Positions 1 through 64,000 of a stretch of DNA of 64,000 nt are shown piece by piece. Numbering within the stretch: position 1 is the stretch's first letter; each line of letters starts with the position of its first letter. Where the stretch lies: the IMG/VR virus record IMGVR_UViG_3300022774_000002; one strand, written 5' to 3'. The notes beneath the pieces were generated by a model. That model had not been told where the DNA came from and made no database searches. It saw nothing but the letters and a program-made list of their open reading frames with translations. The position numbers and the translations under genes are program-made. The DNA comes from a virus.

Positions 1-168
1 ATGAGTTCCAGGTAGAAGTGCTTGACGCTCTAAAAGATCCGTCCACAGTTGAAAAACAAGAACTACGTAACGAATACCTTGATCTAACAATATCTGATGA
101 GATTGAAGCTCTTGAAGCTATGGAAAATCTTGATGAGTTCCAAGTAGAAGTGCTTGACGCTCTAAAAG
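1..168 (+). repeat. 36-nt direct repeat (1-36 vs 133-168, 35/36 identical) encoding (D)EFQVEVLDALK twice, 132 nt (44 codons) apart
   Basis: atgagttccaGgtagaagtgcttgacgctctaaaag at 1-36 versus atgagttccaAgtagaagtgcttgacgctctaaaag at 133-168. Both copies are in the giant ORF frame. Confidence 0.9.
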
Positions 169-3100
169 CAGTTCAACAGGATGAACCTGATTCTTCAGCA
201 TTGCCAGCACCCGAAGATGATACCTTCACAACACAGTTGCAAAATGTGCTCAGTAATCAAGGCTTTCAAAACTCCCCACCTGAAAGGAAGTTACAGGAAG
301 CTATACGCCTACAACTTGAGAGTGGTGAAAGTCTATCAGCTCCACAACTTTTTTACGGAGCTTCCACATTCTTTGGTCAAGGTCAATACAACTCGCAACA
401 GGTCTATGATGTGTTAGAAGTTGCTGTTAACCAATACCTTGAAGCACAAGGTTTGATGAATGTGAATGTCGATAGTACGACCGCAGTTGATAACATAGAT
501 AAAATCCAAGCGATAGAAGCACGATTGCCTCGAATGTCAGATCGCACCGCAGCACGCGACGAAAATCAGCAGTATTCCACTCCTTTCCATTATTCATACT
601 TGGTCAACTGGGTAGCTAACTTACAACCCGATGATGTCGTTGTTGAACCTTCAGCCGGAACAGGTAATTTAGCTTGGGCTGCTAAGGTTATTGGTGCTGA
701 GGTGCATGTCAATGACATAGGACAATTTCGCCACCATCTCTTACAGCAAAACTTCCAAAATGTAACGAATGTCGATGCTTCTAACATTGCACAGCAGCTC
801 CCTAATGTTAATGCGACATTAGTTGTTATGAACCCACCTTTTAGTAGCACACGCGGACAACGCAAAAACCTTACGCTCGGTATGAACATGGTAGAGTCCG
901 CTCTCGAAACACTACAACCTGGTGGCAGACTTGTCGCTATTGTCAACGGGGGACGTGACCTTACACCTGAAATGCGAGCGGGTGAAGCTCCTGGTGGCGG
1001 TCCACATTTCAACGCTGATAACTACCGAAAGATCTGGAATAGAATAGCAAGCAAACATGCCGTGAGAGCAAACTTGCACGTCAGTGGTGAAGTATATAAA
1101 GAGTTCGGTACTACTTTCAATACTCGATTACTTGTTATTGATAAATATCCAGTTGTCATAAATGAACCGATACGGAATCAAACAGACGGATCACTGAAAT
1201 CTGAATATGACACGATGCATAAACAACGTGTCGACACTATCAAAGAAGCAGTAGAACTACTGGAAGGAGTTAGATATGAGCGTTCCGGAGAACAATCATC
1301 CAGTGAATCAACACGCCAAACAACTACTGAGACAACTCCCGGAGGACAATCCGTATTACCCACACAACCAGGACAATCCACAACTCCACAGTCTGATCCT
1401 TCTGGAGTGGTTCCTGGAGGAGATAGTGCCGTTCAACCCGGAGATGGAACAACGCCTCCCCAAACAAACGTGGACAGACCTGGAACAGAAGGCACGGGAA
1501 CTACGGGACATGGGGACAGAAGCCGCGTGGAAATGGATGATGATCAAACAGGAGACACGGAAAGAGATGGAACTGGAACCGGACTTCAACCCGATAGCCG
1601 AACTGACGGAAGCGAAGAGACTGATGCAGGGGGCGTGGATGATGGCGGACGCAGTGCAGACACTAATATACGAACAAGTACACAACGAGAAAATACAACC
1701 CAATTAGACGAATCCGAAAGCACTAAACAGGTAGATGCTGGTAAGTCTTGGATGCCTGCTGCGGACTCTCATGTCATTATGGGTAAAGAGGTTAGCCTCG
1801 TTGAAACTGTATCGCTTGGACTTATTGATAGTCCTGATGTGGCTAACGTTGATGTTAATATTGCTGAGCCTGCCAAATCCCGATATTCCAATGCACAGAT
1901 GAAAGCAATCAAGTTGAATATCCGTGCACACGATGCACATATTGAACCTGAAATCTTAGGAGACGCACCCACGCGTCGTGGCATGTATAACGGTGATGAT
2001 ACAGGTGTTGGGAAAACATGGATCGCAGCAGGAACTATCATTCACTACCAGAATCAAGGTATTACGAAGCATATCGTTGTGGGAGCTGACAAGAAATGGC
2101 TTAAAGATTTTAATGAAGTATTTACACTCGCAGGTGGTAACGCAGATACCCTATTTGAACTCGGCAGCCAAAAGAATTTACCAGCTTCTGGTGTTATGTT
2201 AACAACTTACGGCACACTTCGCGGTAAAGGTCAAGAAACAAAACGGTTGAGTCAAGTATTAGAATGGGCTACAGGACAAAAACCTCCGCAATCCTTACTC
2301 AGTCCGCAGACAGACTTTGAACTCGCACACTTTGGAGAACTGCCCCGAACTTTTGCTTTAGCTGTCACTGAATACAATGCTGGTAATCCGATGCCAACAC
2401 GCGTCACTGATCTGATAAACGAGTGGAACGGTCTGTCGCAAGGCACTGGACAATCTATTGATGAAATCCCGGATTCTTATATAAATAGCTACCAAGACAT
2501 ACTCAAAGAACAAGAAACACTCATGGCTCTCGAAGGAGAGGTTGGTCCAGCTGAATGGATGAAAAATGCTGCGGGATATGACGGCACAATCACCTTTGAT
2601 GAATCACATAACATGAAAAACTCTGAAGGTGAGAACGCTACAAACACAGGTATACGGGGTAGACAACTCCAGAGATTACTTCCAGACGGACGCGTAACCT
2701 ACTATTCTGCTACAGGCACAACCGTTATTGACAACATCGCCTATATGGAAAGATTAGGTATATGGGGTAGAGATAAACCGTTTGCCAATTCTGAAGACTT
2801 TATCACTGATATGAAAAACGGGGGCTTAAGTGCTCAAGAAGTCATGGTACGTGATCTGAAAGCACAAGGCTTATTTATTTCTCGTGGTCTTGATATGTCA
2901 GATGTTATGGTAGACGATCTTGTTCATGAGTTGACACCTGTTCAACGACAAACCTACAACGAACTTGCTCATGCATGGCAAGAGATCAGATTATATCTAC
3001 ACCAGTATCTTGGCAGTCTTGAAGTGCTTGCTGAAGAATCTGATGGCGGTAAAGGTGATGTCGGTAAAAAGAAAGGGGATATTTGGGGTGAATACTACTC

Positions 3101-6100
3101 TAAACAACTTGACTTCTTCCAAGCAGTGCTAAATGCTTTCAAAATGCAGACTGTTCTTGAGGACATGAAAAAACAACTTGATCAAGGAAAAAAGGTGTCC
3201 ATCCAGTTCACGAACACCTACGAAGAATCACAAAAACGACAAGTTGACCGCGCAGAACGCGAAGGTATTGACATTAGTGAAATTGAATTTGGAGCGCGTG
3301 AGTTTTTGGAAGATTATCTTGACCCCGAAACAGGTGTATTTCCTACCTATGATTATGAGGTTATCTATGATCCTGTATTAGATAAAGACACATTGCGTCC
3401 TGTGACAAATAGCACTAATCAAATTATAGAAATCAAATATACGGATGCGCGCGGTCAACAAAAGGTGGAACGTGTGCCACCCGGTAAGCCTATACCCAAT
3501 GTGAACAACATTCAGAACCGTGAACGTATACTTGGATTAGTCTATAACTCTCACATGCCTGAACCCCCGCTTGACCAATTTGTTCAGATGTTCAAGGATA
3601 GAGGACAGGAGATCGCTGAGATTACAGGTCGAGAGTCTCGATACTACCGTAATGAAGAAGGTGAACGACAAAAAGAAAAGTTAAGTGGTGGTGATGCTGC
3701 ACTGCGTAAACTTGTCGAAAATTTCAATGATAATGAGTTGTTCGGTCTCGCATTCTCTAAAAAGGGTGCTACCGGTGCGAATTATCCTGCTACTGATCCG
3801 AACCATACCATCGTCCAGTATATCATTCAAGCAGGTTGGGAAGCTGACACACTCAAACAAGGTATGGGACGACACAAACGTTCTAATGAGGTTGCTCCCC
3901 CTGAAATCAAAAACACCTATACCGATGTAATTGGAGAAAAACGATTTGCGTCTACTGCGGCAGCACGGATGGCAGAAATGGGAGCTACAACCCGGTCACT
4001 TGCTGCTGGGGGAACTGGTCTTGATATATTTGATTTTGATGTTAAGTATCTACAGACAGAATACGGAGCTAATGCATTATATGATTTCTTTTCTGAACTC
4101 AACGAGGGATATACCTTTACTGTGCCTGGAGAAACAAACCCTGACGGTACACCTATGGTAATAGGCATGTATAGCAGTGAGGAAGCAGGAATTACTGGTA
4201 TAGATGTTGTAACTGGATTGAGCATTGAACTTGAACAGAATATGGTAAAAAAAGATAAAATGCCACCTGTAAAGCGATTTCTCAATCGTGTGCTTGGATC
4301 ACCAAGTATAGAAATCCAAGACACTCTATATGCCGAATACTATCGCAGATTACAGACAAGATTATCTCAAGCTAAGGCGGAAAACACACTTGATGTAGGT
4401 GTCGGAACACTACCCATAAAAAATGCAGAGATTGTCAACAATACAGTCCTCGCTACTGACCAAGAGTCCGGTGCAAATACATACGGCACAATCGTTCAAG
4501 CTGATGAAGAAGTGCCAAAAATCAATTTCGACGAACTCAAAACGATGATGACAGCTGACTCCCATTCAAACTACTGGTTTGTTGAGGATACAGAAGGTAA
4601 TGTATACCTTGATAAAGAAGTTCCCGCTCGTGTTGATGCAAGCACAGGTGAATCAAAACCCTGGGTTAGACGAACACAACCTGATGGCACAAATAGATAT
4701 GGTGAAGCTGAAAACGCTTATGGTGAAGGTTGGACACTGCAAGAGATCCGTGTTAGTGTCCGTGAGGATGGTTCTGAATCATGGTCTTTAGGAAATACAG
4801 AAAATGGTAGAAATAACCAGTTAGGTAGCACCATATACGACGAAATGATTCATGCACGATCATCTGAAGAAGTTGATGCTGCATTCAAAGACAAATGGGA
4901 TGCCAAGTATGATGAAACTTCAGCAACTAAAACTATATATCTACGCATGGTGCAGGGATTGATGTTACCTGTATGGGATAAAATCAATCCACCTATTGAA
5001 TACCCTGAAGGCACAGAACAATATAATCGTGAACTACGTAAACGTAGGCTTGTTCGTATCAATCTCGAAGATGGAACGGACATCATCGGTAGACAATTCG
5101 CATCGGTTGGAGAATACAATCAGATATTTGAAAACTTCGGTGTAGCTGCCCCTGACCAAAGTGTTACTGTCGCTACAGTCCCAATGAACCAGACTGGCGT
5201 GATGAACATGATAAATCAAGATGGGTATACCGTTGAACTTACGGATGGGTTATCTATTCGGACACGTCAACGTGCAGGACAAACTTATCTCGTCGTTGAA
5301 GGTGACCGGTCGCGACTCGAAAGCTTAATGAACGACAATATACTGGATCGCTTCCGTCCAGGTGGTGGTGGTTGGGTGTATTCCGTGCCTAACGATAACA
5401 TCACTACCTTGTTCAGTCGACATAAGCCTGTGCGTGCTAACAAACGCGGGGATATACTCAATATAAATTATGAAACTCCGGGAGGGACACCTAATGTTCC
5501 GGACGAAAATCAGACGGGAAATGAACAAGAATCTATTCCTACAGATCCAGAAGAAGCAAACAAACAACAAAAAGATAAGGTACGCGAAAGATTAGACGCT
5601 GCCGAAGTAGCTATACGTAACAGCATCTCACAAGGATGGGACTGGATCAATACCGAACGTATGGAGAGGTTTTCTATTATAGATGAGAGGTTATCTACCT
5701 TATCGTCTGAATTGATTGATGAATGGATAGAGGCATCTGATGAACTTACAGGTGTTAAAGTTTCACGCGAACGCAGTGAACGTATCCTTGCTGATAATAT
5801 CGGTAGCTGGATGGCTGAAGAAAAAAGCAAGCAAGATAGAATTCTTGGTCAAGAACATGATCAACAACTCACGGAAAATGAACACCTACAGGCTCTCGGT
5901 ATTGATCCTAATAACTGGCAAATCTGGACTGCGGAAGAACGCGAAGCAGAAGTAAATCGTATTTATGAAGCACTCTTACAACGTGAAATCAACGAGGAAG
6001 ATTTCAACATATCTCAAGCACAAGTGCAAGCTGTCAATGCCCTAATATCTGGTGAACTCGGTGATGTTGTCAATATCGCTGACACTGCAGACACACAACC

Positions 6101-9100
6101 CACTGAAGAAGGATGGCGACATGCATTCCCAAAAGGAAAAGCTGAACGCAATAAAGTGCGAGCAGAATACACAGCACAGGTGCAACAGATTATTACAAAT
6201 GAAACCGACTCAAAGGTGAAAGTGCGTCTGCGAAATGTAAATAAACAGTTGCAGTCAGGAGATTATTTCGGATTGCATGGTAGAACGATTCAATCTGGTG
6301 CTGAAGCTGCTCTTATAGCACAATTTATACGGAATCCACTCATAGAAAGCACACTCATACTGCTCCGCAAAGATAATAAGATTGTCCGTGCTGAATGGCT
6401 TTCACTTGGACAAACAGAGAACACGTCACCAGGAGTGAAAGCCGAAGTTGAACGTATGCTTGCAGATGAGAACGCTGACGACTTTATCCGAGTTCATAAT
6501 CACCCAAGCAAAGTAGCCAAGTTTTCTAATAAGGATATGAATACTGCCAATAACTGGCGTAATCATTTCGGCACACGGCTTGCTGAAGAAATTGTTATCG
6601 ATGAAGGGACTTATGCCCGAAGCCATTTTGACCAAGAAGGTGAAGCGCGCTTTGAGAACGAACTTCAATTAGACCTTGAAAATGGAACTATCGTCCAGCC
6701 TGAGTTTTTCGGTGCGTTTATGAAAACACCAAAGGGATGGACTACCTTAATGATGTTAGATGATGCTGGAAAGGTTGTCTCAGCAATGGATATTCAAGGA
6801 CTATACGATAAAGGTGTTCTTCAAAACAAACTTGAAAAGATACTTGAAATGACACCGAGAGCTACTCGGATGCACGTCATAGCTGGCAAAGGAAATGATG
6901 GAGCAGAACGCATCCTACATAATAACCTCTCAAATAATCCTGTTGTTGAGTCTATGTGGGTAGAGGGTAGACCTGTTAGATTACAATCTCCTTCAAATAG
7001 ACATCGGGTAAGTCGGGAATCAAGGGTCGCTCCTACAGATGACACAATTGAACGGAATATCGGAGGCACAAATCAGCGATTTGTAAAGATTGATCCTAAC
7101 GATCTAAGAGATGTAAAAGAGAAACGCAAACCTGTCATCATAGCTGGCATAACTCACGATCTTGTGAGAGATACCAATCGAGAAGATGTATCCAAGCGTA
7201 CGCGTGGCGATGCTGAACACATGGTATCAGCTGTTAGACGGGCAAAAGTAGATTTACTTGATCAAGAGAAACTCCAAGCTGCCCGGAATACGGTTATACA
7301 GGTTGTTGGACAAGAAACAAAATTTAAAGACGTGTTTGAAAAAATGGTAGGATTCCAACAACAGTTGCAGGGACTGGAATCTTATTATAATGCACTTGAT
7401 CAACTTGGCTGGGACAAGATTAAAGCTGACACTGTAGGAGATCTTAAGGCAATTGTAGATGAAAGCCCGACACTTCAAACGCCAGAGGTGTTAGCACTTT
7501 TTGAAGGTCATGATCCACAATCTGATGCTTATAATATTAATTTATCTGATATTCACAAAATAAAAAACACAGTGTTTGAAAAGAAACGGGCGTTAAGAGA
7601 TCAAAATATCAATCTCAGGGATCAAATAAGACATGATCATCATTCTGTACAATTTGCTGAGAGAACTATGGTTGATTCTGTTCAAGAAATGCTTAGTGAT
7701 CATAAGATAAGTATCGAACGCGTTGAAGATTTGTATAAATACCTTGATGAAGCACCGGCAGCGAAGGTAAAAGCAGCGTTAGATGACCTTTGGGGACACA
7801 TTTCAACGGAGCAAGCTGTCTATAACCTTGTCTTACAGGATGGGCATTTAAAAGCTTTATCTCCCACAGGTGATAAAAACATCAACGAAGGTATGTTAGC
7901 ATACACTTCATACAGTGCCTACTATAGGCGAAATGAACACTTTTATAACTATGGATTCATTTTGGATATGGAGAAGATACTAAACGAAATACCCAACGTC
8001 ACGGGAACTGTCCATGTTCGCAATGTGTGGCGTGAGCGAGCAGACTTAAATAACCCTGATGAAATCCGTGAAGCAATGGAAGCTTGGCATGATCCGGGTG
8101 ATGAGGACATAGTTATTGAAGTCCGTATGCCCCAAAATGTGTCTATAAACGATTACCTTATCGGTGTCATTGAAGATGGTGAGGTATATGTAAAATCTGA
8201 ATACAACACAGACAACGAAGGAGAATTAAGCGACTATGCAGCAGAACGTGATGTTGATAGTGCTTCTGTTATTGTAAATCCACGCCAGGATACTGAAATG
8301 TCCTTTGAGGGACAAGACTCTCTGAAAAATAAAGGTGCTAAAGAGGCTGTCCAATTTTTCTCTCAGATCGACGAGGAACTCGGAAAACGTGTCGGTAACT
8401 GGATACCCGCAATGCGTAAAGGTTGGAATGACACAATGGCAGTCTTTGAATCTGGACGACGCGGATTAGAGAAACTACGTAGCAAACCTGGTGCAAAAGC
8501 CACTCCTTTTGAAGCTGCAAGTAATGACCTTGACTTAGCAATGATAGACGCTGTTACACGGATCTCCGGAATACGCAATATCACCAACCCTGTGCTAAAA
8601 GAACGAAAGGCACTTATTACTCAGTTATCTAAAGCAGAAGGGATCAGTCGATCGCAACTCACCAGTGATATAAACGAAGCTATCTCTGACTATCGAGAAC
8701 ACAATAAACCGATAGAAAACAACGCTAACCTACGTGCCTATGAAGATGATGATCTCATGGCACAGGTGAAAGAATACGCGGATAAGGAAAAGGAAGCTTG
8801 GAAACAGATCATCAGACAAAGCGATGAAGATATTATCACCCTTGTCAAGGCTGCAGATAAAAATAATGAAAAGCTTACATATCCAAATGGTGAGCCGATC
8901 ACACCTCTCCCAATTGATGGGTTTCATTATGATCTCGAACGTGACGGTTGGGTGCAGATGTCAAAATGGAATGCAAAGCAAGGACGTATGCGTCCAGCAA
9001 CTGAAACTGACATGCAACGGACTTGGACAACTGCGGAAGTGTTCGCACAGGCTGAGCGTTTCTATGTGCCACACCATTATACCAAAGAACATCTACTCAC

Positions 9101-11087
9101 CCGTAAAGATCGTGTCAATAAACTCCTGGAAGAACTAAACTATGCTGACGCAACAAATGATGTTTCGGACATCGATGACATGGTTGGGATACAACATGAA
9201 GGTGAAAAATACATCTTTAGACATACAGGTGAAGATTTTACCGCGGTAGAAGCTGTTATACAACGTGCCAAGGAGTACTGGAACAACGAGGACGCAAGTG
9301 TCCGTCAATATATCAATGCTCATGATGATGGCACACTCGCACGTTTTGGACACTTGGAACATCAACGCAAAACTGATGACCGACACTATGTGAAAGACAT
9401 CGAGGTTCATATCAAGATGATCGAACAAGCTACACGAAGAATGTCCTTGATCGCCTACTTTGGACAAGATCATGGTATAATAGGTAAGTCTCCTCGATTC
9501 AAAGCCCGTATGATGCAGATGTCAAGGTATTCGCATACTCCAGAAGAAGCAGCTTTACTCGCTATGTATACCGCGATGGGTGCTGACAAAATTGGAATGT
9601 TTGAACACCTGTATGACTTAGGTTCTGGCACACCTAAACAGGACTTCGACATTTTAGGCAGATGGAAAGACAAAGAAACAGGTGATCTCAAAGACCTGGA
9701 TATTGATCGATTAGAGTTATCCGACAACCAGTTGGAAACACTTCGTAAGATTGGACTCTTGGAAAAAGATGGAAATGAAAATTGGCGAGTTGTGGGTAGT
9801 AGCGTGAAAGCGCGCCACCAAACTATGCAACGACACTTCGCTGATTACTCATCTACGATCGCTGGTAGGCTGAAACACTTTATGAACACTCTGAATTCCA
9901 CTGCTGACGGACCGATACGTTCACTTACTGATAACAAAACTAACAAGCTTGTGTCAAAAGTGAACTCGGCAACGACTATGTTGACACTCGGACCGCGGAC
10001 AGCACTCCAAAACTTATCTGAACTGCCAAACATTATAGCTGCCGCAGGAATGAGTAACTTTATCAAGGGATTGAAGTTTATCAGTAATCCAGATAGCAGA
10101 CACCTTGTGAAAATGCTATCATCTGCTTTAGATCACGGGCATAGGTATATGGCAGAGACAAAAGGTGAACAATGGTATTTACAAAGTCCGCTGTCATTCT
10201 TTACGCAATCTGAGTTATTATCCCGTGAGTCTGGTGTTGCTATCGGATGGGTAAATGCGAAAGATAGGATACAAGCTTACCTTAATAATCCCTCACAAGC
10301 GAATCGACACGCCCTCGATGATGTGAAGATAAATAAGAATGTGATTGACGCATTCAAAACTGAAGCATCAGAAGCCGTTGACCTTGAAGATCTATTCACT
10401 GAAGCCGAACAACGTGTCCTTCATGGAAGTATGCCTGTCGGTGGGTTTCAGAAAGTTGGTGCATCATCTGCCTCAAACAAGTGGGTAGATATAATCGGGC
10501 AAGAACTACAACGTTCAGCTGTATATATGTCTCAGGATTTCCTCAAACGCTACGATGCTTTTTCAATGCCACCCTGGTTAGCAGAAAGACACCCGTTTGT
10601 AAATCTATTCTTCAAATACAGATCGTGGGGCTTTCAAAACCATGAGTTGCTCGCACGTAGGTGGAGACAAGCATGGCGACAAGGAAAAGAAGGTAACTGG
10701 ACTCCATTCCTAAATATGTCATTAGCAGCTGGCGTGCTAACACCGCTTGGAATTGGGGCATTAGGTTATGCTTTCACTGTATTTCAAGCTTTAGATGACG
10801 ATGATCCGTTTGCTCTTGAGATACTAAAAACCTTTACCGCAGCACAATCGTTTGGTATGGCTTCCATTCTTATTGAAGCTGTGGCACACGCAGGTGATAA
10901 TCCATTTCGATTGGAACACTCACTACGAGGACAATATAGCGGTCCCGCATTGAGTATTGCCACACGAATACTCGCACCTGTATTCACCGGTGATTTCAAA
11001 GAGGTCTTTGAACAACTCAGCCGAAGGTTGCCGATTTCACGAGAGGCACACTATCTGGGACTGAATAAGATTTTTGATGAGGAGTAA
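1..11087 (+). CDS. giant multidomain (polyvalent-type) protein, 5'-partial: N6-adenine DNA methyltransferase + Sbno/SNF2-like helicase + RadC/JAB-like domain + about 1480 aa unassigned C-terminal region
   Basis: Track ORF 18..11087 (3689 aa) begins at an in-frame GTG, but the same frame is open from nt 3 to the window edge, so the gene is truncated at its 5' end. Motifs read directly: EPSAGTG (645-665), NPPF (831-842), DDTGVGKT (1995-2018), DESH (2598-2609), QGMGRHKRSNE (3858-3890), HNHPS (6495-6509). Confidence 0.9.
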   Translation, partial: EFQVEVLDALKDPSTVEKQELRNEYLDLTISDEIEALEAMENLDEFQVEVLDALKAVQQDEPDSSALPAPEDDTFTTQLQNVLSNQGFQNSPPERKLQEAIRLQLESGESLSAPQLFYGASTFFGQGQYNSQQVYDVLEVAVNQYLEAQGLMNVNVDSTTAVDNIDKIQAIEARLPRMSDRTAARDENQQYSTPFHYSYLVNWVANLQPDDVVVEPSAGTGNLAWAAKVIGAEVHVNDIGQFRHHLLQQNFQNVTNVDASNIAQQLPNVNATLVVMNPPFSSTRGQRKNLTLGMNMVESALETLQPGGRLVAIVNGGRDLTPEMRAGEAPGGGPHFNADNYRKIWNRIASKHAVRANLHVSGEVYKEFGTTFNTRLLVIDKYPVVINEPIRNQTDGSLKSEYDTMHKQRVDTIKEAVELLEGVRYERSGEQSSSESTRQTTTETTPGGQSVLPTQPGQSTTPQSDPSGVVPGGDSAVQPGDGTTPPQTNVDRPGTEGTGTTGHGDRSRVEMDDDQTGDTERDGTGTGLQPDSRTDGSEETDAGGVDDGGRSADTNIRTSTQRENTTQLDESESTKQVDAGKSWMPAADSHVIMGKEVSLVETVSLGLIDSPDVANVDVNIAEPAKSRYSNAQMKAIKLNIRAHDAHIEPEILGDAPTRRGMYNGDDTGVGKTWIAAGTIIHYQNQGITKHIVVGADKKWLKDFNEVFTLAGGNADTLFELGSQKNLPASGVMLTTYGTLRGKGQETKRLSQVLEWATGQKPPQSLLSPQTDFELAHFGELPRTFALAVTEYNAGNPMPTRVTDLINEWNGLSQGTGQSIDEIPDSYINSYQDILKEQETLMALEGEVGPAEWMKNAAGYDGTITFDESHNMKNSEGENATNTGIRGRQLQRLLPDGRVTYYSATGTTVIDNIAYMERLGIWGRDKPFANSEDFITDMKNGGLSAQEVMVRDLKAQGLFISRGLDMSDVMVDDLVHELTPVQRQTYNELAHAWQEIRLYLHQYLGSLEVLAEESDGGKGDVGKKKGDIWGEYYSKQLDFFQAVLNAFKMQTVLEDMKKQLDQGKKVSIQFTNTYEESQKRQVDRAEREGIDISEIEFGAREFLEDYLDPETGVFPTYDYEVIYDPVLDKDTLRPVTNSTNQIIEIKYTDARGQQKVERVPPGKPIPNVNNIQNRERILGLVYNSHMPEPPLDQFVQMFKDRGQEIAEITGRESRYYRNEEGERQKEKLSGGDAALRKLVENFNDNELFGLAFSKKGATGANYPATDPNHTIVQYIIQAGWEADTLKQGMGRHKRSNEVAPPEIKNTYTDVIGEKRFASTAAARMAEMGATTRSLAAGGTGLDIFDFDVKYLQTEYGANALYDFFSELNEGYTFTVPGETNPDGTPMVIGMYSSEEAGITGIDVVTGLSIELEQNMVKKDKMPPVKRFLNRVLGSPSIEIQDTLYAEYYRRLQTRLSQAKAENTLDVGVGTLPIKNAEIVNNTVLATDQESGANTYGTIVQADEEVPKINFDELKTMMTADSHSNYWFVEDTEGNVYLDKEVPARVDASTGESKPWVRRTQPDGTNRYGEAENAYGEGWTLQEIRVSVREDGSESWSLGNTENGRNNQLGSTIYDEMIHARSSEEVDAAFKDKWDAKYDETSATKTIYLRMVQGLMLPVWDKINPPIEYPEGTEQYNRELRKRRLVRINLEDGTDIIGRQFASVGEYNQIFENFGVAAPDQSVTVATVPMNQTGVMNMINQDGYTVELTDGLSIRTRQRAGQTYLVVEGDRSRLESLMNDNILDRFRPGGGGWVYSVPNDNITTLFSRHKPVRANKRGDILNINYETPGGTPNVPDENQTGNEQESIPTDPEEANKQQKDKVRERLDAAEVAIRNSISQGWDWINTERMERFSIIDERLSTLSSELIDEWIEASDELTGVKVSRERSERILADNIGSWMAEEKSKQDRILGQEHDQQLTENEHLQALGIDPNNWQIWTAEEREAEVNRIYEALLQREINEEDFNISQAQVQAVNALISGELGDVVNIADTADTQPTEEGWRHAFPKGKAERNKVRAEYTAQVQQIITNETDSKVKVRLRNVNKQLQSGDYFGLHGRTIQSGAEAALIAQFIRNPLIESTLILLRKDNKIVRAEWLSLGQTENTSPGVKAEVERMLADENADDFIRVHNHPSKVAKFSNKDMNTANNWRNHFGTRLAEEIVIDEGTYARSHFDQEGEARFENELQLDLENGTIVQPEFFGAFMKTPKGWTTLMMLDDAGKVVSAMDIQGLYDKGVLQNKLEKILEMTPRATRMHVIAGKGNDGAERILHNNLSNNPVVESMWVEGRPVRLQSPSNRHRVSRESRVAPTDDTIERNIGGTNQRFVKIDPNDLRDVKEKRKPVIIAGITHDLVRDTNREDVSKRTRGDAEHMVSAVRRAKVDLLDQEKLQAARNTVIQVVGQETKFKDVFEKMVGFQQQLQGLESYYNALDQLGWDKIKADTVGDLKAIVDESPTLQTPEVLALFEGHDPQSDAYNINLSDIHKIKNTVFEKKRALRDQNINLRDQIRHDHHSVQFAERTMVDSVQEMLSDHKISIERVEDLYKYLDEAPAAKVKAALDDLWGHISTEQAVYNLVLQDGHLKALSPTGDKNINEGMLAYTSYSAYYRRNEHFYNYGFILDMEKILNEIPNVTGTVHVRNVWRERADLNNPDEIREAMEAWHDPGDEDIVIEVRMPQNVSINDYLIGVIEDGEVYVKSEYNTDNEGELSDYAAERDVDSASVIVNPRQDTEMSFEGQDSLKNKGAKEAVQFFSQIDEELGKRVGNWIPAMRKGWNDTMAVFESGRRGLEKLRSKPGAKATPFEAASNDLDLAMIDAVTRISGIRNITNPVLKERKALITQLSKAEGISRSQLTSDINEAISDYREHNKPIENNANLRAYEDDDLMAQVKEYADKEKEAWKQIIRQSDEDIITLVKAADKNNEKLTYPNGEPITPLPIDGFHYDLERDGWVQMSKWNAKQGRMRPATETDMQRTWTTAEVFAQAERFYVPHHYTKEHLLTRKDRVNKLLEELNYADATNDVSDIDDMVGIQHEGEKYIFRHTGEDFTAVEAVIQRAKEYWNNEDASVRQYINAHDDGTLARFGHLEHQRKTDDRHYVKDIEVHIKMIEQATRRMSLIAYFGQDHGIIGKSPRFKARMMQMSRYSHTPEEAALLAMYTAMGADKIGMFEHLYDLGSGTPKQDFDILGRWKDKETGDLKDLDIDRLELSDNQLETLRKIGLLEKDGNENWRVVGSSVKARHQTMQRHFADYSSTIAGRLKHFMNTLNSTADGPIRSLTDNKTNKLVSKVNSATTMLTLGPRTALQNLSELPNIIAAAGMSNFIKGLKFISNPDSRHLVKMLSSALDHGHRYMAETKGEQWYLQSPLSFFTQSELLSRESGVAIGWVNAKDRIQAYLNNPSQANRHALDDVKINKNVIDAFKTEASEAVDLEDLFTEAEQRVLHGSMPVGGFQKVGASSASNKWVDIIGQELQRSAVYMSQDFLKRYDAFSMPPWLAERHPFVNLFFKYRSWGFQNHELLARRWRQAWRQGKEGNWTPFLNMSLAAGVLTPLGIGALGYAFTVFQALDDDDPFALEILKTFTAAQSFGMASILIEAVAHAGDNPFRLEHSLRGQYSGPALSIATRILAPVFTGDFKEVFEQLSRRLPISREAHYLGLNKIFDEE
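540..1150 (+). other. domain: SAM-dependent N6-adenine DNA methyltransferase module of the giant protein
   Basis: Motif I-like VVEPSAGTGNL and motif IV VVMNPPFS in the order typical of gamma-class amino-methyltransferases. A QYSTP segment lies just upstream. Boundaries are approximate. Confidence 0.8.
1287..1730 (+). other. low-complexity T/G/D/S/P/E-rich linker (predicted disordered) between the methyltransferase and helicase modules
   Basis: The translation is dominated by runs such as SSSESTRQTTTETTPGGQS, GTEGTGTTGHGD and DGTGTGLQPDSRTDGSEETDAGGVDDGG, with no hydrophobic core pattern. Confidence 0.7.
1950..4010 (+). other. domain: Sbno (strawberry-notch)/SNF2-like DExH helicase module
   Basis: Walker A DDTGVGKTW and DESHNMKN. 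The C-terminal lobe has LAFSKKGATGANY and QAGWEADTLKQGMGRHKRSNEVAPPE, resembling the GRTHRSNQ signature of Helicase_C_4-type proteins, followed by KRFASTAAARMAEMGATTRS. Boundaries are approximate. Confidence 0.75.
6250..6640 (+). other. domain: RadC/JAB-like module
   Basis: RVHNHPSKVAKFSNKDMNTANNW matches the HNHPSG...S..D signature of RadC-type JAB domains. The preceding about 70 aa have the expected alpha/beta pattern. Confidence 0.65.
10698..10895 (+). other. C-terminal hydrophobic (TM-like) segments of the giant protein
   Basis: WTPFLNMSLAAGVLTPLGIGALGYAFTVFQAL and FTAAQSFGMASILIEAVAHAG are the only long uncharged hydrophobic stretches I saw in the 3689 aa. Confidence 0.5.
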
Positions 11088-11118
11088 GACTAAGGTAAAT
11101 ACAATATGAGATAATGAT

Positions 11119-11970
11119 ATGTTTATTGATAGATTTCTACGGTTTCTCGCAAACACACCTTCAATTGAATCATTGATTGCATTAGAACAGAATAATCCAG
11201 ATCGCTTTGAGAAAATCCGAAAAGCTCACAACGAGGTGCTACTCAAGTCAATCAATAAACAGTTGAAGAAGTCGCTGATCTTGTATTTTCACCCATACAC
11301 GACACAATGTATCGTTATGGTAGACTGGACAGGAGAACGTCCTTTACAGATAGGTCAACAAGAATTTACTATGTCCAGGATGCCGATTGATATAGAAACA
11401 GGTAGGATGTTAAAGGCAGGAAAAATTATATTTCATAGTCCTGTATTCCTACATAACTACTTTACAGAACTTTTCGCGCTGGTCAATAGGGAAGATGGTT
11501 ACGGAGTGCGTATTCACGGTAGACCATACCAACACCCAAGCGGACGGATTATTTCTGGACCTTCATCATTTGTTCAACTTCATCCTATGTTTTATTTCGA
11601 ACCACCCCGTATTGGAGAAGGTTTAGCAGCTATGCATCAATACGTAGAATTATCTATGCAAAACCTACTAATAGATACAGGAATGACGCAGGAATACAGT
11701 AATTTAGTTAGGAATCGTGTTGCATGTATGGAAGATATTATGCGGGGGATCGTAGAACGACAAGAACAGGTAGAAGGGAATGGTTATCCGTTGCCACCAG
11801 ACTATCGAGAATCTATTTCAGTGAGAGAAAGAATCCCGGAACAGATTAAGGAGGAAGAACCCCGTGAAGAAGTTGAAGATTTACTTGAAAAGATTGACAC
11901 ACTCCTTGAAGGTGAAGATCCTGAGAACGATGAGGAAAATTATATTCCACGAGTCGCCCAAAGTCTATAG
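11119..11970 (+). CDS. hypothetical protein with strongly acidic C-terminal tail
   Basis: 283-aa ORF starting 32 nt after the giant gene. C-terminus is EEEPREEVEDLLEKIDTLLEGEDPENDEE. A hairpin overlaps the stop codon. Confidence 0.6.
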   Translation: MFIDRFLRFLANTPSIESLIALEQNNPDRFEKIRKAHNEVLLKSINKQLKKSLILYFHPYTTQCIVMVDWTGERPLQIGQQEFTMSRMPIDIETGRMLKAGKIIFHSPVFLHNYFTELFALVNREDGYGVRIHGRPYQHPSGRIISGPSSFVQLHPMFYFEPPRIGEGLAAMHQYVELSMQNLLIDTGMTQEYSNLVRNRVACMEDIMRGIVERQEQVEGNGYPLPPDYRESISVRERIPEQIKEEEPREEVEDLLEKIDTLLEGEDPENDEENYIPRVAQSL

Positions 11971-11991
11971 TAGTGATTTTATTCACTACTA
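11968..11991 (+). terminator. hairpin at the 3' end of 11119..11970 (weak terminator candidate)
   Basis: TAGTAGTGA-ttttat-TCACTACTA forms a 9-bp perfect stem followed by TTAT only, so the U-tract is poor. Confidence 0.3.
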
Positions 11992-12222
11992 TTATGGCAT
12001 GAACGGAGAAATCTGCGATGCGAGAAAGGATAGCTTTGAATAAATAGGATTTCGTCGCTACAACAATGGAGAAACACATGTTACGAATTTACAATGGCAT
12101 GCATGCTACAACCAGACGCAAAAGCAAAGGACGCAAGAGAAAACACCGTAGGTTGTTTCGTGCAAAATACAAGGATGGATGGGAACGTAAAAAAGCTGGA
12201 GGATTAGCTCCATCAACTTTCT

Positions 12223-12603
12223 ATGAAAAAAAATATGGATACACCAGAATTTGTCAAAATACCATTTCCAGATAATGAATTAGAAGCTCTTGATGAAACA
12301 GGTGCAAAAGCACATATTCGTAAGATTGAAGCTGAGATGAAACTCTGTCAAAGCAATTACAATAAAGAGCTTACTAAAAACATTCAATACTCTAAACAAG
12401 TAAAAACACTGAATGATAACCTTGTCGTTGCTCAAACACAAGTGAAAGCCGTCAATCGACAACTAACAGAATTCAAGGAACTCGCGGAAGATAGACGTGC
12501 AGGTATACAATGGTATCAAAAGAGATATGGTAATCAGGGGCGGAATATAAAACCGAAAATGAATCTATTTCAGCGTCTGGTTGCGAAACTCATACGCATT
12601 TGA
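12223..12603 (+). CDS. hypothetical coiled-coil protein
   Basis: 126-aa ORF with a heptad-like charged/hydrophobic pattern (IRKIEAEMKLCQSNYNKELTKNIQ...). No family recognised. Confidence 0.5.
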   Translation: MKKNMDTPEFVKIPFPDNELEALDETGAKAHIRKIEAEMKLCQSNYNKELTKNIQYSKQVKTLNDNLVVAQTQVKAVNRQLTEFKELAEDRRAGIQWYQKRYGNQGRNIKPKMNLFQRLVAKLIRI

Positions 12604-12679
12604 TATAATAATCGAAGGCGAGCTTGCTTGTAGGGTGCGTGCTTGAAACTGCCCTATTGCGAGCACGCCCCCCAAGTTG

Positions 12680-12880
12680 ATGAACTTAGAAACCATGACT
12701 CTCATATCAAAAGCTGCACGGGCTTCTGAAAATATCTCGTGGGACTCATACTATCGGAAGTATGCTGAGAACTATAAATCTCCTTATACCGATGAGGAGA
12801 TTGAGGCAGCCAAAAAGCTTATCCAGCATGTGAATGAGAGATGTGGAACGGATTTTACTTGGGAAGATCCTTCCGACTGA
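12680..12880 (+). CDS. small hypothetical protein
   Basis: 66 aa from the ATG at 12680 (the track uses TTG at 12677). No clear SD. The 3' end overlaps the convergent gene 12855..13256 by 26 nt. Confidence 0.35.
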   Translation: MNLETMTLISKAARASENISWDSYYRKYAENYKSPYTDEEIEAAKKLIQHVNERCGTDFTWEDPSD

Positions 12881-13256
12881 TTTTTATACCCTTACAGTAT
12901 TTCCTTACAGTGCTATAAGAATAACTTGTATCCATTGTTATTTGGATGAGTGTATCTCCATTTCTACGCCTTTCACGGATGTCATCAATGTCATCCTTTG
13001 TCAATCCTGTTGTGCGCGCCCTTTTATTATGCCTACGCCATGCTTCACGAGCAAACAAAAACCTTTTATGGGTTTCTATTTCAGGATATTTTTCAATAAC
13101 CAGTATAGGTAATTTTATTGATACAGTATGCACTGAAACATCTGCATCCGCAGCAATATCGTGAAGACTCCATGTTTTCCACGCATCTTCGGGGGTTTCA
13201 GGATTATTGAACCACTCTGTGATCCGTTGTGTTGCCGTAAGCCTATCTTCATTCAT
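12855..13256 (-). CDS. putative DNA-binding protein with two helix-turn-helix-like segments
   Basis: Start moved to the ATG at 13256, preceded by GGAGGTGA and a 5-nt spacer. HTH-like stretches are SLHDIAADADVSVHTVSIKL and TLIQITMDTSYSYSTVRKYC. Confidence 0.6.
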   Translation of the reverse strand: MNEDRLTATQRITEWFNNPETPEDAWKTWSLHDIAADADVSVHTVSIKLPILVIEKYPEIETHKRFLFAREAWRRHNKRARTTGLTKDDIDDIRERRRNGDTLIQITMDTSYSYSTVRKYCKGIKISRKDLPK

Positions 13257-13785
13257 CCGTATCACCTCCGCGCATGCGTTTGTAGCATATTTCAAGGTTT
13301 TCTGAAATAGCATCAAAATTTTCTATACCGAATGTAGTAACTATTTCTTGATGGAACTTGTCGACTTCCTCGTCAGAGAGTTTTTCTAAAGCTCTGCTGT
13401 CGTCACTATGTATAAACATGATGATATTATCATTAAGCGTTTTGCTGAGTATTGTTCGGCTCACTTTTTCTGCCATCTCATCGCTTTCATAAGGATGTGG
13501 TTTGAAGATTACAATCAACATAATAGTGGGTGGTGTGTATGCATAGTCAATTGAGATCACATCAGATATAAGGCGTAAAGTATACTGAAAATCCGAATCA
13601 TTTTTTTCAGGTTCAATAAAAAATGATGGGAAACAGATTGATCCAGGGTCAATCTGTTTTTTATCTGGAACTTCACTTGACTTTAACCCAACCGTTCTAA
13701 TGGCTCTTTTCCCGGCTTTTTTAAATCGTTTCTCGTATTCCCTATCTATTTTACGTCTCTGTTGACGGGTCATTATCTGTTTCAT
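13249..13785 (-). CDS. hypothetical protein with basic N-terminus (K/R-leader series member)
   Basis: Start moved to the ATG at 13785 (SD AAGGTGA, 5-nt spacer). N-terminus is MKQIMTRQQRRKIDREYEKRFKKAGKRA. Confidence 0.6.
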   Translation of the reverse strand: MKQIMTRQQRRKIDREYEKRFKKAGKRAIRTVGLKSSEVPDKKQIDPGSICFPSFFIEPEKNDSDFQYTLRLISDVISIDYAYTPPTIMLIVIFKPHPYESDEMAEKVSRTILSKTLNDNIIMFIHSDDSRALEKLSDEEVDKFHQEIVTTFGIENFDAISENLEICYKRMRGGDTDE

Positions 13786-14293
13786 CTGTATCACCTTCAG
13801 CTTCGATGCCTGCCATCGTATCAATTGCCATGTGTCTAAAATGCAAGAAAAACCGCAGCGTGACATCTCGTAGTGTTTCGTTTACATCTTTAAGAATATC
13901 TTTCGTTACCGCTCTTATTTCATCATCGGTAGCATGATACAACCAGAAATCTGGTGTCTCACGGAATGTGTTGGGCTCAATCTGATGCCCTTCAGCTGTC
14001 AATCGACCATAGACAGTTGTATTCAGTGCTGTCCATAAGACACCAATATCTCTCTGCATATTCTCAAGATATTCAGGGATATTGTATTGCCTCTTTTTCA
14101 ATCTGCTGATTATTGCGTTGGGACCGGTTTCAACCAATTCAACTGGCACAGTTTTATCAATTGCGAATACGAGCTTATGTTCTGGAAATATCGCAGATAA
14201 GACATAAGAATGGGTAGCGATAAATCCTTCATCTAATATGATTATTTCTTCAACTGGCTTGATGAAGTTTCTCTTTTTTCGCTTATTTTTCAT
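13751..14293 (-). CDS. hypothetical protein with MKNKRKKR N-terminus
   Basis: 180-aa ORF. Its ATG overlaps the upstream stop (ATGA), indicating translational coupling. Acidic C-terminal tail. Confidence 0.65.
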   Translation of the reverse strand: MKNKRKKRNFIKPVEEIIILDEGFIATHSYVLSAIFPEHKLVFAIDKTVPVELVETGPNAIISRLKKRQYNIPEYLENMQRDIGVLWTALNTTVYGRLTAEGHQIEPNTFRETPDFWLYHATDDEIRAVTKDILKDVNETLRDVTLRFFLHFRHMAIDTMAGIEAEGDTDETDNDPSTET

Positions 14294-14661
14294 ACTGATG
14301 TTTTATCTCCCATATCTTTGAGTACATCTGAGATTGTCCGTTCTTTGAAATCTTCCATAGTAACGTCTGGGTTGACAGGATCAGCATCTTGCCATACAGA
14401 TTTACGATAGGCTATAAGTTCCTCAATAATAAAACCGAGTGTATCCGGTGATTTGAATCGGATACCCAGTTCAAGACCATCCTCAAGAGGCAGAATTACA
14501 TGCACTTCTTCAGCGGGTTGTTCCGCATTATGATCAGGATGCCATTCTCGGATAGAGAGATATTCCAATGGAATATCAAGTATATTGACACCGCTAATAT
14601 CAGAAAAACGATTCACCTCAGCTCGTGGTTTGATTCTTTTCTTTTTCCGTTTATTTCGCAT
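14290..14661 (-). CDS. hypothetical protein with MRNKRKKKR N-terminus; paralog of 14751..15083
   Basis: AAAGGA SD lies 8 nt upstream of the ATG. Shares FIIEELIAYRKSVW...DPVNP with FIEELIAYRNIVF...EPVDP of the neighbouring gene. Confidence 0.7.
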   Translation of the reverse strand: MRNKRKKKRIKPRAEVNRFSDISGVNILDIPLEYLSIREWHPDHNAEQPAEEVHVILPLEDGLELGIRFKSPDTLGFIIEELIAYRKSVWQDADPVNPDVTMEDFKERTISDVLKDMGDKTSV

Positions 14662-14750
14662 TTTTATATCCTTTCTAAATAAAAATAATGCTCACGTTGC
14701 CGTTCAACGCATTTTTTAGACACTGCCCTATATAATCCAAACAGGGATAT

Positions 14751-15083
14751 TCATCGCAACGGATCACTTTTTGAAGCAGTTGCTTTTGGGTCAACAGGTT
14801 CACTCTCTGGAAAAACTATATTACGATACGCTATTAATTCTTCAATAAAGCTTTTCAGTGATTCTGATGTATCAAATTGAGCAACCAATGGAAAAGGTAA
14901 CTCCACGTCATTGAGATGAGTAACCGTAATTTCAACTCTATCAGGTTTTGTTTTAGTCGCTGGACGTGTTGCTGCAACAAGTATCCGACTCATCATTAAA
15001 ACTTGTTCTGGTGATTTTTCTGGTACAAAAACCCGTTCGTTAAGTTTGTATTGATTCTTCATTTTTCTCCTCTTTCGCTTCAT
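14751..15083 (-). CDS. hypothetical protein with MKRKRRKMKN N-terminus; paralog of 14290..14661
   Basis: 110-aa ORF. An alternative start at 15062 (MKNQYKL) has a perfect internal AGAGGAG SD, so the K/R leader may or may not be translated here. Confidence 0.65.
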   Translation of the reverse strand: MKRKRRKMKNQYKLNERVFVPEKSPEQVLMMSRILVAATRPATKTKPDRVEITVTHLNDVELPFPLVAQFDTSESLKSFIEELIAYRNIVFPESEPVDPKATASKSDPLR

Positions 15084-15441
15084 TTTTCTCTCCTTCGTTT
15101 CGCCAAATCATTACTTGATCGGTTTGTTCATATTTTTGGACTATCTCACTGATTTCATCTCGGCTTGCTGTCCGGGCATGGATGTGGATGTCTCGCTTAC
15201 CTTTCGGACGCTTTTTGATTTTCTTCACGATGGACATTAGAATGTTTTCCCCCTGAGAACGAGGAATGGTATTTTCATAAACAAGAATAGCGCGTTGGTA
15301 TCCAAGATCCTCGTCGGTCATCTTATCAACGACTAAGTCTATGAACTTTAGAATGTTGTCAGACGCTGTTACACAAAACGCAATTGCCTTTGCGTCTTTT
15401 GGCACATGTGAAAAAATGGTTTCTGTATCATGTGATTGCAT
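15040..15441 (-). CDS. hypothetical protein
   Basis: Start moved to the ATG at 15441 (GGAGA SD, 5-nt spacer). 133 aa with an internal KKIKKRPKGKR patch. Confidence 0.6.
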   Translation of the reverse strand: MQSHDTETIFSHVPKDAKAIAFCVTASDNILKFIDLVVDKMTDEDLGYQRAILVYENTIPRSQGENILMSIVKKIKKRPKGKRDIHIHARTASRDEISEIVQKYEQTDQVMIWRNEGEKNEAKEEKNEESIQT

Positions 15442-15650
15442 GAATATCTCCAATACTCATCTATAGGTTTAGATGTTACATCGCTGTGAATCAGTAAAGG
15501 CATCAACAGATGACTGAATAACCTTCCGTAGCCATAATATATCGTCTTCAGAACGGATACGGAGATCAGCGTGTTTCAGAGTGTGTAGTCGCGGATGTAT
15601 AACTATAACTTGGAACAATTGATTGTTGGGTTTACGGATACGATTTAGTT

Positions 15651-15830
15651 CTACTGTTCCCTCTGCTCCATCAATATATTCATTGAGTCGGCTTGTTCAT
15701 CAGGGAATATCTCTTTGACGATTTCCCAACGCTCATCGTTTGTTCTTTCAACACTGAAATCGTCTTTATTTAGATTGACGACTGAGTAGCGGCGTGCTAA
15801 TTTCAGCACCCCCTCCTCTCTTTCATACAT
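15651..15830 (-). CDS. small hypothetical protein (59 aa), below the ORF-track cutoff
   Basis: Hand translation: AGGTGG SD, 4-nt spacer, ATG at 15830, then MYEREEGVLKLARRYSVVNLNKDDFSVERTNDERWEIVKEIFPDEQADSMNILMEQREQ and a stop at 15651-15653. Confidence 0.5.
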   Translation of the reverse strand: MYEREEGVLKLARRYSVVNLNKDDFSVERTNDERWEIVKEIFPDEQADSMNILMEQREQ

Positions 15831-15840
15831 ATTACCACCT

Positions 15841-16155
15841 CTACATTAAATAACGCATGTCGTAACTTTCAATGATATACTTATCACGAATTGGAAAGTG
15901 ACCTTTATCTGAGATCTCCATTCTAATTTGGTCAGGAATTCCTTCATCAAATTTATCCATCATATAGTGAATTACTGCGTCTTGCTGTTCTTCTGTTAAT
16001 GCATTCCAGTCAACAAGGAACACACTTTTAAGTGAACCGCGTAAGTTCGCATTAACCGGGGTTTGTTGTATCAAAGGAACATACCCATCAGTGAATATGT
16101 ATCCCAGTTTATTTTTACCATCATAAGTTAGTAAACGTTGACATTCTGCAGGCAT
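15841..16155 (-). CDS. hypothetical protein
   Basis: 104-aa ORF in the minus-strand operon. Its start follows the conserved GNRA hairpin at 16166-16188. Confidence 0.6.
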   Translation of the reverse strand: MPAECQRLLTYDGKNKLGYIFTDGYVPLIQQTPVNANLRGSLKSVFLVDWNALTEEQQDAVIHYMMDKFDEGIPDQIRMEISDKGHFPIRDKYIIESYDMRYLM

Positions 16156-16165
16156 AAAGATATAT

Positions 16166-16188
16166 CAGGGAGTGTTGCCACGCCCCTG
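16166..16188 (-). promoter_or_regulatory. conserved intergenic RNA hairpin with GNRA (GCAA) tetraloop, copy 1
   Basis: Minus-strand reading is CAGGGGCGUG-GCAA-CACUCCCUG (one bulged C). It is homologous to 18176-18199 and is followed by AUAUAUCUUUAUG, which contains the next start codon. Confidence 0.6.
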
Positions 16189-16195
16189 TCCTATA

Positions 16196-16594
16196 TTATT
16201 CAGATTGTTTATTCTCAAGCCACTCCTTCACTTTAGCAAGAGGCATCTCCACATTTTTGTCGTTTGGTATATGTGCGATGACTTCTTCTTTGAAACGCTG
16301 ATACCAACGCATAGCGATGTCTTTATCACAAGTAGCGTCTAACAAAATACCTAAAGCACACTGAGCGGGACCGCTACCACCATAGCCCCAGTTGAAACCA
16401 TCGGGACTATGGTTTATGAGTGCTTGACTTGGTACTGGACTCAATTCAGTAAGACTATCAGGTATGGGATCACCGTTTTCATCTTCCTCACCGATATAAA
16501 CTGGAAATCCGCCCATAAGTGTTCGACTGGAACAGTCAAACAGATAGACCTTGTTTCTGATTTTAGTCTTAGAGTTATCACTCCTTTGATTCAT
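16196..16594 (-). CDS. hypothetical protein (conserved-looking NHSPDGFNWGYGGSGPAQCALGILLD core)
   Basis: 132-aa ORF. The Gly-rich core looks like a conserved phage domain of unknown function. No family name asserted. Confidence 0.6.
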   Translation of the reverse strand: MNQRSDNSKTKIRNKVYLFDCSSRTLMGGFPVYIGEEDENGDPIPDSLTELSPVPSQALINHSPDGFNWGYGGSGPAQCALGILLDATCDKDIAMRWYQRFKEEVIAHIPNDKNVEMPLAKVKEWLENKQSE

Positions 16595-17201
16595 GATTAT
16601 CTCCTATACTCATTGCCTCGCTTGCTTTACGCACCTTTTCAACATCAACACCAAGATAAGCCTGTGTAGTCTTTACATCCTGATGTCCAAGCATTTCCTT
16701 GACAGTAAAAATATCAGGTAAGATAGCATAAAGCCGTTGAGCATAACTCTTACGCAATGAATGTGTAGCGAGGTTGCCGTTCAAACCCGACCTTTCGCAC
16801 ACATCTTTGAATACCTGATGTGCTCGTTGCCTTGTGATCGAGACATGTTTTCCTTTTCGTTTCTGTCGCGATGGGAACAAGGGACGTTGTGGGTCTGTAT
16901 TCCCAAAGTATTCCTGATGCCACTCTATAAGGTCAGAGATTGCTTTCACGCCATCCGAATTGACTGGAACAGTGCGAGCGTTCTCTTTTCCTTTTACGAC
17001 ATACTTATTAAAGTGCAAAGTTTCAACAGGCTTGTCGTTCTGATAAACATCAGAGATTGTGAGAGCGAGCAGCTCACTAATCCGTCCACCTGTAGAAACA
17101 CCGATGAGAACGAGAGACTTATCACGTGTAGCAAATTCGCCATCAAAGCAGTCTGCTATTACACGGAGTTCGTCATTGCTGAGTGGTCTTGCTCCTCGCA
17201 T
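16578..17201 (-). CDS. int: tyrosine recombinase/integrase, catalytic domain only (207 aa)
   Basis: Catalytic signature in order: GGRISELLAL (Arg I), VVKGKENARTVPV (Lys), ATHSLRKSYAQ (His-x-x-Arg), LGHQDVKTTQAYL (His and the nucleophilic Tyr). GGAGA SD lies 4 nt upstream of the ATG. No N-terminal core-binding domain. Confidence 0.85.
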   Translation of the reverse strand: MRGARPLSNDELRVIADCFDGEFATRDKSLVLIGVSTGGRISELLALTISDVYQNDKPVETLHFNKYVVKGKENARTVPVNSDGVKAISDLIEWHQEYFGNTDPQRPLFPSRQKRKGKHVSITRQRAHQVFKDVCERSGLNGNLATHSLRKSYAQRLYAILPDIFTVKEMLGHQDVKTTQAYLGVDVEKVRKASEAMSIGDNHESKE

Positions 17202-17446
17202 AGTATCTCCTTTTCTCGTTGATCCCGCTCACAATCAATACAATCGGGTTCATGAGGTGTCGGACATCCACATTTATCGCAGAACTTATGCTCTGCTTCA
17301 AATCCGTATTTCTCGGACACATCATTTGCCCTTTGCGTCCATTCGGCATCGGTTTCATCTATACTTAGTGGACGCTTACAGACTACTTCAAGTTCATTGT
17401 TGCATAGTTCATTATAGCAACATTCACATTGAAATTCATTGTTCAT
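17159..17446 (-). CDS. Cys-rich (zinc-finger-like) small protein
   Basis: 95 aa with CECC...C near the N-terminus and CDKCGC...CIDC near the C-terminus. AAGGGG SD. The 3' end overlaps int by 43 nt in another frame. Confidence 0.65.
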   Translation of the reverse strand: MNNEFQCECCYNELCNNELEVVCKRPLSIDETDAEWTQRANDVSEKYGFEAEHKFCDKCGCPTPHEPDCIDCERDQREKEILCEEQDHSAMTNSV

Positions 17447-17483
17447 GGGTAACCCCTTATGGTAAAATAAGGTTGTCGTTAGG

Positions 17484-17581
17484 AAGGTGGGAAATCAGAC
17501 TCCCACCTTTTCAATCTGCCCAGTGCAGATTGAGATACGCAAGCAGGGAATTGAACCCTGCCATACGCACCAGCGTTGCGT
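17484..17581 (-). ncRNA. structured intergenic element, copy 1: tRNA top-half mimic (17536-17581) plus two hairpins (17511-17533, 17484-17509)
   Basis: Minus strand reads ACGCAA|CGC-UGGU-GCG|UAUG|GCAGGG-UUCAAUU-CCCUGC|UUGCGU|A, then UCAAUCUGC-ACUGG-GCAGAUUGA, then AAGGUGGGA-GUCUGAUU-UCCCACCUU. Homologous to 19572-19676 with compensatory changes. Confidence 0.7.
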
Positions 17582-17811
17582 TATTTAGAACATCCTATAC
17601 ACCTGTAGAAAATAAAATCAGGACGAACTTTTTCCCAATGATGCTCCATAGGTTTTCCGCATTCAGGACAATAAGCGTATTTATCCTTTAGCCCCTTTTC
17701 CTTGAGTAAATCGTTGCACCTGTCTACCCAATCGTAAAGAGATTCATTCGGTTTACGGTTGTTCTGGATTTCTTTTAATGCTTGGCTAATCTCTTTAGTC
17801 ATTTTAGTCAT
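17581..17811 (-). CDS. zinc-ribbon protein (76 aa)
   Basis: Start moved to the ATG at 17811, which overlaps the upstream stop as TAATG and has a GAGGAA SD. C-terminus CPECGKPMEHHWEKVRPDFIFYRCIGCSK has two CxxC pairs. Confidence 0.65.
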   Translation of the reverse strand: MTKMTKEISQALKEIQNNRKPNESLYDWVDRCNDLLKEKGLKDKYAYCPECGKPMEHHWEKVRPDFIFYRCIGCSK

Positions 17812-18167
17812 TAGTATTCCTCTGCTAACATTACCGTCATCAGACGATAAGCAGTTAGGAAATCGGATTCGTCCTCGCCCCATTCTTCATCATCTGGCAT
17901 ATCACACCTTGAATCTTGGAAGTAGTCAATCTTCCAGTAGATTTTAGGTTGTCCTTCAATCTGGACGACACCGAAATCGTGTTCTTTGTGTGGGTCATTC
18001 CCAGAAGGGAATTCGGATTGAGTTTTGATTGCCTTGATGACTTGTTGAAATACATCAGTTGGCAATCCGTTGACACCTTGAGTAAAACATACTTTACCAT
18101 AACTTATAGGTTGTGATAACACAGTTTTACGGAATATATCATTACGTATTTGCATTTGGGTCATCAT
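17811..18167 (-). CDS. DUF3768-like protein
   Basis: GNDPHKEHDFGVVQIEGQPKIYWKIDYFQD ... LMTVMLAEEY matches my recollection of the DUF3768 signature (NDPxGEHDFG...WKIDYYD...MLAsEY) seen on plasmids and phages. Needs an HMM check. Confidence 0.65.
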   Translation of the reverse strand: MMTQMQIRNDIFRKTVLSQPISYGKVCFTQGVNGLPTDVFQQVIKAIKTQSEFPSGNDPHKEHDFGVVQIEGQPKIYWKIDYFQDSRCDMPDDEEWGEDESDFLTAYRLMTVMLAEEY

Positions 18168-18175
18168 AAGAAAAT

Positions 18176-18199
18176 CAGGGACATGTCACCATGCCCCTG
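18176..18199 (-). promoter_or_regulatory. conserved intergenic RNA hairpin with GNRA (GUGA) tetraloop, copy 2
   Basis: Minus-strand reading is CAGGGGCAUG-GUGA-CAUGUCCCUG: a 10-bp stem including one G-U pair, followed by AUUUUCUUAUG containing the next start codon. Confidence 0.6.
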
Positions 18200-18206
18200 C
18201 CTATTT

Positions 18207-19118
18207 TTATCCAAACATATCAACGGTTTCAGCGAAAAGGTCTTGATATTCACTTTCAACCTCTGGAATATCGCTACGTTCACCTTTTAGGTCTTCAACC
18301 ATTAGCGATATATCTGATGAGAGTTCGGCAAGTTTGCTAATTCGGTTCTGTAGGTCTTTCTGTCGTTCGGTCAACTCCTTGATGTCAAGTAGGTAGTGAT
18401 TACCTTCCTTTTTGGTATCAAGATCTCTGATGATGAGCGTGAAAGTTCCGACATCACACTCATTGTCATAGGCATCAATCCAATTAGATAGACGTTCAGA
18501 ATGTGTGAGTTGTGCTTTCGGTACACCTGCATTGTGTATCAAAACACACTTGTCATCTACGTGAACTTCATATCTGCTATTGAAAATCTCTGATACGACA
18601 TTTGCTATGGCACAATGTTCACAATCACCACGAATACTATCATCAATATGTTTCCGTGTGACTCTGCGTTCTATGCCAGCAAGATGTAAATCATCAATGT
18701 TATAGCTGCCAATCCCGTAGTCAATACCGACTGCGAGTTGTTCACCATCTGGTAAGGTTTCATCTCTACCGATGTAAATCATACCGACTGAAACATTCTC
18801 ACCTTTTTCAAATCTTATCTGCCAATCACGGAGTTGTAGCGTCAAAGGAATAACAAGACAGAAACGTGTATCGTCTTCATAAAACTCCGCTTGTTCACCG
18901 TCTACACCAACCTCAACACCTTCAAGATGTTCAACCATATCGGTCAAAACATTCGTGATTGGACATTCACCCGCATAGTCTTGACATACAGATGATGCCA
19001 TTTTCAGTTCCATACCTTCTCTGGCATTTTGGATTTCAACGACTGACATGAAACCTGTTAACTTTTCAAAATCACCTTCGGAAAAAGTAGTAGGTATTCC
19101 AATATTGGAATTCATCAT
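18207..19118 (-). CDS. hypothetical acidic protein with C-terminal coiled coil
   Basis: 303-aa ORF with GAGGTG SD. The C-terminal KELTERQKDLQNRISKLAELSSDISLMVEDLKGER is heptad-like. Confidence 0.65.
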   Translation of the reverse strand: MMNSNIGIPTTFSEGDFEKLTGFMSVVEIQNAREGMELKMASSVCQDYAGECPITNVLTDMVEHLEGVEVGVDGEQAEFYEDDTRFCLVIPLTLQLRDWQIRFEKGENVSVGMIYIGRDETLPDGEQLAVGIDYGIGSYNIDDLHLAGIERRVTRKHIDDSIRGDCEHCAIANVVSEIFNSRYEVHVDDKCVLIHNAGVPKAQLTHSERLSNWIDAYDNECDVGTFTLIIRDLDTKKEGNHYLLDIKELTERQKDLQNRISKLAELSSDISLMVEDLKGERSDIPEVESEYQDLFAETVDMFG

Positions 19119-19139
19119 TTTAGCACCTCAATAAGTGTA

Positions 19140-19274
19140 TTAGTAGCGTCTCTTACCACGCAGACGACTCCGTAATCTTTCACGTCTCTTACGACGTTCC
19201 AGTTTTAACTCTATACTTGACAGAATAATACCTGTCGCAACTAATAAGAATGAAAGAATACACGTTGCCAACAT
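19140..19274 (-). CDS. small membrane protein (44 aa: one TM segment plus Arg-rich tail), below the ORF-track cutoff
   Basis: Hand translation gives MLATCILSFLLVATGIILSSIELKLERRKRRERLRSRLRGKRRY. The ATG overlaps the upstream stop as TAATG. Stop at 19140-19142. Confidence 0.5.
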   Translation of the reverse strand: MLATCILSFLLVATGIILSSIELKLERRKRRERLRSRLRGKRRY

Positions 19275-19510
19275 TAGTCTGCTACCTCCGATAACTCGGT
19301 TTGCTGTGCTTCATAGGATTCTGTTGCCAGAAACAGAGCAGTTCCGAAACTTGTGAGTTGGGATGCATGGAATTCACCGCTCTCCCACCCTTTACGAATG
19401 AAAAATACCAAATACCTGTCATCACCTAACTCACGGATAACTACACCGCTTGATGTGCCGTTATCATCGTGTTTCACAACGACACTCTCATTGACTTCAA
19501 ATTTTTCCAT
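19274..19510 (-). CDS. hypothetical protein (78 aa)
   Basis: AGGAAAGGA SD upstream of the ATG at 19510. First gene downstream of tRNA-like element copy 2. Confidence 0.6.
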   Translation of the reverse strand: MEKFEVNESVVVKHDDNGTSSGVVIRELGDDRYLVFFIRKGWESGEFHASQLTSFGTALFLATESYEAQQTELSEVAD

Positions 19511-19571
19511 TGTTCCTTTCCTGTGTTCTGTAGTAAAATACTACTTATGAGATTTGCGACTCATGAATGTT

Positions 19572-19676
19572 GTAGGGAGTCGTTGAATAACCGCTCCCTA
19601 CTTCAACTCCACACAATGCAGAATTGAATGCGTAAGGATGGAATTGAACCATCCTAAAACACACCAGTGTTTACGC
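19572..19676 (-). ncRNA. structured intergenic element, copy 2: tRNA top-half mimic (19629-19676) plus two hairpins (19602-19628, 19572-19601)
   Basis: Minus strand reads GCGUAA|ACAC-UGGU-GUGU|UUUA|GGAUGG-UUCAAUU-CCAUCC|UUACGC|A, then UUCAAUUCUGCA-UUG-UGUGGAGUUGAA, then GUAGGGAG-(14 nt)-CUCCCUAC. Confidence 0.7.
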
Positions 19677-19681
19677 GATGA

Positions 19682-20053
19682 CTAATAGTATGTTGATTCC
19701 AAATTTGGAATGGGATCATCAGAATAGCGTGTCGGTTCTGTTGTGAATTCACAATAACCGTTCACTATGCCATCAGATAAATCCTGTTCTCTGATTGTTT
19801 CCACATAAACATGACGTTCTAAATCTAACCAGAGAAAACCAAGCATAAAATAGTCGTTCCATTGGAAAAAATCAGTAATCACACCAGCGTCAATCGTTAT
19901 CTCACCTTCAAAAAATGCGTTAGTATGGTCTGCTACAACTTTACCAGCGTATTCAGATAAGACTTGACGAAAATCTTGATTACACCATGCTACCTTACGG
20001 GAGTCAGCATCGTTCAAATCAATGGATTCTAAATAGTGGGAAAAGGTATTCAT
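19682..20053 (-). CDS. hypothetical protein
   Basis: 123-aa ORF. Its start overlaps the upstream stop (ATGA). Confidence 0.6.
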   Translation of the reverse strand: MNTFSHYLESIDLNDADSRKVAWCNQDFRQVLSEYAGKVVADHTNAFFEGEITIDAGVITDFFQWNDYFMLGFLWLDLERHVYVETIREQDLSDGIVNGYCEFTTEPTRYSDDPIPNLESTYY

Positions 20054-20394
20054 TGTTGTTCTCCTAATAAAGTCTGAATAGCATTGTCAAGTATCGCAAT
20101 AATATCGCTATGCGTTGTCTTCGGAGCATCGTTATACCAGTGAACACACCGAAAATCTGACACCTGCTTGACTTCATTTTCTAACCTGTAAATTGCGTCC
20201 TTCGTAATGCTATAGGAAACACCATTCAGAATTGATACTCTGTCAAATGCACCTAACACACAGAACTTGCAAGCACGGTTAGAATCAGGTTTCACTTCTC
20301 TACCTTTGTCAGATATAGCATTCTTCTTCTTTATCCAGTTATCAGGATTAGCAATCAATGACTTTGTTTGGGTTAGTAATTCAATGGAATTCAT
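20050..20394 (-). CDS. hypothetical protein
   Basis: 114-aa ORF with GAAGGA SD. Preceded by the GGTAG-family hairpin. Confidence 0.6.
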   Translation of the reverse strand: MNSIELLTQTKSLIANPDNWIKKKNAISDKGREVKPDSNRACKFCVLGAFDRVSILNGVSYSITKDAIYRLENEVKQVSDFRCVHWYNDAPKTTHSDIIAILDNAIQTLLGEQQ

Positions 20395-20424
20395 GATAAA
20401 ATATCCTTCTAATGATTTGATTAG

Positions 20425-20452
20425 GTAGCAGGTAGCCGATACTACCTGCTAC
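20425..20452. repeat. GGTAG...CTACC intergenic hairpin family, copy A
   Basis: GTAGCAGGTAG-ccgata-CTACCTGCTAC forms an 11-bp perfect stem. It shares the 16-nt core GGTAGCCGATACTACC with copy B. Confidence 0.75.
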
Positions 20453-20457
20453 TGCGT

Positions 20458-20850
20458 TTAAAATCCAAGTATGGAATGAGTGAAAACTAACGATATTTCA
20501 AGGATCTTCTGACAATCAGGAGTGTCATCTGTAGGACGCAATTCAACAAGGGTTTTCTTTGTATTACCTTTGTGGTCTATCAGATAGATTTTACCTACAT
20601 CATCAATGCCAACATCCCACCATTCCTCGTGTCCATCAGCAAATACTACCTCTGCTTGTGCCTGTTTAGGTTTTAGGTCATATCGCAATGGAATGAGAGT
20701 AACCTTGCCATCCTCTATATCGTTTATCTCAAGGTCTTGAGCATTCAGGAATTCGTTCAACAATACTTTACCTTCACTGCTCAAAGACTCATACAACTGT
20801 TCCATAATCTCAGGATTTATGCGTTCTGGAAACAATCTAACAGTACTCAT
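20458..20850 (-). CDS. hypothetical protein
   Basis: Start moved to the ATG at 20850 (GAGGTG SD, 5-nt spacer). 130 aa. Confidence 0.6.
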   Translation of the reverse strand: MSTVRLFPERINPEIMEQLYESLSSEGKVLLNEFLNAQDLEINDIEDGKVTLIPLRYDLKPKQAQAEVVFADGHEEWWDVGIDDVGKIYLIDHKGNTKKTLVELRPTDDTPDCQKILEISLVFTHSILGF

Positions 20851-20866
20851 ATTACACCTCATAAAA

Positions 20867-20900
20867 AACAGGTAGATAGTTTTGATACCACCTACCTGTT
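20867..20900. repeat. GGTAG...CTACC intergenic hairpin family, copy C (larger loop)
   Basis: AACAGGTAG-(16 nt containing GATAC)-CTACCTGTT forms a 9-bp perfect stem. Confidence 0.65.
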
Positions 20901-20906
20901 AGATTA

Positions 20907-21641
20907 TTACCAAGCCATTCCCCATCTTGGGCAGTCAAGTTCGGTAAGTGCTTTGTCCACGATTGCGTCTTCAGGTATCCAATCAAGATAATCATCTTCC
21001 GTGTCAAGTAAAGCATTATGAAATAGGTCAATGTTTATGGATTGCTCCGTCAACACTGCTCCGTCTCCACCATTAGCACCTGTATCAACAAAAACAATAC
21101 AGGGTTTTGATAGATTAGGATATTCCATCGCTATAACGCCGTTCCGATGGTAAACCTTGTAAGTCACCTTGTTGTTCTCTATGACTTCTTGATAGGCAAC
21201 ACCACTGCACATACCTCTACCAACATCCCCGTCAGGATGTATCTCGTGATAATCTTTGCCATCATTCACTGTGCTAATCGTCTCCGTTATCTGGTCAATA
21301 TATTCTGTAAGTCGTTCGTCAACTTCAGCACGGGTTCTATAGAGTGAAACCATACATATAACCGAGTTGTCTTGATTAAATCCGAATTCTTTGTCTAACC
21401 TCTGGACAAACAAGACACACTGAAAAGTTTCAACCTCGTAATGTTCAAGTTTCACAGTCAAAGGTAAGTTGTGAGTTCGGATAACTTCTAACTTCGCTAA
21501 GTTTCGGTCATTAGCAGAGATGACTTTGTAATAACTGCCATCGTGATAGAAACAATAAACATCACCGTTCATAAAAAGTTGAGTTCTGCAAGACAAGTGA
21601 TTGTCAAGGATTGCTTGAGCATCAGAATTCAATTGAGTCAT
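20907..21641 (-). CDS. hypothetical protein
   Basis: Start moved to the ATG at 21641 (GAGGT SD, 7-nt spacer). The track start at 21671 lacks an SD. 244 aa. Confidence 0.6.
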   Translation of the reverse strand: MTQLNSDAQAILDNHLSCRTQLFMNGDVYCFYHDGSYYKVISANDRNLAKLEVIRTHNLPLTVKLEHYEVETFQCVLFVQRLDKEFGFNQDNSVICMVSLYRTRAEVDERLTEYIDQITETISTVNDGKDYHEIHPDGDVGRGMCSGVAYQEVIENNKVTYKVYHRNGVIAMEYPNLSKPCIVFVDTGANGGDGAVLTEQSINIDLFHNALLDTEDDYLDWIPEDAIVDKALTELDCPRWGMAW

Positions 21642-21688
21642 TTGAGTTACCTCGCTTGATTCATCAATCATCTGTGTCCAAGTGAGTT

Positions 21689-21712
21689 GACTGGTAGCCG
21701 ATACTACCAGTC
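21689..21712. repeat. GGTAG...CTACC intergenic hairpin family, copy B
   Basis: GACTGGTAG-ccgata-CTACCAGTC forms a 9-bp perfect stem with the same hexaloop as copy A. Confidence 0.75.
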
Positions 21713-21718
21713 ATTGAT

Positions 21719-22078
21719 TTACATCAAATCGTGTAGGTTTAAACCTTGTGAGTGAAGTTTTTTAGCAATCTGTTCACGGATCTTTGCTTTCTCCATCGCA
21801 TCACCTTCACCAATGGTCTCACCTAATCGCTTGTAAACCGAAACTAAAGTCTCAACAGAAGGTTTGACTATCAGTTTGGCAGGCGTGATAAATGAGACAT
21901 TCACCACACCTAAATCACCCAACTGGTCAGGTTTGTATCTCTTATCATTGATTTCAACATACTCAATCCTACCTTTGTTATCCGTTCTGGCAGGAAATAC
22001 ATAGCTGCTACCATCAAGGAAAAATACATCAACATTCTGTTCAAAACTCCAATTGCGTTTGTATATCAAGTCTTTCAC
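21719..22078 (-). CDS. hypothetical protein; first gene of the leftward operon
   Basis: Start moved to the GTG at 22078 (AAGGAG SD, 7-nt spacer). The track start at 22102 is a TTG without an SD. Confidence 0.6.
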   Translation of the reverse strand: MKDLIYKRNWSFEQNVDVFFLDGSSYVFPARTDNKGRIEYVEINDKRYKPDQLGDLGVVNVSFITPAKLIVKPSVETLVSVYKRLGETIGEGDAMEKAKIREQIAKKLHSQGLNLHDLM

Positions 22079-22363
22079 CAGATTACTCCTTGTGATTAGC
22101 AATTCCTGTGTCCTTTTCCATTTGTGCTACGATTTTTTTGGAAATCTAACAATAGCATAGTGGTAAGGGTTTAGGAACTACTCACCGATGATTGATTAGT
22201 GTTTTGTCAATCACACCTCCATACTCCACCATCTGTGCAGGGTTTACCTAACTTTCGTCAGGTTCTCATTCTACAACCTTTCTGGAGAAGGTATCTCCAC
22301 GTGTTGTCCTCACGGGAGGGATTGACTATTCAGATTTCAATGAACATTTGATTTTACGAAGTC

Positions 22364-22392
22364 ATCTTACCATGTCCTAACATTTTTGTCAA
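22364..22392 (-). promoter_or_regulatory. candidate sigma70-type promoter for the leftward (early) operon
   Basis: The minus strand reads TTGACA (22392-22387), a 17-nt spacer, then TAAGAT (22369-22364). By-eye match only. Confidence 0.35.
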
Positions 22393-22487
22393 GGTTTTTG
22401 TTGAAGTGTTTTGATATTTTTACATGATTCACACATTTTGCTGTAGGTTTTTGATGTTCAATTCTGGTATTTTGTGTTGAAGTCTAT

Positions 22488-22525
22488 TTTGAGTTTTACG
22501 AAAGTGGACTAACGTAAAACTCAAA
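22488..22525. repeat. 13-bp perfect inverted repeat with 12-nt spacer in the divergent control region
   Basis: TTTGAGTTTTACG (22488-22500), aaagtggactaa, CGTAAAACTCAAA (22513-22525). Confidence 0.85.
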
Positions 22526-22544
22526 GCAAAATACAACGAGATCA

Positions 22545-22586
22545 ACAGATTTTACGGATTTTCACAGATTTCACGGATTTCACGAC
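22545..22586. repeat. 4.5 tandem copies of a 9-10-bp unit ACRGATTTY (iteron/operator-like)
   Basis: ACAGATTTT ACGGATTTTC ACAGATTTC ACGGATTTC ACGAC, about one unit per helical turn. Confidence 0.8.
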
Positions 22587-22717
22587 ATCCAGACTGGAAA
22601 TCAATACCAAAAGCAGTCGAATTCGACACGGGGTAGGGGTATAGGTCGAAAAAATCACGGGGGGTCGCACAACGGCATAACGGGCAGGACTAACCAACGA
22701 CAAAATACAGAAATAAA

Positions 22718-22746
22718 TTAGAAAAAAATAATTTTTCAGGTATAAT
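22718..22746 (+). promoter_or_regulatory. candidate sigma70-type promoter for the rightward accessory genes
   Basis: TTAGAA (22718-22723), a 17-nt spacer, then a perfect TATAAT (22741-22746), 33 nt upstream of the ATG at 22779. Confidence 0.45.
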
Positions 22747-22778
22747 CTTTACAGATTACAAAATAATAGGGAAAAAAT

Positions 22779-23081
22779 ATGCAGTTTATTGATGAAAAAC
22801 TAAAAGGTATACCAACAATATACTTTCGGATGCATTCATTAGAACGAGAAAAGGATTTTGTTATAAGAGTTTCAAAAAATGTTTTACACAAAAAGAGAGG
22901 ATTAGAACAAACAATCGTCTTGTATTTCCCAAGATCGATTATAATGGAGGAAAGAAGGTCAATTGGTAGAAGAATTAAGAAAAATTGTTCTTATTCATAT
23001 AAAGTTATGAATAAGATTGTACGTTTCTATTTTGTAGTTAGTTATGGTAATATCAAAGATAAACACAAGTATATTATATAG
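22779..23081 (+). CDS. hypothetical basic protein, AT-rich gene
   Basis: 100-aa K/R/I-rich ORF, visibly more AT-rich than the flanking modules. Confidence 0.5.
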   Translation: MQFIDEKLKGIPTIYFRMHSLEREKDFVIRVSKNVLHKKRGLEQTIVLYFPRSIIMEERRSIGRRIKKNCSYSYKVMNKIVRFYFVVSYGNIKDKHKYII

Positions 23082-23089
23082 GGGATTTT

Positions 23090-23371
23090 ATGCATATTAT
23101 TGATCTTGATGAACATTTGGAGAACATACCTGGATACCGAATCCAGTCTAAGAATATAAAAAAACCAGAACTTCTTGATGTTGTCGCACTTCTATATGAC
23201 TTTGAAGAGCATGGACTATCACGGGGTGAGGTTGGCACGATTGTTGAGTTGTTGGATAATGGAAACGCTTATGAAGTAGAATTCAGCGATGAAAACGGAA
23301 GAATGTACGTAAGTACTTCCTTTCTCGCAACAGATTTATTAGTTATATTACCAAAAGGAAAGCGTAAATGA
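23090..23371 (+). CDS. DUF4926-like small protein
   Basis: DVVALLYDFEEHGLSRGEVGTIVELLDNGNAYEVEFSDENGRMY fits my recollection of the DUF4926 pattern. Translationally coupled (ATGA) to the next gene. Confidence 0.55.
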   Translation: MHIIDLDEHLENIPGYRIQSKNIKKPELLDVVALLYDFEEHGLSRGEVGTIVELLDNGNAYEVEFSDENGRMYVSTSFLATDLLVILPKGKRK

Positions 23372-23832
23372 ATAAAAAGCCTATGATTTACTTCGCTATC
23401 CCGTATTCTGATGATGATAAGAATATCAGGCAGCACAGATTTGAAATAGCTCGCACTATTACCGCCCAAATTATCAATGAACAGAACTATATTATACCGT
23501 TTAGTCCCGTTGTATATACCCACGATCTCAGTCAATATGTAGGGAGTGAACATGATTGGTATGAATGGGATTTACAGTTCTTGGCAAGATGTGATGCAAT
23601 GGTGGTTATTCAGTTGGAAGGGTGGGAAGTGTCTTACGGTGTTCAAAAGGAGATAAAGTTTTGCGAAGAAAACGGATTACCGATCCTATATGTTGCTATT
23701 GATGAAATAGATACGTTCATAAAACATAGCAATTTCAGAGGATTTTTAGATGCTTTTGATGCAGAAGAAAAAACTTTATATGAACACCCTGATGGCACAC
23801 AAAGTATGTTACTTACAGATATTAAACCCTAA
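23368..23832 (+). CDS. nucleoside 2-deoxyribosyltransferase-like (DUF1937/DUF4406-type) protein
   Basis: IYFAIPYSDDD near the N-terminus and CDAMVVIQLEGWEVSYGVQKEIKFCEENGLPI fit the fold family pattern (xYxAxPY ... cDxxxxLxGWxxSxGxxxEI). Needs an HMM check. Confidence 0.55.
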   Translation: MNKKPMIYFAIPYSDDDKNIRQHRFEIARTITAQIINEQNYIIPFSPVVYTHDLSQYVGSEHDWYEWDLQFLARCDAMVVIQLEGWEVSYGVQKEIKFCEENGLPILYVAIDEIDTFIKHSNFRGFLDAFDAEEKTLYEHPDGTQSMLLTDIKP

Positions 23833-23850
23833 AGGAAATCTCTTACTCAA

Positions 23851-24375
23851 TCAACCGCCTTGTAGCAAAGTAATAGAGTCTATAGCAGATATATCCCAAA
23901 TACAACCACTCGCACAATCCCACGTATAATACCAACGAAAATCCTTGTCCAGCCGTACAGACCACTGATAAGGTGCTATGATGATACCCTGATAGTCTAA
24001 AGCAACTTTCTGCCATAAAATCGCAAGTGAACGAAGCACCGGCTCTTTGTCATACAACAAATACCTTTTATTAAACTCATACATCTTGGCAACAGTGTCT
24101 AATACCAATAAGTTCACACACGATTCTAACTTCACATGATACTTGTAAGTTAAAAGCTGACCTCCAAAAGATTCTTGTTCCAAGTAGTCGCGCCAACTGC
24201 CATCAAACTCTTGATTGTCATCTTCTGGGGAAAACCAAAAACCATCCGGTTTCATGAAAGGACGTAAGTGGTATTTGCCAAACTCTCGGCTTTCATCGTA
24301 AGTGTCGCTAAATAATAATTCATATTGGTCGATATGGATGATCGGTAGGCGTGAATAGTGGTAGAGATTGTTCAT
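23851..24375 (-). CDS. hypothetical Trp/Tyr-rich protein
   Basis: 174-aa ORF, convergent with 23368..23832. No family recognised. Confidence 0.55.
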   Translation of the reverse strand: MNNLYHYSRLPIIHIDQYELLFSDTYDESREFGKYHLRPFMKPDGFWFSPEDDNQEFDGSWRDYLEQESFGGQLLTYKYHVKLESCVNLLVLDTVAKMYEFNKRYLLYDKEPVLRSLAILWQKVALDYQGIIIAPYQWSVRLDKDFRWYYTWDCASGCIWDISAIDSITLLQGG

Positions 24376-24445
24376 CTAAATGTTACGGATAGAAAGCAAT
24401 AATAAGCATAGAATAACAATAATAAATACAATCTGAAACATAAAA

Positions 24446-24724
24446 TCAATATATATCTTCCTCTAATATCGCATCAACTTCTGATAACACCACATCTATT
24501 TGACAGTCAGGACAGTGTTCTTGGGGCAAACTTTCAGGATCAATGCCTTTGTAATATTCATGCATCGGATCTTCCGGATCACAGGTCCGTTGTATATGCT
24601 CAAGAAAATCTGTATCAATAGCCATTATCCGGTTTTCTGTGCATTCCAAAACAATATCACCACAATCCGGGCATCGAGTCGCTTTGCCATCCTTCTTAAC
24701 TCTAACAAATGTGAGTTCTTGCAT
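24446..24724 (-). CDS. zinc-ribbon protein
   Basis: 92 aa with two CPDC motifs (CPDCGDIVLEC ... CPDCQ). Confidence 0.55.
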   Translation of the reverse strand: MQELTFVRVKKDGKATRCPDCGDIVLECTENRIMAIDTDFLEHIQRTCDPEDPMHEYYKGIDPESLPQEHCPDCQIDVVLSEVDAILEEDIY

Positions 24725-25000
24725 CGTTTATATCTTACCCCTGTTTGTCCAAATTACACGCTTTTTCGTCGTAAACATTTCGGAGTCCCAACTCTCTTTA
24801 AACTTAAAATTTAAATTTGTTCCTTACTATTAAGTTATTTAAAAGAATACTTAAGAATATTCTTGTCGAAAACTAAATTAAAACAACTATCCCAGTCCCA
24901 GGCTAAATTGATACCGACCTCTCAAATTTTGCAGTAATTTTCTCACACTTTAATTGTTAATATATTACGTTTTCATATTAAGCCTTTCAACCTTAAATCT

Positions 25001-25068
25001 TAAGTCACAATGTTAATAAGTCATTTTGCTGATATGCCAAAGAATTTTTCCTGATTTGCCGAAGATTC
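25001..25068. repeat. repeat cluster downstream of the Rep-like gene: two TAAGTCA boxes plus an 18-bp imperfect direct repeat
   Basis: TAAGTCAC (25001-25008) and TAAGTCAT (25017-25024). CTGATATGCCAAAGAATT (25029-25046) versus CTGATTTGCCGAAGATTC (25051-25068), 22 bp apart. Confidence 0.7.
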
Positions 25069-25106
25069 ACTACGTCAGCAACCTCGTAGTAGAACCTCTA
25101 AGGCAC

Positions 25107-26051
25107 TTAAGCAAACGAAAGATGTTCCCGAATCGGTAACGTTTCACGATCCACACCTTCAAAGACACGACGACGATCTGAAGCCGGAGCTTCACGCCCC
25201 ATCAGATCCGCAAACTTTTGAAGCGATTCCCGGCGAAGCTTATCTACATCTTCACCTAAAAGACGCCACGCATTTTCTATTATCTCATGCGCAATACCCT
25301 TCAAATCAATACCAAGGCATTCGTATAAAGCAAGAAGTTTCTCTTTCATACGGTCTTTGGAATCCTTACGACCCTCCGCTTTCGCTAAACGCATCTGTTG
25401 AAATACGCCATTCGCCAAAGCAACAAACGGAAAACGACCCATAACATCATAGTCCGTCTTCGTTTGACTCACACCTATCTCATTAAAATGAGAAAAACCT
25501 TTCGATGCCCACGTGCGATGGATTCCTGATAAATCTGCCCATTCACACGGACGCTTTTCATGCAAAACACCTGTCTGAACATCTACATTCAAACAACAAG
25601 CAAGCATCAAACGGAGATGACCACCACTCGTCTCACCACTAATATGAGACGCTAACGCCAAATGGTGAATCATACCAACAGGCATAGAATGACCACACAA
25701 ATCTTCTTCACTCAACTTGCCAGACTTCCACTTATCCAAAACACACGATGGCAACATATCCTTGGCAAGAATACGACCAGAGACCTTCCCATGACGCAAC
25801 TTCAAATTCGCAAAGCCTAAATCACGGAGAATACGGATAGAAATATAAATCTGAGCATCGCAACAACCTAACTCACGCGCACGATCCTTAACCTTAAACT
25901 TGTGGATAAATCCACGAGAAGCATCCATATTACCCAACATACACAACGCTAACAAAATAGGAATACGACTGAGTTCATGCTTCTTACATAAATCCAAAAA
26001 ACCATGCGTAAACATAATAACGGGTAAACTAAATTTGAGATCTTGCATCAT
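25107..26051 (-). CDS. putative winged-helix DNA-binding protein (replication-initiator-like, low confidence on function)
   Basis: Start moved to the ATG at 26051 (AAGGAGG SD, 8-nt spacer). 314 aa. Two segments resemble wHTH units (ELSRIPILLALCML...; DAQIYISIRILRDLGF). Flanked on both sides by AAGTCA-type repeats. Confidence 0.6.
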   Translation of the reverse strand: MMQDLKFSLPVIMFTHGFLDLCKKHELSRIPILLALCMLGNMDASRGFIHKFKVKDRARELGCCDAQIYISIRILRDLGFANLKLRHGKVSGRILAKDMLPSCVLDKWKSGKLSEEDLCGHSMPVGMIHHLALASHISGETSGGHLRLMLACCLNVDVQTGVLHEKRPCEWADLSGIHRTWASKGFSHFNEIGVSQTKTDYDVMGRFPFVALANGVFQQMRLAKAEGRKDSKDRMKEKLLALYECLGIDLKGIAHEIIENAWRLLGEDVDKLRRESLQKFADLMGREAPASDRRRVFEGVDRETLPIREHLSFA

Positions 26052-26089
26052 TGAAAGATCCTCCTTAAAATATTTTTTAAAAAAAACAT

Positions 26090-26119
26090 TTGACAAACAC
26101 TAACAAAATTTGATAAAAT
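26090..26119 (+). promoter_or_regulatory. strong sigma70-like promoter with extended -10, firing into the ORF-free iteron region
   Basis: Perfect TTGACA (26090-26095), an 18-nt spacer ending TGa, then TAAAAT (26114-26119). The 14-mer AACATTTGACAAAC recurs at 26181-26194. Confidence 0.5.
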
Positions 26120-26203
26120 ACTATCAGTTTCAACACTTACTAACTGGGACATTTAGGTTTTTATTCATTAAAAATCCTTAAACATTTGACAAACTTTTAC
26201 AAA

Positions 26204-26250
26204 AAGTCCTTAAGTCATTAAGTCCTTTTTGAAGTCATTAAGTCCTTTTT
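26204..26250. repeat. iteron array: five tandem AAGTCMTT units (two 20-bp units GAAGTCATTAAGTCCTTTTT)
   Basis: AAGTCCTT AAGTCATT AAGTCCTTTTT g AAGTCATT AAGTCCTTTTT. Confidence 0.85.
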
Positions 26251-26572
26251 GGGATTCAAAAACATCTTTACTTGGGGTTATTCTCCAGTTATATAGTAAG
26301 GGGGTTTTGAGTCTTACTCTCTCTTGTAAGTAAGTAAAAAGTGTATTACACTTTCTGAGACTGATTGATCTCTGAATATACCATCTGGGTCACTTTGGTC
26401 GGCGTCCACAAATGGCTTTTTATTCGGGGTCATTCCAGGGCGCAATCTTCCTCTCTTTCCTCCAATATACTCTCATTTTTTACGATATACTTCATTTCTT
26501 AAGTGCCAACTTGTTATAAAATCCATTAAATCCGTGCTATATCCTAACAATTTAACACTTTTATGTCAACGA

Positions 26573-26585
26573 TTTTTTTTTTTTT
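26573..26585. repeat. T13 homopolymer
   Basis: Thirteen consecutive T at 26573-26585, about 30 nt beyond the stop of 26614..27120. Confidence 0.9.
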
Positions 26586-26613
26586 CGTAAAAATGGAATA
26601 TCATATTGTTATA

Positions 26614-27120
26614 CTACTTTTTGAAATAATCTGTCCATAAACAAAATGTATCTAAAGCAGCACTCAATACCAGCCCAATTGTCCCTACCTTTACAAGCAC
26701 ACCCAATAGCATACTTTCTGGTTTCCAAAACGCACAGATCCCCGCTAAAAGCAATTGACCTAAAGTTCTACGCAACCTAATGTCTGTCAAAAATCGAATT
26801 CTTTTCCGATTTCGTAAAACAGGTTCGGTGAGCGGTCGCCACGATGTTTGATATTTCCCATAAGTCCAGTCTGTTGTGTGTTGTGTTAACCACTCCCACG
26901 CACGCTGTGGAGATTTGAAATATTGCGGAAAAGATGTCCGAAAAACAAAAGCACGTTTTACAAATGGACATAAAACATAACCAGCATTGAGAGGACACCA
27001 CCGGACAACCCCGACAACTCTGGGTCTGTCAGGTTTAAGACGACCATCTAAAATGATTGCCCCCGGAAATGCAAACTTACAGCCGATTCCATAAAGTCTG
27101 GGTGTTTTGCGTCTTGACAT
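26614..27120 (-). CDS. hypothetical Arg/Trp-rich protein with C-terminal TM segments
   Basis: 168-aa ORF. The C-terminal LGQLLLAGICAFW and LLGVLVKVGTIGLVLSAALDTF are hydrophobic. Confidence 0.55.
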   Translation of the reverse strand: MSRRKTPRLYGIGCKFAFPGAIILDGRLKPDRPRVVGVVRWCPLNAGYVLCPFVKRAFVFRTSFPQYFKSPQRAWEWLTQHTTDWTYGKYQTSWRPLTEPVLRNRKRIRFLTDIRLRRTLGQLLLAGICAFWKPESMLLGVLVKVGTIGLVLSAALDTFCLWTDYFKK

Positions 27121-27147
27121 AATACTTTTGATGATTGATTGTGTTTA

Positions 27148-27411
27148 CTATTCCACATCCTCCGTTGCGGAATCTTGATTCAGTTCTTGATCAATTGTTT
27201 TCTCAATTATGCTTTCTTCTGTTTGTTTCCATAAAGAGAGTTGTCGCCAACGACTGATGGTTGCAGGGTGAACTTCCAGTTCACTTGATATTTTACTATC
27301 GGGTGTACCTTGAAAAGACAAATGACATGCTCTGATAACTTTTTGATAGTTTATATTTGGCAAAATAAATTCTCCTTTGTAGGTATTATGTACTATAACA
27401 TAAGATGACAT
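27148..27411 (-). CDS. putative helix-turn-helix DNA-binding protein
   Basis: 87 aa. DSKISSELEVHPATISRWRQ is HTH-like. Confidence 0.55.
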   Translation of the reverse strand: MSSYVIVHNTYKGEFILPNINYQKVIRACHLSFQGTPDSKISSELEVHPATISRWRQLSLWKQTEESIIEKTIDQELNQDSATEDVE

Positions 27412-27427
27412 AATATTGCAAATAAAC

Positions 27428-27456
27428 TTGCATAAATAATGGAAATAGTGTATAAT
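27428..27456 (+). promoter_or_regulatory. candidate sigma70-type promoter directed rightward into the 27.46-27.93 kb leader
   Basis: TTGCAT (27428-27433), a 17-nt spacer, then a perfect TATAAT (27451-27456). Confidence 0.4.
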
Positions 27457-27564
27457 ACTTGTAAAGTAATTTGTTCTTGATACTTTTTGAGCATTTTACT
27501 ACAATGAATAAAGACGTTAGAAATTCACAAACAGAGTGAGTTACGTCGGAGGTGCTTTAAGAAC

Positions 27565-27649
27565 GCACCGACAGTGATGGGATCACCGTCGATGCGTAGC
27601 ACCGACAGTGTGACTACTAATTAACACCGTCGATGCGCAGCACTGCCAG
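27565..27649 (+). repeat. tandem duplicated GC-rich stem-loop unit
   Basis: CGACAGTG-atgggat-CACCGTCG (27569-27591) and CGACAGTG-(14 nt)-CACCGTCG (27603-27632). Each is followed by ATGCG(T/C)AGCAC. GCACCGACAGTG occurs at 27565 and 27599. Confidence 0.8.
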
Positions 27650-27673
27650 ACCAGACCTGACAGCGCTGGTGTC

Positions 27674-27702
27674 TATAATAACACTTACTGACACTTGTGT
27701 CA
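27674..27702 (+). promoter_or_regulatory. TATAAT box followed by a 14-bp palindrome (operator-like)
   Basis: TATAAT (27674-27679) and TGACACTTGTGTCA (27689-27702), both inside a 12-bp imperfect inverted repeat (CGCTGGTGTCTA / TAGAGACCAGCG). No good -35 seen. Confidence 0.35.
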
Positions 27703-27928
27703 CTTGTAATAGAGACCAGCGACCTCTACAGAGATAGCATAATACATACTTTCCTTTCAAATCTCTGTGGTCTGTCTAAATAATTAACCTGCTTCGTTAT
27801 ATTAAGGAAGCACAATATGAGACAAGACTACAAAGTCTTCTCTATTACTACAATAATTGTATACAAACAGACCCTGCTTGCTTAACGCAAGTATAGGGAT
27901 AACTCTTTTATTTTAAGGAGTAAAACTC

Positions 27929-28579
27929 GTGAGAAATAAGAAGTATTGGGGGATCGCTACCCTCATTCTATTACTCGGTGTATTCGGTGTGTTCCTGTTT
28001 ATTAAGGATCGCGCTGAAATATGGCAATTCGAAGAAGGGTTAGCCGAATCGAATCAACTATTGGAACAGCATAATAAGGAAAAAACGAAACAACTTGTCG
28101 CTAAAACCGACAGCAAACCGCTTGATGAACAAAGCTTTGAGCAGGTTCAGCGCAATGACGATTCGGACAAAGTGCCAATTGCTGAACCGGATCCGCAAAT
28201 TGATGCAGTTCCTGATCAAACTCCATTGCAACCTGAAGTTGTGATACCGCATATAGAAATTCCAACAGATGCAGAACTCGCAAAGTATAGTCGAGAGGAA
28301 AGCACGGAACTTCTACTTTCAGTCTCACAGGTGCTTGATGATGTCGAAGAAATGTGGAATCAGTATGAAACGGATAGTATTGCATTATCCAGTGAAATAC
28401 AGCAAATTGCGAATGATCTCAGTTCCGGTCGCATTACTTTAAAAGAGTGGAGCGCAAAGAACAGAGAATTATTCCTGCGACAGTCCAATTTAAGGTCAAC
28501 AGGTAAAATTATTCGTGCGGAAAACGAACGCCTGTTGAAAGAAAAAGGACATATCCGACAACATATAAGGGGGTTATAA
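27929..28579 (+). CDS. membrane-anchored coiled-coil protein
   Basis: GTG start with AAGGAG SD (8-nt spacer). N-terminal TM YWGIATLILLLGVFGVFLFI, then a charged helical region. Confidence 0.65.
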   Translation: MRNKKYWGIATLILLLGVFGVFLFIKDRAEIWQFEEGLAESNQLLEQHNKEKTKQLVAKTDSKPLDEQSFEQVQRNDDSDKVPIAEPDPQIDAVPDQTPLQPEVVIPHIEIPTDAELAKYSREESTELLLSVSQVLDDVEEMWNQYETDSIALSSEIQQIANDLSSGRITLKEWSAKNRELFLRQSNLRSTGKIIRAENERLLKEKGHIRQHIRGL

Positions 28580-29650
28580 ATGAAAATAAGAATTTTTCAG
28601 GTCATATTCCCTCTGCTACTCGTTCTCAGTTTTTGTATGCCATTGCTGGCACTTACAGAAGAAGAAGCTAAAGATGCTTATATTGAGGCAGATCATGCAT
28701 GGGATTTGGCAAATAATGAAAGGCAGACTGCCTTTGAGGGATACGGTCTTGCTAATGATGGATTAGGTATTCTTTCGTCTATGAAGAGTATTGCCGAGTA
28801 TGCATCTGCTGATAACACAGAAGACCTTATCAAGGATTTAGTCGACATTCTTGATGCCGTTGGCTTAGATTTGTTGGATGTGGTAACTGACGCTTCAGCT
28901 GCTTTGATAAAGGGTGTCCAAGACGGTGTTGATTGGTTTACTCTTCGATCCCAACTTAGCGAGATAAGAAGTGCGTATACGGCTGAGCTTGCTAATGTGG
29001 CAAATCTACAAAGTGCATGGGAATCTGCAAAAACAAAGGCAGATGCTCTTTTGGAAAAGAAGGTAGAGGCCTTCAACATTTGGCAAGAATTAAAAAAACC
29101 TGTTACCGCCTCGTTAGAGCCCACGAACGGTTCTTACACCTGCTTCTATGGCGATTCTCACCTGGCGAAATTAACGCTAAGTAGAGGTTATAGTGAGGTG
29201 ACGTGGTCTTATCAGCCTCCGTCGACTGCAACAGGATTGAAGACCGCTCGTAACACATCTTCAGGCTCAGGTAAATCTACAGAAAGTTATGGGTACTTTC
29301 ACCCATCCAGTACTGGTGACTGGGTGATCACAGCAGAGGCAAAGATAGCCGGCAGTGGTGAGGAAGTTTCAGCGAGTTATACCCTTACTGTGCTTCCAAC
29401 GGGCATATCTTTTAACAAGATAGAATTCGAGTATCATGAAACTCTTGTTGTTACAATTCAAAGAGATGGTTTGAGTGATGCTGGCATGTCTATAGATGGT
29501 AATATAGTAGCAACAGGTTATCCGAATGAATCGGGTGAAATCGTCTTGTCTTATAGCCTTAACAAGCATAAAAACTTCTATGGTGCAGTTACTATCTATG
29601 TAGGTGGAACGATAGATTCATCACATGACCAATATATTTATGTAAAATAA
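28580..29650 (+). CDS. secreted protein (signal peptide, helical N-domain, beta-rich C-domain)
   Basis: AAGGGGG SD. MKIRIFQVIFPLLLVLSFCMPLLALT is signal-peptide-like. The C-terminal half is rich in short beta-strand-like segments. Confidence 0.65.
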   Translation: MKIRIFQVIFPLLLVLSFCMPLLALTEEEAKDAYIEADHAWDLANNERQTAFEGYGLANDGLGILSSMKSIAEYASADNTEDLIKDLVDILDAVGLDLLDVVTDASAALIKGVQDGVDWFTLRSQLSEIRSAYTAELANVANLQSAWESAKTKADALLEKKVEAFNIWQELKKPVTASLEPTNGSYTCFYGDSHLAKLTLSRGYSEVTWSYQPPSTATGLKTARNTSSGSGKSTESYGYFHPSSTGDWVITAEAKIAGSGEEVSASYTLTVLPTGISFNKIEFEYHETLVVTIQRDGLSDAGMSIDGNIVATGYPNESGEIVLSYSLNKHKNFYGAVTIYVGGTIDSSHDQYIYVK

Positions 29651-29682
29651 TATGTCCGAAGTTTTCAACTCTATATATTCAA

Positions 29683-29720
29683 GGCAGGTATCCTTTGGGT
29701 ATCTGCCTTTTTTCTTTTTC
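29683..29720 (+). terminator. rho-independent terminator
   Basis: GGCAGGTATCC-ttt-GGGTATCTGCC (11 bp including G-U pairs) followed by TTTTTTCTTTTTC. Confidence 0.8.
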
Positions 29721-29725
29721 CCTAC

Positions 29726-29992
29726 CTATTTCTTTTCTTCCAATACTTCCTGCATACCTTTTCGTACACACTTTTGAATAAACGAGAGAGTATCTCCGCC
29801 ATCTTTTTCTAAACATTCTTGAAATTGTTCATCGCTATGAAAGTTGAGTATAACGCGGCATGCTTTTCTGACTGCGTTAGAGGGCTGTGGATTTCCTGTT
29901 TCTGATATACAGTCGATATGTTCAGCGAAGTGTAATATTTTTTGATATGTTGTTTTTGGAATGGAGAGTCTTATAGAGTTTGAATGTGCCAT
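29726..29992 (-). CDS. putative ribbon-helix-helix-type regulator
   Basis: 88 aa. The N-terminal SIRLSIPKTTYQKILHFAEH resembles an RHH beta-strand/helix start. Isolated minus-strand gene between two plus-strand units. Confidence 0.45.
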   Translation of the reverse strand: MAHSNSIRLSIPKTTYQKILHFAEHIDCISETGNPQPSNAVRKACRVILNFHSDEQFQECLEKDGGDTLSFIQKCVRKGMQEVLEEKK

Positions 29993-30357
29993 GTCTCTAT
30001 TATATTTTATTTTGAATATTTTTAACAGATGTAGTGTGGAATTATGTCCTTACTTGTACGGAACTGACAGGATATTGTCCAATTTTCTTATTTGGCATAT
30101 TGCGTATTTATTGTGTAATAGACTAATCTATTATTATACCTGTTGTGTAGTGCTATGTCAATTGTTGCTAATTTTAAATTAACGTTATGTTTTAGCTTGA
30201 TTATCACGATTTTATCTATTTTTATTTTGTGTTCAAAATGCTAAACGAAAACCATAAAAAAATGTGTAGTTGTGGTTTTGCAAAATGCGATAAACCTTTT
30301 GTTTATCACATTCTTACCTAAAATCTGGACCATAACTTTTTGTAAAAGATTAGTTTT

Positions 30358-30981
30358 ATGTCTGAAGAAAATCAAGCTCCATATAAGTTGCCCAATTTGA
30401 ACGATGCTGAGATTGAGTGGTTGGAAGTGGCTCTTGCTCTATTCAAGCCTCGTGTTGTTTATCTTAGTTTTATGGATTATTTTCCGCGTCTTTATAGGTT
30501 AGCTGAAGGTAACGGTGTATCGGATGCTGATTTTAGAAAGCAGCTATTAGAGCGTTTTCGGCAAATGGTGCATAACAAGCGGCGTGGTAGCTACGAAGTT
30601 ATTCAAAAAATATCGAAAGTGAATATGTCAATATTTCGTAGCAAATCGGTGATCAATTATTTTTACCCACCTGAACGAGCGGAAGTTATTCGTGTAAGGA
30701 TGAATGAGCTTCCTAAGCGAATAGACCAGGTGCCTATTTTGCGCGAAGAAGACAGTATGCTTCAGGCTTTAAAGCTTGAACATGAATATGCGAAATATCT
30801 GAAAACTCTTCAGGGTGTAGAAAAGAACGCTGATCCTACAATACAGACTTCTCCCCAATCAAAAGAGGACACCAAACCTGTCCAAGCGAAAGAGAAATCT
30901 GTTGCTCCAGGTGAATATGATTGGGACGATGATAGCTGGTTAGAAGGCGATGATGAGGAATCTAATGAACCAGAAGAATAA
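30358..30981 (+). CDS. hypothetical protein upstream of terminase (small-terminase candidate, unproven)
   Basis: 207-aa ORF with an acidic C-terminal tail. The only support is its position two genes upstream of terL. Confidence 0.55.
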   Translation: MSEENQAPYKLPNLNDAEIEWLEVALALFKPRVVYLSFMDYFPRLYRLAEGNGVSDADFRKQLLERFRQMVHNKRRGSYEVIQKISKVNMSIFRSKSVINYFYPPERAEVIRVRMNELPKRIDQVPILREEDSMLQALKLEHEYAKYLKTLQGVEKNADPTIQTSPQSKEDTKPVQAKEKSVAPGEYDWDDDSWLEGDDEESNEPEE

Positions 30982-31336
30982 AAGCAATCTTGTGATCCAG
31001 GACAAAAAGCTTCCGAGTTCTGTTAAGAATGACAATTTGAATTGGCAGAATAGTGCTGAAGGCAAGGTAAGGCGTCAGCAAGCGGCTGAACACCAGAGTA
31101 AACTTCAAAGTGCTTGTAATGATGCGATGATAAAGGCGAAGCGTGAGCGAGGCACTACGGGTATGAAAGATACGGAATACCAAGCGATTATTGGTAATAT
31201 TATGGAACAGAACTCAGCTCGCACAGCTTTTGGATCGTTGGGCAAGCGTAAGCCTGCGACGACCAAGACATTCGGCTTTGTCACGTTGGCGAATGGTGAA
31301 AAGAAACTTATGCAGATCTCTGGACCGATGGATTAA
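30965..31336 (+). CDS. hypothetical basic protein immediately upstream of terL (small-terminase candidate, unproven)
   Basis: Start moved to the ATG at 30965 (GAGGAA SD, 4-nt spacer). 123 aa, Lys/Arg-rich. Confidence 0.55.
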   Translation: MNQKNKSNLVIQDKKLPSSVKNDNLNWQNSAEGKVRRQQAAEHQSKLQSACNDAMIKAKRERGTTGMKDTEYQAIIGNIMEQNSARTAFGSLGKRKPATTKTFGFVTLANGEKKLMQISGPMD

Positions 31337-31339
31337 GTT

Positions 31340-33097
31340 ATGGGACCCGAATACGGACATCAATTGGATGGAAACCGCAATCTTGTTTTAGGTAAGAATG
31401 GTAAACCTATTCGTATCAAGCTCCCGCGTATTATTTTTGACAACGGCAAGGTATATGCTGTATCTAAAGAAAACCCGCAGCAGCGTTTTCACGATGATCC
31501 GAGCAAATTCCGATGTGTTGTGGGTCAGGTAGGTTGTGGTAAATCTGCGATGGCGAGTGCTGAGGCTTTGTATCATTCTTACTGTTACAAGAACAATCTT
31601 GGTTTTATTTTGATGAAATCGATGCGTCAGATGGATATAGCTGCTGTTCGTTCCTTCAAAGAAGTTTGTCCGCGTCGTCTTGTTTGGCGTGAGAGTGATG
31701 AACATGTGTTGCTCTTGAACTATGCGGGTGTTGAGTTTATGAAAAAGGGCGGTAGGTTCTTACCGAAAAAGCAGCAGGAAGCGCGTTTAGAGGAAATTGG
31801 TGGACTCAGCACAGTTGTGTATACGAGTTTTGAGGGAACGCGTGCGGCACTTAAGAAGTGGGCATCTGCGAATATTGGATGGTATATGATTGACCAAGCG
31901 GAGGAGTCTGACATCAAGTTGTATAAAATGCTCCTTCACCGGTTGCGTAAAGATCCATCTGCTCGTCAAGCGTGGTTTATAGCTAATTTGCGAGAAGACC
32001 TACCGATTGAATCTTTATGGATTTATAAGTTATCTTCACCGGAATCTCACGAGAAACTGAGTTCACATTCGTATATGGAGATGCATACGCACATGAACGA
32101 AAAGAATCTTCCGCAAGATTTCCTTGAGAGTCTTGAAGAGGGTCTTGATGAAAGGGAGTATGCCCATTATGTATCTGGTGATAAAGACAAGATTGGTATG
32201 ACCAAAGCGGTTTTTACGGAGTTTAGCCAGATAACGAATGTTATCAAGCATGTGGATCCGCCGGATTCTTGGGAGAAAGGTATTGGTTTAGATGTAGGTT
32301 TATCTAATCCGACAGCCTTTGTTCAAGTTGCGAAACTTCCGACAGGTGAGTTGTATGTTTACGAGGAGTTTAAGGAGAAGGGAGAGGTATCTTCCTATTA
32401 TGCGAAGCAGATTCTTGCGCGTCGGACGGAGAAACACAGATTATTTGCGATAGATGCGACAGCGGGTAATCGTAGCCGTGTGACGTTGACCTCTGAAATA
32501 GACGAATATCTTCGTTGGGGTATACCGTTTCAACCGGCGACTCGTGATGTGATGGCGGGTATCAATAGACTGCGTGAGTATATGAAGTTTAATCCGACGC
32601 GCTTTAATCCATTTACGAAGCAGCCGGGTTCATCGATGCTTTTCGTATCTGACCGTTGTCAAGAGCTGATCCGAGAGATTCAGCAGTATCGTTATGACGA
32701 GTCAAAGTCAGTCGGTTTCCAGAATGAGCCTGAAAAGGTTCGTGATTATGACAATCACCTTGTAGATGCGTTGCGGTTTATTGTGGTGATGATGTCTGTT
32801 GCCTTGACTGGGGCAAGTGAAGTGAATGCGATTGATGTTCCGAAGGACGGATATAATCCGAATGTTAAGAGATCGAAGTTCAAAGTCAAGGAAGATGGGA
32901 ATTTGTCTTTTGAGGAGACTTTTGCTGAGGCACTCCGTATGCCTGGTGGTCAACCTAATAGAAAGAAGCGATATGTGTCTTCGTGGACACCGCCGCCGGA
33001 GGACCCGGATACGGGTGTGATTGTCCCTGGTAGTCAACTTCCGTCTATGCGATCGAAACGAAGTATTTATACCTCTACTTGGATGGAGAAAAGATAA
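31340..33097 (+). CDS. terL: terminase large subunit
   Basis: Walker A GQVGCGKS (31523-31546) and Walker B-like WYMIDQAEE. The C-terminal nuclease-like motifs are GLDVGLSNPTA and DNHLVDALRF. 585 aa, at the head of the structural module. Confidence 0.85.
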   Translation: MGPEYGHQLDGNRNLVLGKNGKPIRIKLPRIIFDNGKVYAVSKENPQQRFHDDPSKFRCVVGQVGCGKSAMASAEALYHSYCYKNNLGFILMKSMRQMDIAAVRSFKEVCPRRLVWRESDEHVLLLNYAGVEFMKKGGRFLPKKQQEARLEEIGGLSTVVYTSFEGTRAALKKWASANIGWYMIDQAEESDIKLYKMLLHRLRKDPSARQAWFIANLREDLPIESLWIYKLSSPESHEKLSSHSYMEMHTHMNEKNLPQDFLESLEEGLDEREYAHYVSGDKDKIGMTKAVFTEFSQITNVIKHVDPPDSWEKGIGLDVGLSNPTAFVQVAKLPTGELYVYEEFKEKGEVSSYYAKQILARRTEKHRLFAIDATAGNRSRVTLTSEIDEYLRWGIPFQPATRDVMAGINRLREYMKFNPTRFNPFTKQPGSSMLFVSDRCQELIREIQQYRYDESKSVGFQNEPEKVRDYDNHLVDALRFIVVMMSVALTGASEVNAIDVPKDGYNPNVKRSKFKVKEDGNLSFEETFAEALRMPGGQPNRKKRYVSSWTPPPEDPDTGVIVPGSQLPSMRSKRSIYTSTWMEKR

Positions 33098-33107
33098 GGA
33101 GTTTTAG

Positions 33108-33602
33108 ATGCCGACAAAATTGGTAAAGAACACGCAATTGAGCCATAACTTTTTAGTACAGGCTTCTATGTCAGTATTTCATGATCGTGAGATGTGCGAA
33201 CAAGCCCGTGAGATTGAGCGTGAAATGGTAGAACAGGCGCGCGAGGTGCGAACTCAGGAGCGTAAGAAGACGCAACTTGAGAACCAGCGTGACGGACTTA
33301 TTAAGGGAGCTACCACACAAGACGACCCTTTAGAAATAGATAAGGTGCGTCATATTGTAGTTGATGGTATCAATAAGATTTACTATAACGGCAAACCGCA
33401 TGCCCCTGAACCTGAATGGGTTGAGTTGGATACAGACATTATGTTTGCCCAAGTTTTGGAAGAAAAAGCGGAGTTAGAGGCGAAGATAGCACAGCAGGAG
33501 CAGGAGATTCTGAGACTGCGTGAAAGTCTTGATATAAAACAAGCTGCTGCCTCTGAATCTGATAGTGGTGAAGCAGAGACACTCAAGCATCTTGGAGGTT
33601 AA
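33108..33602 (+). CDS. hypothetical coiled-coil protein
   Basis: 164 aa with AAGGAG SD. Repeated EQAREIEREMVEQAREVRTQE-type helices. Confidence 0.6.
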   Translation: MPTKLVKNTQLSHNFLVQASMSVFHDREMCEQAREIEREMVEQAREVRTQERKKTQLENQRDGLIKGATTQDDPLEIDKVRHIVVDGINKIYYNGKPHAPEPEWVELDTDIMFAQVLEEKAELEAKIAQQEQEILRLRESLDIKQAAASESDSGEAETLKHLGG

Positions 33603-33608
33603 TACAAA

Positions 33609-34196
33609 ATGAGTGATGAGTATCATGTTCGGTTTCCTGTTGATCTGGGTCGTGGTGTAACAGAGGAATTTGTTTATTATCCGGGTCGCAAACTGTTACA
33701 AGTTGACTGGAAGGATGCGACTAATGGGCGAGGTGATGTTCTTAATATCACTGCGGAAAGCACTGGTGAGATAGAAGTAGAACTTTGGAATATAGCTGCG
33801 CTTCATCGGGAGTATTACGATAAAGATTTTGCAGGTAATACACCGCCACCAGAAGAAGCACCACCGGGCACATTGGACGGTAAGGTGTATGTTCCGCCGG
33901 GTATACAACAGTCTGTTGACCTTTCACAAACAGGAGAACAAGACAATTCCGGAGCAGGTTTGCAACAACAGGGTATGGCTACAGGGACGTTACTTCCCTC
34001 TAATGAACGAGGCTATCACCTTGTGCCAGTTGAGCTTGAAACCTACAACAATATGACCGCAAGAAGTAAGGTTACTGAACTCATTTTAAAAACTGTGCTT
34101 GCTGTTTGTGAGAGTGAATTAGACAAAGACTCTACAGGACTTTCTATTATCAAAGCACAGATGGAAGCTTACGAGGAGATGCAAGTCAGTGACTAA
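33609..34196 (+). CDS. hypothetical protein
   Basis: 195 aa with GGAGG SD. Confidence 0.6.
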   Translation: MSDEYHVRFPVDLGRGVTEEFVYYPGRKLLQVDWKDATNGRGDVLNITAESTGEIEVELWNIAALHREYYDKDFAGNTPPPEEAPPGTLDGKVYVPPGIQQSVDLSQTGEQDNSGAGLQQQGMATGTLLPSNERGYHLVPVELETYNNMTARSKVTELILKTVLAVCESELDKDSTGLSIIKAQMEAYEEMQVSD

Positions 34197-34197
34197 G

Positions 34198-34584
34198 ATG
34201 GGTAAGAATATCGATAAGATTCTTGAGCAAGTTCGTGAGAATATAACAGAAAAGTTGGATGCTCAAGAAACAGTTATCGAGGAGCTTAGATCTGAAATAG
34301 AGCGTTTACAAGGTTTGCTGGATAGCACCGAGAACTTGCAGCATCTAACGGCTTATGAGTCGCATGCTATGGCTGCAGGTTTATCCTTGCACGAATGGGT
34401 GCGTCAGAAACTGACAGAGGCTATTCGGTATAATACGATCCCGGTTTCTGAAAAAGTTTATCGTAAGATCTGTAGTCTTGCTGGTGGTCGTAGCACATCT
34501 ATTATGCGTCTCACGCAATCCAAATCAATGGATTTTGTCATCACGAATGCGATTGATAACCAAAAAATACGGGAGGATACCTGA
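34198..34584 (+). CDS. hypothetical protein
   Basis: ATG at 34198, 2 nt after the upstream stop (the track uses GTG at 34189). 128 aa. Confidence 0.55.
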   Translation: MGKNIDKILEQVRENITEKLDAQETVIEELRSEIERLQGLLDSTENLQHLTAYESHAMAAGLSLHEWVRQKLTEAIRYNTIPVSEKVYRKICSLAGGRSTSIMRLTQSKSMDFVITNAIDNQKIREDT

Positions 34585-34799
34585 TGAGTAATGTATGGGG
34601 CAAACAGACCAACAAAAAAGGCATTTTTTCTGGTCAAAATCCGAAACCTCGTCCACATGGCAAGGCAGTTCACACGCCTACGCTCCTTTTGGAAAATGAA
34701 AACGGCGATCTTAAGCCGTATAAACCGGATCCATCTCAACCGGATCCATCTGTTGAAGATCAGAAAGCAACGATAATCTCATCAATTACAGGACAGTAA
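34584..34799 (+). CDS. small protein with MSNVWG N-terminus
   Basis: 71 aa with GGGAGGA SD. Shares its first six residues and 15/16 nt (TAATGTATGGGGMAA) with the scaffold-like gene at 36941. Confidence 0.6.
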   Translation: MSNVWGKQTNKKGIFSGQNPKPRPHGKAVHTPTLLLENENGDLKPYKPDPSQPDPSVEDQKATIISSITGQ

Positions 34800-36922
34800 T
34801 GCTTCAAACGAACGCGAACTTTATCCCATCATCAGATGCGAATGTCTTAGGAGCGATGTCTCCAGAGGAGTGGCTTGTAGCGACGGGTCGTGCTGAGCCG
34901 ACGAATCCTGAGATGACCCCAGCGGATGAGCGTGCCTCGATGGTGATGAAGTTTTATGAGGAGTCGAAATCTTCAAAGACGCGTTCTGAAGCGTTGATGA
35001 TGTGGAAGGAAGCTGACCAGTTATTTAGGGGTCGTCAATGGGTTGGACACGAGGATAAGCTTTCTGATTATAGTATAGGTTTTGTGATAAACATGATCTT
35101 CTCGCATGTGGAAAAGCTCAAGTCTCTTTTGATAGAGAGTATCCCTGAAATTGAGATTTTACCGAGACAGGAGAACATGAATGCGATAGCTGAAGGACTT
35201 GACAACTTTTTCCGTCATGAATATGACCGAAATAACTGGCTTATCGCGATCCAAAACGCTATAGAGGAAGCGATCAAACATCGGACAGCATTCTTAAAAG
35301 TATTTTGGGATGCTGAAGATGATGCGGGGCGTGGAGCTGTTCGTTTGGATGCTGTATCTAATTATGATCTGTTTTTACATGACGGAGCCATGATTAAGGA
35401 TGGTGAACTGCAGTCTAAATACGCCATTCATCGGATGAACAAGAACCGGAATGAAATCATCGGTAGATGGGGTGTGGACCCGACCGGTGAGTACCAGAAG
35501 CATTTGGGATTAGACAGACCTCGTGAGCGGAAACCTGCTAATGTGTCGAACTTCATTGACGCTGTTAGAGAGGAGATGCGTCTTGGATCGGGTGGTATGA
35601 CAGGTGCAGGTAGCACGTCAAGACCGCCTGATTACAACGAGAAGAAAGGGACTTTGGAGCTGTATGAATGTCATTACCGAGATGACTCACTGATCGTGAC
35701 CGAAGGGTATGGCGAGCGTAAAAAACATCGACTCAAATATCCGAATGGTCGTGTTATCACCGTCTGCAATGGTCATGTGCTCCATGACGGACCGAATCCG
35801 AACGGTTTTTGTATGTTTGTGCCCATATCGATTGCCCCGAATACAACAGATATTTACGGACCGTCGGTAGTGAATCACTTGGCGGGTGTTCAGTTTGCTA
35901 TCAATAAGTCCTACTCACAGATCTATGAACATACGGAGCGTTGTAGTAACCCTATATTGCGTATGTCTTCACTGACGCAAGGAATGAACCAAGATACGAA
36001 TTTAGGGGATCCTGGCACTCGTATTGTGACAGCTGAAGCAGAAGGTGGAGCGGATTATATGATACCACCCCCGCTTGGTTCAGAAGTTAAGGAGCTGCTG
36101 AGTATTTCGCTTGAGATTATTCAAGACATATCTGGCATGTTTGATGCGTATGAAGGGGATTCCACCAAAGCGCGTTCTGGTGTTGCTATTGAAAGGCTGC
36201 AATCGGCTGCTGCGACACGTTCAAATATGCTGATGATGAATGTAGATCAGGGTATTAAGGTTGTTGTGCGTAATGTGTGTAGTCTGTTTTTGGATAATGT
36301 CCGTGATGACCGGCAATATCGGTTTATGGATGAGGATACGTTGGCAGAGAAGTTTGGCACATTCAATGCGAAGGAGATGGTATTTCCGACGCGTCAACAA
36401 CGAATTATGGAGATCCAGGCACAGATTGATGATGCGACCTATAAGATGGGTGTTGTCTCTCGACTTGATCCGATGCGTGCGAATATGTTGAAACCGGAGC
36501 TTGATATGGAGTTAGCTGAACTTGAGGAACAAAAGCTCCAAGCATCGATTTTGCCTGCCCATGACCTTGTTTCTATAGATGTGCGTGTTCAAATTGGGAC
36601 ACGTTCGATTACCAAACAGCAATTGATCAATACAGTGATGGTTTTGTATGAGCTTCAGCTTGTTCCACCTCAGTTTGTTCTGAGAATGATTGAGTTACCG
36701 GGTTGGCGTGATGCTTTCAGAATGCAACAGGAAATGAATGCGGAGCAGCTGGAAGCCGAGCAACAGATGCTTGAGCATCAGTTTGATTTAGAGAAAGCCA
36801 AGATAGATATTGAACATGCTGATGAGATGGAGTTGGAGGAGTTGAAAGGGACTATCGATATAGCGATAGAAAAGCTAAAACTAAAGGCAGCGGAGAAAAA
36901 GCAATCGCAAGCCGCAGCCTAA
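34799..36922 (+). CDS. portal protein
   Basis: 707-aa ORF directly upstream of a scaffold-like acidic protein and a capsid-sized ORF (canonical terL-portal-scaffold-capsid order). Charged helical C-terminus. No motif-level proof. Confidence 0.75.
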   Translation: MLQTNANFIPSSDANVLGAMSPEEWLVATGRAEPTNPEMTPADERASMVMKFYEESKSSKTRSEALMMWKEADQLFRGRQWVGHEDKLSDYSIGFVINMIFSHVEKLKSLLIESIPEIEILPRQENMNAIAEGLDNFFRHEYDRNNWLIAIQNAIEEAIKHRTAFLKVFWDAEDDAGRGAVRLDAVSNYDLFLHDGAMIKDGELQSKYAIHRMNKNRNEIIGRWGVDPTGEYQKHLGLDRPRERKPANVSNFIDAVREEMRLGSGGMTGAGSTSRPPDYNEKKGTLELYECHYRDDSLIVTEGYGERKKHRLKYPNGRVITVCNGHVLHDGPNPNGFCMFVPISIAPNTTDIYGPSVVNHLAGVQFAINKSYSQIYEHTERCSNPILRMSSLTQGMNQDTNLGDPGTRIVTAEAEGGADYMIPPPLGSEVKELLSISLEIIQDISGMFDAYEGDSTKARSGVAIERLQSAAATRSNMLMMNVDQGIKVVVRNVCSLFLDNVRDDRQYRFMDEDTLAEKFGTFNAKEMVFPTRQQRIMEIQAQIDDATYKMGVVSRLDPMRANMLKPELDMELAELEEQKLQASILPAHDLVSIDVRVQIGTRSITKQQLINTVMVLYELQLVPPQFVLRMIELPGWRDAFRMQQEMNAEQLEAEQQMLEHQFDLEKAKIDIEHADEMELEELKGTIDIAIEKLKLKAAEKKQSQAAA

Positions 36923-36940
36923 ATATAAGGAGGACACCTC

Positions 36941-37870
36941 ATGTCTAATGTATGGGGAAATACAGTAAGCGTGCCAGCAGGAGCGAAGCCTCCGTTTGAT
37001 CCGAATGTTCGCTGGACGCGTGATAACTCTCAGGGTGCGAAACCTGATGAAGAAGAAAATAGCAACCAGAACACTGATCCTGATGAAACCCAAGATGAAA
37101 CCCAAGAAGATAATCAAGATGGTGATAAGGTTGAAACCCCAACTGTTCTGATGCCTGACGGCACACGTATACCCGCAACATCTTATTTTGCCAAAGAAAA
37201 GACGGAGTTAGCTGTTAAGGAAGCATACATTCAAGGTTTGTTGGCAGGTCAAAACCAGGCGGGTGCAAATAATGGTGGCTCACCTGATGAGACCGAGGAA
37301 GAATCAGAACCGGCTACACCGGCATTCCAAAAGATTGAGGTTGATGAAGATAAGCATTATGAACCGAATGAACAGATGCTTATAGATAAAAACAATGAGA
37401 ATGTTGATATTTTCAATTCTGTAATGACGAAAAAAGACGAAGAAATTGACGCACTTAAGACACAGCTTGGTGAAGTAACAGATGCCGTTAGCAAACAGAT
37501 ATTTGATTCTAATCTGGCTATGGTAGAAGCGACGACGGGCGTGTCTCGTGATGAGATTATAGCTAAAAACCAGGAAACCAAGATAACCGATCCTGAAATT
37601 TTAGCGAAGATTATTTTAGGTGAAAAAGCTGCGAATGGTGAAGAGCTTCCTTCTGCCTTGAAGCAAGCCGAAGAAGAACGCGATGAAAATAACAAAGGTG
37701 TTTCTGGCACATCTCAAAGTGGTGGCGACGAACAAAGTGGCACATCTGAAGAACCTTACCGCGGACTGAATCCGGATGAGATCAATCTCGGTGAAAAAAT
37801 GGATACAGCGACACTACAGAAAATCGGTAGTGCGTATAGTTTCGCGCCGCAAGTCGTCAATAACGGTTAA
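36941..37870 (+). CDS. scaffolding protein candidate (acidic, helical) with MSNVWG N-terminus
   Basis: 309 aa with AAGGAGG SD. Strongly acidic low-complexity N-region and helical repeats. Located between portal and capsid. Confidence 0.65.
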   Translation: MSNVWGNTVSVPAGAKPPFDPNVRWTRDNSQGAKPDEEENSNQNTDPDETQDETQEDNQDGDKVETPTVLMPDGTRIPATSYFAKEKTELAVKEAYIQGLLAGQNQAGANNGGSPDETEEESEPATPAFQKIEVDEDKHYEPNEQMLIDKNNENVDIFNSVMTKKDEEIDALKTQLGEVTDAVSKQIFDSNLAMVEATTGVSRDEIIAKNQETKITDPEILAKIILGEKAANGEELPSALKQAEEERDENNKGVSGTSQSGGDEQSGTSEEPYRGLNPDEINLGEKMDTATLQKIGSAYSFAPQVVNNG

Positions 37871-37916
37871 TTTAATAGGGCATTCATTTTCTCAATAGGG
37901 CAAGAGAGCATGATAA

Positions 37917-38885
37917 ATGTTTCTAAACTTAGGCGAACTGTCTGCATTTTCACGGGATTGGGGACCCAAGTCAGTCGCTGATAACTACTACGATGTCCAC
38001 GTGCTTCATAAGTCTATGAAAGCGCGTCAGATGACGTATCCTGGTGGCGAAAACATCAGACTCCAACTGATGATCGCTGGTGACCCACACGATGAGACCG
38101 GTCGCGCACAGGATTTCTACGGGACTTGGGACTATCGTAATCCGAACCTGTTTGATGCAGCACAGTTCGAGCCGAAGATGGATGTTCAAATCATCACGGT
38201 CTGGGACGGTGAGGTTGCAATAAATGGGTCAAGCGATGTTCAATATGCCAATCTCGTAACTAACCGACAATCAGCCTATACCAAAATCTTTGCTGACCGC
38301 ATGAGTAGATACCTCTATGGACGCGGGCAAGGTGGTGTCCGAATTAACGGACTTGAAGATATTTACGATAACGATTCCACATTTGGCAAGATCGACAGAT
38401 CGGATACGGACATCTTCAACACCTATGTATTTGAAGCATCAGACGGCACAGGTCGTGCGATTAGCCGTAGATTACTGGGTCAAGCTGCAACTTCTATTAC
38501 AGACGGTAGTATAAAACCTGATCTTATTCTAACGACGCCTGATGTTTGGGATGCGATTGAGGCGATTTTAGATGAACAAGAGCGTTATCCGAATACGATG
38601 ATGGTTGACGCGGGTTTTACGAACATGACCTACCGCGGTATTCCAATAGTTTATGATAAGAACATGCCAGTCAAAGGACGCCAAAACCATTCACTGCGTT
38701 TCTTGAACTTCGATTATTGGCGTTGGTATGTGCATCAAGGTTTCAACATGGCGCGTCACGAGTGGATGCGTATGCCGAACAACGCGGGGCAGTTTGAGGT
38801 GATTATCAATATCGGTAATACCTGTTCAGACAACCTTCGTTATTTGGCAACGCTCGATGACATTAACCCTTCGCTAACGACATAG
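37917..38885 (+). CDS. major capsid protein candidate
   Basis: 322-aa ORF immediately after the scaffold candidate. Size and position only. Confidence 0.65.
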   Translation: MFLNLGELSAFSRDWGPKSVADNYYDVHVLHKSMKARQMTYPGGENIRLQLMIAGDPHDETGRAQDFYGTWDYRNPNLFDAAQFEPKMDVQIITVWDGEVAINGSSDVQYANLVTNRQSAYTKIFADRMSRYLYGRGQGGVRINGLEDIYDNDSTFGKIDRSDTDIFNTYVFEASDGTGRAISRRLLGQAATSITDGSIKPDLILTTPDVWDAIEAILDEQERYPNTMMVDAGFTNMTYRGIPIVYDKNMPVKGRQNHSLRFLNFDYWRWYVHQGFNMARHEWMRMPNNAGQFEVIINIGNTCSDNLRYLATLDDINPSLTT

Positions 38886-38896
38886 GGGAGATAATC

Positions 38897-39718
38897 ATGA
38901 TATTTGCACAAACGCATTCATTTGCGGAAAAGAGAGCTGATGGACTTTGGAGTCGTCATGATACACCTCAGATGGAGTTAGGTGAAGCTTTCAATGCTCA
39001 ACGTGACAACGTCTTCACCAGCTATATTCGGTATGGTGAAGATGTTGAGATCGGTGATCTATTGAAAAGTAAGACAGATTTGTTGGCACTCACTTCTGCT
39101 GGTGTGCTTGATGGCAACTTAGCTGTTGGCACAAAAGAGATACCTCTCGCTGCAGCGTCAACGCTGTCATCTATCATCAGTGGTGGATTATTTACGAATG
39201 ACACAGATCTGAAAGAGATGCGCGGACACGCGGTCTTACGAGCTGTTGATACGGCTGGATCTACGCGTCGTGGGATCGTCATTGGTATCCAAGCACAAAA
39301 GTTAGATGTAATTTGGCTTACATCGGATGGCAGACTCGATGTAGCTATGGCAGATGCGACGACGAGCATAGAACTGCAAGCACCCTGGATACTTGAAAAG
39401 GCGGGTGCGACGGATCATGTTGTCGCGGTTGCTCAAGCAGCAGGTAAAGCAAAGGAATTCGGACTTGTATTGTATTGCGGTTTTGGTGCTATCAAAGCCG
39501 GTGCAGCAGTTGTTGCGGGTGCTCCATTGCGTCCTGTTGCTGGTGGTGAAGCCGATGATGAAGCGGGTGGAACACAACCTGAAGCTGTCATTGCAAGTGC
39601 GTTGACCGCAGGTGCGAATGATGAAGTGATCTGGGCTAACATCGATTGTAAGCCTATCAGTAAGATTCCATTCCAAGCTGAAGCATTCTTACGCGGCACA
39701 AAACGACCCGGAGAATAG
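38897..39718 (+). CDS. Ala/Gly-rich virion protein (possible capsid decoration protein)
   Basis: 273 aa with GGGGAG SD. Two similar beta-rich halves ending in G/A-rich stretches. Function inferred only from its position after the capsid gene. Confidence 0.55.
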   Translation: MIFAQTHSFAEKRADGLWSRHDTPQMELGEAFNAQRDNVFTSYIRYGEDVEIGDLLKSKTDLLALTSAGVLDGNLAVGTKEIPLAAASTLSSIISGGLFTNDTDLKEMRGHAVLRAVDTAGSTRRGIVIGIQAQKLDVIWLTSDGRLDVAMADATTSIELQAPWILEKAGATDHVVAVAQAAGKAKEFGLVLYCGFGAIKAGAAVVAGAPLRPVAGGEADDEAGGTQPEAVIASALTAGANDEVIWANIDCKPISKIPFQAEAFLRGTKRPGE

Positions 39719-39719
39719 A

Positions 39720-40973
39720 ATGAACCGCGGACAGTTGAGAGCTACCATGCGTAGATACCTCGCGGAGTCACGGCAGGGTATCTGGAAGGATGAAGATTTA
39801 AACGAGTTTCTAAACGAAGCTTGTGATGAACATGCTTTCCGTGCTTACTCCGTCCGGAAGACTGTGCATGTTAGCTCACTGTTCGGTGTTCAAGAGTATG
39901 CTCTCCCTGACGATTTTGGAGAACTACTCTCAGTTCGCTATCAGTATGAGGGGCATCAGGGCACTCGCGGTCTGGACTATGTGAACAAGCAGGTTATCCT
40001 GGACTGGTCATATAGTGATAGCGATTTGGGTGACCCTGATTGCTACTATAAAGATGAAGATTCACTGATAGGGGATAAAATCGGGTTGTTTCCGATACCG
40101 AATAAACCGCGTGTGTTTGACCGTGAATTTGAGGGGAATTGTCCACAATTTACCCCGATGTTAGATAACCGTGGTGCAGTGTATCCGAATACGCCCACGG
40201 AGTTTCTGAATTATGGTGAGTTTTCTATAACGAATGCTGATGAACAGATTATCGCGAGCACTGATCTTGACCCCTGTCGTGTATGGGTGTCGCAAGTTGA
40301 TTTTTATTTGAGACGCGAGGGGTATCCGTATCCGGGTCAAATCTTTTTAGATATTCGTGAACCGGGTAACGATGCGAACATTCACATATCAAAACCGATA
40401 CCCGCAGCTTATATTGATGCTCAGCCTACGTGGATACCTTTTGATTTGACGCAGAACCCGCTTCTGATTGATGAAAACGAAATCAATTATGAAATTCGGT
40501 TGCGCGGTGATGGTGATTATTTGTTCCCACTGGGTGAGGCGTTGACAGAGCCGGAGACAGTTATCCGCCATTTTGGGGGACGCGGTGTGATGATCGGAAC
40601 GAGTGAGGAGAATGGTGCGGATACTGCGTTTTTCCGTATGCATCGACTACGCAACGATATAGAAGTTGAATTCTATCGCAATATTTGTGATCCAATGGAA
40701 GAAGATGACGATGTTCCGCAGGTATTACAGCGTTACCATAAAACCTTGTGGAAAATGGGTCTTGAGAAAGCTTACGCAAAAGGTGGTTTCAATATGGCTT
40801 TATCAGCGATGTGGGGGGATAAAGCGGAGTCAGAGATTATATATGCTCGGACACAAGCCGTCATACCAACAGCGGGTCAACGCAGAGAAATACGTCCTGG
40901 TGACAGTCGTAGGCTGAACCCTAATTTCCAATATAATCATTCAACGGGACGGGCAACTGTCCGGTTACGCTAA
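39720..40973 (+). CDS. virion structural protein, function unassigned (adaptor/connector candidate)
   Basis: 417 aa with GGAG SD, in the head-to-tail part of the late operon. Confidence 0.6.
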   Translation: MNRGQLRATMRRYLAESRQGIWKDEDLNEFLNEACDEHAFRAYSVRKTVHVSSLFGVQEYALPDDFGELLSVRYQYEGHQGTRGLDYVNKQVILDWSYSDSDLGDPDCYYKDEDSLIGDKIGLFPIPNKPRVFDREFEGNCPQFTPMLDNRGAVYPNTPTEFLNYGEFSITNADEQIIASTDLDPCRVWVSQVDFYLRREGYPYPGQIFLDIREPGNDANIHISKPIPAAYIDAQPTWIPFDLTQNPLLIDENEINYEIRLRGDGDYLFPLGEALTEPETVIRHFGGRGVMIGTSEENGADTAFFRMHRLRNDIEVEFYRNICDPMEEDDDVPQVLQRYHKTLWKMGLEKAYAKGGFNMALSAMWGDKAESEIIYARTQAVIPTAGQRREIRPGDSRRLNPNFQYNHSTGRATVRLR

Positions 40974-40982
40974 TGAGGTATT

Positions 40983-41276
40983 ATGCCAAAATATAGACAA
41001 ATCGCAATGGGTGTTGTTGAGGCAACACAAATTACTGAAAGTAGTATCAACACTATAGAAGCTTTTAGTGCTGAAACTGGGAAAACGGAAAGCATCAAAG
41101 GTGAAGTCGGTGACTGGATAGTGACACAGGGCACACAAATTCAAATCATGAAAGATGATGATTTCAAAGCTTTGTATCACCCTGTTGATAAGGTTATTCC
41201 ACCAATTCAACCGACAGATCTTAATGATGGTGAAGATAATCCGCAGCCGTGGACAGCGTGGCATAAAGAAAAATAA
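40983..41276 (+). CDS. small virion-module protein
   Basis: 97 aa with GAGGT SD. Confidence 0.55.
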   Translation: MPKYRQIAMGVVEATQITESSINTIEAFSAETGKTESIKGEVGDWIVTQGTQIQIMKDDDFKALYHPVDKVIPPIQPTDLNDGEDNPQPWTAWHKEK

Positions 41277-43306
41277 TGCAGATAACCACTTTTGAACGCG
41301 GGCTTATTACGAACACGGAAAGGATAGTCAATCCGCACGAGACTGCGAGTTATGTTCGCAACAATCGAACTGAACACCACGGTTGGCTTGCCCCGCGTAA
41401 AGGTATGAAAGGTATCTCATCTGAATCCGAGATTACAGATGTATTTATTCATAAAAGTATTATCCTGATTGTCAAATCTGGCTATTTGAAATGGGCGCGA
41501 CTGAACGATGAAATCGGATCACAACTGACTTTCTATGATTTGGGGGAGATACAAGATGGTGTTAGGCAGCAATACCGTATCAAGACAGGAGCCGAACGTG
41601 TTGTTTTTAAGGGGCAGGTAGATGAAGAAGGTAATGAAGGAGATGTTGTTTGGATTAGCACAGGTAAGGCATCATTTGTTGTCAATATACCGGGTGCACC
41701 AAATGCGCCTGCGATTACGGGTGTTCCATCGGCAAGAGGTTTTTATCTGCCTAAAGCGAAATTGGAGTATAGCTTTGTCGATAATGAGCCGAGTGGTAGA
41801 ACGAATCGTGTATGGATACGTGCTCAGTTTGTTCTTACAGACGGGTCAAATGATGTAACCGATCCTGATCCTTCAGAAGCGATACAAAGAAAAGCAGATG
41901 GTGGATCGCCCTATGCCCCAGCAGTTGTTTTTTCTGAATCAAGCGATGCAAGGTATGTAGATATTCGAGCGGATGCAGAAGGTGATGCGACAAGCATTCA
42001 GATACGTGTTGAAGGTGCTCCAGATGGGACGAATGGTTATGTAGATATTTACCAAACGGAATTGAACGGAGCAGAAAATGGCGATTATTATTTTATAGAA
42101 CGTGTGCCTTATAGTAGCAATTACAATTCTCTTTTAGTTGGGGATATAGATTTTAGTTATGACGCATCTAAACCGCGTGTTTCATTTACAAAGGCATTAC
42201 GCAATAGCGATACTAATATTGGCACACCTTGGGGATACAGTTCACAAGATGATCCGAATTCACTTAAAAGTTTTAGGAAGATGGTTTATGTAAGTAATTT
42301 TAGCCCGCATTTTCAGCATATTGCGACAAACAAGTTTCGAAACTATGTGGCAGAATCAAACTCAAATCGTGTCTATATTTCTTACTATGATCCAGCAGAG
42401 GAGATCAAACTTTTTCAGAACTTTCCGGATTATATACCTTTGGATTTAGCAGGGGGTGCTATTACAGGTCTGGCGTTTATCCGAGATAATCTGTTAGTTG
42501 TTTATGCTACGAACCAGATACAGCTGATTCAAACAGACCCGCTTATTGAATTACATAGTGTTATTGACATTCTGGGACCGCGGGACAGCGATGGAAATCT
42601 TATTGGTTGTTCTGCCCCAGATACCATCGTTGATATGGGAGGTATTCACTACTTTTTAGCGACCAATCGATATATATATCGGTTCAATGGTAGGAGTGCG
42701 GACTCTATATCAGATTTGGTGCATGTGATGTTTCAAGCGGTTGTATTACCTACAACAGAATATGGCGAGCCTATTCCGTCTCGAGCCTTAGCTTTTGCTT
42801 ATGATAAAGACTACTATATAAGTATTCCATCTTTGTTAGAGAAAGGATTGACAGAAACACCGGAGTATCCGAACACAACGCTGCTATATGATGTGCAGTA
42901 TAGGCGTTGGTGGCAAGATGGTTTTGGTATTCGGTCTATTACAAAGAGTTATCCAGAGAGGTTATTTTCGGTTATCAATAGTAAGCTTTTTGAGTTGTAT
43001 CAAGGCAAAGATGATGACGGCACGCCGATACGCCGGATCTGGCGAAATAATCCTTATGCGACACGTCCACATGAGCGGTTTGAATCTGTTCATGTGTATT
43101 GCCAAGAGGCTGCGCGTGTTGACATCAAAGCGATAACAGAGTTTGACGAGTATGAAACATATATTGACGTTGAAAATCCTGAACACTGGCATGATATGCG
43201 TGCGGGGTGTGATCTACGTGGTCGTTTACATAGCGTTGAAATATCGACCGAAAGCCCAACAATAATTGATCGCATTACGACAAATGAGATTTTGGAGAAT
43301 AGGTAA
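41276..43306 (+). CDS. large tail/structural protein, function unassigned
   Basis: 676 aa. Start overlaps the upstream stop (TAATG). Confidence 0.65.
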   Translation: MQITTFERGLITNTERIVNPHETASYVRNNRTEHHGWLAPRKGMKGISSESEITDVFIHKSIILIVKSGYLKWARLNDEIGSQLTFYDLGEIQDGVRQQYRIKTGAERVVFKGQVDEEGNEGDVVWISTGKASFVVNIPGAPNAPAITGVPSARGFYLPKAKLEYSFVDNEPSGRTNRVWIRAQFVLTDGSNDVTDPDPSEAIQRKADGGSPYAPAVVFSESSDARYVDIRADAEGDATSIQIRVEGAPDGTNGYVDIYQTELNGAENGDYYFIERVPYSSNYNSLLVGDIDFSYDASKPRVSFTKALRNSDTNIGTPWGYSSQDDPNSLKSFRKMVYVSNFSPHFQHIATNKFRNYVAESNSNRVYISYYDPAEEIKLFQNFPDYIPLDLAGGAITGLAFIRDNLLVVYATNQIQLIQTDPLIELHSVIDILGPRDSDGNLIGCSAPDTIVDMGGIHYFLATNRYIYRFNGRSADSISDLVHVMFQAVVLPTTEYGEPIPSRALAFAYDKDYYISIPSLLEKGLTETPEYPNTTLLYDVQYRRWWQDGFGIRSITKSYPERLFSVINSKLFELYQGKDDDGTPIRRIWRNNPYATRPHERFESVHVYCQEAARVDIKAITEFDEYETYIDVENPEHWHDMRAGCDLRGRLHSVEISTESPTIIDRITTNEILENR

Positions 43307-43899
43307 TGAATAGTTTTAGCACAGATGCGAATAAGAGACCTGCAGTTATTCGTGAAGGATTGCCTGTAGGCGGATTACTTGCGATCACACGAGTATCATC
43401 GGATAGGGAATGGCATAGAGTTCTTCCGCATGGGAATAATGCAGCAGTTGTAGCCAATGAACCGGATCAACTCAATATAGGCAATTTACGTGCTGATATA
43501 CTTACTCTGATAGGGTGGAAGATAAAGATTTTGAATAGTGGTAATGTTCAAGAACGTAGGATCGTGAATTATGAATCACCGAATATTACAGTTGAAGGGA
43601 CTTTTGATTCTTTGTCTACGATTTCTACAGGCACAATACAATATGTTCTGTATCCTGAAGTTATTTTGCCATTCGGTGTTAAGCTTCACCCGGATACGGG
43701 TAACAGCGTTAGAATGCAGTTAGGCTTTACAACTGAAGATGCTTATACGCCAACGCGTATAGTTCCACATGACATTATTACTAAAAATTCAACACCGGCG
43801 ATTTTTCAAACGAAATATGTAGATAGGTTATTTTATCAGGTTTCAGCAGGGGATGATACAAGTTTTTCTATGTGTTGGGGAGAGCATTATGTATCGTAG
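43306..43899 (+). CDS. structural-module protein
   Basis: 197 aa with TAATG coupling. Confidence 0.6.
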   Translation: MNSFSTDANKRPAVIREGLPVGGLLAITRVSSDREWHRVLPHGNNAAVVANEPDQLNIGNLRADILTLIGWKIKILNSGNVQERRIVNYESPNITVEGTFDSLSTISTGTIQYVLYPEVILPFGVKLHPDTGNSVRMQLGFTTEDAYTPTRIVPHDIITKNSTPAIFQTKYVDRLFYQVSAGDDTSFSMCWGEHYVS

Positions 43900-43962
43900 A
43901 CAAACTCTGTTTGTCGGGGGGTGAACCACAGCAGCTCGCGAATGTTTCCATAGAGGCTAAAG

Positions 43963-46900
43963 ATGAGAAACGTAGTAATTCCGCGTAATGTGCCATCAGA
44001 TGTGCAGCGCGCATTTCAGCAGGTGAATCTGGGACTGCAGCATTTAGACATTCCTGTTCTGAAGGACATGTCATCTGTTCGTGGTATATCAGAAGGCACA
44101 GCGGCTTATTTTTTAGAGGGTAGTGTCCTTTATCGGTATACCAAGATAGGTGGAAAACTCCATAAGGAAAAGGTAGCGATAGAGGACTTGCCAGAACCGA
44201 TTCGCATATACTCAAGCGAAATTCAAGAGGCACTTGTTGACCAGATGCCAATACGTTTAAAACAACCCGTCAAAGTCGTTGAAGTTGATGACAATAATGT
44301 TGTCCGTGTAGACCTTGAAGAAGATATAGAGGAAAACGAAGGTGAACCGCGCTTTGAGTTTTTACAAGCCCGTGAAATAGCTGCGAACGGATTCCAAGGT
44401 GTGCCAGTCATGGATGTTGCGATTGATGGGAAAGTGTTTTACTGTGTGGAAGGCAACTTTTTCAACAAAATTTTACTTGTGGAGACTCGTATTAGAGATG
44501 AACGTGTCATTTCAGATACCGATAGACCGACAGTCCGCATAGAAACAGTTTCTACCTACACGACAACAGACGCGATTGAATTTAAGATAATCTTTTCTAA
44601 GGTTGTCTACGGGTTTTCAGAGGAGGATATTATCGTATCGGGTGGCACGTTATCCAATTTCTCTGGTAACGCAGCGACGTATGTATGCACGGTGACACCG
44701 ACAGGCACACAAACGATTAGTCTGCGTATCAATCAGAACGTTGCGATTGACGATTTCAATAATTTCAATACGGGTAGCACGCAGGTGAATATTGCGTATA
44801 TTCCACCAGACCGAATCCGACCGACTGCGGGTATATCTGGACCCTCATTCTATAAAGGTACAAACCCGTTTGATGTATCCTTTCCATTTTCGGAGCGTGT
44901 CAACGGCTTTTCTGCTTCGGGTGTCCGTGTTGTTGGTGGCAGGTTAGGCAGTCTCACTCAAGATGGTAATACATTCAGATCACAGATAACACCTACAGGC
45001 ACAGGTATTATCACAGTACAGGTATTGGCAAACGCTGCACGTGATACTGCGGGAAACACGAATGAAGCATCGGCAATTCATTCTATTGCGACAATCCCTA
45101 ACCCGCTACGCAATCCGAGTGTGGAAGTAGACGATGGGGAGATACACTTTCGTTTTGATGCTTCAGATAACGCGAACGGATCTCCTATTTTATCAAACGA
45201 AGTACGAATCGGTACTGGCGACTGGATTGATATTGGATTAGCCACATCGTATACATTTCCGGGACTGATGAACGGGCAAAGTCATCAGGTGCAGGGTAGA
45301 TGTCGCAATTTGGTTGGATATAGCACAGAAATAACTGTATCAGGCACACCGATAGCAATTGACAGGACACGTCCTGAAGTAGATATTGTCGCACCCGCTA
45401 CATATTCAGATGCATTTGATATAGGTATACCTTTCTCAGAAAATGTATCGGGCTTTGTTATTGGTGATATATCCATACAGGGCGGTACATTAGGCAATTT
45501 TACAGGACAAGATAATGGGTACAAGGCAAGGGTAACCCCGATCGGAACTGGACAGATCACGATTAGGATACCCGAAAATGTGTGTCAAGACACTGCGGGT
45601 AACCTGAACAGAGCCTCCGATCCAGTTATTGTTAGATATGTTGCCTCAGCGCGTATATCGGACCCCGTACAAGATTTGGTCTTGACTGCGGGCGACAGAC
45701 AGATTTTAGCAGAGTGGAAAGCACCTGCAAACGATGGCGGTTCTGCGATCAGGCGTTATTGGGTGCAAGTAGATACTGGGATTAAAATAGATGTAGGCTT
45801 AAACACACGCCACCCATTTCTAAATTTATTCAACGGACAGGAATATAGAATATCTGTCTATGCTGAAAACGGTGTTGGTGAAACAGAACCGGTTACTTTG
45901 ACTGCGACACCAGAGGAAGAAGGATCAGATGAACCGATACTTCGAATAAACATAGTGGAGTTTGAAGAAGATATAATCGGTAATCCTGAAAGAGAGAGGC
46001 AGTTTTGGTCAAATCAGGGGCATCATGCGACATGTGCAGCGGTTGCTTGTGGTTCTGCAATGCGTGCTCTGGGAGTAGAAGGACACGACGATTCTCTCCA
46101 AGTCGTAAGGGATTCTGTGAAGTTAGTTGACCAAAATAATAATCATTTGCCTGATGTGGTAAACATAAGATATAGACAAGACCCTTTATACGGAATAGTA
46201 AGAGGCGGGAATCAATACACAATCAGACCTGTTTCTAACACACCTTCTCTAACAATTCGTGGTGAAGCAATATACTACCGTAAAGCAGTACCTGTTGCAG
46301 ATTGGGAAAGGTTTTACCATGAGCCGTTTTACGATTTGCAATTTATTTCTTTCAATCCTGATCGTATTTATGCTTCAAATAGCCTGTCTCGGATTGCTGG
46401 AGGAACAGGCTTAGAAATAAGCGATACATCGAGTTGGAATGTAGTAAATTTGTTTTTTGATCATTACGATGTCCCGCATCATGTGGGCTACTGCTACGAT
46501 TTTAGTTGGCTTATCAGGGAGATTGAATCTGGAAATAAGGTAATTGCTTTTGTAGACCTGCGTGAATTCCGTAATCCTTCGATAATTGAAGCAGCACAGG
46601 CTGCGTCGGATTTTACGACAATAGAACCGGGTAATAATAATCCAGCTGCTCAAATTAGGAGTCTTCAAAACCATGCGGTATGGATTACAGGCATAGATGT
46701 TTCAGTTCCAACTGATCCGCAGATCATTATAAATGATAGTTCTCGCACTACTGGTGGTGGTGACAGATATTCACTACAAACATTTTTAGCATCGTGGGAA
46801 GATGCTGAATTTATCTACACTGCGACAGGTGCGTCACTTCCGGATTTGCCGACAATAAGCGGAGTAGCACTTAATAGGGAACACCGTCAACTCAATAGAA

Positions 46901-47124
46901 TTATCAAACTGCACAGACGGGATCTATTTAAGGACGGCAAACTTGAAGTGTTACCCTTTTTTGACAACATGTTAGAGCAGTATTTTTTAGATCGTATTGG
47001 TATTAAAGACCGCTATAACAGATACTTACGGCATGTAGCATTAGAGCAAAAACGTATTTTTGATACCTATGGACTTGATTCAACACAAGTCAAAAATGTG
47101 CTTGATATATTGGTTCATGAATAA
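43963..47124 (+). CDS. tail protein with three Ig-like repeats, two FN3-like domains and a C-terminal C39-like (papain-fold) cysteine peptidase domain
   Basis: Three copies of F(S)ExVxGF...GGxLxxFxG...Y...VTPTGxGxIxI...D.AGN (about 44520-45620). Two FN3-like units carry NGSPI/NDGGSAI..Y motifs. QFWSNQGHHATCAAVACGS holds the Cys codon (46033-35), and NHAVWITGID...IIINDS holds the His codon (46672-74). Confidence 0.75.
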   Translation: MRNVVIPRNVPSDVQRAFQQVNLGLQHLDIPVLKDMSSVRGISEGTAAYFLEGSVLYRYTKIGGKLHKEKVAIEDLPEPIRIYSSEIQEALVDQMPIRLKQPVKVVEVDDNNVVRVDLEEDIEENEGEPRFEFLQAREIAANGFQGVPVMDVAIDGKVFYCVEGNFFNKILLVETRIRDERVISDTDRPTVRIETVSTYTTTDAIEFKIIFSKVVYGFSEEDIIVSGGTLSNFSGNAATYVCTVTPTGTQTISLRINQNVAIDDFNNFNTGSTQVNIAYIPPDRIRPTAGISGPSFYKGTNPFDVSFPFSERVNGFSASGVRVVGGRLGSLTQDGNTFRSQITPTGTGIITVQVLANAARDTAGNTNEASAIHSIATIPNPLRNPSVEVDDGEIHFRFDASDNANGSPILSNEVRIGTGDWIDIGLATSYTFPGLMNGQSHQVQGRCRNLVGYSTEITVSGTPIAIDRTRPEVDIVAPATYSDAFDIGIPFSENVSGFVIGDISIQGGTLGNFTGQDNGYKARVTPIGTGQITIRIPENVCQDTAGNLNRASDPVIVRYVASARISDPVQDLVLTAGDRQILAEWKAPANDGGSAIRRYWVQVDTGIKIDVGLNTRHPFLNLFNGQEYRISVYAENGVGETEPVTLTATPEEEGSDEPILRINIVEFEEDIIGNPERERQFWSNQGHHATCAAVACGSAMRALGVEGHDDSLQVVRDSVKLVDQNNNHLPDVVNIRYRQDPLYGIVRGGNQYTIRPVSNTPSLTIRGEAIYYRKAVPVADWERFYHEPFYDLQFISFNPDRIYASNSLSRIAGGTGLEISDTSSWNVVNLFFDHYDVPHHVGYCYDFSWLIREIESGNKVIAFVDLREFRNPSIIEAAQAASDFTTIEPGNNNPAAQIRSLQNHAVWITGIDVSVPTDPQIIINDSSRTTGGGDRYSLQTFLASWEDAEFIYTATGASLPDLPTISGVALNREHRQLNRIIKLHRRDLFKDGKLEVLPFFDNMLEQYFLDRIGIKDRYNRYLRHVALEQKRIFDTYGLDSTQVKNVLDILVHE

Positions 47125-47993
47125 TGGCTACCCGTACTTACAAGGTATCAGATGAATACAATCCGTCTTTATCACATTTCACGATTGTTGAGTCCGGTGA
47201 TAAAAAGTATCTCCGTATTGGTTCACTTGTAGAAGATGACCGTCTCTTACTAAATTCTCTTATTGCGGACGGATATATTGGGTTTTGGCAAGAGAACGAG
47301 GAGATATGGTTTATTGACCTTGTTGGCAGGTATCGTGCTTATATCGGAATTGAGGTTTCGTTTAGCGGTCGCAACCCGTTGCGAGCAGGAGAAGATTATC
47401 GGATTCGGTTTCCGCAGTCAAGACCAGGGACTGAAACGATAGGTAGAGATAGCACGGATGACGATGGCGATGATAGTGATGGTGGTGTCAGCGATAGCAG
47501 TGTTCCGTTAGATGTGACGTTGGTTCGTAAGATTTCGATAGATGGTTTAGAGGAGCATACCTTAACTTTTGAGTATAACATAGGTGTTTTGGGTCGTCCG
47601 GGTGTAGAGTGGGGTGTATTATGGTTTGGTAGTATTGCGGATTTGGAAGCGGGCACCCCTGAACTTGGGAGAGACAGGACACCGAGGAATGTGTCTATCA
47701 CCCCCCCGACGTTATCTGAAGAAGAGGGCTTACATTTTTTTCATTTAGTTTTTACACCGCAGTTTGAAGGAGATCATTACTTAGCCTTTGAGTTGGACCC
47801 ACTCCCGGATGGTCAACAAGGTGAACCGGACATGCCGGTGTTACCTTATCTTGTAGACAGCAACGGTGATTGGCTTGTAGATTCGGATGGTTTTATGCTT
47901 GTATCACGAGCGGAATCTTGGACATTCTTGGTAGATTTGGATGGTTATCAGTTGGTTGATAGTGAAGGCACTCGTGTTGTAGAGGTAATTTGA
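47124..47993 (+). CDS. tail-module protein
   Basis: 289 aa with TAATG coupling. Internal acidic DDDGDDSDGG patch. Confidence 0.6.
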   Translation: MATRTYKVSDEYNPSLSHFTIVESGDKKYLRIGSLVEDDRLLLNSLIADGYIGFWQENEEIWFIDLVGRYRAYIGIEVSFSGRNPLRAGEDYRIRFPQSRPGTETIGRDSTDDDGDDSDGGVSDSSVPLDVTLVRKISIDGLEEHTLTFEYNIGVLGRPGVEWGVLWFGSIADLEAGTPELGRDRTPRNVSITPPTLSEEEGLHFFHLVFTPQFEGDHYLAFELDPLPDGQQGEPDMPVLPYLVDSNGDWLVDSDGFMLVSRAESWTFLVDLDGYQLVDSEGTRVVEVI

Positions 47994-49969
47994 TGGCGGA
48001 ACGGCAGTTATCAGATGTTCCTGATATATTAGAAGCGAATGTGTTTGACAGTGGCATGTCGATCATTTTCAGTATGAGTGGTCGTTTTCGTGACATAGCA
48101 TCATTACTTCTCCGTAATGCTATTTCGAAGGCTATTATCCATGCGGAAGCGAGTGATCCTGCAGATAGTGATCAAGTTTCGGGTTTAACACAGTACTGGA
48201 TCAATACGACAACCAAAGCGCGTTTTATCTCTGTCAATGGTGAGGACTGGGTCAATGTTACCTCTCCGGGCACAACTGGGCAGGGTGAAGATGGCGACGA
48301 TGGCTGGACACCTGAGTTTTCTGTTGTATCTGACACTGTGCGTAGAGTGCTACAAGTATCTGATTGGACAGGAGGAGGAGGTAGTAAACCGGCAACGGGT
48401 CAATATGTAGGGGCTACAGGCTTTGTTTCGGCTATTGCTGACGCTGTTGATATTCGGGGTCCTGTTGGTCAAACAGGTGGCACAGGTGGAGCTGGCAATG
48501 ATGGTGAAGACGGCTGGAGTCCTGAGATTGCGATTGAGTCTGACGATGCGCGTCGTGTTCTTAAGGTTGTCGACTGGCATGGTGGTGATGGCACGAAACC
48601 GGATATTAACCGGTATCTTGGTGAAGATGGTTTTACGACAGAGCTTAATTTAGCGATTGATATTCGTGGAGCATCGGGGCTTGGATCTATATCGACAGAT
48701 GAGACACTTCAAGGTGATGGGACAACAGACAGTCCGCTTGGTGTTGTTCCTGTATTAGGTGAAATTGGTCGGATTCTGTCGATTGGTAGCTATACACTTG
48801 GTGCGAGCACAACGCCAGCTGCGCAGAATGCGGGTTACACCGGTGGTAATCTCTATATTCATACAACAGCATCTGATGGAGATAAATCAACGATACTTGG
48901 TGGTTTATCTCAAGGGGATTATATCCATGTTGGCACAGATGCGATTTTAGAAATAACATCACCACCGACATCGGCGTCAAGTATTTACACGCTTGCTGTA
49001 ACAGTGCTTGAAGGTGAGGTGCCAGCATCGGATAGTCATACGATTTACTTCATCAAAGAGAACCGGGCTTTGATAGCGGGATCTGTGCATGGCTTCAACA
49101 TAGCAGCTGGATCGATTTTAGTCTCTAAGTTAGCGCAAGAAGTTATTTCGTATTGGCTTAGATCAGTAGCTACGGATGCGACTTTGACAGGTGATGGCAC
49201 TTCTGGGAGTCCTTTGAGTGTTGCTGTTCCTGCGGATGATAGTCCACCAGATGTCGATACCGGTATGTATGAAACGTTCGGTAGTTGGACGTGGACGTCA
49301 ACGAGTGTTCCAGCGACGGGTCATTTCTATGTAGAGTCTGGTGAGCTTAGAATCTTTGAAACGGACACAGACAGCACGGATAAAAGAACGGCTTTGGATG
49401 ATGTAGCGGTTGGTGATCGTTTCCAGTTTGGTGAACTGAATGCGTTTGAGGTGTCAGCAGTTGGTGTTCGGAGTGGCAATGGTCTATGGACGTTTAGTGG
49501 GAATTGGGCGGAAGTATTCGATGTTGGTGATTTTGATGGTTCGTATAATGTTCGCTACATCAGGAAAGCGAATGTTTTAGCTCGTAACAACGTTGCTCCG
49601 GGCAGATACTTGAGACTGAATAGTTCGTTGCTTGTAGAGGCGAACGATCCTCGTGATAATCTTGAGACGCTTTGGACAGGTAGTATTAGTCCTGATGATG
49701 CTGACGATTTGGCTGCGACACATAATCTGAATGCGGGTCGCAAGTTTTCAGACTACAAAGTTTTATTCTTTCGTTCACGGGGTAGAAACAGACCGACGTG
49801 GAATGCGTGTCCAGCAACAGCGTTTGCATCATCTTCGAATTTGGTAGAAATAGACACTCGTGGGATTGCTGCGACACTGGGTTGGGTGAGTGATACTTCG
49901 TTTAGATTTACCCATTCTTATGGGAGTGATTTCCAGCTCCAGCGGATTCTGGGAATGAAAGGTGCATAA
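47993..49969 (+). CDS. tail fibre protein with tandem about 65-aa repeats
   Basis: ATG at 47993 overlaps the upstream stop (TGATG). Repeat 1 (about 48278-48469) is GQGEDGDDGWTPEF...DIRGPVG. Repeat 2 (about 48488-48679) is GAGNDGEDGWSPEI...DIRGASG. Confidence 0.7.
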   Translation: MAERQLSDVPDILEANVFDSGMSIIFSMSGRFRDIASLLLRNAISKAIIHAEASDPADSDQVSGLTQYWINTTTKARFISVNGEDWVNVTSPGTTGQGEDGDDGWTPEFSVVSDTVRRVLQVSDWTGGGGSKPATGQYVGATGFVSAIADAVDIRGPVGQTGGTGGAGNDGEDGWSPEIAIESDDARRVLKVVDWHGGDGTKPDINRYLGEDGFTTELNLAIDIRGASGLGSISTDETLQGDGTTDSPLGVVPVLGEIGRILSIGSYTLGASTTPAAQNAGYTGGNLYIHTTASDGDKSTILGGLSQGDYIHVGTDAILEITSPPTSASSIYTLAVTVLEGEVPASDSHTIYFIKENRALIAGSVHGFNIAAGSILVSKLAQEVISYWLRSVATDATLTGDGTSGSPLSVAVPADDSPPDVDTGMYETFGSWTWTSTSVPATGHFYVESGELRIFETDTDSTDKRTALDDVAVGDRFQFGELNAFEVSAVGVRSGNGLWTFSGNWAEVFDVGDFDGSYNVRYIRKANVLARNNVAPGRYLRLNSSLLVEANDPRDNLETLWTGSISPDDADDLAATHNLNAGRKFSDYKVLFFRSRGRNRPTWNACPATAFASSSNLVEIDTRGIAATLGWVSDTSFRFTHSYGSDFQLQRILGMKGA

Positions 49970-50871
49970 TGGCAACGAAACTGTATATCAACTATGTGAG
50001 ACAATCGGCTGTGCCGCTTGCGCCTGAAGTGAAAAAGATATTAGTTCTTTCGGATAGACACCTTCAAATCAAGCGTGTTGTTGATGGCGTTGATATTGTC
50101 ACTGATTTTGATTTTAGGACATCATCTCGGACGACTGAAAGTCTGAACACACCGAACGGCTATGCGGATACGATTTATCGCTACCTGATTGATAATTCCG
50201 ATGTGCATGTTTGGATTGCAGGGGTTGTTCCAACGGGTGTATCCCTACCGAAACCTGATTACCAAGTGATAGAGCACAGTGCTGCAGCGACTGTGTTCAA
50301 AGTATCTGGTGAAACGGATTCGGCAGAAACACCGAGTGGCACCCAACCGGCATGGATACCGGGTGCATTGACAACTGCGGAGAAAAAAGTCCGTGCGATT
50401 CGTGCGATCAAGTCTTGGCGAGAGCAGAAGAAATCTTGGTTATTGGAAGCCCCTGAGTATGCTGATCTTGTTCCGAACATCACGACCCACTTAGGTTACT
50501 GGCTACGCAGTGCGGACTATGTACTCAAGTTGATGTATGACATGGGAGTTTCTGGCACTTTTGACTGGCTCATCGTTGAAGCGATAACGAAGGAAGCGAT
50601 TAAGGGACCGAGGACACTTGACCCGGATGGTGATGGTGCGTATAATACCGAATTTTTTCAGCGATTAAAAGTAGCATCAGTAGGTTACCCGACGGGTCCG
50701 ACTTTTGGTGCGTTATGGGTTCGCACGTGGGATTTGACAGATGTTGTCGATGTAGATCGCGTCTTAGATTTTACAGCAGATGTTATTCAATCTCATGGGC
50801 AAGCGACAGATAGAACGTATCATAATATACCTGCGGATTACGATAGCACCGCAATATACTGGAGTACCTAA
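49969..50871 (+). CDS. tail-module protein
   Basis: 300 aa with TAATG coupling. Confidence 0.6.
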   Translation: MATKLYINYVRQSAVPLAPEVKKILVLSDRHLQIKRVVDGVDIVTDFDFRTSSRTTESLNTPNGYADTIYRYLIDNSDVHVWIAGVVPTGVSLPKPDYQVIEHSAAATVFKVSGETDSAETPSGTQPAWIPGALTTAEKKVRAIRAIKSWREQKKSWLLEAPEYADLVPNITTHLGYWLRSADYVLKLMYDMGVSGTFDWLIVEAITKEAIKGPRTLDPDGDGAYNTEFFQRLKVASVGYPTGPTFGALWVRTWDLTDVVDVDRVLDFTADVIQSHGQATDRTYHNIPADYDSTAIYWST

Positions 50872-51230
50872 TGCCAGAGCAGAGATTAATTCCGATAGAA
50901 TTCAGTGTCGTTGCCACATCAGAACCGACAGTAACGATTGATGGCGATAACAGTATAGAAGTCTATATCGGTCAAGGTATTGAGTTTGATGTGACGTTTG
51001 ACAGGGGTGGACCTCCGATCACAGAGGCACAACTCCGCAATTCGGACTTGGAGCTATTTACGGATTCGAACCGAATGGATCGTTTAGATGCGAATGACGA
51101 GGATGCTTACACGCATGAGTTTCGTGATATTAACATTTCGGCTGGGACAGCAAAGATACTTCTGACGGTGAATAGTGGTGTTCCGGCTCGGACGTTGTAT
51201 GCGAATTTGGTAGTAGAACAAGGCACATAA
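50871..51230 (+). CDS. tail-module protein
   Basis: 119 aa with TAATG coupling. Starts MPEQ. Confidence 0.55.
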   Translation: MPEQRLIPIEFSVVATSEPTVTIDGDNSIEVYIGQGIEFDVTFDRGGPPITEAQLRNSDLELFTDSNRMDRLDANDEDAYTHEFRDINISAGTAKILLTVNSGVPARTLYANLVVEQGT

Positions 51231-51529
51231 TGCCTGACATTCGTATTGGGTTTATCCTCAATCTTTTATACACGATTCCGTCTGTTGTTATCTCTGTGTT
51301 GCGAGATAACATCATCTTGATAGCGTTTAGTGAGCGTGTTACTGGCTTCACAGAGGATGCTATTGAGATTACAGGTGGAACACTTTCAGATTTTAGAGGT
51401 AACGGGAGAGAGTATTTGGTAGCTGTCAATACAGATACAAGTGCGACGTTGTCCATCGGTGCGGGTGTAGCGAGAAGTGTCAATGAACAACCGAATACCG
51501 CAAGCAATAGGTTAACTTACAATGCCTGA
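51230..51529 (+). CDS. small protein carrying one copy of the Ig-like module found in 43963..47124
   Basis: FSERVTGFTEDAIEITGGTLSDFRGNGREYLVAVN matches the repeat motif of the 1053-aa tail protein. Confidence 0.6.
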   Translation: MPDIRIGFILNLLYTIPSVVISVLRDNIILIAFSERVTGFTEDAIEITGGTLSDFRGNGREYLVAVNTDTSATLSIGAGVARSVNEQPNTASNRLTYNA

Positions 51530-52994
51530 TTATGTTGATGTAACGCGTTTGATTGTTCGTGCGAATCGTGTGCCGACACTGAGTGTGCCTTCTATTGTTA
51601 ATCTTTATGAAGGTCAGAACACGATTTTTGATGTGCAGGTCAACACAGGGTATCCGGCTGCGACAAGTTTGACGTATCAGCTTCGGAATGCGAGTAACCA
51701 GGTTGTTAGTGAAGGGGGTTCTAATCCTGACATAACTGTGATAGATGACTTTGCGGGACCACCACCTTTAGGAGCGAATCAATATGCCTCGTTGACACAT
51801 CGAGTGACAGCTCCGACATTGCCGGGCAGTAGTCCGAACTATGTGGATTGGTTGCTTGTTTTCACGATTACGTCAACAGAGGGAACAGCGCGTGGGACAG
51901 TTCGTATCCGTGTGAATCAATCGGTAGCAGCGACGATAAGTATAGCGGGGAATCATAGTGCTTATGAAATGACGAATTTCCAAGTGCCGATTATGTATAA
52001 TGCGGGTTCTCCTGTTGCGACGCAGATTCGTCATTCGTTTCACAACTCGCTATCTGATGCGCGTGCGGATAGAAATCCTCGAACTTCGGGACGACCAAAT
52101 GTGAACGTATCCCCGACGAGTAGTGAACTTTCTGCCTTATCGAGCCAATCGATACGTGAGCGTTCGGGAAGTATATCGTATGGTTCAGCTTTACCAGCCG
52201 TGAGTCAAGATACTCGATGGTATGGTCGTGTAGAGATTGTCCAAAATGGTTCTGTTGTTGATTTTGATACCTACACACTCTTGATCCGCAATGCTGTTGC
52301 TCCGAGTATTTCAATCGGTAGCGGTTCTGGTATAGAGGGGACGCGTGGGGTTACCAATGTCTATTATGTTTCGGGAGCACCTTTTGCGACTCGGTTTGAG
52401 CTTGTCGGTTTTTATAACTCTCAATCGGATGCTCAAAACAATAGAAATAGGTTAACAACAGCCAATGGTATACCGAGCAATATAGTTTGGGATCCGGCAT
52501 CGCCACAGCAGCTGACGGGTAACTTGAACGGTTTTTTACGATTTACATTGCCGTATGTGAATGCGGACAAGCGTATATGGGGTTTGGCACGGATTTCTCG
52601 TCGTAATCTTGCGGATACGGGATGGGAACATTGGCAAGGCACTTTTTATATCGACATTCTCAATCGTGTTCCAGCCACTATTGATGTTCAGGAAGTGACG
52701 ACGATGGATGAAGAGGATACGATGATGATCACGGGGGAGTATACCCGTGGCGTTCCGCCTGCTCGTGGTTTTGGAGTTAGTATCCATGACACACAAGCGG
52801 ATGCCAACGCCAACCGCAATCCAGTAATGGATAGCCATGATCCGCGTATCACGCTTTCAGCCTATGATAATACGGGGAGTTATACGGCGACGAAGCAGTT
52901 TACGATAACGATCAACACGCCGGACATTAGTGCGGATCGTTCGTGGTATCCTCGTTATTACATGGATCAAGACACGATTACACCGGATCCGTAG
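51522..52994 (+). CDS. tail-module protein built of four tandem about 120-aa repeats
   Basis: Each repeat starts V(P/A)(T/A/P)(L/T/S)I... and ends in a Q/S-D-A-x-x-(D/N)RN motif (SDARADRNPR, SDAQNNRNRL, ADANANRNPV). Starts MPDYVDVTRL. Confidence 0.65.
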   Translation: MPDYVDVTRLIVRANRVPTLSVPSIVNLYEGQNTIFDVQVNTGYPAATSLTYQLRNASNQVVSEGGSNPDITVIDDFAGPPPLGANQYASLTHRVTAPTLPGSSPNYVDWLLVFTITSTEGTARGTVRIRVNQSVAATISIAGNHSAYEMTNFQVPIMYNAGSPVATQIRHSFHNSLSDARADRNPRTSGRPNVNVSPTSSELSALSSQSIRERSGSISYGSALPAVSQDTRWYGRVEIVQNGSVVDFDTYTLLIRNAVAPSISIGSGSGIEGTRGVTNVYYVSGAPFATRFELVGFYNSQSDAQNNRNRLTTANGIPSNIVWDPASPQQLTGNLNGFLRFTLPYVNADKRIWGLARISRRNLADTGWEHWQGTFYIDILNRVPATIDVQEVTTMDEEDTMMITGEYTRGVPPARGFGVSIHDTQADANANRNPVMDSHDPRITLSAYDNTGSYTATKQFTITINTPDISADRSWYPRYYMDQDTITPDP

Positions 52995-52995
52995 T

Positions 52996-54042
52996 ATGCC
53001 AGACTACTATGATGTGACGCGTCTTGATGTAACAGCCATAATAGAGGATGTTCCGATTGTATGGTCGGAGCTGCCGCATTTGACGTGGGAGGATGGCAAT
53101 CGTCGGCGTGTGCGGTTGAAGGGTTATATCAATGCCCCTGTAGGAGAGGCGAGATTTGCGTTGCATCCTGACTACACATTACCGGATGGCTGGAGATTAC
53201 GGAGCAACGGAAACTTGCTTTACAATCCGGTTTTGGGTCAGACGGTGGAATTGCGTTTCAATGCGACGCGTGGGAGTGAGTCAGCTTATTCAGGTGTTCT
53301 TCGTATTACACGGCATCAGGCATTTGTATCTCAACTGATTCCGGACAGGATCAATATCGGACTGGAGTTTAACAATGCGACGCAGCGTGTTTATGTTTAC
53401 AACACAACGACACAAGAAACGGTAGATGAGGTTGGACATGTTCAAGATTTCGTCACATTTTTTGATATTGATGGCAACGAACAGGTCTCTGAATCTTTGG
53501 AGTTGTCACTGAACATTCCGCTTCGAGCATCATGTATCGGTTTTGATGGCACGCATATCTGGATTGGTGGCAAAGATACAGGATTTTACACGGGTACTGG
53601 TGGACTTTGGAAATATACGACATCCGGGACCCGTGTGGCACAGTATACGTATACGAACGGAAAATTGGAGGGACTTGCTTATGATGGCACCTATATGTGG
53701 GGTTTAGATTTATCAAATGCGACGTTGCGTGCTTTTACTTTGTTAGGTGTTGAGCAGACAGACCTTACTATTCAATTGCCGCGATCGGGGAATGATAGAT
53801 TTCATTTTAGTGATGCGATGTATGGGATTGGTTTTGGTGATGGACATTTTTGGATAGTTCAGTCTTATCCGGATTGGAAAATAAGGTGTGTGTCAAATGC
53901 GGGTGTTCTTGTTACGAGCAGAGATATAGTTATAGAACCGGGTTGTGCGGGAGCTGCTTATAATCCGACGACTCGGAATTTATGGTATATCCTTGATAGG
54001 GACAATCCAAGAAGGGGTATTTTGCGGGCGACTCGAATATAG
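52996..54042 (+). CDS. tail-module protein with propeller-like repeats
   Basis: Start moved to the ATG at 52996, 2 nt after the upstream stop. The N-terminus MPDYYDVTRL is paralogous to 51522. Recurrent DG(T/H)(H/Y/F)(I/M/W)W motifs: FDGTHIWIGG, YDGTYMWGLD, GDGHFWIVQ. Confidence 0.65.
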   Translation: MPDYYDVTRLDVTAIIEDVPIVWSELPHLTWEDGNRRRVRLKGYINAPVGEARFALHPDYTLPDGWRLRSNGNLLYNPVLGQTVELRFNATRGSESAYSGVLRITRHQAFVSQLIPDRINIGLEFNNATQRVYVYNTTTQETVDEVGHVQDFVTFFDIDGNEQVSESLELSLNIPLRASCIGFDGTHIWIGGKDTGFYTGTGGLWKYTTSGTRVAQYTYTNGKLEGLAYDGTYMWGLDLSNATLRAFTLLGVEQTDLTIQLPRSGNDRFHFSDAMYGIGFGDGHFWIVQSYPDWKIRCVSNAGVLVTSRDIVIEPGCAGAAYNPTTRNLWYILDRDNPRRGILRATRI

Positions 54043-54088
54043 TTTTATTTTATACCAAACGAAAATCATAATTCGAAAGGAGCACGAA

Positions 54089-54730
54089 ATGATTAATTAT
54101 TTTAGAAGAAAACAACTCAAAAATAGATTACAAGCAGTATTTTATGACCGACCAACAACCCGTAAATCAATCCTGTTATTCCTCGTCTTAATGATCACAG
54201 GATTTGTGTTAGGACTGGGACTGGTCATGGTGTTCTCACATACGTTACCTACCTATAACGCAACACTGACTCAAGGTGAAAAACAGGTCTATGATGGCGA
54301 TACACTCAAAGATGTGCGTATTCAAATATTTCATTACGCAGATAAGATTCCGAAAGAACCTGTAGAGATATTCCCACAAATATGGCTAACGCCTTCTGGT
54401 ATTGAACTTGAAACAGACATCCGTATCGCCGGTATCGATACACCAGAGAAACGACCATCAACGAAAAATGCTGATGGCACAAAAAGATCCGAAGAAAGCC
54501 GTAAACGTGAGAAAGCTGCCGCACTCGCAGCACAACAATCATTAAACGAATTACTTGCAAAATCTAAATATGTATTTGATGTAATTAACCCTAAACTTGG
54601 CAAATACGCAGGACGGACTGTCGCAAACGTGGTATCAGGTGAAACAGATGTTGCCACCTACCTGATAGATCAAGGACATGCCAAAATATATGACGGTGGC
54701 ACAAAACCCTTATGGGATTTTGGAGATTAG
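54089..54730 (+). CDS. membrane-anchored staphylococcal-nuclease (SNase/thermonuclease)-like protein
   Basis: Start moved to the ATG at 54089 (AAGGAG SD). N-terminal TM SILLFLVLMITGFVLGLGLVMVF. SNase pattern: YDGDTLKDV, IRIAGIDTPEKRPS, GKYAGRTVANV, LIDQGHAKIY. Confidence 0.75.
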   Translation: MINYFRRKQLKNRLQAVFYDRPTTRKSILLFLVLMITGFVLGLGLVMVFSHTLPTYNATLTQGEKQVYDGDTLKDVRIQIFHYADKIPKEPVEIFPQIWLTPSGIELETDIRIAGIDTPEKRPSTKNADGTKRSEESRKREKAAALAAQQSLNELLAKSKYVFDVINPKLGKYAGRTVANVVSGETDVATYLIDQGHAKIYDGGTKPLWDFGD

Positions 54731-54736
54731 CGAATT

Positions 54737-55492
54737 ATGAGTTTTCTCAAAAAACTAAAACACAAGGTGAAACACGTAGCAAACAACGCTGTGCATACTG
54801 TTCAACATACTGCCTCACAAGTTGAGCACGTAGCTGAACACACAGCGAAACAAACTGCCCAAAATGTTGCACAAAGTGTAGAATCAGCGGCTGATGCCGC
54901 GCTAAAGGAGTTAAACATCGTGGAAAATGTTGTAGAAAAAGCTTTTCATGAAGTTGAGAAGAAGGTAGAGCATCTCGCAGATGACGTAAAGTCTGAAGTT
55001 TTACAAGTCGCATCAGATGCAAAGAAAGAGATAAATGAACTACTTGACGAAGCGAAGCAGGACATCGTGAAATACGCTAAACAGGTGATTGACGATGTTC
55101 ACAAAGGATTTGGCAAGTTAGAGCATGCGTTTGAAGCAGTTTCTATTCAGAAAGCAATCCGTACCAGTCTAAAAGCAGCAAAGAAATATCCTGTCTATCC
55201 TAACGAAATAGATTTAGAACTACCGGGTGGTATTACCTTTGCATGGGGGGACATTCCCGATAAAATCGGCGTGCTTGAAGAATACGCAAACAATCCACCG
55301 CACGGTCGCGATCAAATCATGGAATTCATTGAGGCACTCGCTCCGAATTCTATCACAGTGCAAGAAACGATAGAAATAGAGCTGCTCGTCATCAGTTCGA
55401 GTGCCCTTGAGTTTGGTCCCAGTGTTATTTACACAAACGATCAAGTGGATGCAGTGCTGAAACAGATATTAGACGCTGCTGGCGTTCATTAG
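54737..55492 (+). CDS. hypothetical protein with amphipathic His/Lys-rich helical N-region
   Basis: 251 aa. The N-terminal KHKVKHVANNAVHTVQHTASQVEHVAEHTAKQTAQ repeats lead into a compact C-terminal domain. Confidence 0.6.
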   Translation: MSFLKKLKHKVKHVANNAVHTVQHTASQVEHVAEHTAKQTAQNVAQSVESAADAALKELNIVENVVEKAFHEVEKKVEHLADDVKSEVLQVASDAKKEINELLDEAKQDIVKYAKQVIDDVHKGFGKLEHAFEAVSIQKAIRTSLKAAKKYPVYPNEIDLELPGGITFAWGDIPDKIGVLEEYANNPPHGRDQIMEFIEALAPNSITVQETIEIELLVISSSALEFGPSVIYTNDQVDAVLKQILDAAGVH

Positions 55493-55498
55493 ATGAAC

Positions 55499-55924
55499 TC
55501 AAGTGAGTCGGAATATATTTCGAAGTGTCCATCGTTTTTTATTCTCTTTGGGTGCGGGTAGTATCCGGAGTGTCTTTTGTTGTTCAACAGCGAGCATTTC
55601 CATCAAGTTTTGTTCACGTTCGCGTGCGACAGACACTTCTGTTTCAAGACGTTCAATCTGGGATTTCAGCAATGAGACGATCTCAGGGTCATTTTCAGAA
55701 GGTATTGAATGTGTTTGATTCTGTTTAGAATTGTTCAAATTGGGTGTCCCGTTTTGTTCCGCTTTCAACGCACCATAGACACGTTGTAGTTCAGCAGGGT
55801 CAATCCGTTTTCGTCCTTTTGCGTCAATATCGCAAGAAAGAGTACCTTTTGAGATGTCTGCATAGAGTGTTGTTTTAGAAACATCAACGAGTTTCAAAGC
55901 TTCCGTTACCGTTATTTTTGTCAT
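55499..55924 (-). CDS. excisionase/MerR-type HTH protein with coiled-coil tail
   Basis: Start moved to the ATG at 55924. MTKITVTEALKLVDVSKTTLYADISKGTLS is HTH_17/AlpA-like. The C-terminus is helical. The only minus-strand gene between the tail and lysis modules. Confidence 0.6.
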   Translation of the reverse strand: MTKITVTEALKLVDVSKTTLYADISKGTLSCDIDAKGRKRIDPAELQRVYGALKAEQNGTPNLNNSKQNQTHSIPSENDPEIVSLLKSQIERLETEVSVAREREQNLMEMLAVEQQKTLRILPAPKENKKRWTLRNIFRLT

Positions 55925-56237
55925 ACAGAGTTGTCCTATGTTGTTTATGTTTGTCAAAAATAACGGAAATAATCGGAATTGGATACACATGAAACTCTCA
56001 TAGAAAGGAAAACAATAATGTTCTATAGAAATCTGGTGACCAGACTCACATACAATCATTAGCTACATTGAAACAAAGTATCCTGGTATGTTTGCACCCG
56101 TCTTTGAGACGGTGCATCCTCACACAACCCTTTCAACAAAAGCATTTATCTCTGTGCTGGATAGCCTTATCACAGACACAGATATGATCGATTTCTTTAC
56201 AAATCTTAAGTTTGTCAACCTATAAAGGAGGAACCAG

Positions 56238-56618
56238 ATGAATATCGAACAGAGAAACATAGTACATTTATTATTCAATACAAACGGACGGATCGGTAGA
56301 AGCCGTTGGTGGCTTGGCAATCTGCTTGCGGTTCTGATAGCTGCCCTACTGTCTTTTATTTTTCACTTTAGTATACCACACCAACTCACATGGAAAATGT
56401 TTAGTCTACACAATCTAACAATAGGATCTGTAATTGGTATCACCTGTTTTTGGATGCATATTGCCTTGAACACAAAGAGATGGCATGACCTCAACAGGGA
56501 AGGCTATTACACGATTTTGAATTATATACCTGTGATCGGTTTTTTAATCTCAATAATCGTTTTAGGCTTTTTCGAAGGTGATAAGCATGAAAACGCCTAC
56601 GGAGCACGCGCCCCATAA
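56238..56618 (+). CDS. DUF805-family inner-membrane protein
   Basis: AAGGAGG SD. NGRIGRSRWW near the N-terminus, then TM segments and KRWHDLNREGYYTILNYIPVIGFLISIIVLGFFEGDKHENAYG, which matches the DUF805 hallmark. Confidence 0.75.
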   Translation: MNIEQRNIVHLLFNTNGRIGRSRWWLGNLLAVLIAALLSFIFHFSIPHQLTWKMFSLHNLTIGSVIGITCFWMHIALNTKRWHDLNREGYYTILNYIPVIGFLISIIVLGFFEGDKHENAYGARAP

Positions 56619-56619
56619 A

Positions 56620-56844
56620 ATGGGTTGCGTTCATCGTATTGTTCAAAACCCGTATTTACAATTTTCTGTAGGCTTGATCTTATTATTGACAACACTCTTT
56701 GATGGTCTATTTCTAAAATTCCATCACAGTATAATACTATTAGCATTGTGGCACATGGCACAGCTGATCCCAAACATTTTACAAACATTGGGAAACATAT
56801 TTGACGCATTTGAAAAGATTTTACAACGAAAAAGGAGATCATAA
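56620..56844 (+). CDS. holin-like small membrane protein (two TM segments plus basic C-terminus)
   Basis: ATG at 56620, 2 nt after the upstream stop. FSVGLILLLTTLFDGLFL and SIILLALWHMAQLIPNIL are hydrophobic. The tail is QRKRRS. Function inferred from topology and position. Confidence 0.5.
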   Translation: MGCVHRIVQNPYLQFSVGLILLLTTLFDGLFLKFHHSIILLALWHMAQLIPNILQTLGNIFDAFEKILQRKRRS

Positions 56845-57024
56845 ATGTTTGGAACACTTTTACTCGGTTTGAAACTACTTCACAAGGCTGCTCAGATGAT
56901 CCTTGATCTTCACAATAAAGGTGTGGATACAGCGATCATAGATGAGGTGAACAACTTTATACAAGAGTTGCATGATCTTGTTGATGACCATCATGCCAAA
57001 CATGTCCGATCTCATCAAGATTAG
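56845..57024 (+). CDS. small protein (59 aa), below the ORF-track cutoff; paralog of the C-terminal part of 57079..57387
   Basis: AAAGGAG SD. Hand translation gives MFGTLLLGLKLLHKAAQMILDLHNKGVDTAIIDEVNNFIQELHDLVDDHHAKHVRSHQD. It aligns with KAGVDKEVLLTIQDAMHKVHDIAQKEHQKHVQRE. Confidence 0.5.
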   Translation: MFGTLLLGLKLLHKAAQMILDLHNKGVDTAIIDEVNNFIQELHDLVDDHHAKHVRSHQD

Positions 57025-57078
57025 AACTTATGGGCAGTGTCGTCTACTCCACTGCCCGCCAACTTATAGGAGACAACA

Positions 57079-57387
57079 ATGAAAACGATTTCACTCACTT
57101 TATTTCTGATATTCTTAGGCGTAATCATTCTCTGCCTATCACTGCTGAATGGTTGTGCGGGTGTTATTGCTGTAGAACAAAAAGTCGCTGACGAAATCAC
57201 TGCGATAGATGACAAGACGCATTCGATATTGGGGATTGTCACCACATCCGGTCAAGTGCTTCATTTTGTATCTGAATTACATAAAGCCGGTGTCGACAAA
57301 GAAGTCTTGTTAACAATACAAGATGCCATGCATAAGGTACATGATATTGCCCAAAAAGAACATCAAAAACATGTCCAGCGTGAATGA
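57079..57387 (+). CDS. putative lipoprotein (lipobox-like LLNGC), spanin-like position
   Basis: MKTISLTLFLIFLGVIILCLSLLNGCAG. Stop overlaps the endolysin start (ATGA). Confidence 0.55.
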   Translation: MKTISLTLFLIFLGVIILCLSLLNGCAGVIAVEQKVADEITAIDDKTHSILGIVTTSGQVLHFVSELHKAGVDKEVLLTIQDAMHKVHDIAQKEHQKHVQRE

Positions 57388-58217
57388 AAATGAATAAGAT
57401 TCACTGGCAAGAACCATCAAGGTATAAAACAATGATTAAGAAAATATTACCATATTCACTGCAGATCTTATGGGTAATCACCATTATCGCTGTGTTGGTA
57501 TATGTCGTCACATGGGATGTTCGTATTGAAAATAAAATCAAAAGTATTGAGACGCAACCAGCACCTGCAATAGATGCACCGATACCAACTGAACCGAATC
57601 CGCATATTAAACATATCAATATGTTGGAAAATAGGTCGGGTATGCCTCTATCTCGAATAGCAAAGTTAATAATTGCTGAAGAAGGTGTCCAACCAGAACC
57701 GTATCTCGATTCAGAAGGAATTGTGACCATCGGAATCGGTCGGTCACTCCAAACAAACGGTGTCACAACAGCAGAACTCCGCGCAATTGTCCCAAACCTT
57801 GATTATGATCTGTTGATTGAATCAGCGACTATCCAACAAGGACGCATCAAGATCAGTTCTATTGAATCCGCAAAACAGATATTTACCAAACCCCTAACCG
57901 AACACGATATGCACCTCCTGTTAGCAGATGATCTGAAGTCTGTTCTAACAGACGCAGTGCGTGTGTTCGGTAGCGATTGGCATAAAATAGATACAGTCCG
58001 ACAAGAAGCAATCTTGGACATTATTTACAACTTAGGCTTGCCCCACTTCAAAGGGTTTGTGAAATTCATTGACGCTGTCAAAAAACAGGACTGGAAAAAG
58101 GCTGCCAGTGAGTTATTGTTATCAGAAGCAGCACGAAAAAACTATTCGCGCTATAACCATGTATCACTGGTGATAGACACCGGTGATGAAAAGTATTTCA
58201 ATCTGAAAGGAGAATAA
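57384..58217 (+). CDS. GH24 (T4-type) lysozyme/endolysin with N-terminal transmembrane anchor
   Basis: EEGVQPEPYLDSEGIVTIGIGR reproduces the T4 lysozyme E-x8-D-x5-T catalytic spacing (about 57674-57743). N-terminal TM ILPYSLQILWVITIIAVLVYVVTW. Confidence 0.85.
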   Translation: MKMNKIHWQEPSRYKTMIKKILPYSLQILWVITIIAVLVYVVTWDVRIENKIKSIETQPAPAIDAPIPTEPNPHIKHINMLENRSGMPLSRIAKLIIAEEGVQPEPYLDSEGIVTIGIGRSLQTNGVTTAELRAIVPNLDYDLLIESATIQQGRIKISSIESAKQIFTKPLTEHDMHLLLADDLKSVLTDAVRVFGSDWHKIDTVRQEAILDIIYNLGLPHFKGFVKFIDAVKKQDWKKAASELLLSEAARKNYSRYNHVSLVIDTGDEKYFNLKGE

Positions 58218-58220
58218 AAG

Positions 58221-58451
58221 ATGGGTATTTTAGACAAAATTACACATCATCATAACGATGAAAAAAACGCTGTAGAGGACGCATTACCCACACAGAAACT
58301 CAGGGTATCGCTTGAGAGAAGAATTCATAACGCACAGAAACTTATCACCGAAGAAGTGCCGGAGACAGAGAAGAAACACAACGCACTCGCAAAACTACAC
58401 GATTTCAGAATCGCTTGTGAAGATATGCTAAACGAGATGACAGTTGAATAG
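58221..58451 (+). CDS. hypothetical helical protein
   Basis: 76 aa, starting 4 nt after the endolysin stop. Confidence 0.5.
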   Translation: MGILDKITHHHNDEKNAVEDALPTQKLRVSLERRIHNAQKLITEEVPETEKKHNALAKLHDFRIACEDMLNEMTVE

Positions 58452-58453
58452 GT

Positions 58454-58476
58454 TAGGATGGGGTTTTCCCCACCTA
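58454..58476. terminator. hairpin between convergent genes (weak bidirectional terminator candidate)
   Basis: TAGGATGGGG-tttt-CCCCACCTA with one bulge. No clear U-tract on either side. Confidence 0.3.
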
Positions 58477-58479
58477 TCC

Positions 58480-58866
58480 CTAATCTTGTGAAGATTGGAT
58501 GCGACCGTTTTCTAAAATTTCGAGTCTTTGATTGATTATTTCTATCTGTTTTTCAAGAGAACCATTATTACGAGTCCGCCACAAGACAATAAGCTGTGGA
58601 ATACCGAATAATGCAACGATGATGACAATAAGCCCTGTGATTAATTTTTCAATGCCGTCAACACGCCCGTCTAACCGTGCAACACTCTCCTTTAGAGATA
58701 CAATGTCGGCTTTCATAGATGTGATTTCAGTTTTGATTGGCATAAGTTCTGCTTTGATTTCTTCTTTGATGATCAACCTAATTTGGTTGAGATCATCTTT
58801 ACTGAGTTCAGCCTGAGCTGATAGAACAATACTGAGTAGTAAGAGAGTGATTAAAAGATATTTCAT
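58480..58866 (-). CDS. secreted/membrane coiled-coil protein (signal peptide plus C-terminal TM)
   Basis: Start moved to the ATG at 58866 (AAGGAA SD). MKYLLITLLLLSIVLSAQA is signal-like, and ITGLIVIIVALFGIPQLIVLW is a TM. Confidence 0.6.
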   Translation of the reverse strand: MKYLLITLLLLSIVLSAQAELSKDDLNQIRLIIKEEIKAELMPIKTEITSMKADIVSLKESVARLDGRVDGIEKLITGLIVIIVALFGIPQLIVLWRTRNNGSLEKQIEIINQRLEILENGRIQSSQD

Positions 58867-59018
58867 TTTGTGTTCCTTATGGGTTCGCACTGTTATTATA
58901 CATTGTTATCCGATGTCAGTCGGTCTGGTAGGGACTACCTCGTGCGAGGTAGCTGACATTCCCCACCAACAATGCATTGATAAGTATATATCATCGTTTG
59001 GTATTTTACAATAAAATA

Positions 59019-59336
59019 ATGAACATTTTTGAAGTTGAACCAGACCAGACCAATGTGACGATAAAAGTAAAAACGCTTGGCGGCGAGTATCCTGAACTGG
59101 TGTATGTCCGCAGGATATATAAATACGCGATTTTTCGTGCAGCGAACTGGCGTAACTTTTGGCATATCTGGCATGGGAACAAAAGGAGACTCAAGCACCA
59201 TAAGTTAGAAGTGGTTAAAACCGATGGCAGATATGAGATTCATCTGCCACTCGGCTGGTATCATCATCAGCTGACAGAAAAAGCATTAGATCAACTTGGT
59301 GAAAAAAGAAAGAGAGATAGGTATGACGATATTTGA
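59019..59336 (+). CDS. hypothetical protein
   Basis: 105 aa from the ATG at 59019. No clear SD. Trp/His/Arg-rich. Confidence 0.45.
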   Translation: MNIFEVEPDQTNVTIKVKTLGGEYPELVYVRRIYKYAIFRAANWRNFWHIWHGNKRRLKHHKLEVVKTDGRYEIHLPLGWYHHQLTEKALDQLGEKRKRDRYDDI

Positions 59337-59799
59337 AGCACCCGATTTTGAAAGTTCTAAATCCTTGCCACCAAAGCTGCCTGTCATTGGAGAAAACGAC
59401 ACAGTGTTTGTAGACCTGTGCTTTGATTTCGATGGCGTGATTCATAGCTATAAATCAGGATGGCAAGGTGCGGATGTTATTACCGATCCACCTGTGCCAA
59501 ACGCAATGGCAGCGCTGCGGTATTATGTTAAGCATTTTAGCATTGCGATCTATAGTGCGCGCAGTGGACAACCCGGTGGTATTGAGAAAATAAAATGGTT
59601 TGTCGGATACTGGAATCGTATCAAGGATTTGCATAACACAGAACAGGATTTAGACCTTGTAGAAGTTATCGCGTTTCCAAAACACAAACCTGCAGCCAAA
59701 GCCTACATTGATGATAGAGGTGTCCGCTTTGAAGGACAGTGGTTTCATTTAGATACATTGCGACAATTGATGGTGCCGTGGTATGGCGGGAATGCATGA
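59323..59799 (+). CDS. HAD-superfamily phosphatase-like protein
   Basis: VDLCFDFDGVIHSY carries the DxDx(T/V) motif I. 158 aa from the ATG at 59323. Confidence 0.6.
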   Translation: MTIFEAPDFESSKSLPPKLPVIGENDTVFVDLCFDFDGVIHSYKSGWQGADVITDPPVPNAMAALRYYVKHFSIAIYSARSGQPGGIEKIKWFVGYWNRIKDLHNTEQDLDLVEVIAFPKHKPAAKAYIDDRGVRFEGQWFHLDTLRQLMVPWYGGNA

Positions 59800-60650
59800 T
59801 AGATAAAGTTTTAGTATTAACCCTTGAACGTTGTGTAGATCGGCATCACGCGTGGCTGGGTGCAAGTCAGATGCGTGATATACCTCTGGAGGTTATTCAC
59901 TTTGTCAAAGGTCATGATGGCAAAGCCTATGACAGCATGGAAACGATTGCAGTCGCTGCCACCGAAGATGGTTTTGATTTTGTGGAAGAATATGCTATCG
60001 GCACGGTAACGGAATATGTGCAGCAAACACCGGGTAGCGTCAGTCAAGTCTGGAATTATGCACGTATTCTCAGACATATTTCGGAGCAAGATGAAGTGTG
60101 TCTTGTGCTCAACGATGATAAGATGCTGACGGTGAGTTTCAATATACTCAATATTATGGTGAACGAACTCCTAAGTGTCGTAGATGAAGAGTTCTTTGCT
60201 TTACAGTTGACGCGTCGCGGTGATCTGAACGAGTTAGAATTCACTGAAAAAGACAGGTTTGTGCAATCAGAAATCAGTGAACAGATTTTTGGAGCTATTT
60301 TTCATCAGACGATACCTTCGTATAAAGACTTTTTTCTCAAACGCGGTATCGCTGGGTATGATGAAAGCATGGTAGTCTCACCTGCGGGGGCGAACTGGAT
60401 ATTGAACTGTTTACGTGACGCAGATGACTTCTATATATTTTACGATCATTTTATACATCAACGACTCACGATAGAAGCAGGACTTGCGACCCATGAGAAA
60501 AAAGGGGTGTGGTGTCCTGCGGAATCGGGTTATAGATTTGTAACAGAGATTATGCCGATGGGAACGACAACGGATTGGGCACCACCGGGGTCATTTCATT
60601 TTAAAAATGCACATCAAAAAACAGATATTGTATGGGAGAACATTCAATGA
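59796..60650 (+). CDS. glycosyltransferase family 25-like protein
   Basis: ATG overlaps the upstream stop (ATGA). The N-terminal MIDKVLVLTLERCVDRHHAW resembles the GT25 start (xxIxVINLxxxxxRR). Similar to 61764..62558. Confidence 0.5.
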   Translation: MIDKVLVLTLERCVDRHHAWLGASQMRDIPLEVIHFVKGHDGKAYDSMETIAVAATEDGFDFVEEYAIGTVTEYVQQTPGSVSQVWNYARILRHISEQDEVCLVLNDDKMLTVSFNILNIMVNELLSVVDEEFFALQLTRRGDLNELEFTEKDRFVQSEISEQIFGAIFHQTIPSYKDFFLKRGIAGYDESMVVSPAGANWILNCLRDADDFYIFYDHFIHQRLTIEAGLATHEKKGVWCPAESGYRFVTEIMPMGTTTDWAPPGSFHFKNAHQKTDIVWENIQ

Positions 60651-61111
60651 AAATAGGATTTGTTTCCGGTTGTTTCGACTGGATGTCGCCTGGACATGTA
60701 CGGCTTTTTCGTGCGGCACGGACACACTGTGATGTGTTGCATGTTCTGATGGCTGATGACCAGACGGTACACCACTATAAAGGTGCGGGGCGACCACTTT
60801 TGAAATATGAAGAACGTGTTGAGATTTTAGAAACGTGCCACTATGTTGACACGATACATAGACTTTGCAAACTGCCCGGTAATGATAACCAGTTTGAGCT
60901 TATTCGGAAAATCAAACCTGACTCTTATTTTGAAGGGGCTGATGCCACAGATCAAAATATACAAACTTACTTAGATAAACTCAACATTAAACGTATAATA
61001 CTGAATACCGAACCGATACATGTGTCTGATATATTACGCCGGTATCTCCATCAATACGCGCTTGACGCAGACAAAGCACATCAAGAACTGATAAAGATTG
61101 CGGGGTTGTAA
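60647..61111 (+). CDS. cytidylyl/adenylyl-transferase-like nucleotidyltransferase (TagD / RfaE domain II type)
   Basis: ATGA coupling. KIGFVSGCFDWMSPGHVRLFRAAR carries the GxFDxxHxGH signature. Confidence 0.7.
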   Translation: MKIGFVSGCFDWMSPGHVRLFRAARTHCDVLHVLMADDQTVHHYKGAGRPLLKYEERVEILETCHYVDTIHRLCKLPGNDNQFELIRKIKPDSYFEGADATDQNIQTYLDKLNIKRIILNTEPIHVSDILRRYLHQYALDADKAHQELIKIAGL

Positions 61112-61767
61112 TGCTATATTCAAATATTTCAAAAGGCGTGGCAATTCAGATCGGTTTGTATACTGAAGCGGAATACAGTTATTTAATACAACCGAACTGG
61201 CAACAGGTCATGCAAGAAGAGATTGAACAACTCAAACATGTTCCCGAAGTTTTTGAAGCTATACAGGATTGGCATTTCATCGGTATTGACTGTGATCCCG
61301 GTTCTATTTTAGTCATGCGTGAGCGATTTCCGGATGTTATTACCTGTATCAATGCATTTGTAACAGGAAACAAAAAAGGAGTTGTCAAAAGGTATCTCTC
61401 AGATGCTTTTCATATTATACACGACATAGCGTTCTTCGATCTCTCAGATTATCCAGTCCGTGAGTTTTGGATACCGCAAACACCTTTTGACGAGATTGTT
61501 TCATCATTAGGACTTTCTCATATAGATGTGTTAGCCGTTGACATTGAAGGTGGCGAAGTCGAGTTGTTTGAAAACTATAGCTGGGAGATTGTCCCCAAGT
61601 TCTTATCGATTGAGTTTCATGACTGCTTTTTAGAGATACCCAGACACGATTTTGAAAAGATATTTGTGAGTCAAGGTTATACCAAAATTAGAGAAGAACC
61701 GACAAACTTTAGTGTAGATACCAATTTGTTCCATACAACAGAATTGCAGTTTTTGAGGACACCATGA
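61111..61767 (+). CDS. FkbM-type methyltransferase-like protein
   Basis: TAATG coupling. FIGIDCDPGS is SAM-loop-like, and IDVLAVDIEGGEVELF...LSIEFHD matches the FkbM (Methyltransf_21) hallmark. Confidence 0.6.
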   Translation: MLYSNISKGVAIQIGLYTEAEYSYLIQPNWQQVMQEEIEQLKHVPEVFEAIQDWHFIGIDCDPGSILVMRERFPDVITCINAFVTGNKKGVVKRYLSDAFHIIHDIAFFDLSDYPVREFWIPQTPFDEIVSSLGLSHIDVLAVDIEGGEVELFENYSWEIVPKFLSIEFHDCFLEIPRHDFEKIFVSQGYTKIREEPTNFSVDTNLFHTTELQFLRTP

Positions 61768-62558
61768 TAGACAAAATTTATATTCTCAATGTACAAACAG
61801 AAACAGAGCGACGGGAACTATGTACCCATTATCTTCTTGAAAAAGGGTTTCCTAAAAATAAAATAGAAGTCTTTGTGGCAAAACATTGGCAGGATTTTAC
61901 AGATAAAAAAGAACTCTGCTTGGCTGCTGCAAATGAAGGAATACCCCTGTTTTCGAATCTGTTAGGCAATAATACATATAAAGAATGCTACCAAACATAT
62001 CTCGCACAAACTTGGAGTTATATGGCATTTTACAAACATATCGAACAAACACGTGAATGTGCTGTTTTGATACACGATGATACAAAATTTAATTGCACTT
62101 GGACTGAACTGGTAAATGCCCTAAAAGCACTACCTGAACCCGAAAATCTGCTGTTTGCAATGCTATCAACCGCATTAAATGAAGGTGCGGTGAAATCAAA
62201 TGATTTTATAGATAAAAAAAGCCCCTGGATAAAACGCACACGCGAACTTACATGGTGGGATGCGTGTATTTTATACACGCCCATAGGGTGCGAGTTATTA
62301 TGGGAGTACGTTAATCATTTATATACGATACCCCTGGCATGGTTCATGTGCGCTTTTAATAACAAGATATTTCAACATTTCGCCAATACTTACGCACTCC
62401 TTATCAATCCAACAGAAGAAAACAGACACAATATTGAGAAAATACAAGATGAAATCATAAACAACCGATACGAACACGGATGGAAATATGCAACTTGCGA
62501 TAGCATTCCTTGCCTAAAAACAACTATACATGATCACACAGGAGCACCTATAAAATAA
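61764..62558 (+). CDS. glycosyltransferase family 25-like protein (second copy)
   Basis: ATGA coupling. MIDKIYILNVQTETERRELC parallels 59796..60650. Confidence 0.5.
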   Translation: MIDKIYILNVQTETERRELCTHYLLEKGFPKNKIEVFVAKHWQDFTDKKELCLAAANEGIPLFSNLLGNNTYKECYQTYLAQTWSYMAFYKHIEQTRECAVLIHDDTKFNCTWTELVNALKALPEPENLLFAMLSTALNEGAVKSNDFIDKKSPWIKRTRELTWWDACILYTPIGCELLWEYVNHLYTIPLAWFMCAFNNKIFQHFANTYALLINPTEENRHNIEKIQDEIINNRYEHGWKYATCDSIPCLKTTIHDHTGAPIK

Positions 62559-64000
62559 TGCGATTTATTGAAGATTTACCGATTATACAAGACAAACTCC
62601 CTGTTTGCCCAAATGGCACAGATATATCCATATCCTATTATCTGTTCAATAAAAGTAGAACACCAGAAAATCCAACAGGCGAGGGTTTTCCCGTCATGCA
62701 TTATGCCTACGAAATCGCGTATGCTTACAAACAACTTATACGGCATACAAACATTCAAGAATGTGGACGCGTCCGTATTTTCATGGACAAAGGATGCGAA
62801 ACACAAATGCGTCCCTATTTTGAACAGATCGGACTCGACGCCCTTATAGAAATCATTGATGTGCCAATGGGCGTGCGGTTATCAGGATACCTGCCACAAC
62901 TCTCACACGAAGCCGTCACACCCTGTAGATACCGATTTCATAGTGACTCTGATTTGTGGTGGATTGATCCACACCAAAGCGGTGAAATATTCGATTGGAA
63001 AGCATTTTGTGCGTTTTTAGATAAGGCAGATCAAGACTCATTTTTCGGACAACCCATAGAAAAACAGTCTTGGATTTATCAAGTCAATTACAGTCAGCAC
63101 GCTCAACCAGACGATGTGCAAGAAAAAGCACTACAAACATTACAATCCATATTTGGTCCGCGTATCCCTGACCAATTTCATGACATGGCTTACCAACAGC
63201 ACACAGTGCTAAAAGAACGAAATGATCTATCACCACTCCGATGTTTCGCTGGTTGGTTTATTGGCGTTCGTGAAAATAGTATACCGCTATGGTATATCAA
63301 CAAACTCTACAAAGAGCATGAAGAATATCTGAGCGACGATGAAGGATTGTTCTCATTGCTATTCTACATCTATCCCGAAATCAAACAGTATCAAGTGCTA
63401 CAAGGTATCGGTGAAGCAAAAGAACACGAAATACAACAACGATCACTCCTAAACTATAAGCAAACAGAAAGTGTCGCAACTCTCAATGTCGGGGCTTCAG
63501 AATTCTATATGGAAGCATACAAACAAGAACGAGAAGAACTCGCAACACTCTTTAATGAAAACAACGATGCACCTACGATAAACGCATTGACAAAACCGGA
63601 TGTGATAGAACTACCACCCGCACCTAACGGACTCAATACTTTTGGACGGCATATCGTAGGCACTTATGCACTCGATCCATCCGGTAAAGTCTATCCACTC
63701 TTATCTCATACAGAAAACAATCATAGTGTCCTATTTGGGTTTCCCGCAGCATTAGATCCACTCAAAACACCACTCAAAAACGCAGATAAAAAAGACGGTA
63801 ATCTCGCAATCTTCTTCTGCCTATTTCATCACCCGCTCTTTGTAACACACGATTTACACGTCTATGCAAAATCCATGATCTACGCATATAAACAAATGAT
63901 CCTACATACAAATATATGCGACGTGGGACAGGTACACTTCTTCGTAGATAAACGCTGTCTAAATATCGTATATCCCTATTGCCGAGAAGCAAGTGTGCAC
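62558..64000 (+). CDS. large hypothetical protein, 3'-partial, with an internally duplicated domain; absent from the supplied ORF track
   Basis: ATG at 62558 overlaps the upstream stop (TAATG). I translated all 481 codons to nt 64000 by hand and found no stop. IAYAYKQLIRHTNIQECGRVRIFMDKGC (about 62711-62800) recurs as MIYAYKQMILHTNICDVGQVHFFVDKRC (about 63875-63957). Confidence 0.75.
   Translation, partial: MRFIEDLPIIQDKLPVCPNGTDISISYYLFNKSRTPENPTGEGFPVMHYAYEIAYAYKQLIRHTNIQECGRVRIFMDKGCETQMRPYFEQIGLDALIEIIDVPMGVRLSGYLPQLSHEAVTPCRYRFHSDSDLWWIDPHQSGEIFDWKAFCAFLDKADQDSFFGQPIEKQSWIYQVNYSQHAQPDDVQEKALQTLQSIFGPRIPDQFHDMAYQQHTVLKERNDLSPLRCFAGWFIGVRENSIPLWYINKLYKEHEEYLSDDEGLFSLLFYIYPEIKQYQVLQGIGEAKEHEIQQRSLLNYKQTESVATLNVGASEFYMEAYKQEREELATLFNENNDAPTINALTKPDVIELPPAPNGLNTFGRHIVGTYALDPSGKVYPLLSHTENNHSVLFGFPAALDPLKTPLKNADKKDGNLAIFFCLFHHPLFVTHDLHVYAKSMIYAYKQMILHTNICDVGQVHFFVDKRCLNIVYPYCREASVH

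Follow-up and report, generated by a model that had tools for sequence, protein, structure and literature searches.

The giant gene at the left end of the analysed DNA (64,000 nucleotides of viral sequence, hereafter the window) probably encodes a virion-packaged protein that is ejected into the host carrying its own enzymes, that is, a polyvalent ejection protein that can be likened to phage N4's giant RNA polymerase, although its payload differs. We assign to this reading a probability of about 65%. It is based on the late-operon context of the gene, a conserved family, the depletion of cysteine, a three-gene cassette, a similarity between predicted folds, intact catalytic motifs and precedent. 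What was observed directly are the domains, the family and the way its modules vary, the almost complete lack of cysteine, the order of genes in relatives and the predicted-fold similarity. DNA-modifying enzymes are joined here to a module that resembles ejection proteins, and therefore they are probably injected cargo.

Reading frame, genome setting and enzyme modules

In the window, frame 3 of the plus strand runs uninterrupted from base 3 up to the stop codon at 11085-11087, and the translation of 3-11087 gave 3,694 sense codons followed by one terminal stop. This agrees with the original prediction of a single reading frame, still open at the left window edge, that encodes more than 3,689 residues; the start given by the ORF lister (18..11087, GTG, 3,689 aa) is merely the first possible one within the window. 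In the relative P0122, which is 82% identical, 931 residues precede the point aligned with window residue 1. By this comparison, about 930 N-terminal residues of the giant protein should lie beyond the window, and the window ORF would represent about the C-terminal 80% of a protein of approximately 4,600 residues. It had also been proposed to recover the missing 5' end. Exact-match scans of IMG/VR and the JGI metagenomes for this end gave no match and related-locus scans gave nothing close; the window sequence is absent from INPHARED, and the protein database search gave no self-match. The extent of the missing part could be estimated with P0122/L004 (82-88% identical) as a proxy.

Compared with the loci of relatives, the window closes into a circle of about 70.3 kb, which makes the giant the final large gene in the late operon. 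The genes for TerL, portal, major head protein (MCP), SU10-type adaptor and fibres are found in the same window and on the same strand. The source is an uncultivated phage of about 70 kb with a head-to-tail adaptor of the short-tailed SU10 type; it also has a 207-aa tyrosine recombinase.

The first module spans residues 54-400 (162..1202; this and all the following features are on the plus strand). It consists of a conserved helical region (residues 54-190), which aligns with bacterial homologues, and a gamma-class N6-adenine-type methyltransferase. The latter was recognized by Pfam as MTS (residues 217-318, E 3.7e-8), by PHROGs as the DNA methyltransferase phrog_6263 (E 9e-11) and by PADLOC through the mad2 methylase (E 5e-13), and the methylase region is collinear with residues 4-323 of the bacterial protein P0067. 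Motif I (EPSAGTG) is located at nt 645-665 and motif IV (NPPF) at nt 831-842. A reading as a defence system was rejected because PADLOC matches the methylase only. The module is followed by a low-complexity linker, probably disordered (residues 401-598; 1203..1796), which has no Pfam family match and in which S, T, P, G, Q and N make up 60% of residues 401-500 and 45% of residues 501-600.

A strawberry-notch-type (Sbno) SF2 ATPase/helicase with a C-terminal extension occupies residues 599-1848 (1797..5546). The Pfam matches were AAA_34 (E 5.7e-58, 196.7 bits, cutoff 27), ResIII at residues 666-743 and Helicase_C_4 at residues 1190-1468 (E 3e-36, 126 bits, cutoff 30.5). The Walker A motif DDTGVGKT was found at nt 1995-2018, DESH at nt 2598-2609 and motif VI, GRHKRSNE, at nt 3867-3890. 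The unit continues beyond residue 1468 to about residues 1700-1850, the alignment with P0067 reaching residue 1698 and the conservation among relatives residues 1714-1848. Window residues 54-1698 are collinear with residues 4-1350 of P0067 (28-31% identity), and judged from this alignment they are a complete copy of the MTase-Sbno protein of about 1,450 aa known from conjugative elements. The methylase and ATPase motifs are intact in the window protein and largely kept in the family.

Downstream, an acidic linker (residues 1849-1957; 5547..5873) diverges even from the closest relative. D and E represent 26% of residues 1901-2000; BLAST gave no alignment with P0122 over residues 1849-1960, and the blastn comparison has a gap at window 5495-5879. 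The RadC/JAB module covers residues 1958-2325 (5874..6977), with limits set from the relatives and a Pfam core at nt 6351-6614 (RadC, residues 2117-2204, E 2.5e-7, 31.1 bits, cutoff 22.1); PHROGs also gives a RadC-like protein. The complete JAMM motif HNHPSKVAKFSNKD, with the pattern H-x-H-x7-S-x2-D, is present at nt 6495-6536 (residues 2165-2178), and of the family members that could be aligned here (about 22), 17-19 retain its catalytic H, H, S and D. The NCBIfam RadC equivalog and subfamily models scored far under their cutoffs, and therefore it is a RadC domain only, not bacterial RadC proper. By BLAST, the module is found in 14 of 22 relatives. The profile searches thus upheld the methyltransferase, the strawberry-notch/SNF2-type helicase and the RadC-type JAB domain (HNHPS) that had been read from their motifs, and the composition of the segment between the first two is that of the disordered linker predicted there.

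The C-terminal region and its family

For the long C-terminal part, in which the original prediction read no motif, the sequence profile searches agree: Pfam, PHROGs, NCBIfam, PADLOC and PDB sequence searches assigned nothing to residues 2210-3694. It had been suggested that nt 6640-10690 may hold additional effector domains, and this stands in part. Within that stretch, as far as alignments tell, only a variable cassette (residues 2348-2737; 7044..8213; mapped by BLASTP and blastn) behaves like an exchangeable domain, while about 950 residues form a conserved, mostly helical module shared by the family. The cassette is missing from P0122 and carried by L001, P0123, P0127 and P0142; at the nucleotide level, blastn found nothing in L004 that corresponds to window 6800-8217. 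The cassette holds a mobile alpha/beta domain (residues 2576-2764; 7728..8294) that, with the motifs LAYTSYSAYYRR, YGFILDMEK, GTVH and VIEVRxPQ, recurs at different positions in P0155 (residues 169-356), P0140 and P0143. In its AF2 model this domain has a pLDDT of about 70-84 (64 for the whole model), and Foldseek gave no significant PDB match. An assignment as ADP-ribosyltransferase, considered for residues 2576-2764 from an H / Y-T-S / E pattern, was dropped because there was neither a PDB neighbour nor a family match.

The module that defines the family (residues 2740-3694; 8220..11084) was modelled with AF2 at a mean pLDDT of 75.3. AlphaFold and Foldseek had been proposed for the unassigned segments and, as opposed to the mobile domain, the C-terminal module gave matches. 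Against the predicted structures of BFVD, Foldseek retrieved eight with E <= 1e-3 (from 8e-6) and probabilities up to 1.0, although with low TM-scores (0.2-0.25) and large rmsd, and 3Di scores can be inflated by long helical proteins. Among them are Internal protein D or internal virion protein D (from BB8, LKA1 and others), a structural protein of KPP25, proteins with an SLT domain and C-terminal pieces of proteins annotated as 'large polyvalent protein'. Against the PDB, the list obtained was weak; it includes the PhiM1 ejectosome and E1004 core proteins, and solved ejectosome chains reached no better than E 0.15-1.1. A resemblance of the module to the T7 gp16-class internal virion protein D is suggested by Foldseek between predicted structures. 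At the sequence level, hmmsearch of the module against the PDB found no match, hhalign against T7 gp16 gave E 0.12 and 0.38, which does not support homology with gp16, and the comparisons with T7 gp15, N4 gp50, PHROGs and Pfam were all negative.

A Kyte-Doolittle scan of the 3,694 residues found its strongest hydrophobic segment within this module, at residues 3569-3597 (10707..10793). It is single and moderate (KD 1.58), is a candidate for a membrane-inserting helix, and has a matching segment in 9 of the 22 further family members that were aligned. The C-terminal tail has an acidic charge in the nearest relatives and a basic one in those that are distant, and therefore its charge is not a family rule.

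An exhaustive HMMER search among 1.84 billion representative proteins gave 50 relatives of the C-terminal module, many of them with a length of 4,100-4,950 aa, whereas word-index protein searches with the C-terminus, even with a profile, retrieved just 1-3 matches. No relatives were found among 50,697 deposited phage genomes. A degenerate-pattern scan of GTDB genomes yielded 33 loci, 32 of them unrelated and L027 the sole relative. The family is therefore best described as rare, and it marks an unstudied phage lineage. The module lies at, or no more than 50 residues from, the C-terminus in 17 of the 22 relatives mapped against the window protein, and an N-terminal (L/F)TPxE motif is common to most of the mapped relatives. 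At least 11 independent assemblies contain the ORF intact, with 4,129-4,946 aa. In between, the domains vary: Sbno is present in 8 of 11 relatives, MTS in 4 of 11 and ddrB-ParB in 3 of 11, in addition to RadC, DprA_WH and RRM. The contigs of two relatives had been assigned to MAGs of Poribacteria and Chloroflexi. Another phage of the family is represented by the 70,164-bp contig WTGF01000045.1, assembled at 420x coverage, and long-read phage contigs come from the ENA assemblies ERZ26693581 and ERZ25071132.

Cysteine avoidance, gene order and alternative readings

The window protein has no cysteine in 3,694 residues. The other ORFs of the window contain 1.3%, and therefore about 48 would be expected in the giant protein. 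Across 23 family proteins, only 5 cysteines were counted in 82,411 residues. Known ejection proteins show the same absence (N4 gp50, 0/3500; T7 gp15, 0/747; T7 gp16, 0/1318; P22 gp7, gp20 and gp16, all 0), while the neighbours of these model proteins have 4-8 and the capsid-packaged P1 DarB has 9; the comparison covers three model phages, in which some non-ejected proteins (scaffold, needle) are likewise without cysteine.

Ejection proteins can be identified by size and synteny (PMC8954989). In L004, two plus-strand genes of 281 aa and 424 aa lie directly upstream of the giant gene, with a small opposite-strand gene between them; both products are Cys-free and have glycine-zipper hydrophobic segments, and the genes farther upstream encode 2-10 cysteines. 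The order of the three genes is conserved in L002 and L003, the evidence coming from relatives since the corresponding stretch is outside the window. By analogy, two Cys-free glycine-zipper genes followed by the giant match the pattern of gp14-15-16 and gp52-51-50, with the giant gene, as seen in these relatives, as the last of consecutive putative ejection-protein genes.

From these observations we infer packaging, ejection, membrane insertion and all the enzymatic roles. The protein would be composed of a conserved N-terminal domain (outside the window), loosely linked enzyme modules, here the complete MTase-Sbno translocase unit, the RadC/JAB unit and the exchangeable cassette, and the conserved helical C-terminal module of about 950 residues. 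It would be synthesized late, and a few copies would enter the capsid. At infection, it would be threaded unfolded through the portal-tail channel, along with the two small glycine-zipper proteins encoded upstream. The C-terminal module, with its hydrophobic helix, might then build or anchor the inner-membrane end of the DNA conduit, like T7 gp16 and, as proposed, the NTD of the N4 vRNAP, and the enzyme modules would refold in the cytoplasm where the DNA enters. There, the SNF2-type translocase could track the incoming DNA, and the adenine methylase fused to it could act on this DNA in cis ahead of the host restriction enzymes; the translocase possibly also helps to draw the DNA in. We regard as rather doubtful a bolder version, according to which the ejected SNF2-type dsDNA translocase, placed on the membrane conduit, replaces the transcription-driven internalisation of T7 and N4, with a motor that reels in and methylates the genome and swappable domains as a defence-tuned arsenal. 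If true, it would mean an import-coupled self-protection of the genome. As a corollary of this version, the near-complete lack of cysteine may be a general signature that reveals, from sequence alone, the ejected proteins of uncultured phages.

It is also conceivable, but in our opinion unlikely, that the protein travels in the head and serves, once injected, purely as an anti-restriction methylase/helicase, a passenger like DarB, with the C-terminal module as a capsid-targeting or packaging domain that plays no part in a conduit. The incorporation of P1 DarB into the head depends on DarA/Hdf-type partners, and the protein protects against type I restriction. The dyad of methyltransferase and helicase is indeed the architecture of DarB (PMC5512222), as was originally predicted, and an NPPF adenine-methylase motif upstream of an SF2 ATPase (Walker A, DESH), characteristic of the P1 DarB family, is present. 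However, homology with DarB fails beyond a weak methylase match: BLASTP against P1 DarB (sequence from NC_005856) aligned residues 135-400 with DarB 43-293 (23% identity, E 8e-4), the helicase gave no BLASTP match to it, and tblastn of residues 1-2209 against the 50,697 phage genomes did not recover P1. A conserved terminal module beside variable cargo would fit a packaging signal equally, and sequence methods did not find homology with gp16. Nevertheless, 950 residues are large for a mere targeting signal, and the Foldseek matches are to internal virion protein D, not to head-decoration or targeting domains. Furthermore, the position behind two small Cys-free glycine-zipper genes mirrors ejectosome operons, and DarB has cysteines whereas the conduit-forming ejection proteins have none.

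Less probable still is an intracellular enzyme outside the virion, involved in late modification or remodelling of replicating or packaged phage DNA and never injected. Bacterial chromosomes and mobile elements commonly encode stand-alone MTase-Sbno proteins of about 1,450 aa, and the PADLOC match is a methylase of a defence system, mad2, both of which would be consistent with such an enzyme. This explanation would leave without a reason the near-absolute avoidance of cysteine over 82,411 residues, the swappable domains flanked by conserved modules at the N- and C-terminus, and the ejection-protein-like predicted fold together with the synteny with Cys-free glycine-zipper genes. Finally, a false fusion of adjacent genes by assembly or annotation, which could be suspected from the split of the gene into 3-4 ORFs in low-coverage long-read relatives (L001, 6x; L003, 7x), is effectively refuted by the window frame, stop-free over 11,082 nt, by the intact ORFs of the independent assemblies, and by homology that continues across the frame changes of L001, which are therefore assembly indel errors and not gene boundaries.

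Comparison with known systems

We compared the giant, taken as an ejected and enzyme-carrying protein, with four kinds of known systems. Polyvalent proteins combine 2-15 conflict-type domains in one large polypeptide, and for those with the methyltransferase-helicase dyad, whose archetype is P1 DarB, an action on the incoming DNA has been proposed (Iyer et al. 2017, PMC5512222). An LPD36 domain on the N-terminal side of the methylase is a further criterion for them, and in the window protein it is the helical region of residues 54-190 that stands in front of the methylase. The window protein joins MTS, AAA_34/Helicase_C_4 and RadC in one chain of at least 3,694 aa, its gene stands at the end of a late operon with TerL, portal and MCP on the same strand, and domains are swapped among its relatives, all of which bears out the predicted polyvalent-type protein of a phage. 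It shares with the phage type a size above 2,000 aa, an NPPF adenine-methylase followed by an SF2 ATPase, the late-gene context and a predicted delivery with the DNA; in addition, relatives carry ddrB-ParB, a hallmark of that type. No MuF domain was found in the giant protein. It differs in that RadC, reported solely among the polyvalent proteins that conjugative elements encode, is here in a phage protein, and in that the helicase is of the strawberry-notch type, noted 'in a few instances' only (PMC5512222).

The bacterial and conjugative-element proteins annotated as 'bifunctional class I SAM-dependent methyltransferase/DEAD-DEAH box helicase' (about 1,450 aa; 301 matches) are collinear with the enzyme part. 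Those proteins are stand-alone or fused to ArdC, some also to MPTase-PolyVal, whereas here the whole MTase-Sbno unit is an internal module of a phage protein of some 4,600 residues, and all its cysteines have been lost.

The internal virion protein D of the T7 gp16 class is the inner-membrane component of the podovirus ejectosome. The best structural neighbours of the model of the C-terminal module are annotated with that name or plainly as internal virion protein, both proteins are Cys-free, and both appear as the last and largest gene in a run of ejection genes. In contrast to gp16, the part of the protein in the window has no lytic transglycosylase domain; sequence homology with gp16 was not detected, and the module makes up only the C-terminal quarter of a chain, 3-4 times longer, that carries DNA-acting enzymes.

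In organization, the protein is also like N4 gp50 of the Schitoviridae, a single giant chain (3,500 aa) of a short-tailed phage of about 70 kb, with loosely connected domains, conserved terminal domains around an enzymatic core, no cysteine at all, and a gene that comes after two smaller ejection-protein genes. The N4 vRNAP is a giant ejection protein of loosely connected domains, present in place of a third ejection protein of the gp16 type (PMC13434306). There is no sequence similarity between the two giants (best BLASTP E 0.083), the portal and MCP are unrelated to those of N4 at the BLAST level, and no RNAP family was found in the window protein with Pfam, PHROGs or NCBIfam. The membrane-associated part is N-terminal in N4, whereas the hydrophobic helix is C-terminal here, and the payload is an RNA polymerase there but a methyltransferase, an Sbno ATPase and RadC here.

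To our knowledge, those giant enzymes ejected by short-tailed phages that are well studied have so far been RNA polymerases (N4 and crAss-like phages). The protein described here would represent a new class of them, with a DNA methylase-translocase as payload. It would also link the comparative genomics of polyvalent proteins with the structural biology of ejectosomes, since the delivery module itself has the look of an ejection protein. Testable handles are offered by the exchangeable domains within a frame conserved at both termini, by the candidate DNA-entry motor and by a no-cysteine rule that could flag injected proteins in metagenomic phages.

Extent and enzyme modules of the giant protein

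The giant protein is encoded on the + strand (frame 3) by a single reading frame, still open at the left window edge as originally predicted, which runs from base 3 to a stop codon at 11085-11087 with 3,694 sense codons and no internal stops; the coordinates 18..11087 returned by the ORF lister reflect the start codon that it requires. P0122, a relative of 4,129 aa encoded on a Tara metagenome scaffold (L004), could be aligned in three blocks: residues 1-1848 of the window part with 932-2783 of P0122 (82% identity), 1961-2347 with 2787-3175 (63%) and 2738-3694 with 3174-4129 (88.5%). According to this alignment, about 930 N-terminal residues would lie outside the window, the full protein would be near 4,600 aa, and residues 2348-2737, absent from this close relative, represent a cassette. 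The peptide EFQVEVLDALK opens the window part and recurs 44 residues further on (window 3-35 and 135-167), and P0122 has Q/E-rich repeats (…RQQFWQDNL…) just upstream of the position where the window part begins. From both observations, the N-terminal third appears to contain repetitive spacers.

All the domains named in the original prediction were recovered with Pfam: an MTS methyltransferase (residues 217-318, E 3.7e-8; also assigned as a methylase by PHROGs and PADLOC), the strawberry-notch (Sbno) helicase as AAA_34 (to residue 987, E 5.7e-58, with ResIII at 666-743) and Helicase_C_4 (1190-1468, E 3e-36), and RadC (2117-2204, E 2.5e-7, 31.1 bits vs a cutoff of 22.1). The motif positions were also correct, and the linker between methylase and helicase is indeed low-complexity (60% S/T/P/G/Q/N in residues 401-500). 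Residues 54-1698 are collinear with residues 4-1350 of a stand-alone bacterial protein of 1,461 aa annotated as 'bifunctional class I SAM-dependent methyltransferase/DEAD-DEAH box helicase'; therefore, the seemingly unassigned residues 1469 to ~1850 are the normal C-terminal part of the methyltransferase-helicase unit. This stand-alone architecture gave 301 matches, some of them fused to ArdC and MPTase-PolyVal, and such fusions are conjugative-element polyvalent proteins. The RadC unit comprises residues 1958-2325, with limits judged from relatives. With the motif HNHPSKVAKFSNKD it has a full JAMM signature and an intact metal site, and this RadC/JAB unit may act on nucleic acid or, alternatively, in chain cutting.

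A protein family with a common C-terminal module

Residues 2495-3694, used as query in an exhaustive HMMER search of 1.84 billion representatives, gave 50 relatives, at least 11 of which are intact ORFs of 4,129-4,946 aa. The module that defines the family (residues 2740-3694) was found in 20 of the 22 relatives that were mapped onto the window protein, ending no more than 50 residues from the C-terminus in 17 of those, and an (L/F)TPxE motif is common to the N-termini. Between these conserved ends the content varies: by BLAST, the Sbno helicase is present in 13, the methylase in 7-8 and the RadC module in 14 of 22 members, one of them with two RadC modules, and additional Pfam domains include ddrB-ParB (3/11), DprA_WH (2/11) and RRM (1/11). 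The alpha/beta domain at residues 2576-2764 is also mobile: it sits at the N-terminus of the relative P0155 and internally in P0140 and P0143, and P0122 lacks it; a guess that it is an ART found no support. The model of residues 2315-2765 was weaker (pLDDT 64), and no structural neighbour was found for it.

The AlphaFold model of the C-terminal module, built from a 45-sequence alignment, reached a mean pLDDT of 75.3 (650 of 955 residues at 70 or more) and is predicted to consist nearly entirely of helices, with small beta subdomains. Foldseek against the PDB gave no match at E <= 1e-3; among the top six, with E-values above that level, were the PhiM1 pre-infection ejectosome (E 0.15) and, at E 0.5-1.1, the E1004 core proteins. 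Against predicted viral structures there were 8 matches at E <= 1e-3, with probabilities of 0.98-1.0 in seven and 0.97 in one, and TM-scores of 0.18-0.25. These matches were dominated by internal virion protein D, also named Internal protein D (Bordetella BB8, LKA1, Erwinia, Providencia, phiKT, Acibel007), together with the KPP25 structural protein, proteins with an SLT domain, and C-terminal pieces of uncultured-phage proteins annotated as 'large polyvalent protein associated domain'. Hmmsearch against the PDB found nothing, and hhalign against T7 gp16 and searches of PHROGs and Pfam were negative. Since the sequence methods gave no confirmation, the best-supported description of the predicted module, gp16-class ejection-protein-like, is taken as a structural reading and not as proven homology. 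Inside this module lies the most strongly hydrophobic stretch of all 3,694 residues (3569-3597), with a counterpart in 9 of 22 other aligned family members.

Cysteine avoidance and genome context

The giant protein has no Cys in 3,694 residues, when ~48 would be expected from the mean of 1.3% in other window ORFs, and the 23 family proteins together have 5 in 82,411 residues. The recognisable structural proteins of the window contain 1-7 Cys each. Among the model phages, Cys is absent from N4 gp50 (3,500 residues), T7 gp15 (747) and gp16 (1,318), and P22 gp7, gp20 and gp16, and T7 gp14 has one in 196; P22 terminase, portal, gp10 and tailspike have 4-8 each and N4 primase has 8. P1 DarB, unlike the near-Cys-free family, has 9 in 2,255. 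These counts show that Cys absence is, in a small control sample, a compositional hallmark common to the family and to proteins threaded through a short tail to cross the periplasm, and not shared by DarB. We found no published statement of such a rule for ejected proteins in searchable papers; with three podoviruses checked (N4, T7, P22), it could mark such proteins from sequence alone.

In L004, two + strand genes (281 aa and 424 aa, with a 106-aa opposite-strand gene between them) lie directly upstream of the giant gene. Both products are Cys-free with one glycine-zipper hydrophobic segment each, the five preceding genes carry 2-10 Cys, and homologues occupy the same place in two further relatives (L002 and L003). 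The pair was seen in relatives, the matching stretch of this genome falling in 6.3 kb beyond the window. The arrangement matches T7 gp14-gp15-gp16 and N4 gp52-gp51-gp50, and ejection-protein genes are conventionally identified by size and synteny, not by sequence (PMC8954989, PMC13434306).

The same-strand genes recognised with PHROGs and Pfam show that the window is phage: they encode the large terminase (31340-33097), the portal (34799-36922), the major head protein (37917-38885), a head-to-tail adaptor of the SU10 type (39720-40973; PF24175, E 2e-12), which points to a short-tailed virion, and a fibre-like protein. A 1,053-aa protein with three Big_12 Ig-like domains and one fn3 (43963-47124, +) is probably a fibre or decoration protein. 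Megablast of the giant gene and tblastn of the portal against 50,697 deposited phage genomes gave no matches, and terminase matches did not exceed 24.5% identity; the lineage, rare and uncultured, is far from any cultured one. L004 shares 81-83% nucleotide identity over most of the giant gene. Window 59661-63994 corresponds to L004 positions 384-6499 and window 1-11087 to 12792-22390, which places the window ends ~6.3 kb apart on a map, circular or permuted, of ~70.3 kb; related contigs are of matching size (69,462, 71,062 and 70,164 bp). The absent ~6.3 kb would hold the end of a 702-aa gene, the pair of small genes for Cys-free glycine-zipper proteins and the initial ~930 codons of the giant gene. 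Within the late operon, the giant gene is the final large gene.

Other features of the lineage deserve mention. After the giant gene, region 11119-27120 first holds two short genes on the + strand (283 aa and 126 aa) and then a minus-strand block with almost no family matches, whose counterparts in contigs L001, L002 and L005 gave faint or weak sigma-70 region matches. Among these minus-strand genes there is a 207-aa tyrosine recombinase (16578-17201; Phage_integrase, E 6e-25), which points to a phage that may be temperate or may resolve its genome with this enzyme; the Poribacteria-MAG contig L005 has the gene too. L005 (JAGFCB010000167.1) and L027 (WTGF01000045.1; 70,164 bp, 420x coverage) were binned into 'Candidatus Poribacteria' / 'Chloroflexi' MAGs; they are probably mis-binned free or episomal phage genomes, and the binning may hint at hosts. 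A 277-aa Cys-free protein (57384-58217, +) with a Phage_lysozyme domain at residues 99-245 after a ~98-residue N-terminal extension could act as an endolysin or, alternatively, as another ejected protein that degrades the cell wall. The C-terminal 100 residues of a 261-aa ORF (53945-54730, +) match phrog_452, a family of phage endonucleases (E 6e-12); this ORF overlaps ORF 52930-54042 at the end of the latter, and these gene boundaries are uncertain. No tRNA genes were found anywhere in the window.

Proposed function and known systems

We propose, with a probability of about 0.65, that the giant protein is packaged in the virion and ejected ahead of or with the DNA, as an ejectosome module with enzyme cargo; we infer the whole mechanism from architecture, composition, synteny and predicted fold. 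The Sbno ATPase, a member of the SWI2/SNF2 dsDNA translocases, would drive the fused adenine methylase along the entering DNA and, tethered at the entry site, could also help to internalise the genome, which in T7 and N4 is the work of RNA polymerases. The first of these roles was proposed for SWI2/SNF2-type ATPases by Iyer et al. (PMC5512222).

A DarB-like passenger with no conduit role is an unlikely alternative: P1 DarB, brought up in the original prediction, was not detected as a homologue outside the methylase (pairwise comparison, 23% identity, E 8e-4), tblastn against all phages did not recover P1, and the two differ in Cys content. An intracellular enzyme that is never injected would accommodate the collinear bacterial protein, and we consider it more doubtful still, given the composition, synteny and predicted fold behind the ejection proposal. 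The giant gene is broken into several ORFs in low-coverage long-read relatives, and the breaks in L001 are best read as indel errors because homology runs on across every frame change. The scarcely credible view of genes falsely joined is excluded.

With respect to the 2017 survey, where the strawberry-notch ATPase appears only 'in a few instances' and RadC solely in conjugative-element polyvalent proteins (PMC5512222), the giant protein carries the seldom noted ATPase, and RadC is here in a phage protein. Under the proposed reading, it would work like the N4 vRNAP and like DarB-type polyvalent proteins, and by sequence it is a member of neither group.

Follow-up and report, generated by a model that had tools for sequence, protein, structure and literature searches.

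Two copies of a 46–48-nt RNA element that reproduces the top half of a tRNA lie on the minus (sense) strand of a marine or sponge phage whose DNA we analysed as a window of 64,000 nucleotides. The element combines a canonical T arm with an acceptor-like stem and a mini D-like hairpin; it has no anticodon arm and does not constitute a tRNA gene. Our best explanation, which we hold at even odds, is that it works as an RNA module within the early polycistronic transcript of the minus strand and is cut there by tRNA-maturation enzymes, which would in effect make it a phage counterpart of the plant-mitochondrial t-element.

Copy 1 occupies 46 nt on the minus strand (17536..17581), and its bases from 17581 to 17536 are exactly those given in a sequence-only reading that had claimed the same layout of stem, GG-loop hairpin, T arm and unpaired A. 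The acceptor-like stem pairs 17581-17576 (ACGCAA) with 17542-17537 (UUGCGU) over 6 bp and encloses the D-like hairpin at 17575-17566 (CGC-UGGU-GCG, 3 bp with a UGGU loop), a UAUG linker at 17565-17562 and the T arm at 17561-17543 (GCAGGG-UUCAAUU-CCCUGC, 6 bp with a UUCAAUU loop), leaving an unpaired, discriminator-like A at 17536. The two hairpins claimed behind it are present on the same strand: HP1 (17533-17511; 9 bp, loop ACUGG) starts 2 nt past the discriminator A, and HP2 (17509-17484) has 10 bp, a 6-nt loop and no U tract behind it. A second copy, implied by the label 'copy 1', is found on the minus strand at 19676->19629 (48 nt; GCGUAA / ACAC-UGGU-GUGU / UUUA / GGAUGG-UUCAAUU-CCAUCC / UUACGC / A), and compensatory changes distinguish all three of its stems from those of copy 1. 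Its HP1 (19628-19602, minus strand) directly abuts the discriminator A and has 12 bp, including four G.U pairs that hold on the minus strand only; its HP2 follows at 19601-19572, also on the minus strand. A third small hairpin of this module (19530..19544, minus strand; GUAGU-AUUUU-ACUAC) lies just upstream of the ribosome-binding site of a 78-aa gene and reads GUGGU-AUUUU-ACCAC in relatives, a compensatory change. CCA is not encoded after the discriminator A.

Both copies stand at the end of a gene. The ORF upstream of copy 1 (17581..17883, minus strand), whose product occurs in a 76-aa form on near-identical contigs, has its TAA stop at 17583-17581, the last base of which is also the first of the element, bearing out the claim that the element starts inside the stop codon. 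The ORF upstream of copy 2 (19682..20053, minus strand) ends in a TAG at 19684-19682, 5 nt before the element. Behind copy 1 the next start, at 17446, is that of a Cys-rich 95-aa ORF (17159..17446, minus strand) without a family match, which overlaps by 43 nt a tyrosine recombinase ORF (16578..17201, minus strand) of 207 aa comprising the catalytic domain only (PF00589, E = 6e-25; phrog_216), the integrase gene of the sequence-only reading. We rejected the 95-aa ORF as the N-terminal part of a split integrase; it gave no alignment with the N-termini of longer homologues. The 78-aa ORF behind copy 2 (19274..19510, minus strand; MEKFE...) is conserved behind copy-2-type elements in relatives. 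No promoter or terminator was called at either module (17484-17581, 19572-19676), and each therefore lies inside an operon. An N4-like phage had first been suspected because of a 3689-aa ORF. This ORF combines a methyltransferase, a Strawberry-notch-type helicase and a RadC domain and is not a virion RNA polymerase; N4-like hairpin promoters were accordingly ruled out.

A covariance model, R1, built with both copies among its seeds, scored them at 47.7 (copy 1) and 54.7 bits (copy 2) against 13 bits for the next best match in the window, and returned non-seed orthologues with E values of 1e-7 to 1e-13. In total, the search yielded 19 elements from about ten related phage contigs, at one to three per contig and every copy oriented as the genes; 17 curated elements entered the pairing statistics. 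Because MAFFT failed to register the 5′ strand, sequences were N-padded to equal length for R1 (alignment A4) and for the pair-count alignment (A7). In the latter, which was hand-fitted to the structure, stem cells were paired in 99.4% of cases, compared with 28–48% in slid controls, and double compensatory changes occurred at 14 of 20 pairs, a value reached by none of 500 shuffles. RNAalifold, given an unfitted MAFFT alignment of 15 natural sequences, independently recovered the closing stem, the D-like hairpin, the T arm and HP1, predicting 24 pairs of which 17 carried compensatory changes. HP1 showed double compensatory changes at all eight scored pairs, with a loop consensus of ANUGG, while at the HP2 position relatives keep a hairpin of variable sequence. 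Transition-type non-Watson–Crick pairs among the curated elements were G.U in 27 of 27 cases and never A.C, and we therefore attribute the pattern to sense-strand RNA and to selection on the fold of one strand. The comparative prediction attached to the RNA-module idea, that related phages would conserve the pairing, was thus borne out. Folding z-scores were -7.0 for copy 1 and -6.4 for copy 2, with 0 of 200 shuffles folding equally well. The minimum-free-energy fold of copy 2 is the tRNA-like one; that of copy 1, computed on the single sequence, favours an alternative in which GGUGCGUA pairs with UGCGUAUC, and there the comparative data support the tRNA-like fold as the probable one.

The invariant features are the tRNA-specific ones: the GG, the T loop, the 12-bp branch and an A followed by U. 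The acceptor/T branch is built of 6 + 6 bp in 17 of 17 curated copies; the D-like hairpin and T arm are spaced by 4–5 nt, and the two acceptor strands lie 34–36 nt apart. The GG of the D-like loop is kept despite its differing context (UGGU or GACGG), the T loop varies only among UUCAAUU, UUUAAUU, UUCAACU and UUCAAAU with a GG/CC closure, and the discriminator A precedes a U in all copies. The acceptor stem exists as three alleles only (ACGCAA/UUGCGU, GCGUAA/UUACGC and GCGUGA/UCACGC), with C2-G71, G3-C70, A6-U67 and A73 invariant in the acceptor end.

The element lies 0–10 nt behind an upstream stop codon in the phage clade and in several unrelated phage contigs, and HP1 starts 0–3 nt past the discriminator A across elements. 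Behind seven unrelated genes, the element starts on the third base of the upstream TAA; it forms an island of 82–96% identity between non-homologous flanks and brings its TAA stop to unrelated upstream genes. Neither this nor the conservation of the acceptor-stem sequence had been foreseen in the sequence-only reading.

Exact-protein look-ups returned near-identical contigs in which the element shows no variation, evidence that this phage is present in more than one sample. Searching IMG/VR with three flanking proteins, one at a time, revealed no close relatives, megablast of 16.5–20.5 kb against cultured phages gave no match, and a blastn search for distant matches to both modules among 50,697 phage records yielded chance-level T-arm matches only. 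Among the matches listed from a metagenome scan with the degenerate pattern GGTTYAAYTCCNNNCTYRCGYA, a real tRNA-Leu gene was dominant. The one binned relative is a 7-kb contig assigned to a Poribacteria metagenome-assembled genome. Similar minis occur in other contigs, found by a pattern with fixed loop sequences, so that the kinship of this type to the phage clade is uncertain. In the unrelated contig L002, four stand in tandem, each with a hairpin behind it, in a 1-kb non-coding stretch without ORFs; in L004, L006, L015 and L114, minis are interspersed with real tRNA genes and hammerhead ribozymes. Across 13 related or similar loci, Rfam identified real tRNAs, Hammerhead_II and DUF3800-VII RNA, with no family covering the minis.

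As the sequence-only reading had expected, the element is not called as a tRNA gene: ARAGORN found 0 genes in the window and Rfam gave no match at gathering score. Its 46–48 nt also fall short of the roughly 70–90 nt of a cloverleaf with an anticodon arm. The same ARAGORN run called no tmRNA in the window, and the element has neither a tag reading frame nor pseudoknots. The sole full-length Rfam match, a weak one, is mascRNA-menRNA (RF01684), at 16.3 bits (E = 3.1) against a gathering score of 42.5, and we therefore do not count the element as a member. We ruled out an intrinsic terminator, given the missing U tract; no terminator-like site was called, and HP2 is followed by UCCUAACG or CAACAUUC. 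We also rejected an HK022 put-like antiterminator or boxB-like site, since the element is not promoter-proximal and its loops do not match. The T arm is as in tRNA, in its UUCAAUU loop, its GG/CC closure and its 12-bp branch.

Transcript punctuation by tRNA mimics that attract RNase P and RNase Z is established in mitochondria, plant organelles, mammalian long non-coding RNAs and a herpesvirus; the bacterial and phage cases known are mainly genuine tRNA genes lying within operons. The herpesvirus example, the TMERs of murid herpesvirus 68, resembles the phage module in that a tRNA mimic is followed by one or two hairpins, separated from it by a tRNase Z cut; however, those hairpins are pre-miRNAs, for which no pathway is known in bacteria, and TMERs are transcribed by RNA polymerase III and have a full cloverleaf. 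In T4-type phages, the PeSL motifs of Arbiol et al. 2010 are reportedly, like our element, short, conserved and intergenic, flanking variable early genes at mosaic junctions, although they are said to comprise a promoter plus stem-loop 5′ of genes whereas ours is a tRNA mimic 3′ of genes. The mascRNA/MEN-beta of MALAT1/NEAT1 (RF01684) is likewise a small tRNA mimic in a longer transcript, and excision of mascRNA by RNase P and RNase Z defines the flanking RNA ends; it differs in keeping a short anticodon-like stem and in belonging to eukaryotic nuclear long non-coding RNAs. With canonical tRNA genes and the tRNA-like domain of tmRNA, the element shares the T arm, the 12-bp acceptor branch, the logic of a GG-to-T-loop elbow and an A73-type discriminator; it differs from them in lacking the anticodon arm, the tag reading frame and the pseudoknots. 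Branches other than 7/5 that sum to 12 bp are known as 8/4 and 9/3 (PMC5389517), a source in which a 6/6 acceptor/T split is not described.

The closest likeness is to the plant-mitochondrial t-elements, which carry the T-arm motif GGTTCRANYCC, lie at mRNA ends and are cut by RNase P and RNase Z (PMC1920247; bioRxiv 10.1101/2024.09.09.612099). Both they (Forner et al. 2007, PMC1920247) and the phage element have a tRNA-like fold, this motif (here present as GGTTCAATTCC), a position at cistron ends in mRNA (here at or 5 nt past the upstream stop, within a longer transcript) and an unencoded CCA. Some t-elements overlap the end of a reading frame, and cutting at two of them leaves mRNAs without a stop codon (PMC1920247; bioRxiv 10.1101/2024.09.09.612099). 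In contrast to the phage element, however, t-elements are recognisably homologous to complete tRNA genes, with cloverleaves that are non-canonical; ours has 46 nt, no anticodon arm, a 6/6 acceptor branch and two conserved hairpins behind it, and belongs to a bacteriophage.

Building on the observed fold, its conservation and covariation, and the strand, copy number and position of the element relative to genes, we infer the acting enzymes, the cleavage and the fate of the fragments as follows. The mimic would fold once the ribosome leaves the adjacent stop codon, and host tRNA-maturation enzymes would take it for a pre-tRNA: RNase P would cut at its 5′ edge and RNase Z (or RNase E plus exonucleases) after the discriminator A, the upstream and downstream cistrons would thereby be separated, and the freed RNA of about 46 nt may receive a tail from the CCA-adding enzyme. 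Since HP1 begins so close behind the predicted 3′ cut (0–3 nt), HP1 and HP2 may become a 5′-terminal stem-loop cap shielding the downstream mRNA. The parts of tRNA that the element copies would be those that end-processing enzymes read, namely the 12-bp stack, the T loop, the GG elbow and the discriminator A, with the GG of the small hairpin probably standing in for D-loop G18/G19 in forming the 'elbow'. Distance from the elbow along the stack, not sequence, is what RNase P, RNase Z and CCA-adding enzymes gauge (PMC4919913). The position of the element is consistent with transcript punctuation. Against cutting stands the restriction of the acceptor stem to its three alleles, where a pure processing signal should let it drift; so do three copies (L254 4421, L256 2919 and L257 4575) with no ORF directly before them and the four L002 minis with no ORFs to separate. 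RNase P cutting at the 5′ edge of a copy-1-type element would also take the last A of the TAA, which by this model would leave the upstream mRNA stop-less.

The acceptor-stem constraint counts in favour of a different, rather doubtful though credible reading, in which the excised RNA of about 46 nt is a product acting in trans on a protein that recognises tRNA shape together with the acceptor end, and the operon site is only a means of expressing it. It might occupy, as a decoy or sponge, a tRNA-binding enzyme or a host defence nuclease or toxin directed at the acceptor end or the T loop, or it might serve as a substrate of an anticodon-independent synthetase such as LeuRS; a minimal Escherichia coli tRNA-Leu without an anticodon arm, keeping the elbow and A73, is reportedly still charged (Larkin et al. 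2002). Drift affects the T, D and HP1 stems but spares the acceptor-stem sequence, A73 and U74, the four L002 minis with their hairpins resemble a small-RNA gene array, and the minis beside tRNA genes and hammerhead ribozymes also suit such a role, but the kinship of the L002 type is doubtful for the reason given above. Against a trans-acting product, moreover, only universal tRNA features are conserved in single-stranded segments, an RNA with no anticodon loop cannot decoy anticodon nucleases, no partner protein was identified in the phage, and plant t-elements receive CCA tails without being charged (bioRxiv 10.1101/2024.09.09.612099). If the element instead stayed uncut on its 5′ side and was cut or trimmed by exonucleases at the A, it would cap the upstream mRNA with a tRNA-like 3′ end that blocks 3′ exonucleases and allows CCA repair, in the manner of the 3′ tRNA-like structures of plant RNA viruses. 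Such a cap would account for an element that abuts or overlaps the upstream stop, for the conserved discriminator A and the unencoded CCA, and, as staying attached spares the TAA that a 5′ cut would destroy, for the avoidance of that cost; we nevertheless find it improbable, because it leaves HP1, HP2 and the copies behind non-coding sequence unexplained and because RNase P generally cleaves acceptor/T-arm stacks well (PMC4919913).

A role at the DNA level, whether as an attP core derived from a tRNA 3′ end, as the sequence-only reading also proposed, as an integron-attC-like cassette-boundary site for the tyrosine recombinase, or as a hot spot of homologous exchange, appears very unlikely. 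Copy-1-type elements are often found immediately upstream of the recombinase operon, the flanks of the identity island are unrelated, the ends form a conserved inverted repeat, and in L129 an extra gene is bracketed by two copies whereas its L130 homologue has one copy downstream. Yet the exclusive G.U transitions, the invariance of positions that are tertiary ones in tRNA, and a 5′ strand and D-like hairpin that are conserved and covary all speak for RNA; the one to three copies per genome stand at variable distances from the recombinase (0.3 to 3.5 kb), and L267 has a copy with no recombinase match in the locus. The attP proposal drew no support from a search for its attB counterpart: in 185,579 species genomes, one per species, the T arm plus 3′ strand of either copy matched no tRNA gene end, though the host may be unsampled, and the sole match lay in a related phage-like contig that has the complete element. 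Around one chromosomal homologue of the recombinase, there is no tRNA gene within 10 kb and no mini nearby. An attC site is excluded by the ends, which read ACGCAAC or GCGTAAC and CTTGCGT or CTTACGC in place of RYYYAAC and GTTRRRY, and by the enzyme, the recombinase being a catalytic domain alone and not an IntI-type integrase. We give almost no credence to a decaying tRNA pseudogene or functionless selfish repeat. The element is plausibly tRNA-derived and has multiplied within genomes, but its four helices are preserved by compensatory changes in phages whose recombinases are 70–91% identical, and its tertiary-contact bases are invariant.

Within the preferred reading of a processed module, a bolder version that we consider unlikely makes the element a mobile 'punctuation cassette' that moves together with early genes and provides their stop codon. 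RNase P would cut within UA/A, for which animal mitochondria offer a precedent, the upstream mRNA would end in UA and be completed to UAA by polyadenylation or be treated as a non-stop message, and the mini-tRNA, with its conserved acceptor stem, would be CCA-tailed and bound, or even charged, by a particular enzyme of host or phage. If true, this would provide a bacterial-virus model of tRNA punctuation and a driver of gene shuffling. We found no report of such a tRNA-mimic device in phages in the literature, and tRNA finders and Rfam miss the elements entirely, which marks a gap in annotation. As an island of identity between unrelated genes, the element may mark or promote mosaic junctions in phage genomes, and its conserved acceptor-stem sequence hints at a specific protein partner. 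An anticodon-less, 46-nt mimic that is tied to stop codons and covaries across a phage clade would add a regulatory device to phage biology, and would also constitute a minimal natural substrate for bacterial tRNA-end enzymes.

On the minus (sense) strand, positions 17581->17536 carry a mimic of the top half of a tRNA (copy 1) in which a closing stem (ACGCAA/UUGCGU) encloses a D-like hairpin (CGC-UGGU-GCG), a UAUG linker and a T arm (GCAGGG-UUCAAUU-CCCUGC) and is followed by an unpaired A. Two perfect hairpins, HP1 (17533-17511) and HP2 (17509-17484), lie 3' of it, the sequence from 17581->17484 being as a sequence-only reading had described it. A second occurrence of the T-loop word GGTTCAATTCC, at 19640-19650, led to copy 2 (19676->19629, minus strand), composed of a GCGUAA/UUACGC closing stem, ACAC-UGGU-GUGU, UUUA, GGAUGG-UUCAAUU-CCAUCC and the terminal A, which is likewise followed by two hairpins and differs from copy 1 by compensatory changes in all three stems. 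The claim that copy 1 is not a tRNA gene agrees with ARAGORN, which found no tRNA or tmRNA in the whole window, and with Rfam, in which nothing reached gathering score; a permissive Rfam scan of 17000-18000 gave mascRNA-menRNA as its sole match (16.3 bits; the gathering score is 42.5). Each mimic with its hairpins (hereafter, the module) folds far more stably than its shuffled counterparts (z-score -7.0 for copy 1 and -6.4 for copy 2). The single-sequence optimum is the tRNA-like fold for copy 2 and an alternative pairing for copy 1. In elements resembling copy 1, the sequence repeats in tandem across the 5' strand and D-like stem (ACGCA-ACGC[A]; 17566-17581, minus strand, in the window), and the 3' strand of the D stem is similar to that of the acceptor stem; hence RNAfold favours the alternative pairing, and a conformational switch is possible.

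One genome from each of 185,579 species was queried with the 3' part of either copy (T arm and 3' strand), and the sole match was not a tRNA gene. It lies on a phage-like contig of 7 kb from the bin of a Candidatus Poribacteria metagenome-assembled genome; this contig is syntenic with the window and holds orthologues of both copies. Recombinase homologues led to further related contigs (~60-85 kb; marine and sponge data sets), in which a covariance model built from ten seeds located one to three elements per contig where the recombinase was at least 70% identical, and none in contigs where it was 65-66% identical. IMG/VR yielded two further members, the window phage itself, with an identical element, occurs in six metagenome assemblies, and nothing similar was found among 50,697 cultured-phage records.

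Across a curated set of 17 distinct elements in a hand-fitted alignment, the acceptor-like stem, T stem and HP1 hold standard pairs in 99.4% of cells, with changes on both sides in 14/20 pairs. None of 500 column shuffles matched the observed values, and pairing fell to 28-48% once the 3' partners were slid. Because this alignment was fitted by hand, the test was repeated without fitting: given 15 natural modules aligned by MAFFT alone, RNAalifold recovered the closing stem, D-like hairpin, T arm and HP1, and 17 of the 24 pairs that it predicted carry compensatory changes. Over all four stems, the non-Watson-Crick pairs comprise 27 G.U, no A.C and 2 others; since a sense-strand G.U is an A.C mismatch on the opposite strand, it is the sense-strand fold, and so the RNA, that is under selection. 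Related phages conserve the claimed fold, and we regard the element as a genuine structured RNA, conserved on the sense strand, that mimics the top half of a tRNA.

All copies share a continuous 12-bp branch, to which the acceptor-like stem and the T stem contribute 6 bp each, equal in length to the canonical 7/5 branch and to its known 8/4 and 9/3 variants (PMC5389517). In alignment A9 (columns 9, 27 and 47), U67 has in every case an alternative partner to A6, namely the final base of the linker (G or A), so the junction can be drawn as 6+6 or 5+7 bp, the sum remaining 12. The T loop reads UUCAAUU, UUUAAUU, UUCAACU or UUCAAAU, and the D-like stem CGC/GCG, CGCA/UGCG, CAC/GUG, CAU/AUG or CGU/GCG around an invariant loop GG. 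The unpaired A 3' of the closing stem is always followed by U, and no CCA is encoded. HP1 begins 0-3 nt after this A and has 9-12 bp and a loop of consensus ANUGG, usually flanked by CUGC/GCAG, with CUAC/GUAG as a compensatory variant; the HP2 position holds a hairpin of variable sequence. The acceptor-like stem takes three forms among the 17 elements (ACGCAA/UUGCGU in 12, GCGUAA/UUACGC in 4 and GCGUGA/UCACGC in 1), with C2-G71, G3-C70 and A6-U67 invariant, and an element in the relative L257 combines the position of copy 2 with the stem of copy 1.

The ORF upstream of copy 1 (17581..17883, minus strand) has TAA as its stop codon (17583-17581), the last base of which is the first base of the element, and the next ORF starts at 17446, confirming both placements in the sequence-only reading. 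Elements of the copy-1 type that follow a called gene begin exactly on the third base of its TAA in 9/9 cases; the nine upstream proteins belong to about seven unrelated families, so the UA|A junction belongs to the element and not to any single gene. Pairwise blastn shows the module as an island (82-96% identity) between wholly unalignable flanks (for example, against the relatives L130, L256, L266 and L267). L129 has an extra gene between two element copies, and the homologue of this gene in L130 is followed by one copy. Our reading of the island is that the element marks such mosaic junctions or promotes them, which would resemble the promoter-stem-loop cassettes reported for T4-type phages.

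This island and the usual place of the element beside the recombinase operon speak for some role at the DNA level; to a primary function at that level we assign a low probability. The specific proposal of an attP core derived from the 3' end of a host tRNA is opposed by the lack of a matching tRNA gene in the 185,579 species, by a 5' strand and D-like hairpin that are conserved and covary, by several copies per genome at variable distances from the recombinase, by selection confined to one strand and by a chromosomal homologue of the recombinase around which no tRNA gene lies. A plain attP remnant is rejected on the same lack of a tRNA match, covarying 5' strand, multiple copies and strand-specific selection.

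Neither module has a sigma-70-like promoter or an intrinsic terminator, and both therefore apparently lie inside one polycistronic unit. The sense strand of the early genes also has two terminator-like hairpins with U tracts, at 18176-18199 (minus), just upstream of a DUF3768 gene, and at 20867-20900 (minus), ~20.9 kb; these may bound the transcription units that hold the two modules. The recombinase region (16578-17446, minus) encodes a tyrosine recombinase (16578..17201) of only 207 aa, catalytic domain only, preceded with a 43-nt overlap by a Cys-rich 95-aa ORF that showed no alignment with the N-termini of longer recombinase homologues; the overlapping pair recurs in the relatives L127, L128 and L129. 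A separate hairpin, GUAGU-AUUUU-ACUAC (19530-19544, minus), ~20 nt upstream of the start of a 78-aa MEKFE gene, has counterparts in L127 (~977-991), L128, L129, L254 and L257, where GUGGU-AUUUU-ACCAC represents a compensatory change. Small minus-strand genes, mostly encoding domains of unknown function, occupy ~12-27 kb, and the terminase and portal genes lie on the plus strand. A giant plus-strand ORF (18..11087, 3689 aa; 4246 aa in L128) joins a small methyltransferase domain to a helicase of the Strawberry-notch type (AAA_34, Helicase_C_4) and a RadC/JAB domain. Its product is not a virion RNA polymerase of the N4 type and has the look of a polyvalent protein of the anti-restriction type.

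Most matches in IMG/VR to the pattern TGGT-N10-13-GGTTCAATTCC were real tRNAs and coding sequence, but there was also the same mini-fold in the unrelated contigs L057, L108, L076, L031, L056, L096, L114 and L006. The first three show compensatory T-stem changes among one another, and the mini starts at most 10 nt past an upstream stop codon in 5/10 unrelated contigs. In L002 (5866-6416, minus), an unrelated viral contig, four tandem anticodon-less tRNA-like minis, each directly followed by a hairpin, are set in ~1 kb of non-coding DNA with no real tRNAs in the locus; the last hairpin is terminator-like. In L004, L006, L015 and L114 the neighbours of the minis are real tRNAs, hammerhead type II ribozymes or DUF3800-VII RNA, with ribozymes in L004 (4175-4243, minus) and L006 (4837-4906, plus) and DUF3800-VII RNA in L114 (1304-1381, plus) falling within ~1 kb of minis and real tRNA arrays. 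Given that the pattern fixes the loop sequences, and that a 6-bp closing stem (G.U allowed) would by our estimate adjoin any T-arm-like hairpin by chance about one time in ten, we consider a wider class likely, not proven. A possible mini was also seen in the metagenome contig L146 (~5215-5273, plus; GUGUAA ... GGUUUAAUUCC ... UUACGU-A), with two G.U pairs in its closing stem.

RNase P grips the elbow and finds its cleavage site by measuring along the stack of T arm and acceptor stem, and RNase Z and CCA-adding enzymes likewise measure from the elbow (PMC4919913); the invariant features of the element are precisely those read by these tRNA end-processing enzymes. Functionally, the nearest precedent is the t-element of plant mitochondria, a tRNA-like structure at mRNA ends that shares the T-arm motif, is cut by RNase P and RNase Z, and is CCA-tailed and not aminoacylated; two t-elements are located within the final part of a reading frame and yield mRNA without a stop codon (PMC1920247; bioRxiv 10.1101/2024.09.09.612099). 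Taken together, these features and this precedent lead us to favour a phage t-element, a putative processing signal. The full texts searched describe no such tRNA-like, minihelix or mini-tRNA element in phages, an absence that does not prove novelty.

Three features, the stop-codon junction, the fixed acceptor stem and the cassette-like distribution, are left without an explanation. The conserved acceptor-stem sequence and the ORF-free L002 array go beyond processing alone, and, as both would fit a trans-acting role of the excised RNA, we keep that role open. The element is best filed as a tRNA-mimic processing signal of the t-element/mascRNA kind, with a putative mechanism in which the co-transcribed mimic would direct endonucleolytic separation of cistrons. 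Bacterial mRNAs are stabilised by 5'-terminal hairpins, and HP1 and HP2, 0-3 nt from the predicted 3' cut, would leave a protective 5'-terminal stem-loop on the downstream message.

Follow-up and report, generated by a model that had tools for sequence, protein, structure and literature searches.

Two intergenic RNA elements in a viral genome that resemble the top half of a tRNA belong to a large phage family

The viral DNA analysed here (IMG/VR record IMGVR_UViG_3300022774_000002; the whole 64-kb stretch is called the window) carries on its minus strand two copies of a short tRNA-like element. Their parts and neighbouring genes are listed in Table 1. As the original prediction had stated, both copies sit between a stop codon and the next ORF of the same strand: copy 2 is preceded by TAG at 19684-19682 and followed by ATG at 19510, copy 1 lies between TAA at 17583-17581 and ATG at 17446. 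In copy 1 the first A of the element is at the same time the final base of the upstream TAA, an overlap of stop codon and element by 1 nt. The start of the ORF downstream of copy 2 (19274..19510) is preceded by GGAAAGGAAC. On the same strand, a tyrosine integrase gene follows copy 1 at a distance of ∼335 nt and is 2.4 kb from copy 2; integrase homologs follow the element in loci L091 and L233 too. A promoter and terminator scan gave no calls flanking the window copies; terminator-like sites on the minus strand were located at 20900-20867 and 18199-18176, away from the hairpins that follow each copy. Because of the shared orientation and the lack of promoter or terminator calls beside the elements, we infer that they are co-transcribed with the flanking genes. 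The minus-strand operon holding both could be driven from the candidate promoter listed in the table.

Table 1. Coordinates of the two elements, their parts and neighbouring features in the window
Feature	Position	Strand	Remarks
Upstream ORF of copy 2	19682..20053	(-)	123 aa, without family match; TAG stop ends 5 nt before element
Copy 2 mini-tRNA element	19629..19676	(-)	Sequence, MFE fold identical to proposed fold, R1 match, pair table
Copy 2 acceptor 5′ strand	19676-19671	(-)	
Copy 2 mini-hairpin ACAC-UGGU-GUGU	19670-19659	(-)	
Copy 2 linker	19658-19655	(-)	
Copy 2 T stem and loop	19654-19636	(-)	UUCAAUU loop 19648-19642
Copy 2 acceptor 3′ strand	19635-19630	(-)	
Copy 2 discriminator A	19629	(-)	
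Hairpin 1 of copy 2	19602..19628	(-)	12 bp, 3-nt loop; abuts discriminator; MFE folds
Hairpin 2 of copy 2	19572..19601	(-)	8-bp outer and inner 3-bp stem; without U-tract; MFE folds
Downstream ORF of copy 2	19274..19510	(-)	78 aa; start 118 nt past discriminator
Upstream ORF of copy 1	17581..17883	(-)	100 aa, weak zinc-ribbon match
Copy 1 mini-tRNA element	17536..17581	(-)	Sequence, R1 match, close homologs in L091, L159, L233, L238
Copy 1 acceptor 5′ strand ACGCAA	17581-17576	(-)	
Copy 1 mini-hairpin CGC-UGGU-GCG	17575-17566	(-)	
Copy 1 linker	17565-17562	(-)	
Copy 1 T arm	17561-17543	(-)	Loop 17555-17549
Copy 1 acceptor 3′ strand UUGCGU	17542-17537	(-)	
Copy 1 discriminator A	17536	(-)	
Hairpin 1 of copy 1	17511..17533	(-)	9 bp, 5-nt loop; folding
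Hairpin 2 of copy 1	17484..17509	(-)	10 bp, 6-nt loop; folding
Downstream ORF of copy 1	17159..17446	(-)	95 aa; start 89 nt past discriminator
Short tyrosine integrase	16578..17201	(-)	207 aa; PF00589 E=6e-25, phrog_216; context, outside element
Best promoter-like site, TTGACA-17-TAAGAT with TG	22364..22392	(-)	Consensus match only

Read on the minus strand from 19676 to 19629, copy 2 is composed of GCGUAA, ACAC-UGGU-GUGU, UUUA, GGAUGG-UUCAAUU-CCAUCC, UUACGC and A, exactly as had been claimed for the second copy of a tRNA-like composite. Copy 1 (17581 to 17536) is composed of ACGCAA, CGC-UGGU-GCG, UAUG, GCAGGG-UUCAAUU-CCCUGC, UUGCGU and A. Each copy combines an acceptor-like stem of 6 bp with a C-UGGU-G mini-hairpin, a UUCAAUU loop on a 6-bp T stem, the 3′ acceptor strand and a discriminator A, with only 14–16 nt between the 5′ strand and the T stem. 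A pair-by-pair comparison verified all five predicted compensatory changes: from copy 1 to copy 2, acceptor pair 1 changes from A-U to G-C and acceptor pair 4 from C-G to U-A, T-stem pair 2 from C-G to G-C and T-stem pair 4 from G-C to U-A, and mini-hairpin pair 2 from G-C to A-U. The mini-hairpin of copy 2 has one additional A-U pair, and no pair is broken between the copies. Both share a stack of 6+6 bp, which the MFE fold of copy 2 divides into 7+5. For copy 1 the MFE structure is a rival hairpin that joins the 3′ acceptor strand to GGUGCGUA and not to the 5′ ACGCAA; its tRNA-like fold therefore rests on comparative evidence and not on energy. The 112-nt composites gave folding z-scores of -6.3 and -6.4, and none of 200 shuffles folded equally well.

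Nine sequences from 7 unrelated viral families, all outside the lineage of the window, served to build a covariance model (R1), and the full 64 kb were scanned on both strands with filters off. R1 matched both sites, copy 1 with 45.7 bits (E=1.2e-10) and copy 2 with 36.5 bits (E=5.1e-8); at E=0.41 for the third-best match, the two copies are the only significant ones. Three narrow pattern scans (two viral, one of genomes) and lineage scans together yielded at least 102 distinct family members. There are often 2–6 copies per phage and up to 6 per locus, with differing stems; loci L159, L238, L049 and L077 carry 2–6 copies each. Judged from L159, the host of the window phage may be Poribacteria-like. 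The search for further instances that the original prediction had proposed returned 67 matches from 54 sources, i.e. 64 distinct sequences, and their stems are kept. In these sequences 97.1% of the pair cells are paired, versus 55.8% in shuffles and 38–53% with slid partners. Covariation was found at 12 of the 14 pairs and in all three helices, with 381 double-change cells. Since G·U pairs exceed A·C pairs by 54 to 7, the structure forms in the RNA of the gene-sense strand. These figures bear out the earlier view that selection acts on RNA structure and not on a protein or a bare DNA site. In a flank-swap control an acceptor helix of at least 6 bp was present in 40 of 77 distinct pattern matches, compared to ∼5 expected; the elements are enriched in viral contigs (40/77) over cellular genomes (7/121).

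The stack length has its mode at 12–13 bp across the family. The loops had been described as invariant: UGGU and UUCAAUU are indeed the same in both window copies, but the wider family shows variants. T loops are UUCAAUU, UUCGAUU, UUCAACU and UUCGACU, with UUCRA kept, and mini-loop variants comprise UCGGU, AUGGU and CUGGC, with GG kept; a C-G pair closes the mini-loop in most sampled members. We conclude that the two repeats are real, structure-conserved RNA elements that are shaped like the top half of a tRNA and belong to a large intergenic phage family. Megablast of a 5.2-kb region of the window gave no match among GenBank phages, distant blastn of the multi-copy loci L049 and L077 returned nothing useful, and the element of the L020/phiPYB5 type had no match in E. 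coli genomes. Phage 0305phi8-36 was discarded as a precedent: its candidates are two low-score pseudo-tRNAs from tRNAscan, and as a 219-kb control it gave no R1 match below E=0.97.

MFE folding also reproduced the 12-bp and 8-bp hairpins predicted after copy 2 and their equivalents after copy 1. An equivalent of hairpin 1, differing in sequence, is present in 9 of 9 folded composites of the window lineage. Over the whole family the mean energy of 40 nt is -6.5 kcal/mol downstream versus -8.0 kcal/mol upstream of the element, and by these flank energies the rule that a hairpin always follows was rejected; it holds in the window lineage and in some others, for example L117. The paired downstream hairpins are a feature of the window lineage, not of the family. 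They were also dismissed as intrinsic terminators, being uncalled by the terminator scan and, for hairpin 2 of copy 2, devoid of a U-tract.

The elements do not qualify as canonical tRNAs, since ARAGORN found 0 tRNA or tmRNA genes in the window, RF00005 did not match there even at E≤10 and the 14–16 nt mentioned above are all that separates the 5′ strand from the T stem. Rfam 15 gave no match to the elements, and tmRNA families and c4 were unmatched in the window. As far as the literature was searched the family is undescribed, the unnamed candidates of a paper with 10,006 viral RNA candidates lying outside this comparison. The tRNA-like domain of tmRNA likewise combines an acceptor stem and T arm with a D-loop analogue and lacks an anticodon arm; unlike the phage elements, tmRNA has pseudoknots and a tag reading frame between its halves and the G3·U70 alanine identity. 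Position 3:70 of the family is C-G, G-C or U-A and never G3·U70, and CCA is encoded in 1 of 102 members; an aminoacylation identity was rejected on these grounds. The nearest Rfam family, and the sole model aligning over the full length, is mascRNA-menRNA (RF01684), with 16.3 bits (E=9.9) for copy 1 and 18.1 bits for the phiPYB5 member, far below the gathering threshold of 42.5. mascRNA and MEN-beta also have an acceptor stem, a short GG-containing hairpin right after the 5′ strand and then the T arm. However, mascRNA is a vertebrate nuclear RNA that keeps a small anticodon-like stem, and the likeness does not imply homology. In MALAT1, RNase P is guided by the mascRNA element to generate the 3′ end of the RNA upstream of it, after which the element is set free.

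Across the family, members are intergenic and oriented like the flanking genes. In 65 of the 102 distinct elements, the end of the upstream ORF falls between -45 and +13 nt relative to the 12th stack pair; these ends accumulate from -13 to +1 and fall off steeply past +2. The commonest single arrangement (9/65, including copy 1) has the final base of the stop codon as stack nucleotide +1. The downstream start codon mostly lies 20–50 nt past the element. Flanking genes encode major head, small terminase and scaffold proteins, homing endonucleases and unknowns. Because these are unrelated to one another, a generic processing signal fits, and a gene-specific regulator was rejected on the same grounds. 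At L028 an element (288-332) stands between tRNA-Trp and tRNA-Leu, and at L143 an element is followed by a tRNA-like sequence that ARAGORN does not call; members in such tRNA slots must pass through the tRNA-processing pathway. L062 contains a hammerhead ribozyme in the same operon as two elements, showing that phages place RNA-cleaving modules between genes.

The reading that we favour, with about an even chance of being correct, is that the elements are cis-encoded mimics of the top half of a tRNA, which host RNase P, alone or together with RNase Z, excises, thereby punctuating the polycistronic phage mRNA. The ∼12-bp stack of acceptor and T stem bears a canonical T loop (UUCRANN), the D stem and the entire anticodon arm are missing, and the two G's in the UGGU loop of the mini-hairpin would replace G18/G19 of the D loop to give a tRNA elbow. 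Transcribed within the polycistronic minus-strand operon, the element would be taken for a pre-tRNA by the host's tRNA-maturation enzymes, with RNase P cleaving at the 5′ edge and RNase Z, or a route via RNase E and exonucleases, cleaving behind the discriminator A. This would split the operon transcript at 19.68 kb and 17.58 kb and set free an RNA of ∼46–48 nt. In the window lineage, cleavage would place the newly formed 5′ end of the downstream mRNA 0–2 nt before two strong hairpins, which may stabilise it; after cleavage by RNase P alone the downstream mRNA would start with the fully paired tRNA-like fold. Either arrangement would be expected to shield the 5′ end from 5′-end-dependent decay, and a shield formed by the hairpins would be limited to the window lineage at most, because they are not general in the family.

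The T loop, the GG elbow mimic and the length of the stack are determinants read by RNase P, RNase Z and the CCA-adding enzyme, and these tRNA-specific features (T loop, GG mini-loop, 12–13-bp stack) exceed what a generic hairpin needs. Excision is further favoured by the placement close to the stop codon, the downstream start 20–50 nt away and the missing promoter and terminator calls at the window copies. Several observations speak against it. In the arrangement found in 9 of 65 cases an RNase P cut at +1 would deprive the stop codon of its third base and yield a non-stop mRNA, apparently at a high cost unless the transcript is translated before it is cleaved or its end is repaired. The rarity of an encoded CCA counts against processing as well, as does nucleotide -1 of the window copies, which is not the preferred U. 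Hairpin 1, abutting the discriminator, could hinder RNase Z, and copies of the ACGCAA type have the competing hairpin as their MFE fold.

Known systems offer partial analogies, of which t-elements and mascRNA appear to favour the processing reading. Plant-mitochondrial t-elements are tRNA-like structures in mRNA precursors with the motif GGTTCRANYCC and an acceptor-like stem (Forner et al. 2007, PMC1920247). Located beside the ends of reading frames or even within them, they are cleaved by RNase P and RNase Z, which generates mRNA 3′ and 5′ termini, and the excised element acquires a non-encoded C or CA (PMC1920247). The phage elements have the same T-arm motif, matched by GGTTCAATTCC in both window copies, and an acceptor-like stem, and their embedding in mRNA is suggested by orientation and scans. 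In contrast to the t-elements, which are organellar, few and mostly larger degenerate cloverleaves, they are uniform in architecture (42–48 nt), multi-copy, free of an anticodon arm and equipped with a defined UGGU mini-hairpin; their cleavage is a prediction. Mitochondrial tRNA punctuation is similar in that genes abut tRNA-shaped units with little or no spacer and a stop codon can overlap the first nucleotide, but the mitochondrial units are genuine tRNAs that take part in decoding, and polyadenylation fills in their neighbours' incomplete stop codons; nothing comparable is known for phages. Phage transcripts do carry structures between cistrons that recruit host endonucleases, namely the RNase III sites of T7, C4 of P1/P7 and CI of P4. 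This is the role proposed for the elements here, although those structures are plain hairpins or acceptor-like stems with CCA and have no T loop or elbow mimic.

Members within tRNA arrays need no punctuation, which hints that the excised RNA itself may matter. The functional product might accordingly be a ∼46-nt mini-tRNA that, after processing and CCA addition, acts in trans as a decoy or sponge for host or defence factors with affinity for the acceptor/T-arm half of tRNAs, namely acceptor-end-modifying toxins, tRNA-tail nucleases, modification enzymes, the CCA-adding enzyme or RNase P itself; its location between genes would then be no more than a convenient route of expression. We regard this as unlikely, and it overlaps with punctuation because both require excision. 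Besides the members inside tRNA arrays, where there is no mRNA to punctuate, the up to six copies per locus and the strictly kept elbow are in its favour, and tRNA-directed immunity is a recognised theme, with the reported cleavage of tRNA tails by Cas12a3 as an example (PMC12851939). However, acceptor stems differ freely between copies in one genome, so that no particular tRNA identity is mimicked, the window scan gave the elements no promoter or terminator of their own, and no partner protein recurs beside them. A speculative combination, to which we likewise assign a low probability, is a 'punctuation tRNA', minimal and dedicated to this task, through which phage operons would be processed like mitochondrial genomes. 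Cleavage by RNase P would fall at or inside the upstream stop codon, and the excised CCA-tailed 46-nt mini-tRNAs would accumulate as a second product and titrate tRNA-directed host factors or defences. A cut within the stop (TA|A or TA|G) would account for the sharp mode at +1.

The pile-up of stop codons at -13 to +1 of the stack, almost never further in, would also suit a structure that acts in cis without being cleaved. Such a device might block 3′-to-5′ exonucleases on behalf of the upstream cistron, as REP elements do when they stabilise an upstream cistron, or might be coupled to termination: the terminating ribosome would melt the acceptor stem at the stop codon, and the choice between the tRNA-like fold and an alternative hairpin would tune the next gene. 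ACGCAA-type copies with a well-defined competing fold that frees the 5′ strand, and a Shine-Dalgarno sequence and start usually 20–50 nt downstream, agree with this. We nevertheless consider an uncleaved device distinctly improbable: neither a roadblock nor a switch needs the T loop, the GG D-loop mimic and the 12-bp stack that are conserved in at least 100 sequences, and the alternative fold is confined to one lineage and absent from copy 2 and most families.

A role at the DNA level, as attP core or tRNA-gene remnant used by the tyrosine integrase nearby or as a conserved linker at which phage modules recombine, is very improbable. One copy does lie upstream of an integrase gene on the same strand (335 nt in the window, ∼430 nt in L233, 1.24 kb in L091), the T arm and 3′ strand of copy 1 resemble the 3′ ends of real metagenome tRNAs (GGTTCAATTCCCGGCTTGCGCA), and the element is kept while flanking genes differ between relatives. 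The tRNA 3′ fragments of attP sites share the T arm and acceptor 3′ strand near an integrase gene with copy 1, but attP requires only this 3′ segment. Such fragments need no covarying 5′ strand or mini-hairpin, are not multi-copy and bear no RNA-strand signature. Here the complementary 5′ strand covaries with the 3′ segment in every copy, the distance of copy 2 from the integrase and the multi-copy loci L159, L238, L049 and L077 do not fit, and the excess of G·U over A·C reflects an RNA-level constraint on one strand. Integrase families account for only 3 of 150 larger neighbouring ORFs at 53 loci, and a general association with integrases or attP was rejected at the family level. The claim that the copies are not simply attP cores is thus upheld, while one copy may possibly serve as attP in addition. 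Chance similarity or decaying, functionless pseudo-tRNAs, an idea that gains only from ARAGORN and Rfam not recognising the elements, is effectively refuted and of negligible probability in view of the E-values of an independent model (1e-10 and 5e-8), the massive covariation, the consistent geometry and placement, the enrichment in viral contigs and the matchless control phage.

If the elements are processing signals as we favour, the polycistronic mRNAs of many phages, from widely differing hosts, would be split by host tRNA enzymes; to our knowledge, such splitting has so far been on record for mitochondria and for a few long non-coding RNAs of eukaryotes. A large class of structured RNAs missed by tRNA finders and Rfam 15 would be added, phage annotation would improve and compact 45-nt parts would be at hand for synthetic operon design. 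An excised RNA acting in trans would be relevant to the arms race over tRNA-targeting immunity, and a true punctuation tRNA would amount to a new, widespread layer of phage gene expression dependent on the host's tRNA-maturation machinery. Processing would also account for conserved 'empty' intergenic gaps such as that of 536 nt upstream of the small terminase gene of phiPYB5 (NC_027982.1). As this cultured phage of Limosilactobacillus fermentum YB5 carries one member, the hypothesis can be put to a direct test. Contigs attributed to Lactobacillus, Clostridia, cyanobacteria and Poribacteria supplied part of the sampled loci, and many other viral contigs supplied the rest.

The window carries two copies of a composite element, in which a mini-tRNA element is followed by two hairpins, and reads identically to the minus-strand sequence and layout claimed for both in the original prediction. 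A pair-by-pair table likewise reproduced the five compensatory changes claimed between the copies: the outer stem and the T-like stem each account for two and the mini-hairpin for one, with no broken pairs and one extra A-U pair in copy 2 relative to copy 1. Folding, which had been proposed as a check, showed the 112-nt composites to be far more stable than shuffles (z about -6.3 for both copies).

Features of the composite elements and the best promoter-like site in the window
Feature	Position	Strand	Sequence or placement
Copy 1, mini-tRNA element	17581->17536	-	ACGCAA / CGC-UGGU-GCG / UAUG / GCAGGG-UUCAAUU-CCCUGC / UUGCGU / A
Copy 1, hairpins 1 and 2	17533-17511, 17509-17484	-	directly 3′ of element
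Copy 2, mini-tRNA element	19676->19629	-	GCGUAA / ACAC-UGGU-GUGU / UUUA / GGAUGG-UUCAAUU-CCAUCC / UUACGC / A
Copy 2, hairpins 1 and 2	19628-19602, 19601-19572	-	directly 3′ of element
Best site for minus-strand operon	22392-22364	-	promoter-like match

An exact-pattern scan of IMG/VR (CTGGTG, 9-11 nt, GGTTCAATTCC) yielded 109 loci. The bases directly 5′ of CUGGUG were tested for pairing with those directly 3′ of the T stem, and 40 of 77 distinct matches formed such an acceptor helix with 6 bp or more, whereas about 5 were expected when 5′ flanks were exchanged among matches. The commonest geometry was a T stem of 6 bp with an acceptor of 6-7 bp. In cellular genomes 7 of 121 matches to the same pattern were true elements and the rest mostly noise, so that the family is enriched in viruses. 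In a second scan (T loop TTCGANT) at least 57 of 112 further distinct cores among the matches listed had an acceptor helix of 6 bp or more, and in about 55 of these 57 the T stem also reached 4 bp or more. A relaxed parser over all fetched sequence found at least 102 distinct elements.

We built a covariance model of the family, R1, with nine seed sequences drawn from seven families, all unrelated to the window. With filters off, R1 found exactly the two copies in the window (E=1.2e-10 and 5.1e-8). The next best match (59089-59117, plus strand; 12.5 bits, E=0.41) has an acceptor-like AUCCUG/CAGGAU stem around an A-CUGGUG-U hairpin, lacks a T arm and may be a relic or chance. The covariance-model search suggested in the original prediction thus uncovered further instances with their stems kept, by a model not seeded from the two copies: 67 matches in 54 sources, several of them in one locus (six in L049, four in L077, three each in L035 and L117). 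No element was found by R1 in the 219-kb Bacillus phage 0305phi8-36.

Across 64 distinct rows of the R1 alignment 97.1% of pair cells were paired; shuffled sequences gave 55.8% and slid partners 38-53%. Double changes occurred at 12 of 14 pairs (381 cells). Because the rows were aligned by fitting to R1, these figures are somewhat inflated; the flank-swap control and the independence of the seeds are free of that effect. G·U and U·G together occurred 54 times, A·C and C·A 7 times. This excess places the constraint on RNA in the orientation given here, the sense orientation of the adjacent genes. The covariation and this asymmetry bear out the earlier claim of selection on RNA structure, and we regard it as close to certain that the family exists and is under selection at the RNA level.

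Structurally the element is a tRNA top half that has its own substitute for the D-loop/T-loop elbow and neither D stem nor anticodon arm. Across the family the T loop is of tRNA type (UUCAAUU, UUCGAUU, UUCAACU or UUCGACU) and closed by two G-C pairs, a GG is kept in the mini-hairpin loop (UGGU; variants UCGGU, AUGGU, CUGGC), the linker measures 4-6 nt and acceptor and T stem form a continuous stack with a mode of 12-13 bp. Its length is below the reach of any tRNA finder. ARAGORN called no tRNA and no tmRNA in the window and Rfam 15 gave no match there at gathering thresholds, so that the element falls outside tRNA, tmRNA and mascRNA; at E<=10 the sole relevant match was copy 1 to mascRNA (16.3 bits). 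At nine further element loci no Rfam 15 family covers the element. Full-text literature yielded no description of such phage elements, and unnamed candidates of large screens could include the motif (PMC10690425). The setting in bacteriophage operons is new.

Family members lie between genes in the orientation of the adjacent ORFs. In 65 of 102 elements an upstream ORF with 60 codons or more ends between -45 and +13 nt from the 12th stack pair; these ends pile up at -13 to +1, with almost none further inside the stack. The sharpest mode is +1 (9 of 65), where the final base of TAA/TAG is the first base of the 12-bp stack, as in copy 1 (stop codon 17581-17583). The next start codon mostly follows 20-50 nt 3′ of the element. 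Neighbouring proteins vary (major head, small and large terminase, scaffold, portal, homing endonucleases, many unknowns), and a few members sit inside tRNA arrays, such as L028 288-332, which lies between tRNA-Trp and tRNA-Leu. Large ORFs lying no more than 3 kb from an element (alignment A9) were, where annotated, most often terminase subunits; an RtcB-type tRNA ligase and psbA each occurred at two loci (raw counts). No promoter or terminator was called flanking either window element. Terminator-like hairpins with T-tracts lie at 20867-20900 and 18176-18199 (minus strand) within the element-bearing gene string, so that this operon may be subdivided.

ACGCAA-type elements with the same composite occur in L091 (a 66-kb IMG/VR contig, protein identity to the window up to 95%), L159 (a contig of 67.8 kb from the bin of a Candidatus Poribacteria MAG, up to 66%), L233 and L238/L247. 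Three copies occur in L238; the two of L159 are spaced by about 2 kb, as in the window. Hairpin 1 starts 0-2 nt past the discriminator and hairpin 2 follows; both were present in 9 of 9 folded composites, though their sequences differ wholly between copies. Family-wide, structure in the 40 nt 3′ of the element does not exceed that of upstream sequence, which marks the two hairpins as an addition of the window lineage. The genes around the element are not the same among these relatives, and TAACGCA, which includes the stop codon, occurs in 5 of 8 lineage copies after unrelated upstream genes. A short integrase lies downstream of one copy in the window, L233 and L091: a tyrosine recombinase of 207 aa with the catalytic domain only (16578-17201, minus strand; 8447-9070; 10795-11424), replaced in L159 by another ORF of 171 aa. 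In L091 the stretch from hairpin 2 to the following start codon also contains three occurrences of CCTAACGGAG (about 9590-9660, plus strand).

Enzymes of tRNA maturation recognize and measure pre-tRNAs by the 12-bp coaxial stack, the T loop and the elbow. We favour excision by host RNase P because the conserved features are those such enzymes read, whereas a plain roadblock or protein-binding hairpin needs none of them. RNase P, alone or together with RNase Z and CCA addition, would excise the element and cut the operon transcript at each copy; in the window lineage the downstream mRNA would start with a tightly structured 5′ end. The same excision logic holds for MALAT1/mascRNA and mitochondrial tRNA punctuation. 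In its proposed function the phage element would most resemble t-elements and mascRNA, from which it differs by a distinct, uniform and minimal architecture. Plant-mitochondrial t-elements carry the motif GGTTCRANYCC, also present in the phage elements, and their mRNA ends are made by RNase P/Z, with non-templated C/CA (PMC1920247). Processing by tRNA-maturation enzymes is the best-supported inference, at about an even chance. Against excision, cleavage at elements with the +1 stop overlap would shorten the stop codon, CCA is encoded in only 1 of 102 elements and the RNase Z site is abutted by hairpin 1. In addition, the predicted energy minimum of ACGCAA-type sequences (copy 1 and its homologs in L091, L159 and L233) is a competing fold with pairing between GGUGCGUA and the 3′ acceptor strand, which leaves the 5′ strand without a partner.

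One rival, an excised mini-tRNA acting in trans as a decoy, is compatible with excision. A second is an element that stays uncleaved and, coupled to translation termination, acts as a switch or stabiliser: since the 5′ strand overlaps the stop codon, a terminating ribosome could choose between the tRNA-like and the competing fold in ACGCAA-type copies. A DNA-level attP or recombination role, possible as a second role of copy 1, is unlikely as a general explanation, given the covarying 5′ strand, several copies per locus, the strand asymmetry and the rarity of integrases among large neighbour ORFs (3 of 150, 53 loci), with no association across the family; the original prediction had likewise argued against both copies being simple attP cores.

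A member in the cultured Lactobacillus phage phiPYB5 (L375 3058-3101; NC_027982.1) makes the processing hypothesis testable. It sits in a 536-nt gap without annotation that precedes the small terminase (L375 2900-3435, record 7210-7745). Two larger T-arm structures, neither called by ARAGORN, lie 3′ of it: one has a GAGCUAA/UUAGCUC stem and GGCGG-UUCGACU-CCGCC, the other GCUGG-UUCGAUU-CCAGC with a weak tRNA-Sec match (18.8 bits). In L062 a type II hammerhead ribozyme (9566-9634, plus strand; 69.9 bits) lies about 0.9 kb upstream of elements 10494-10537 and 10884-10930 on the same strand, so phages put other RNA-cutting modules in comparable positions. The complete Prochlorococcus sp. MIT 0707 chromosome carries a strong member (L160 1595-1638, minus strand; 48.6 bits) in an ORF-poor stretch 6 kb from a tRNA-Met, which may mark an island or phage remnant. 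The window itself encodes a giant ORF (18-11087, plus strand; 3689 aa) with a methyltransferase, a Strawberry-notch-type helicase (AAA_34 and Helicase_C_4) and a RadC-like JAB domain, which looks like a giant polyvalent protein of anti-restriction type.
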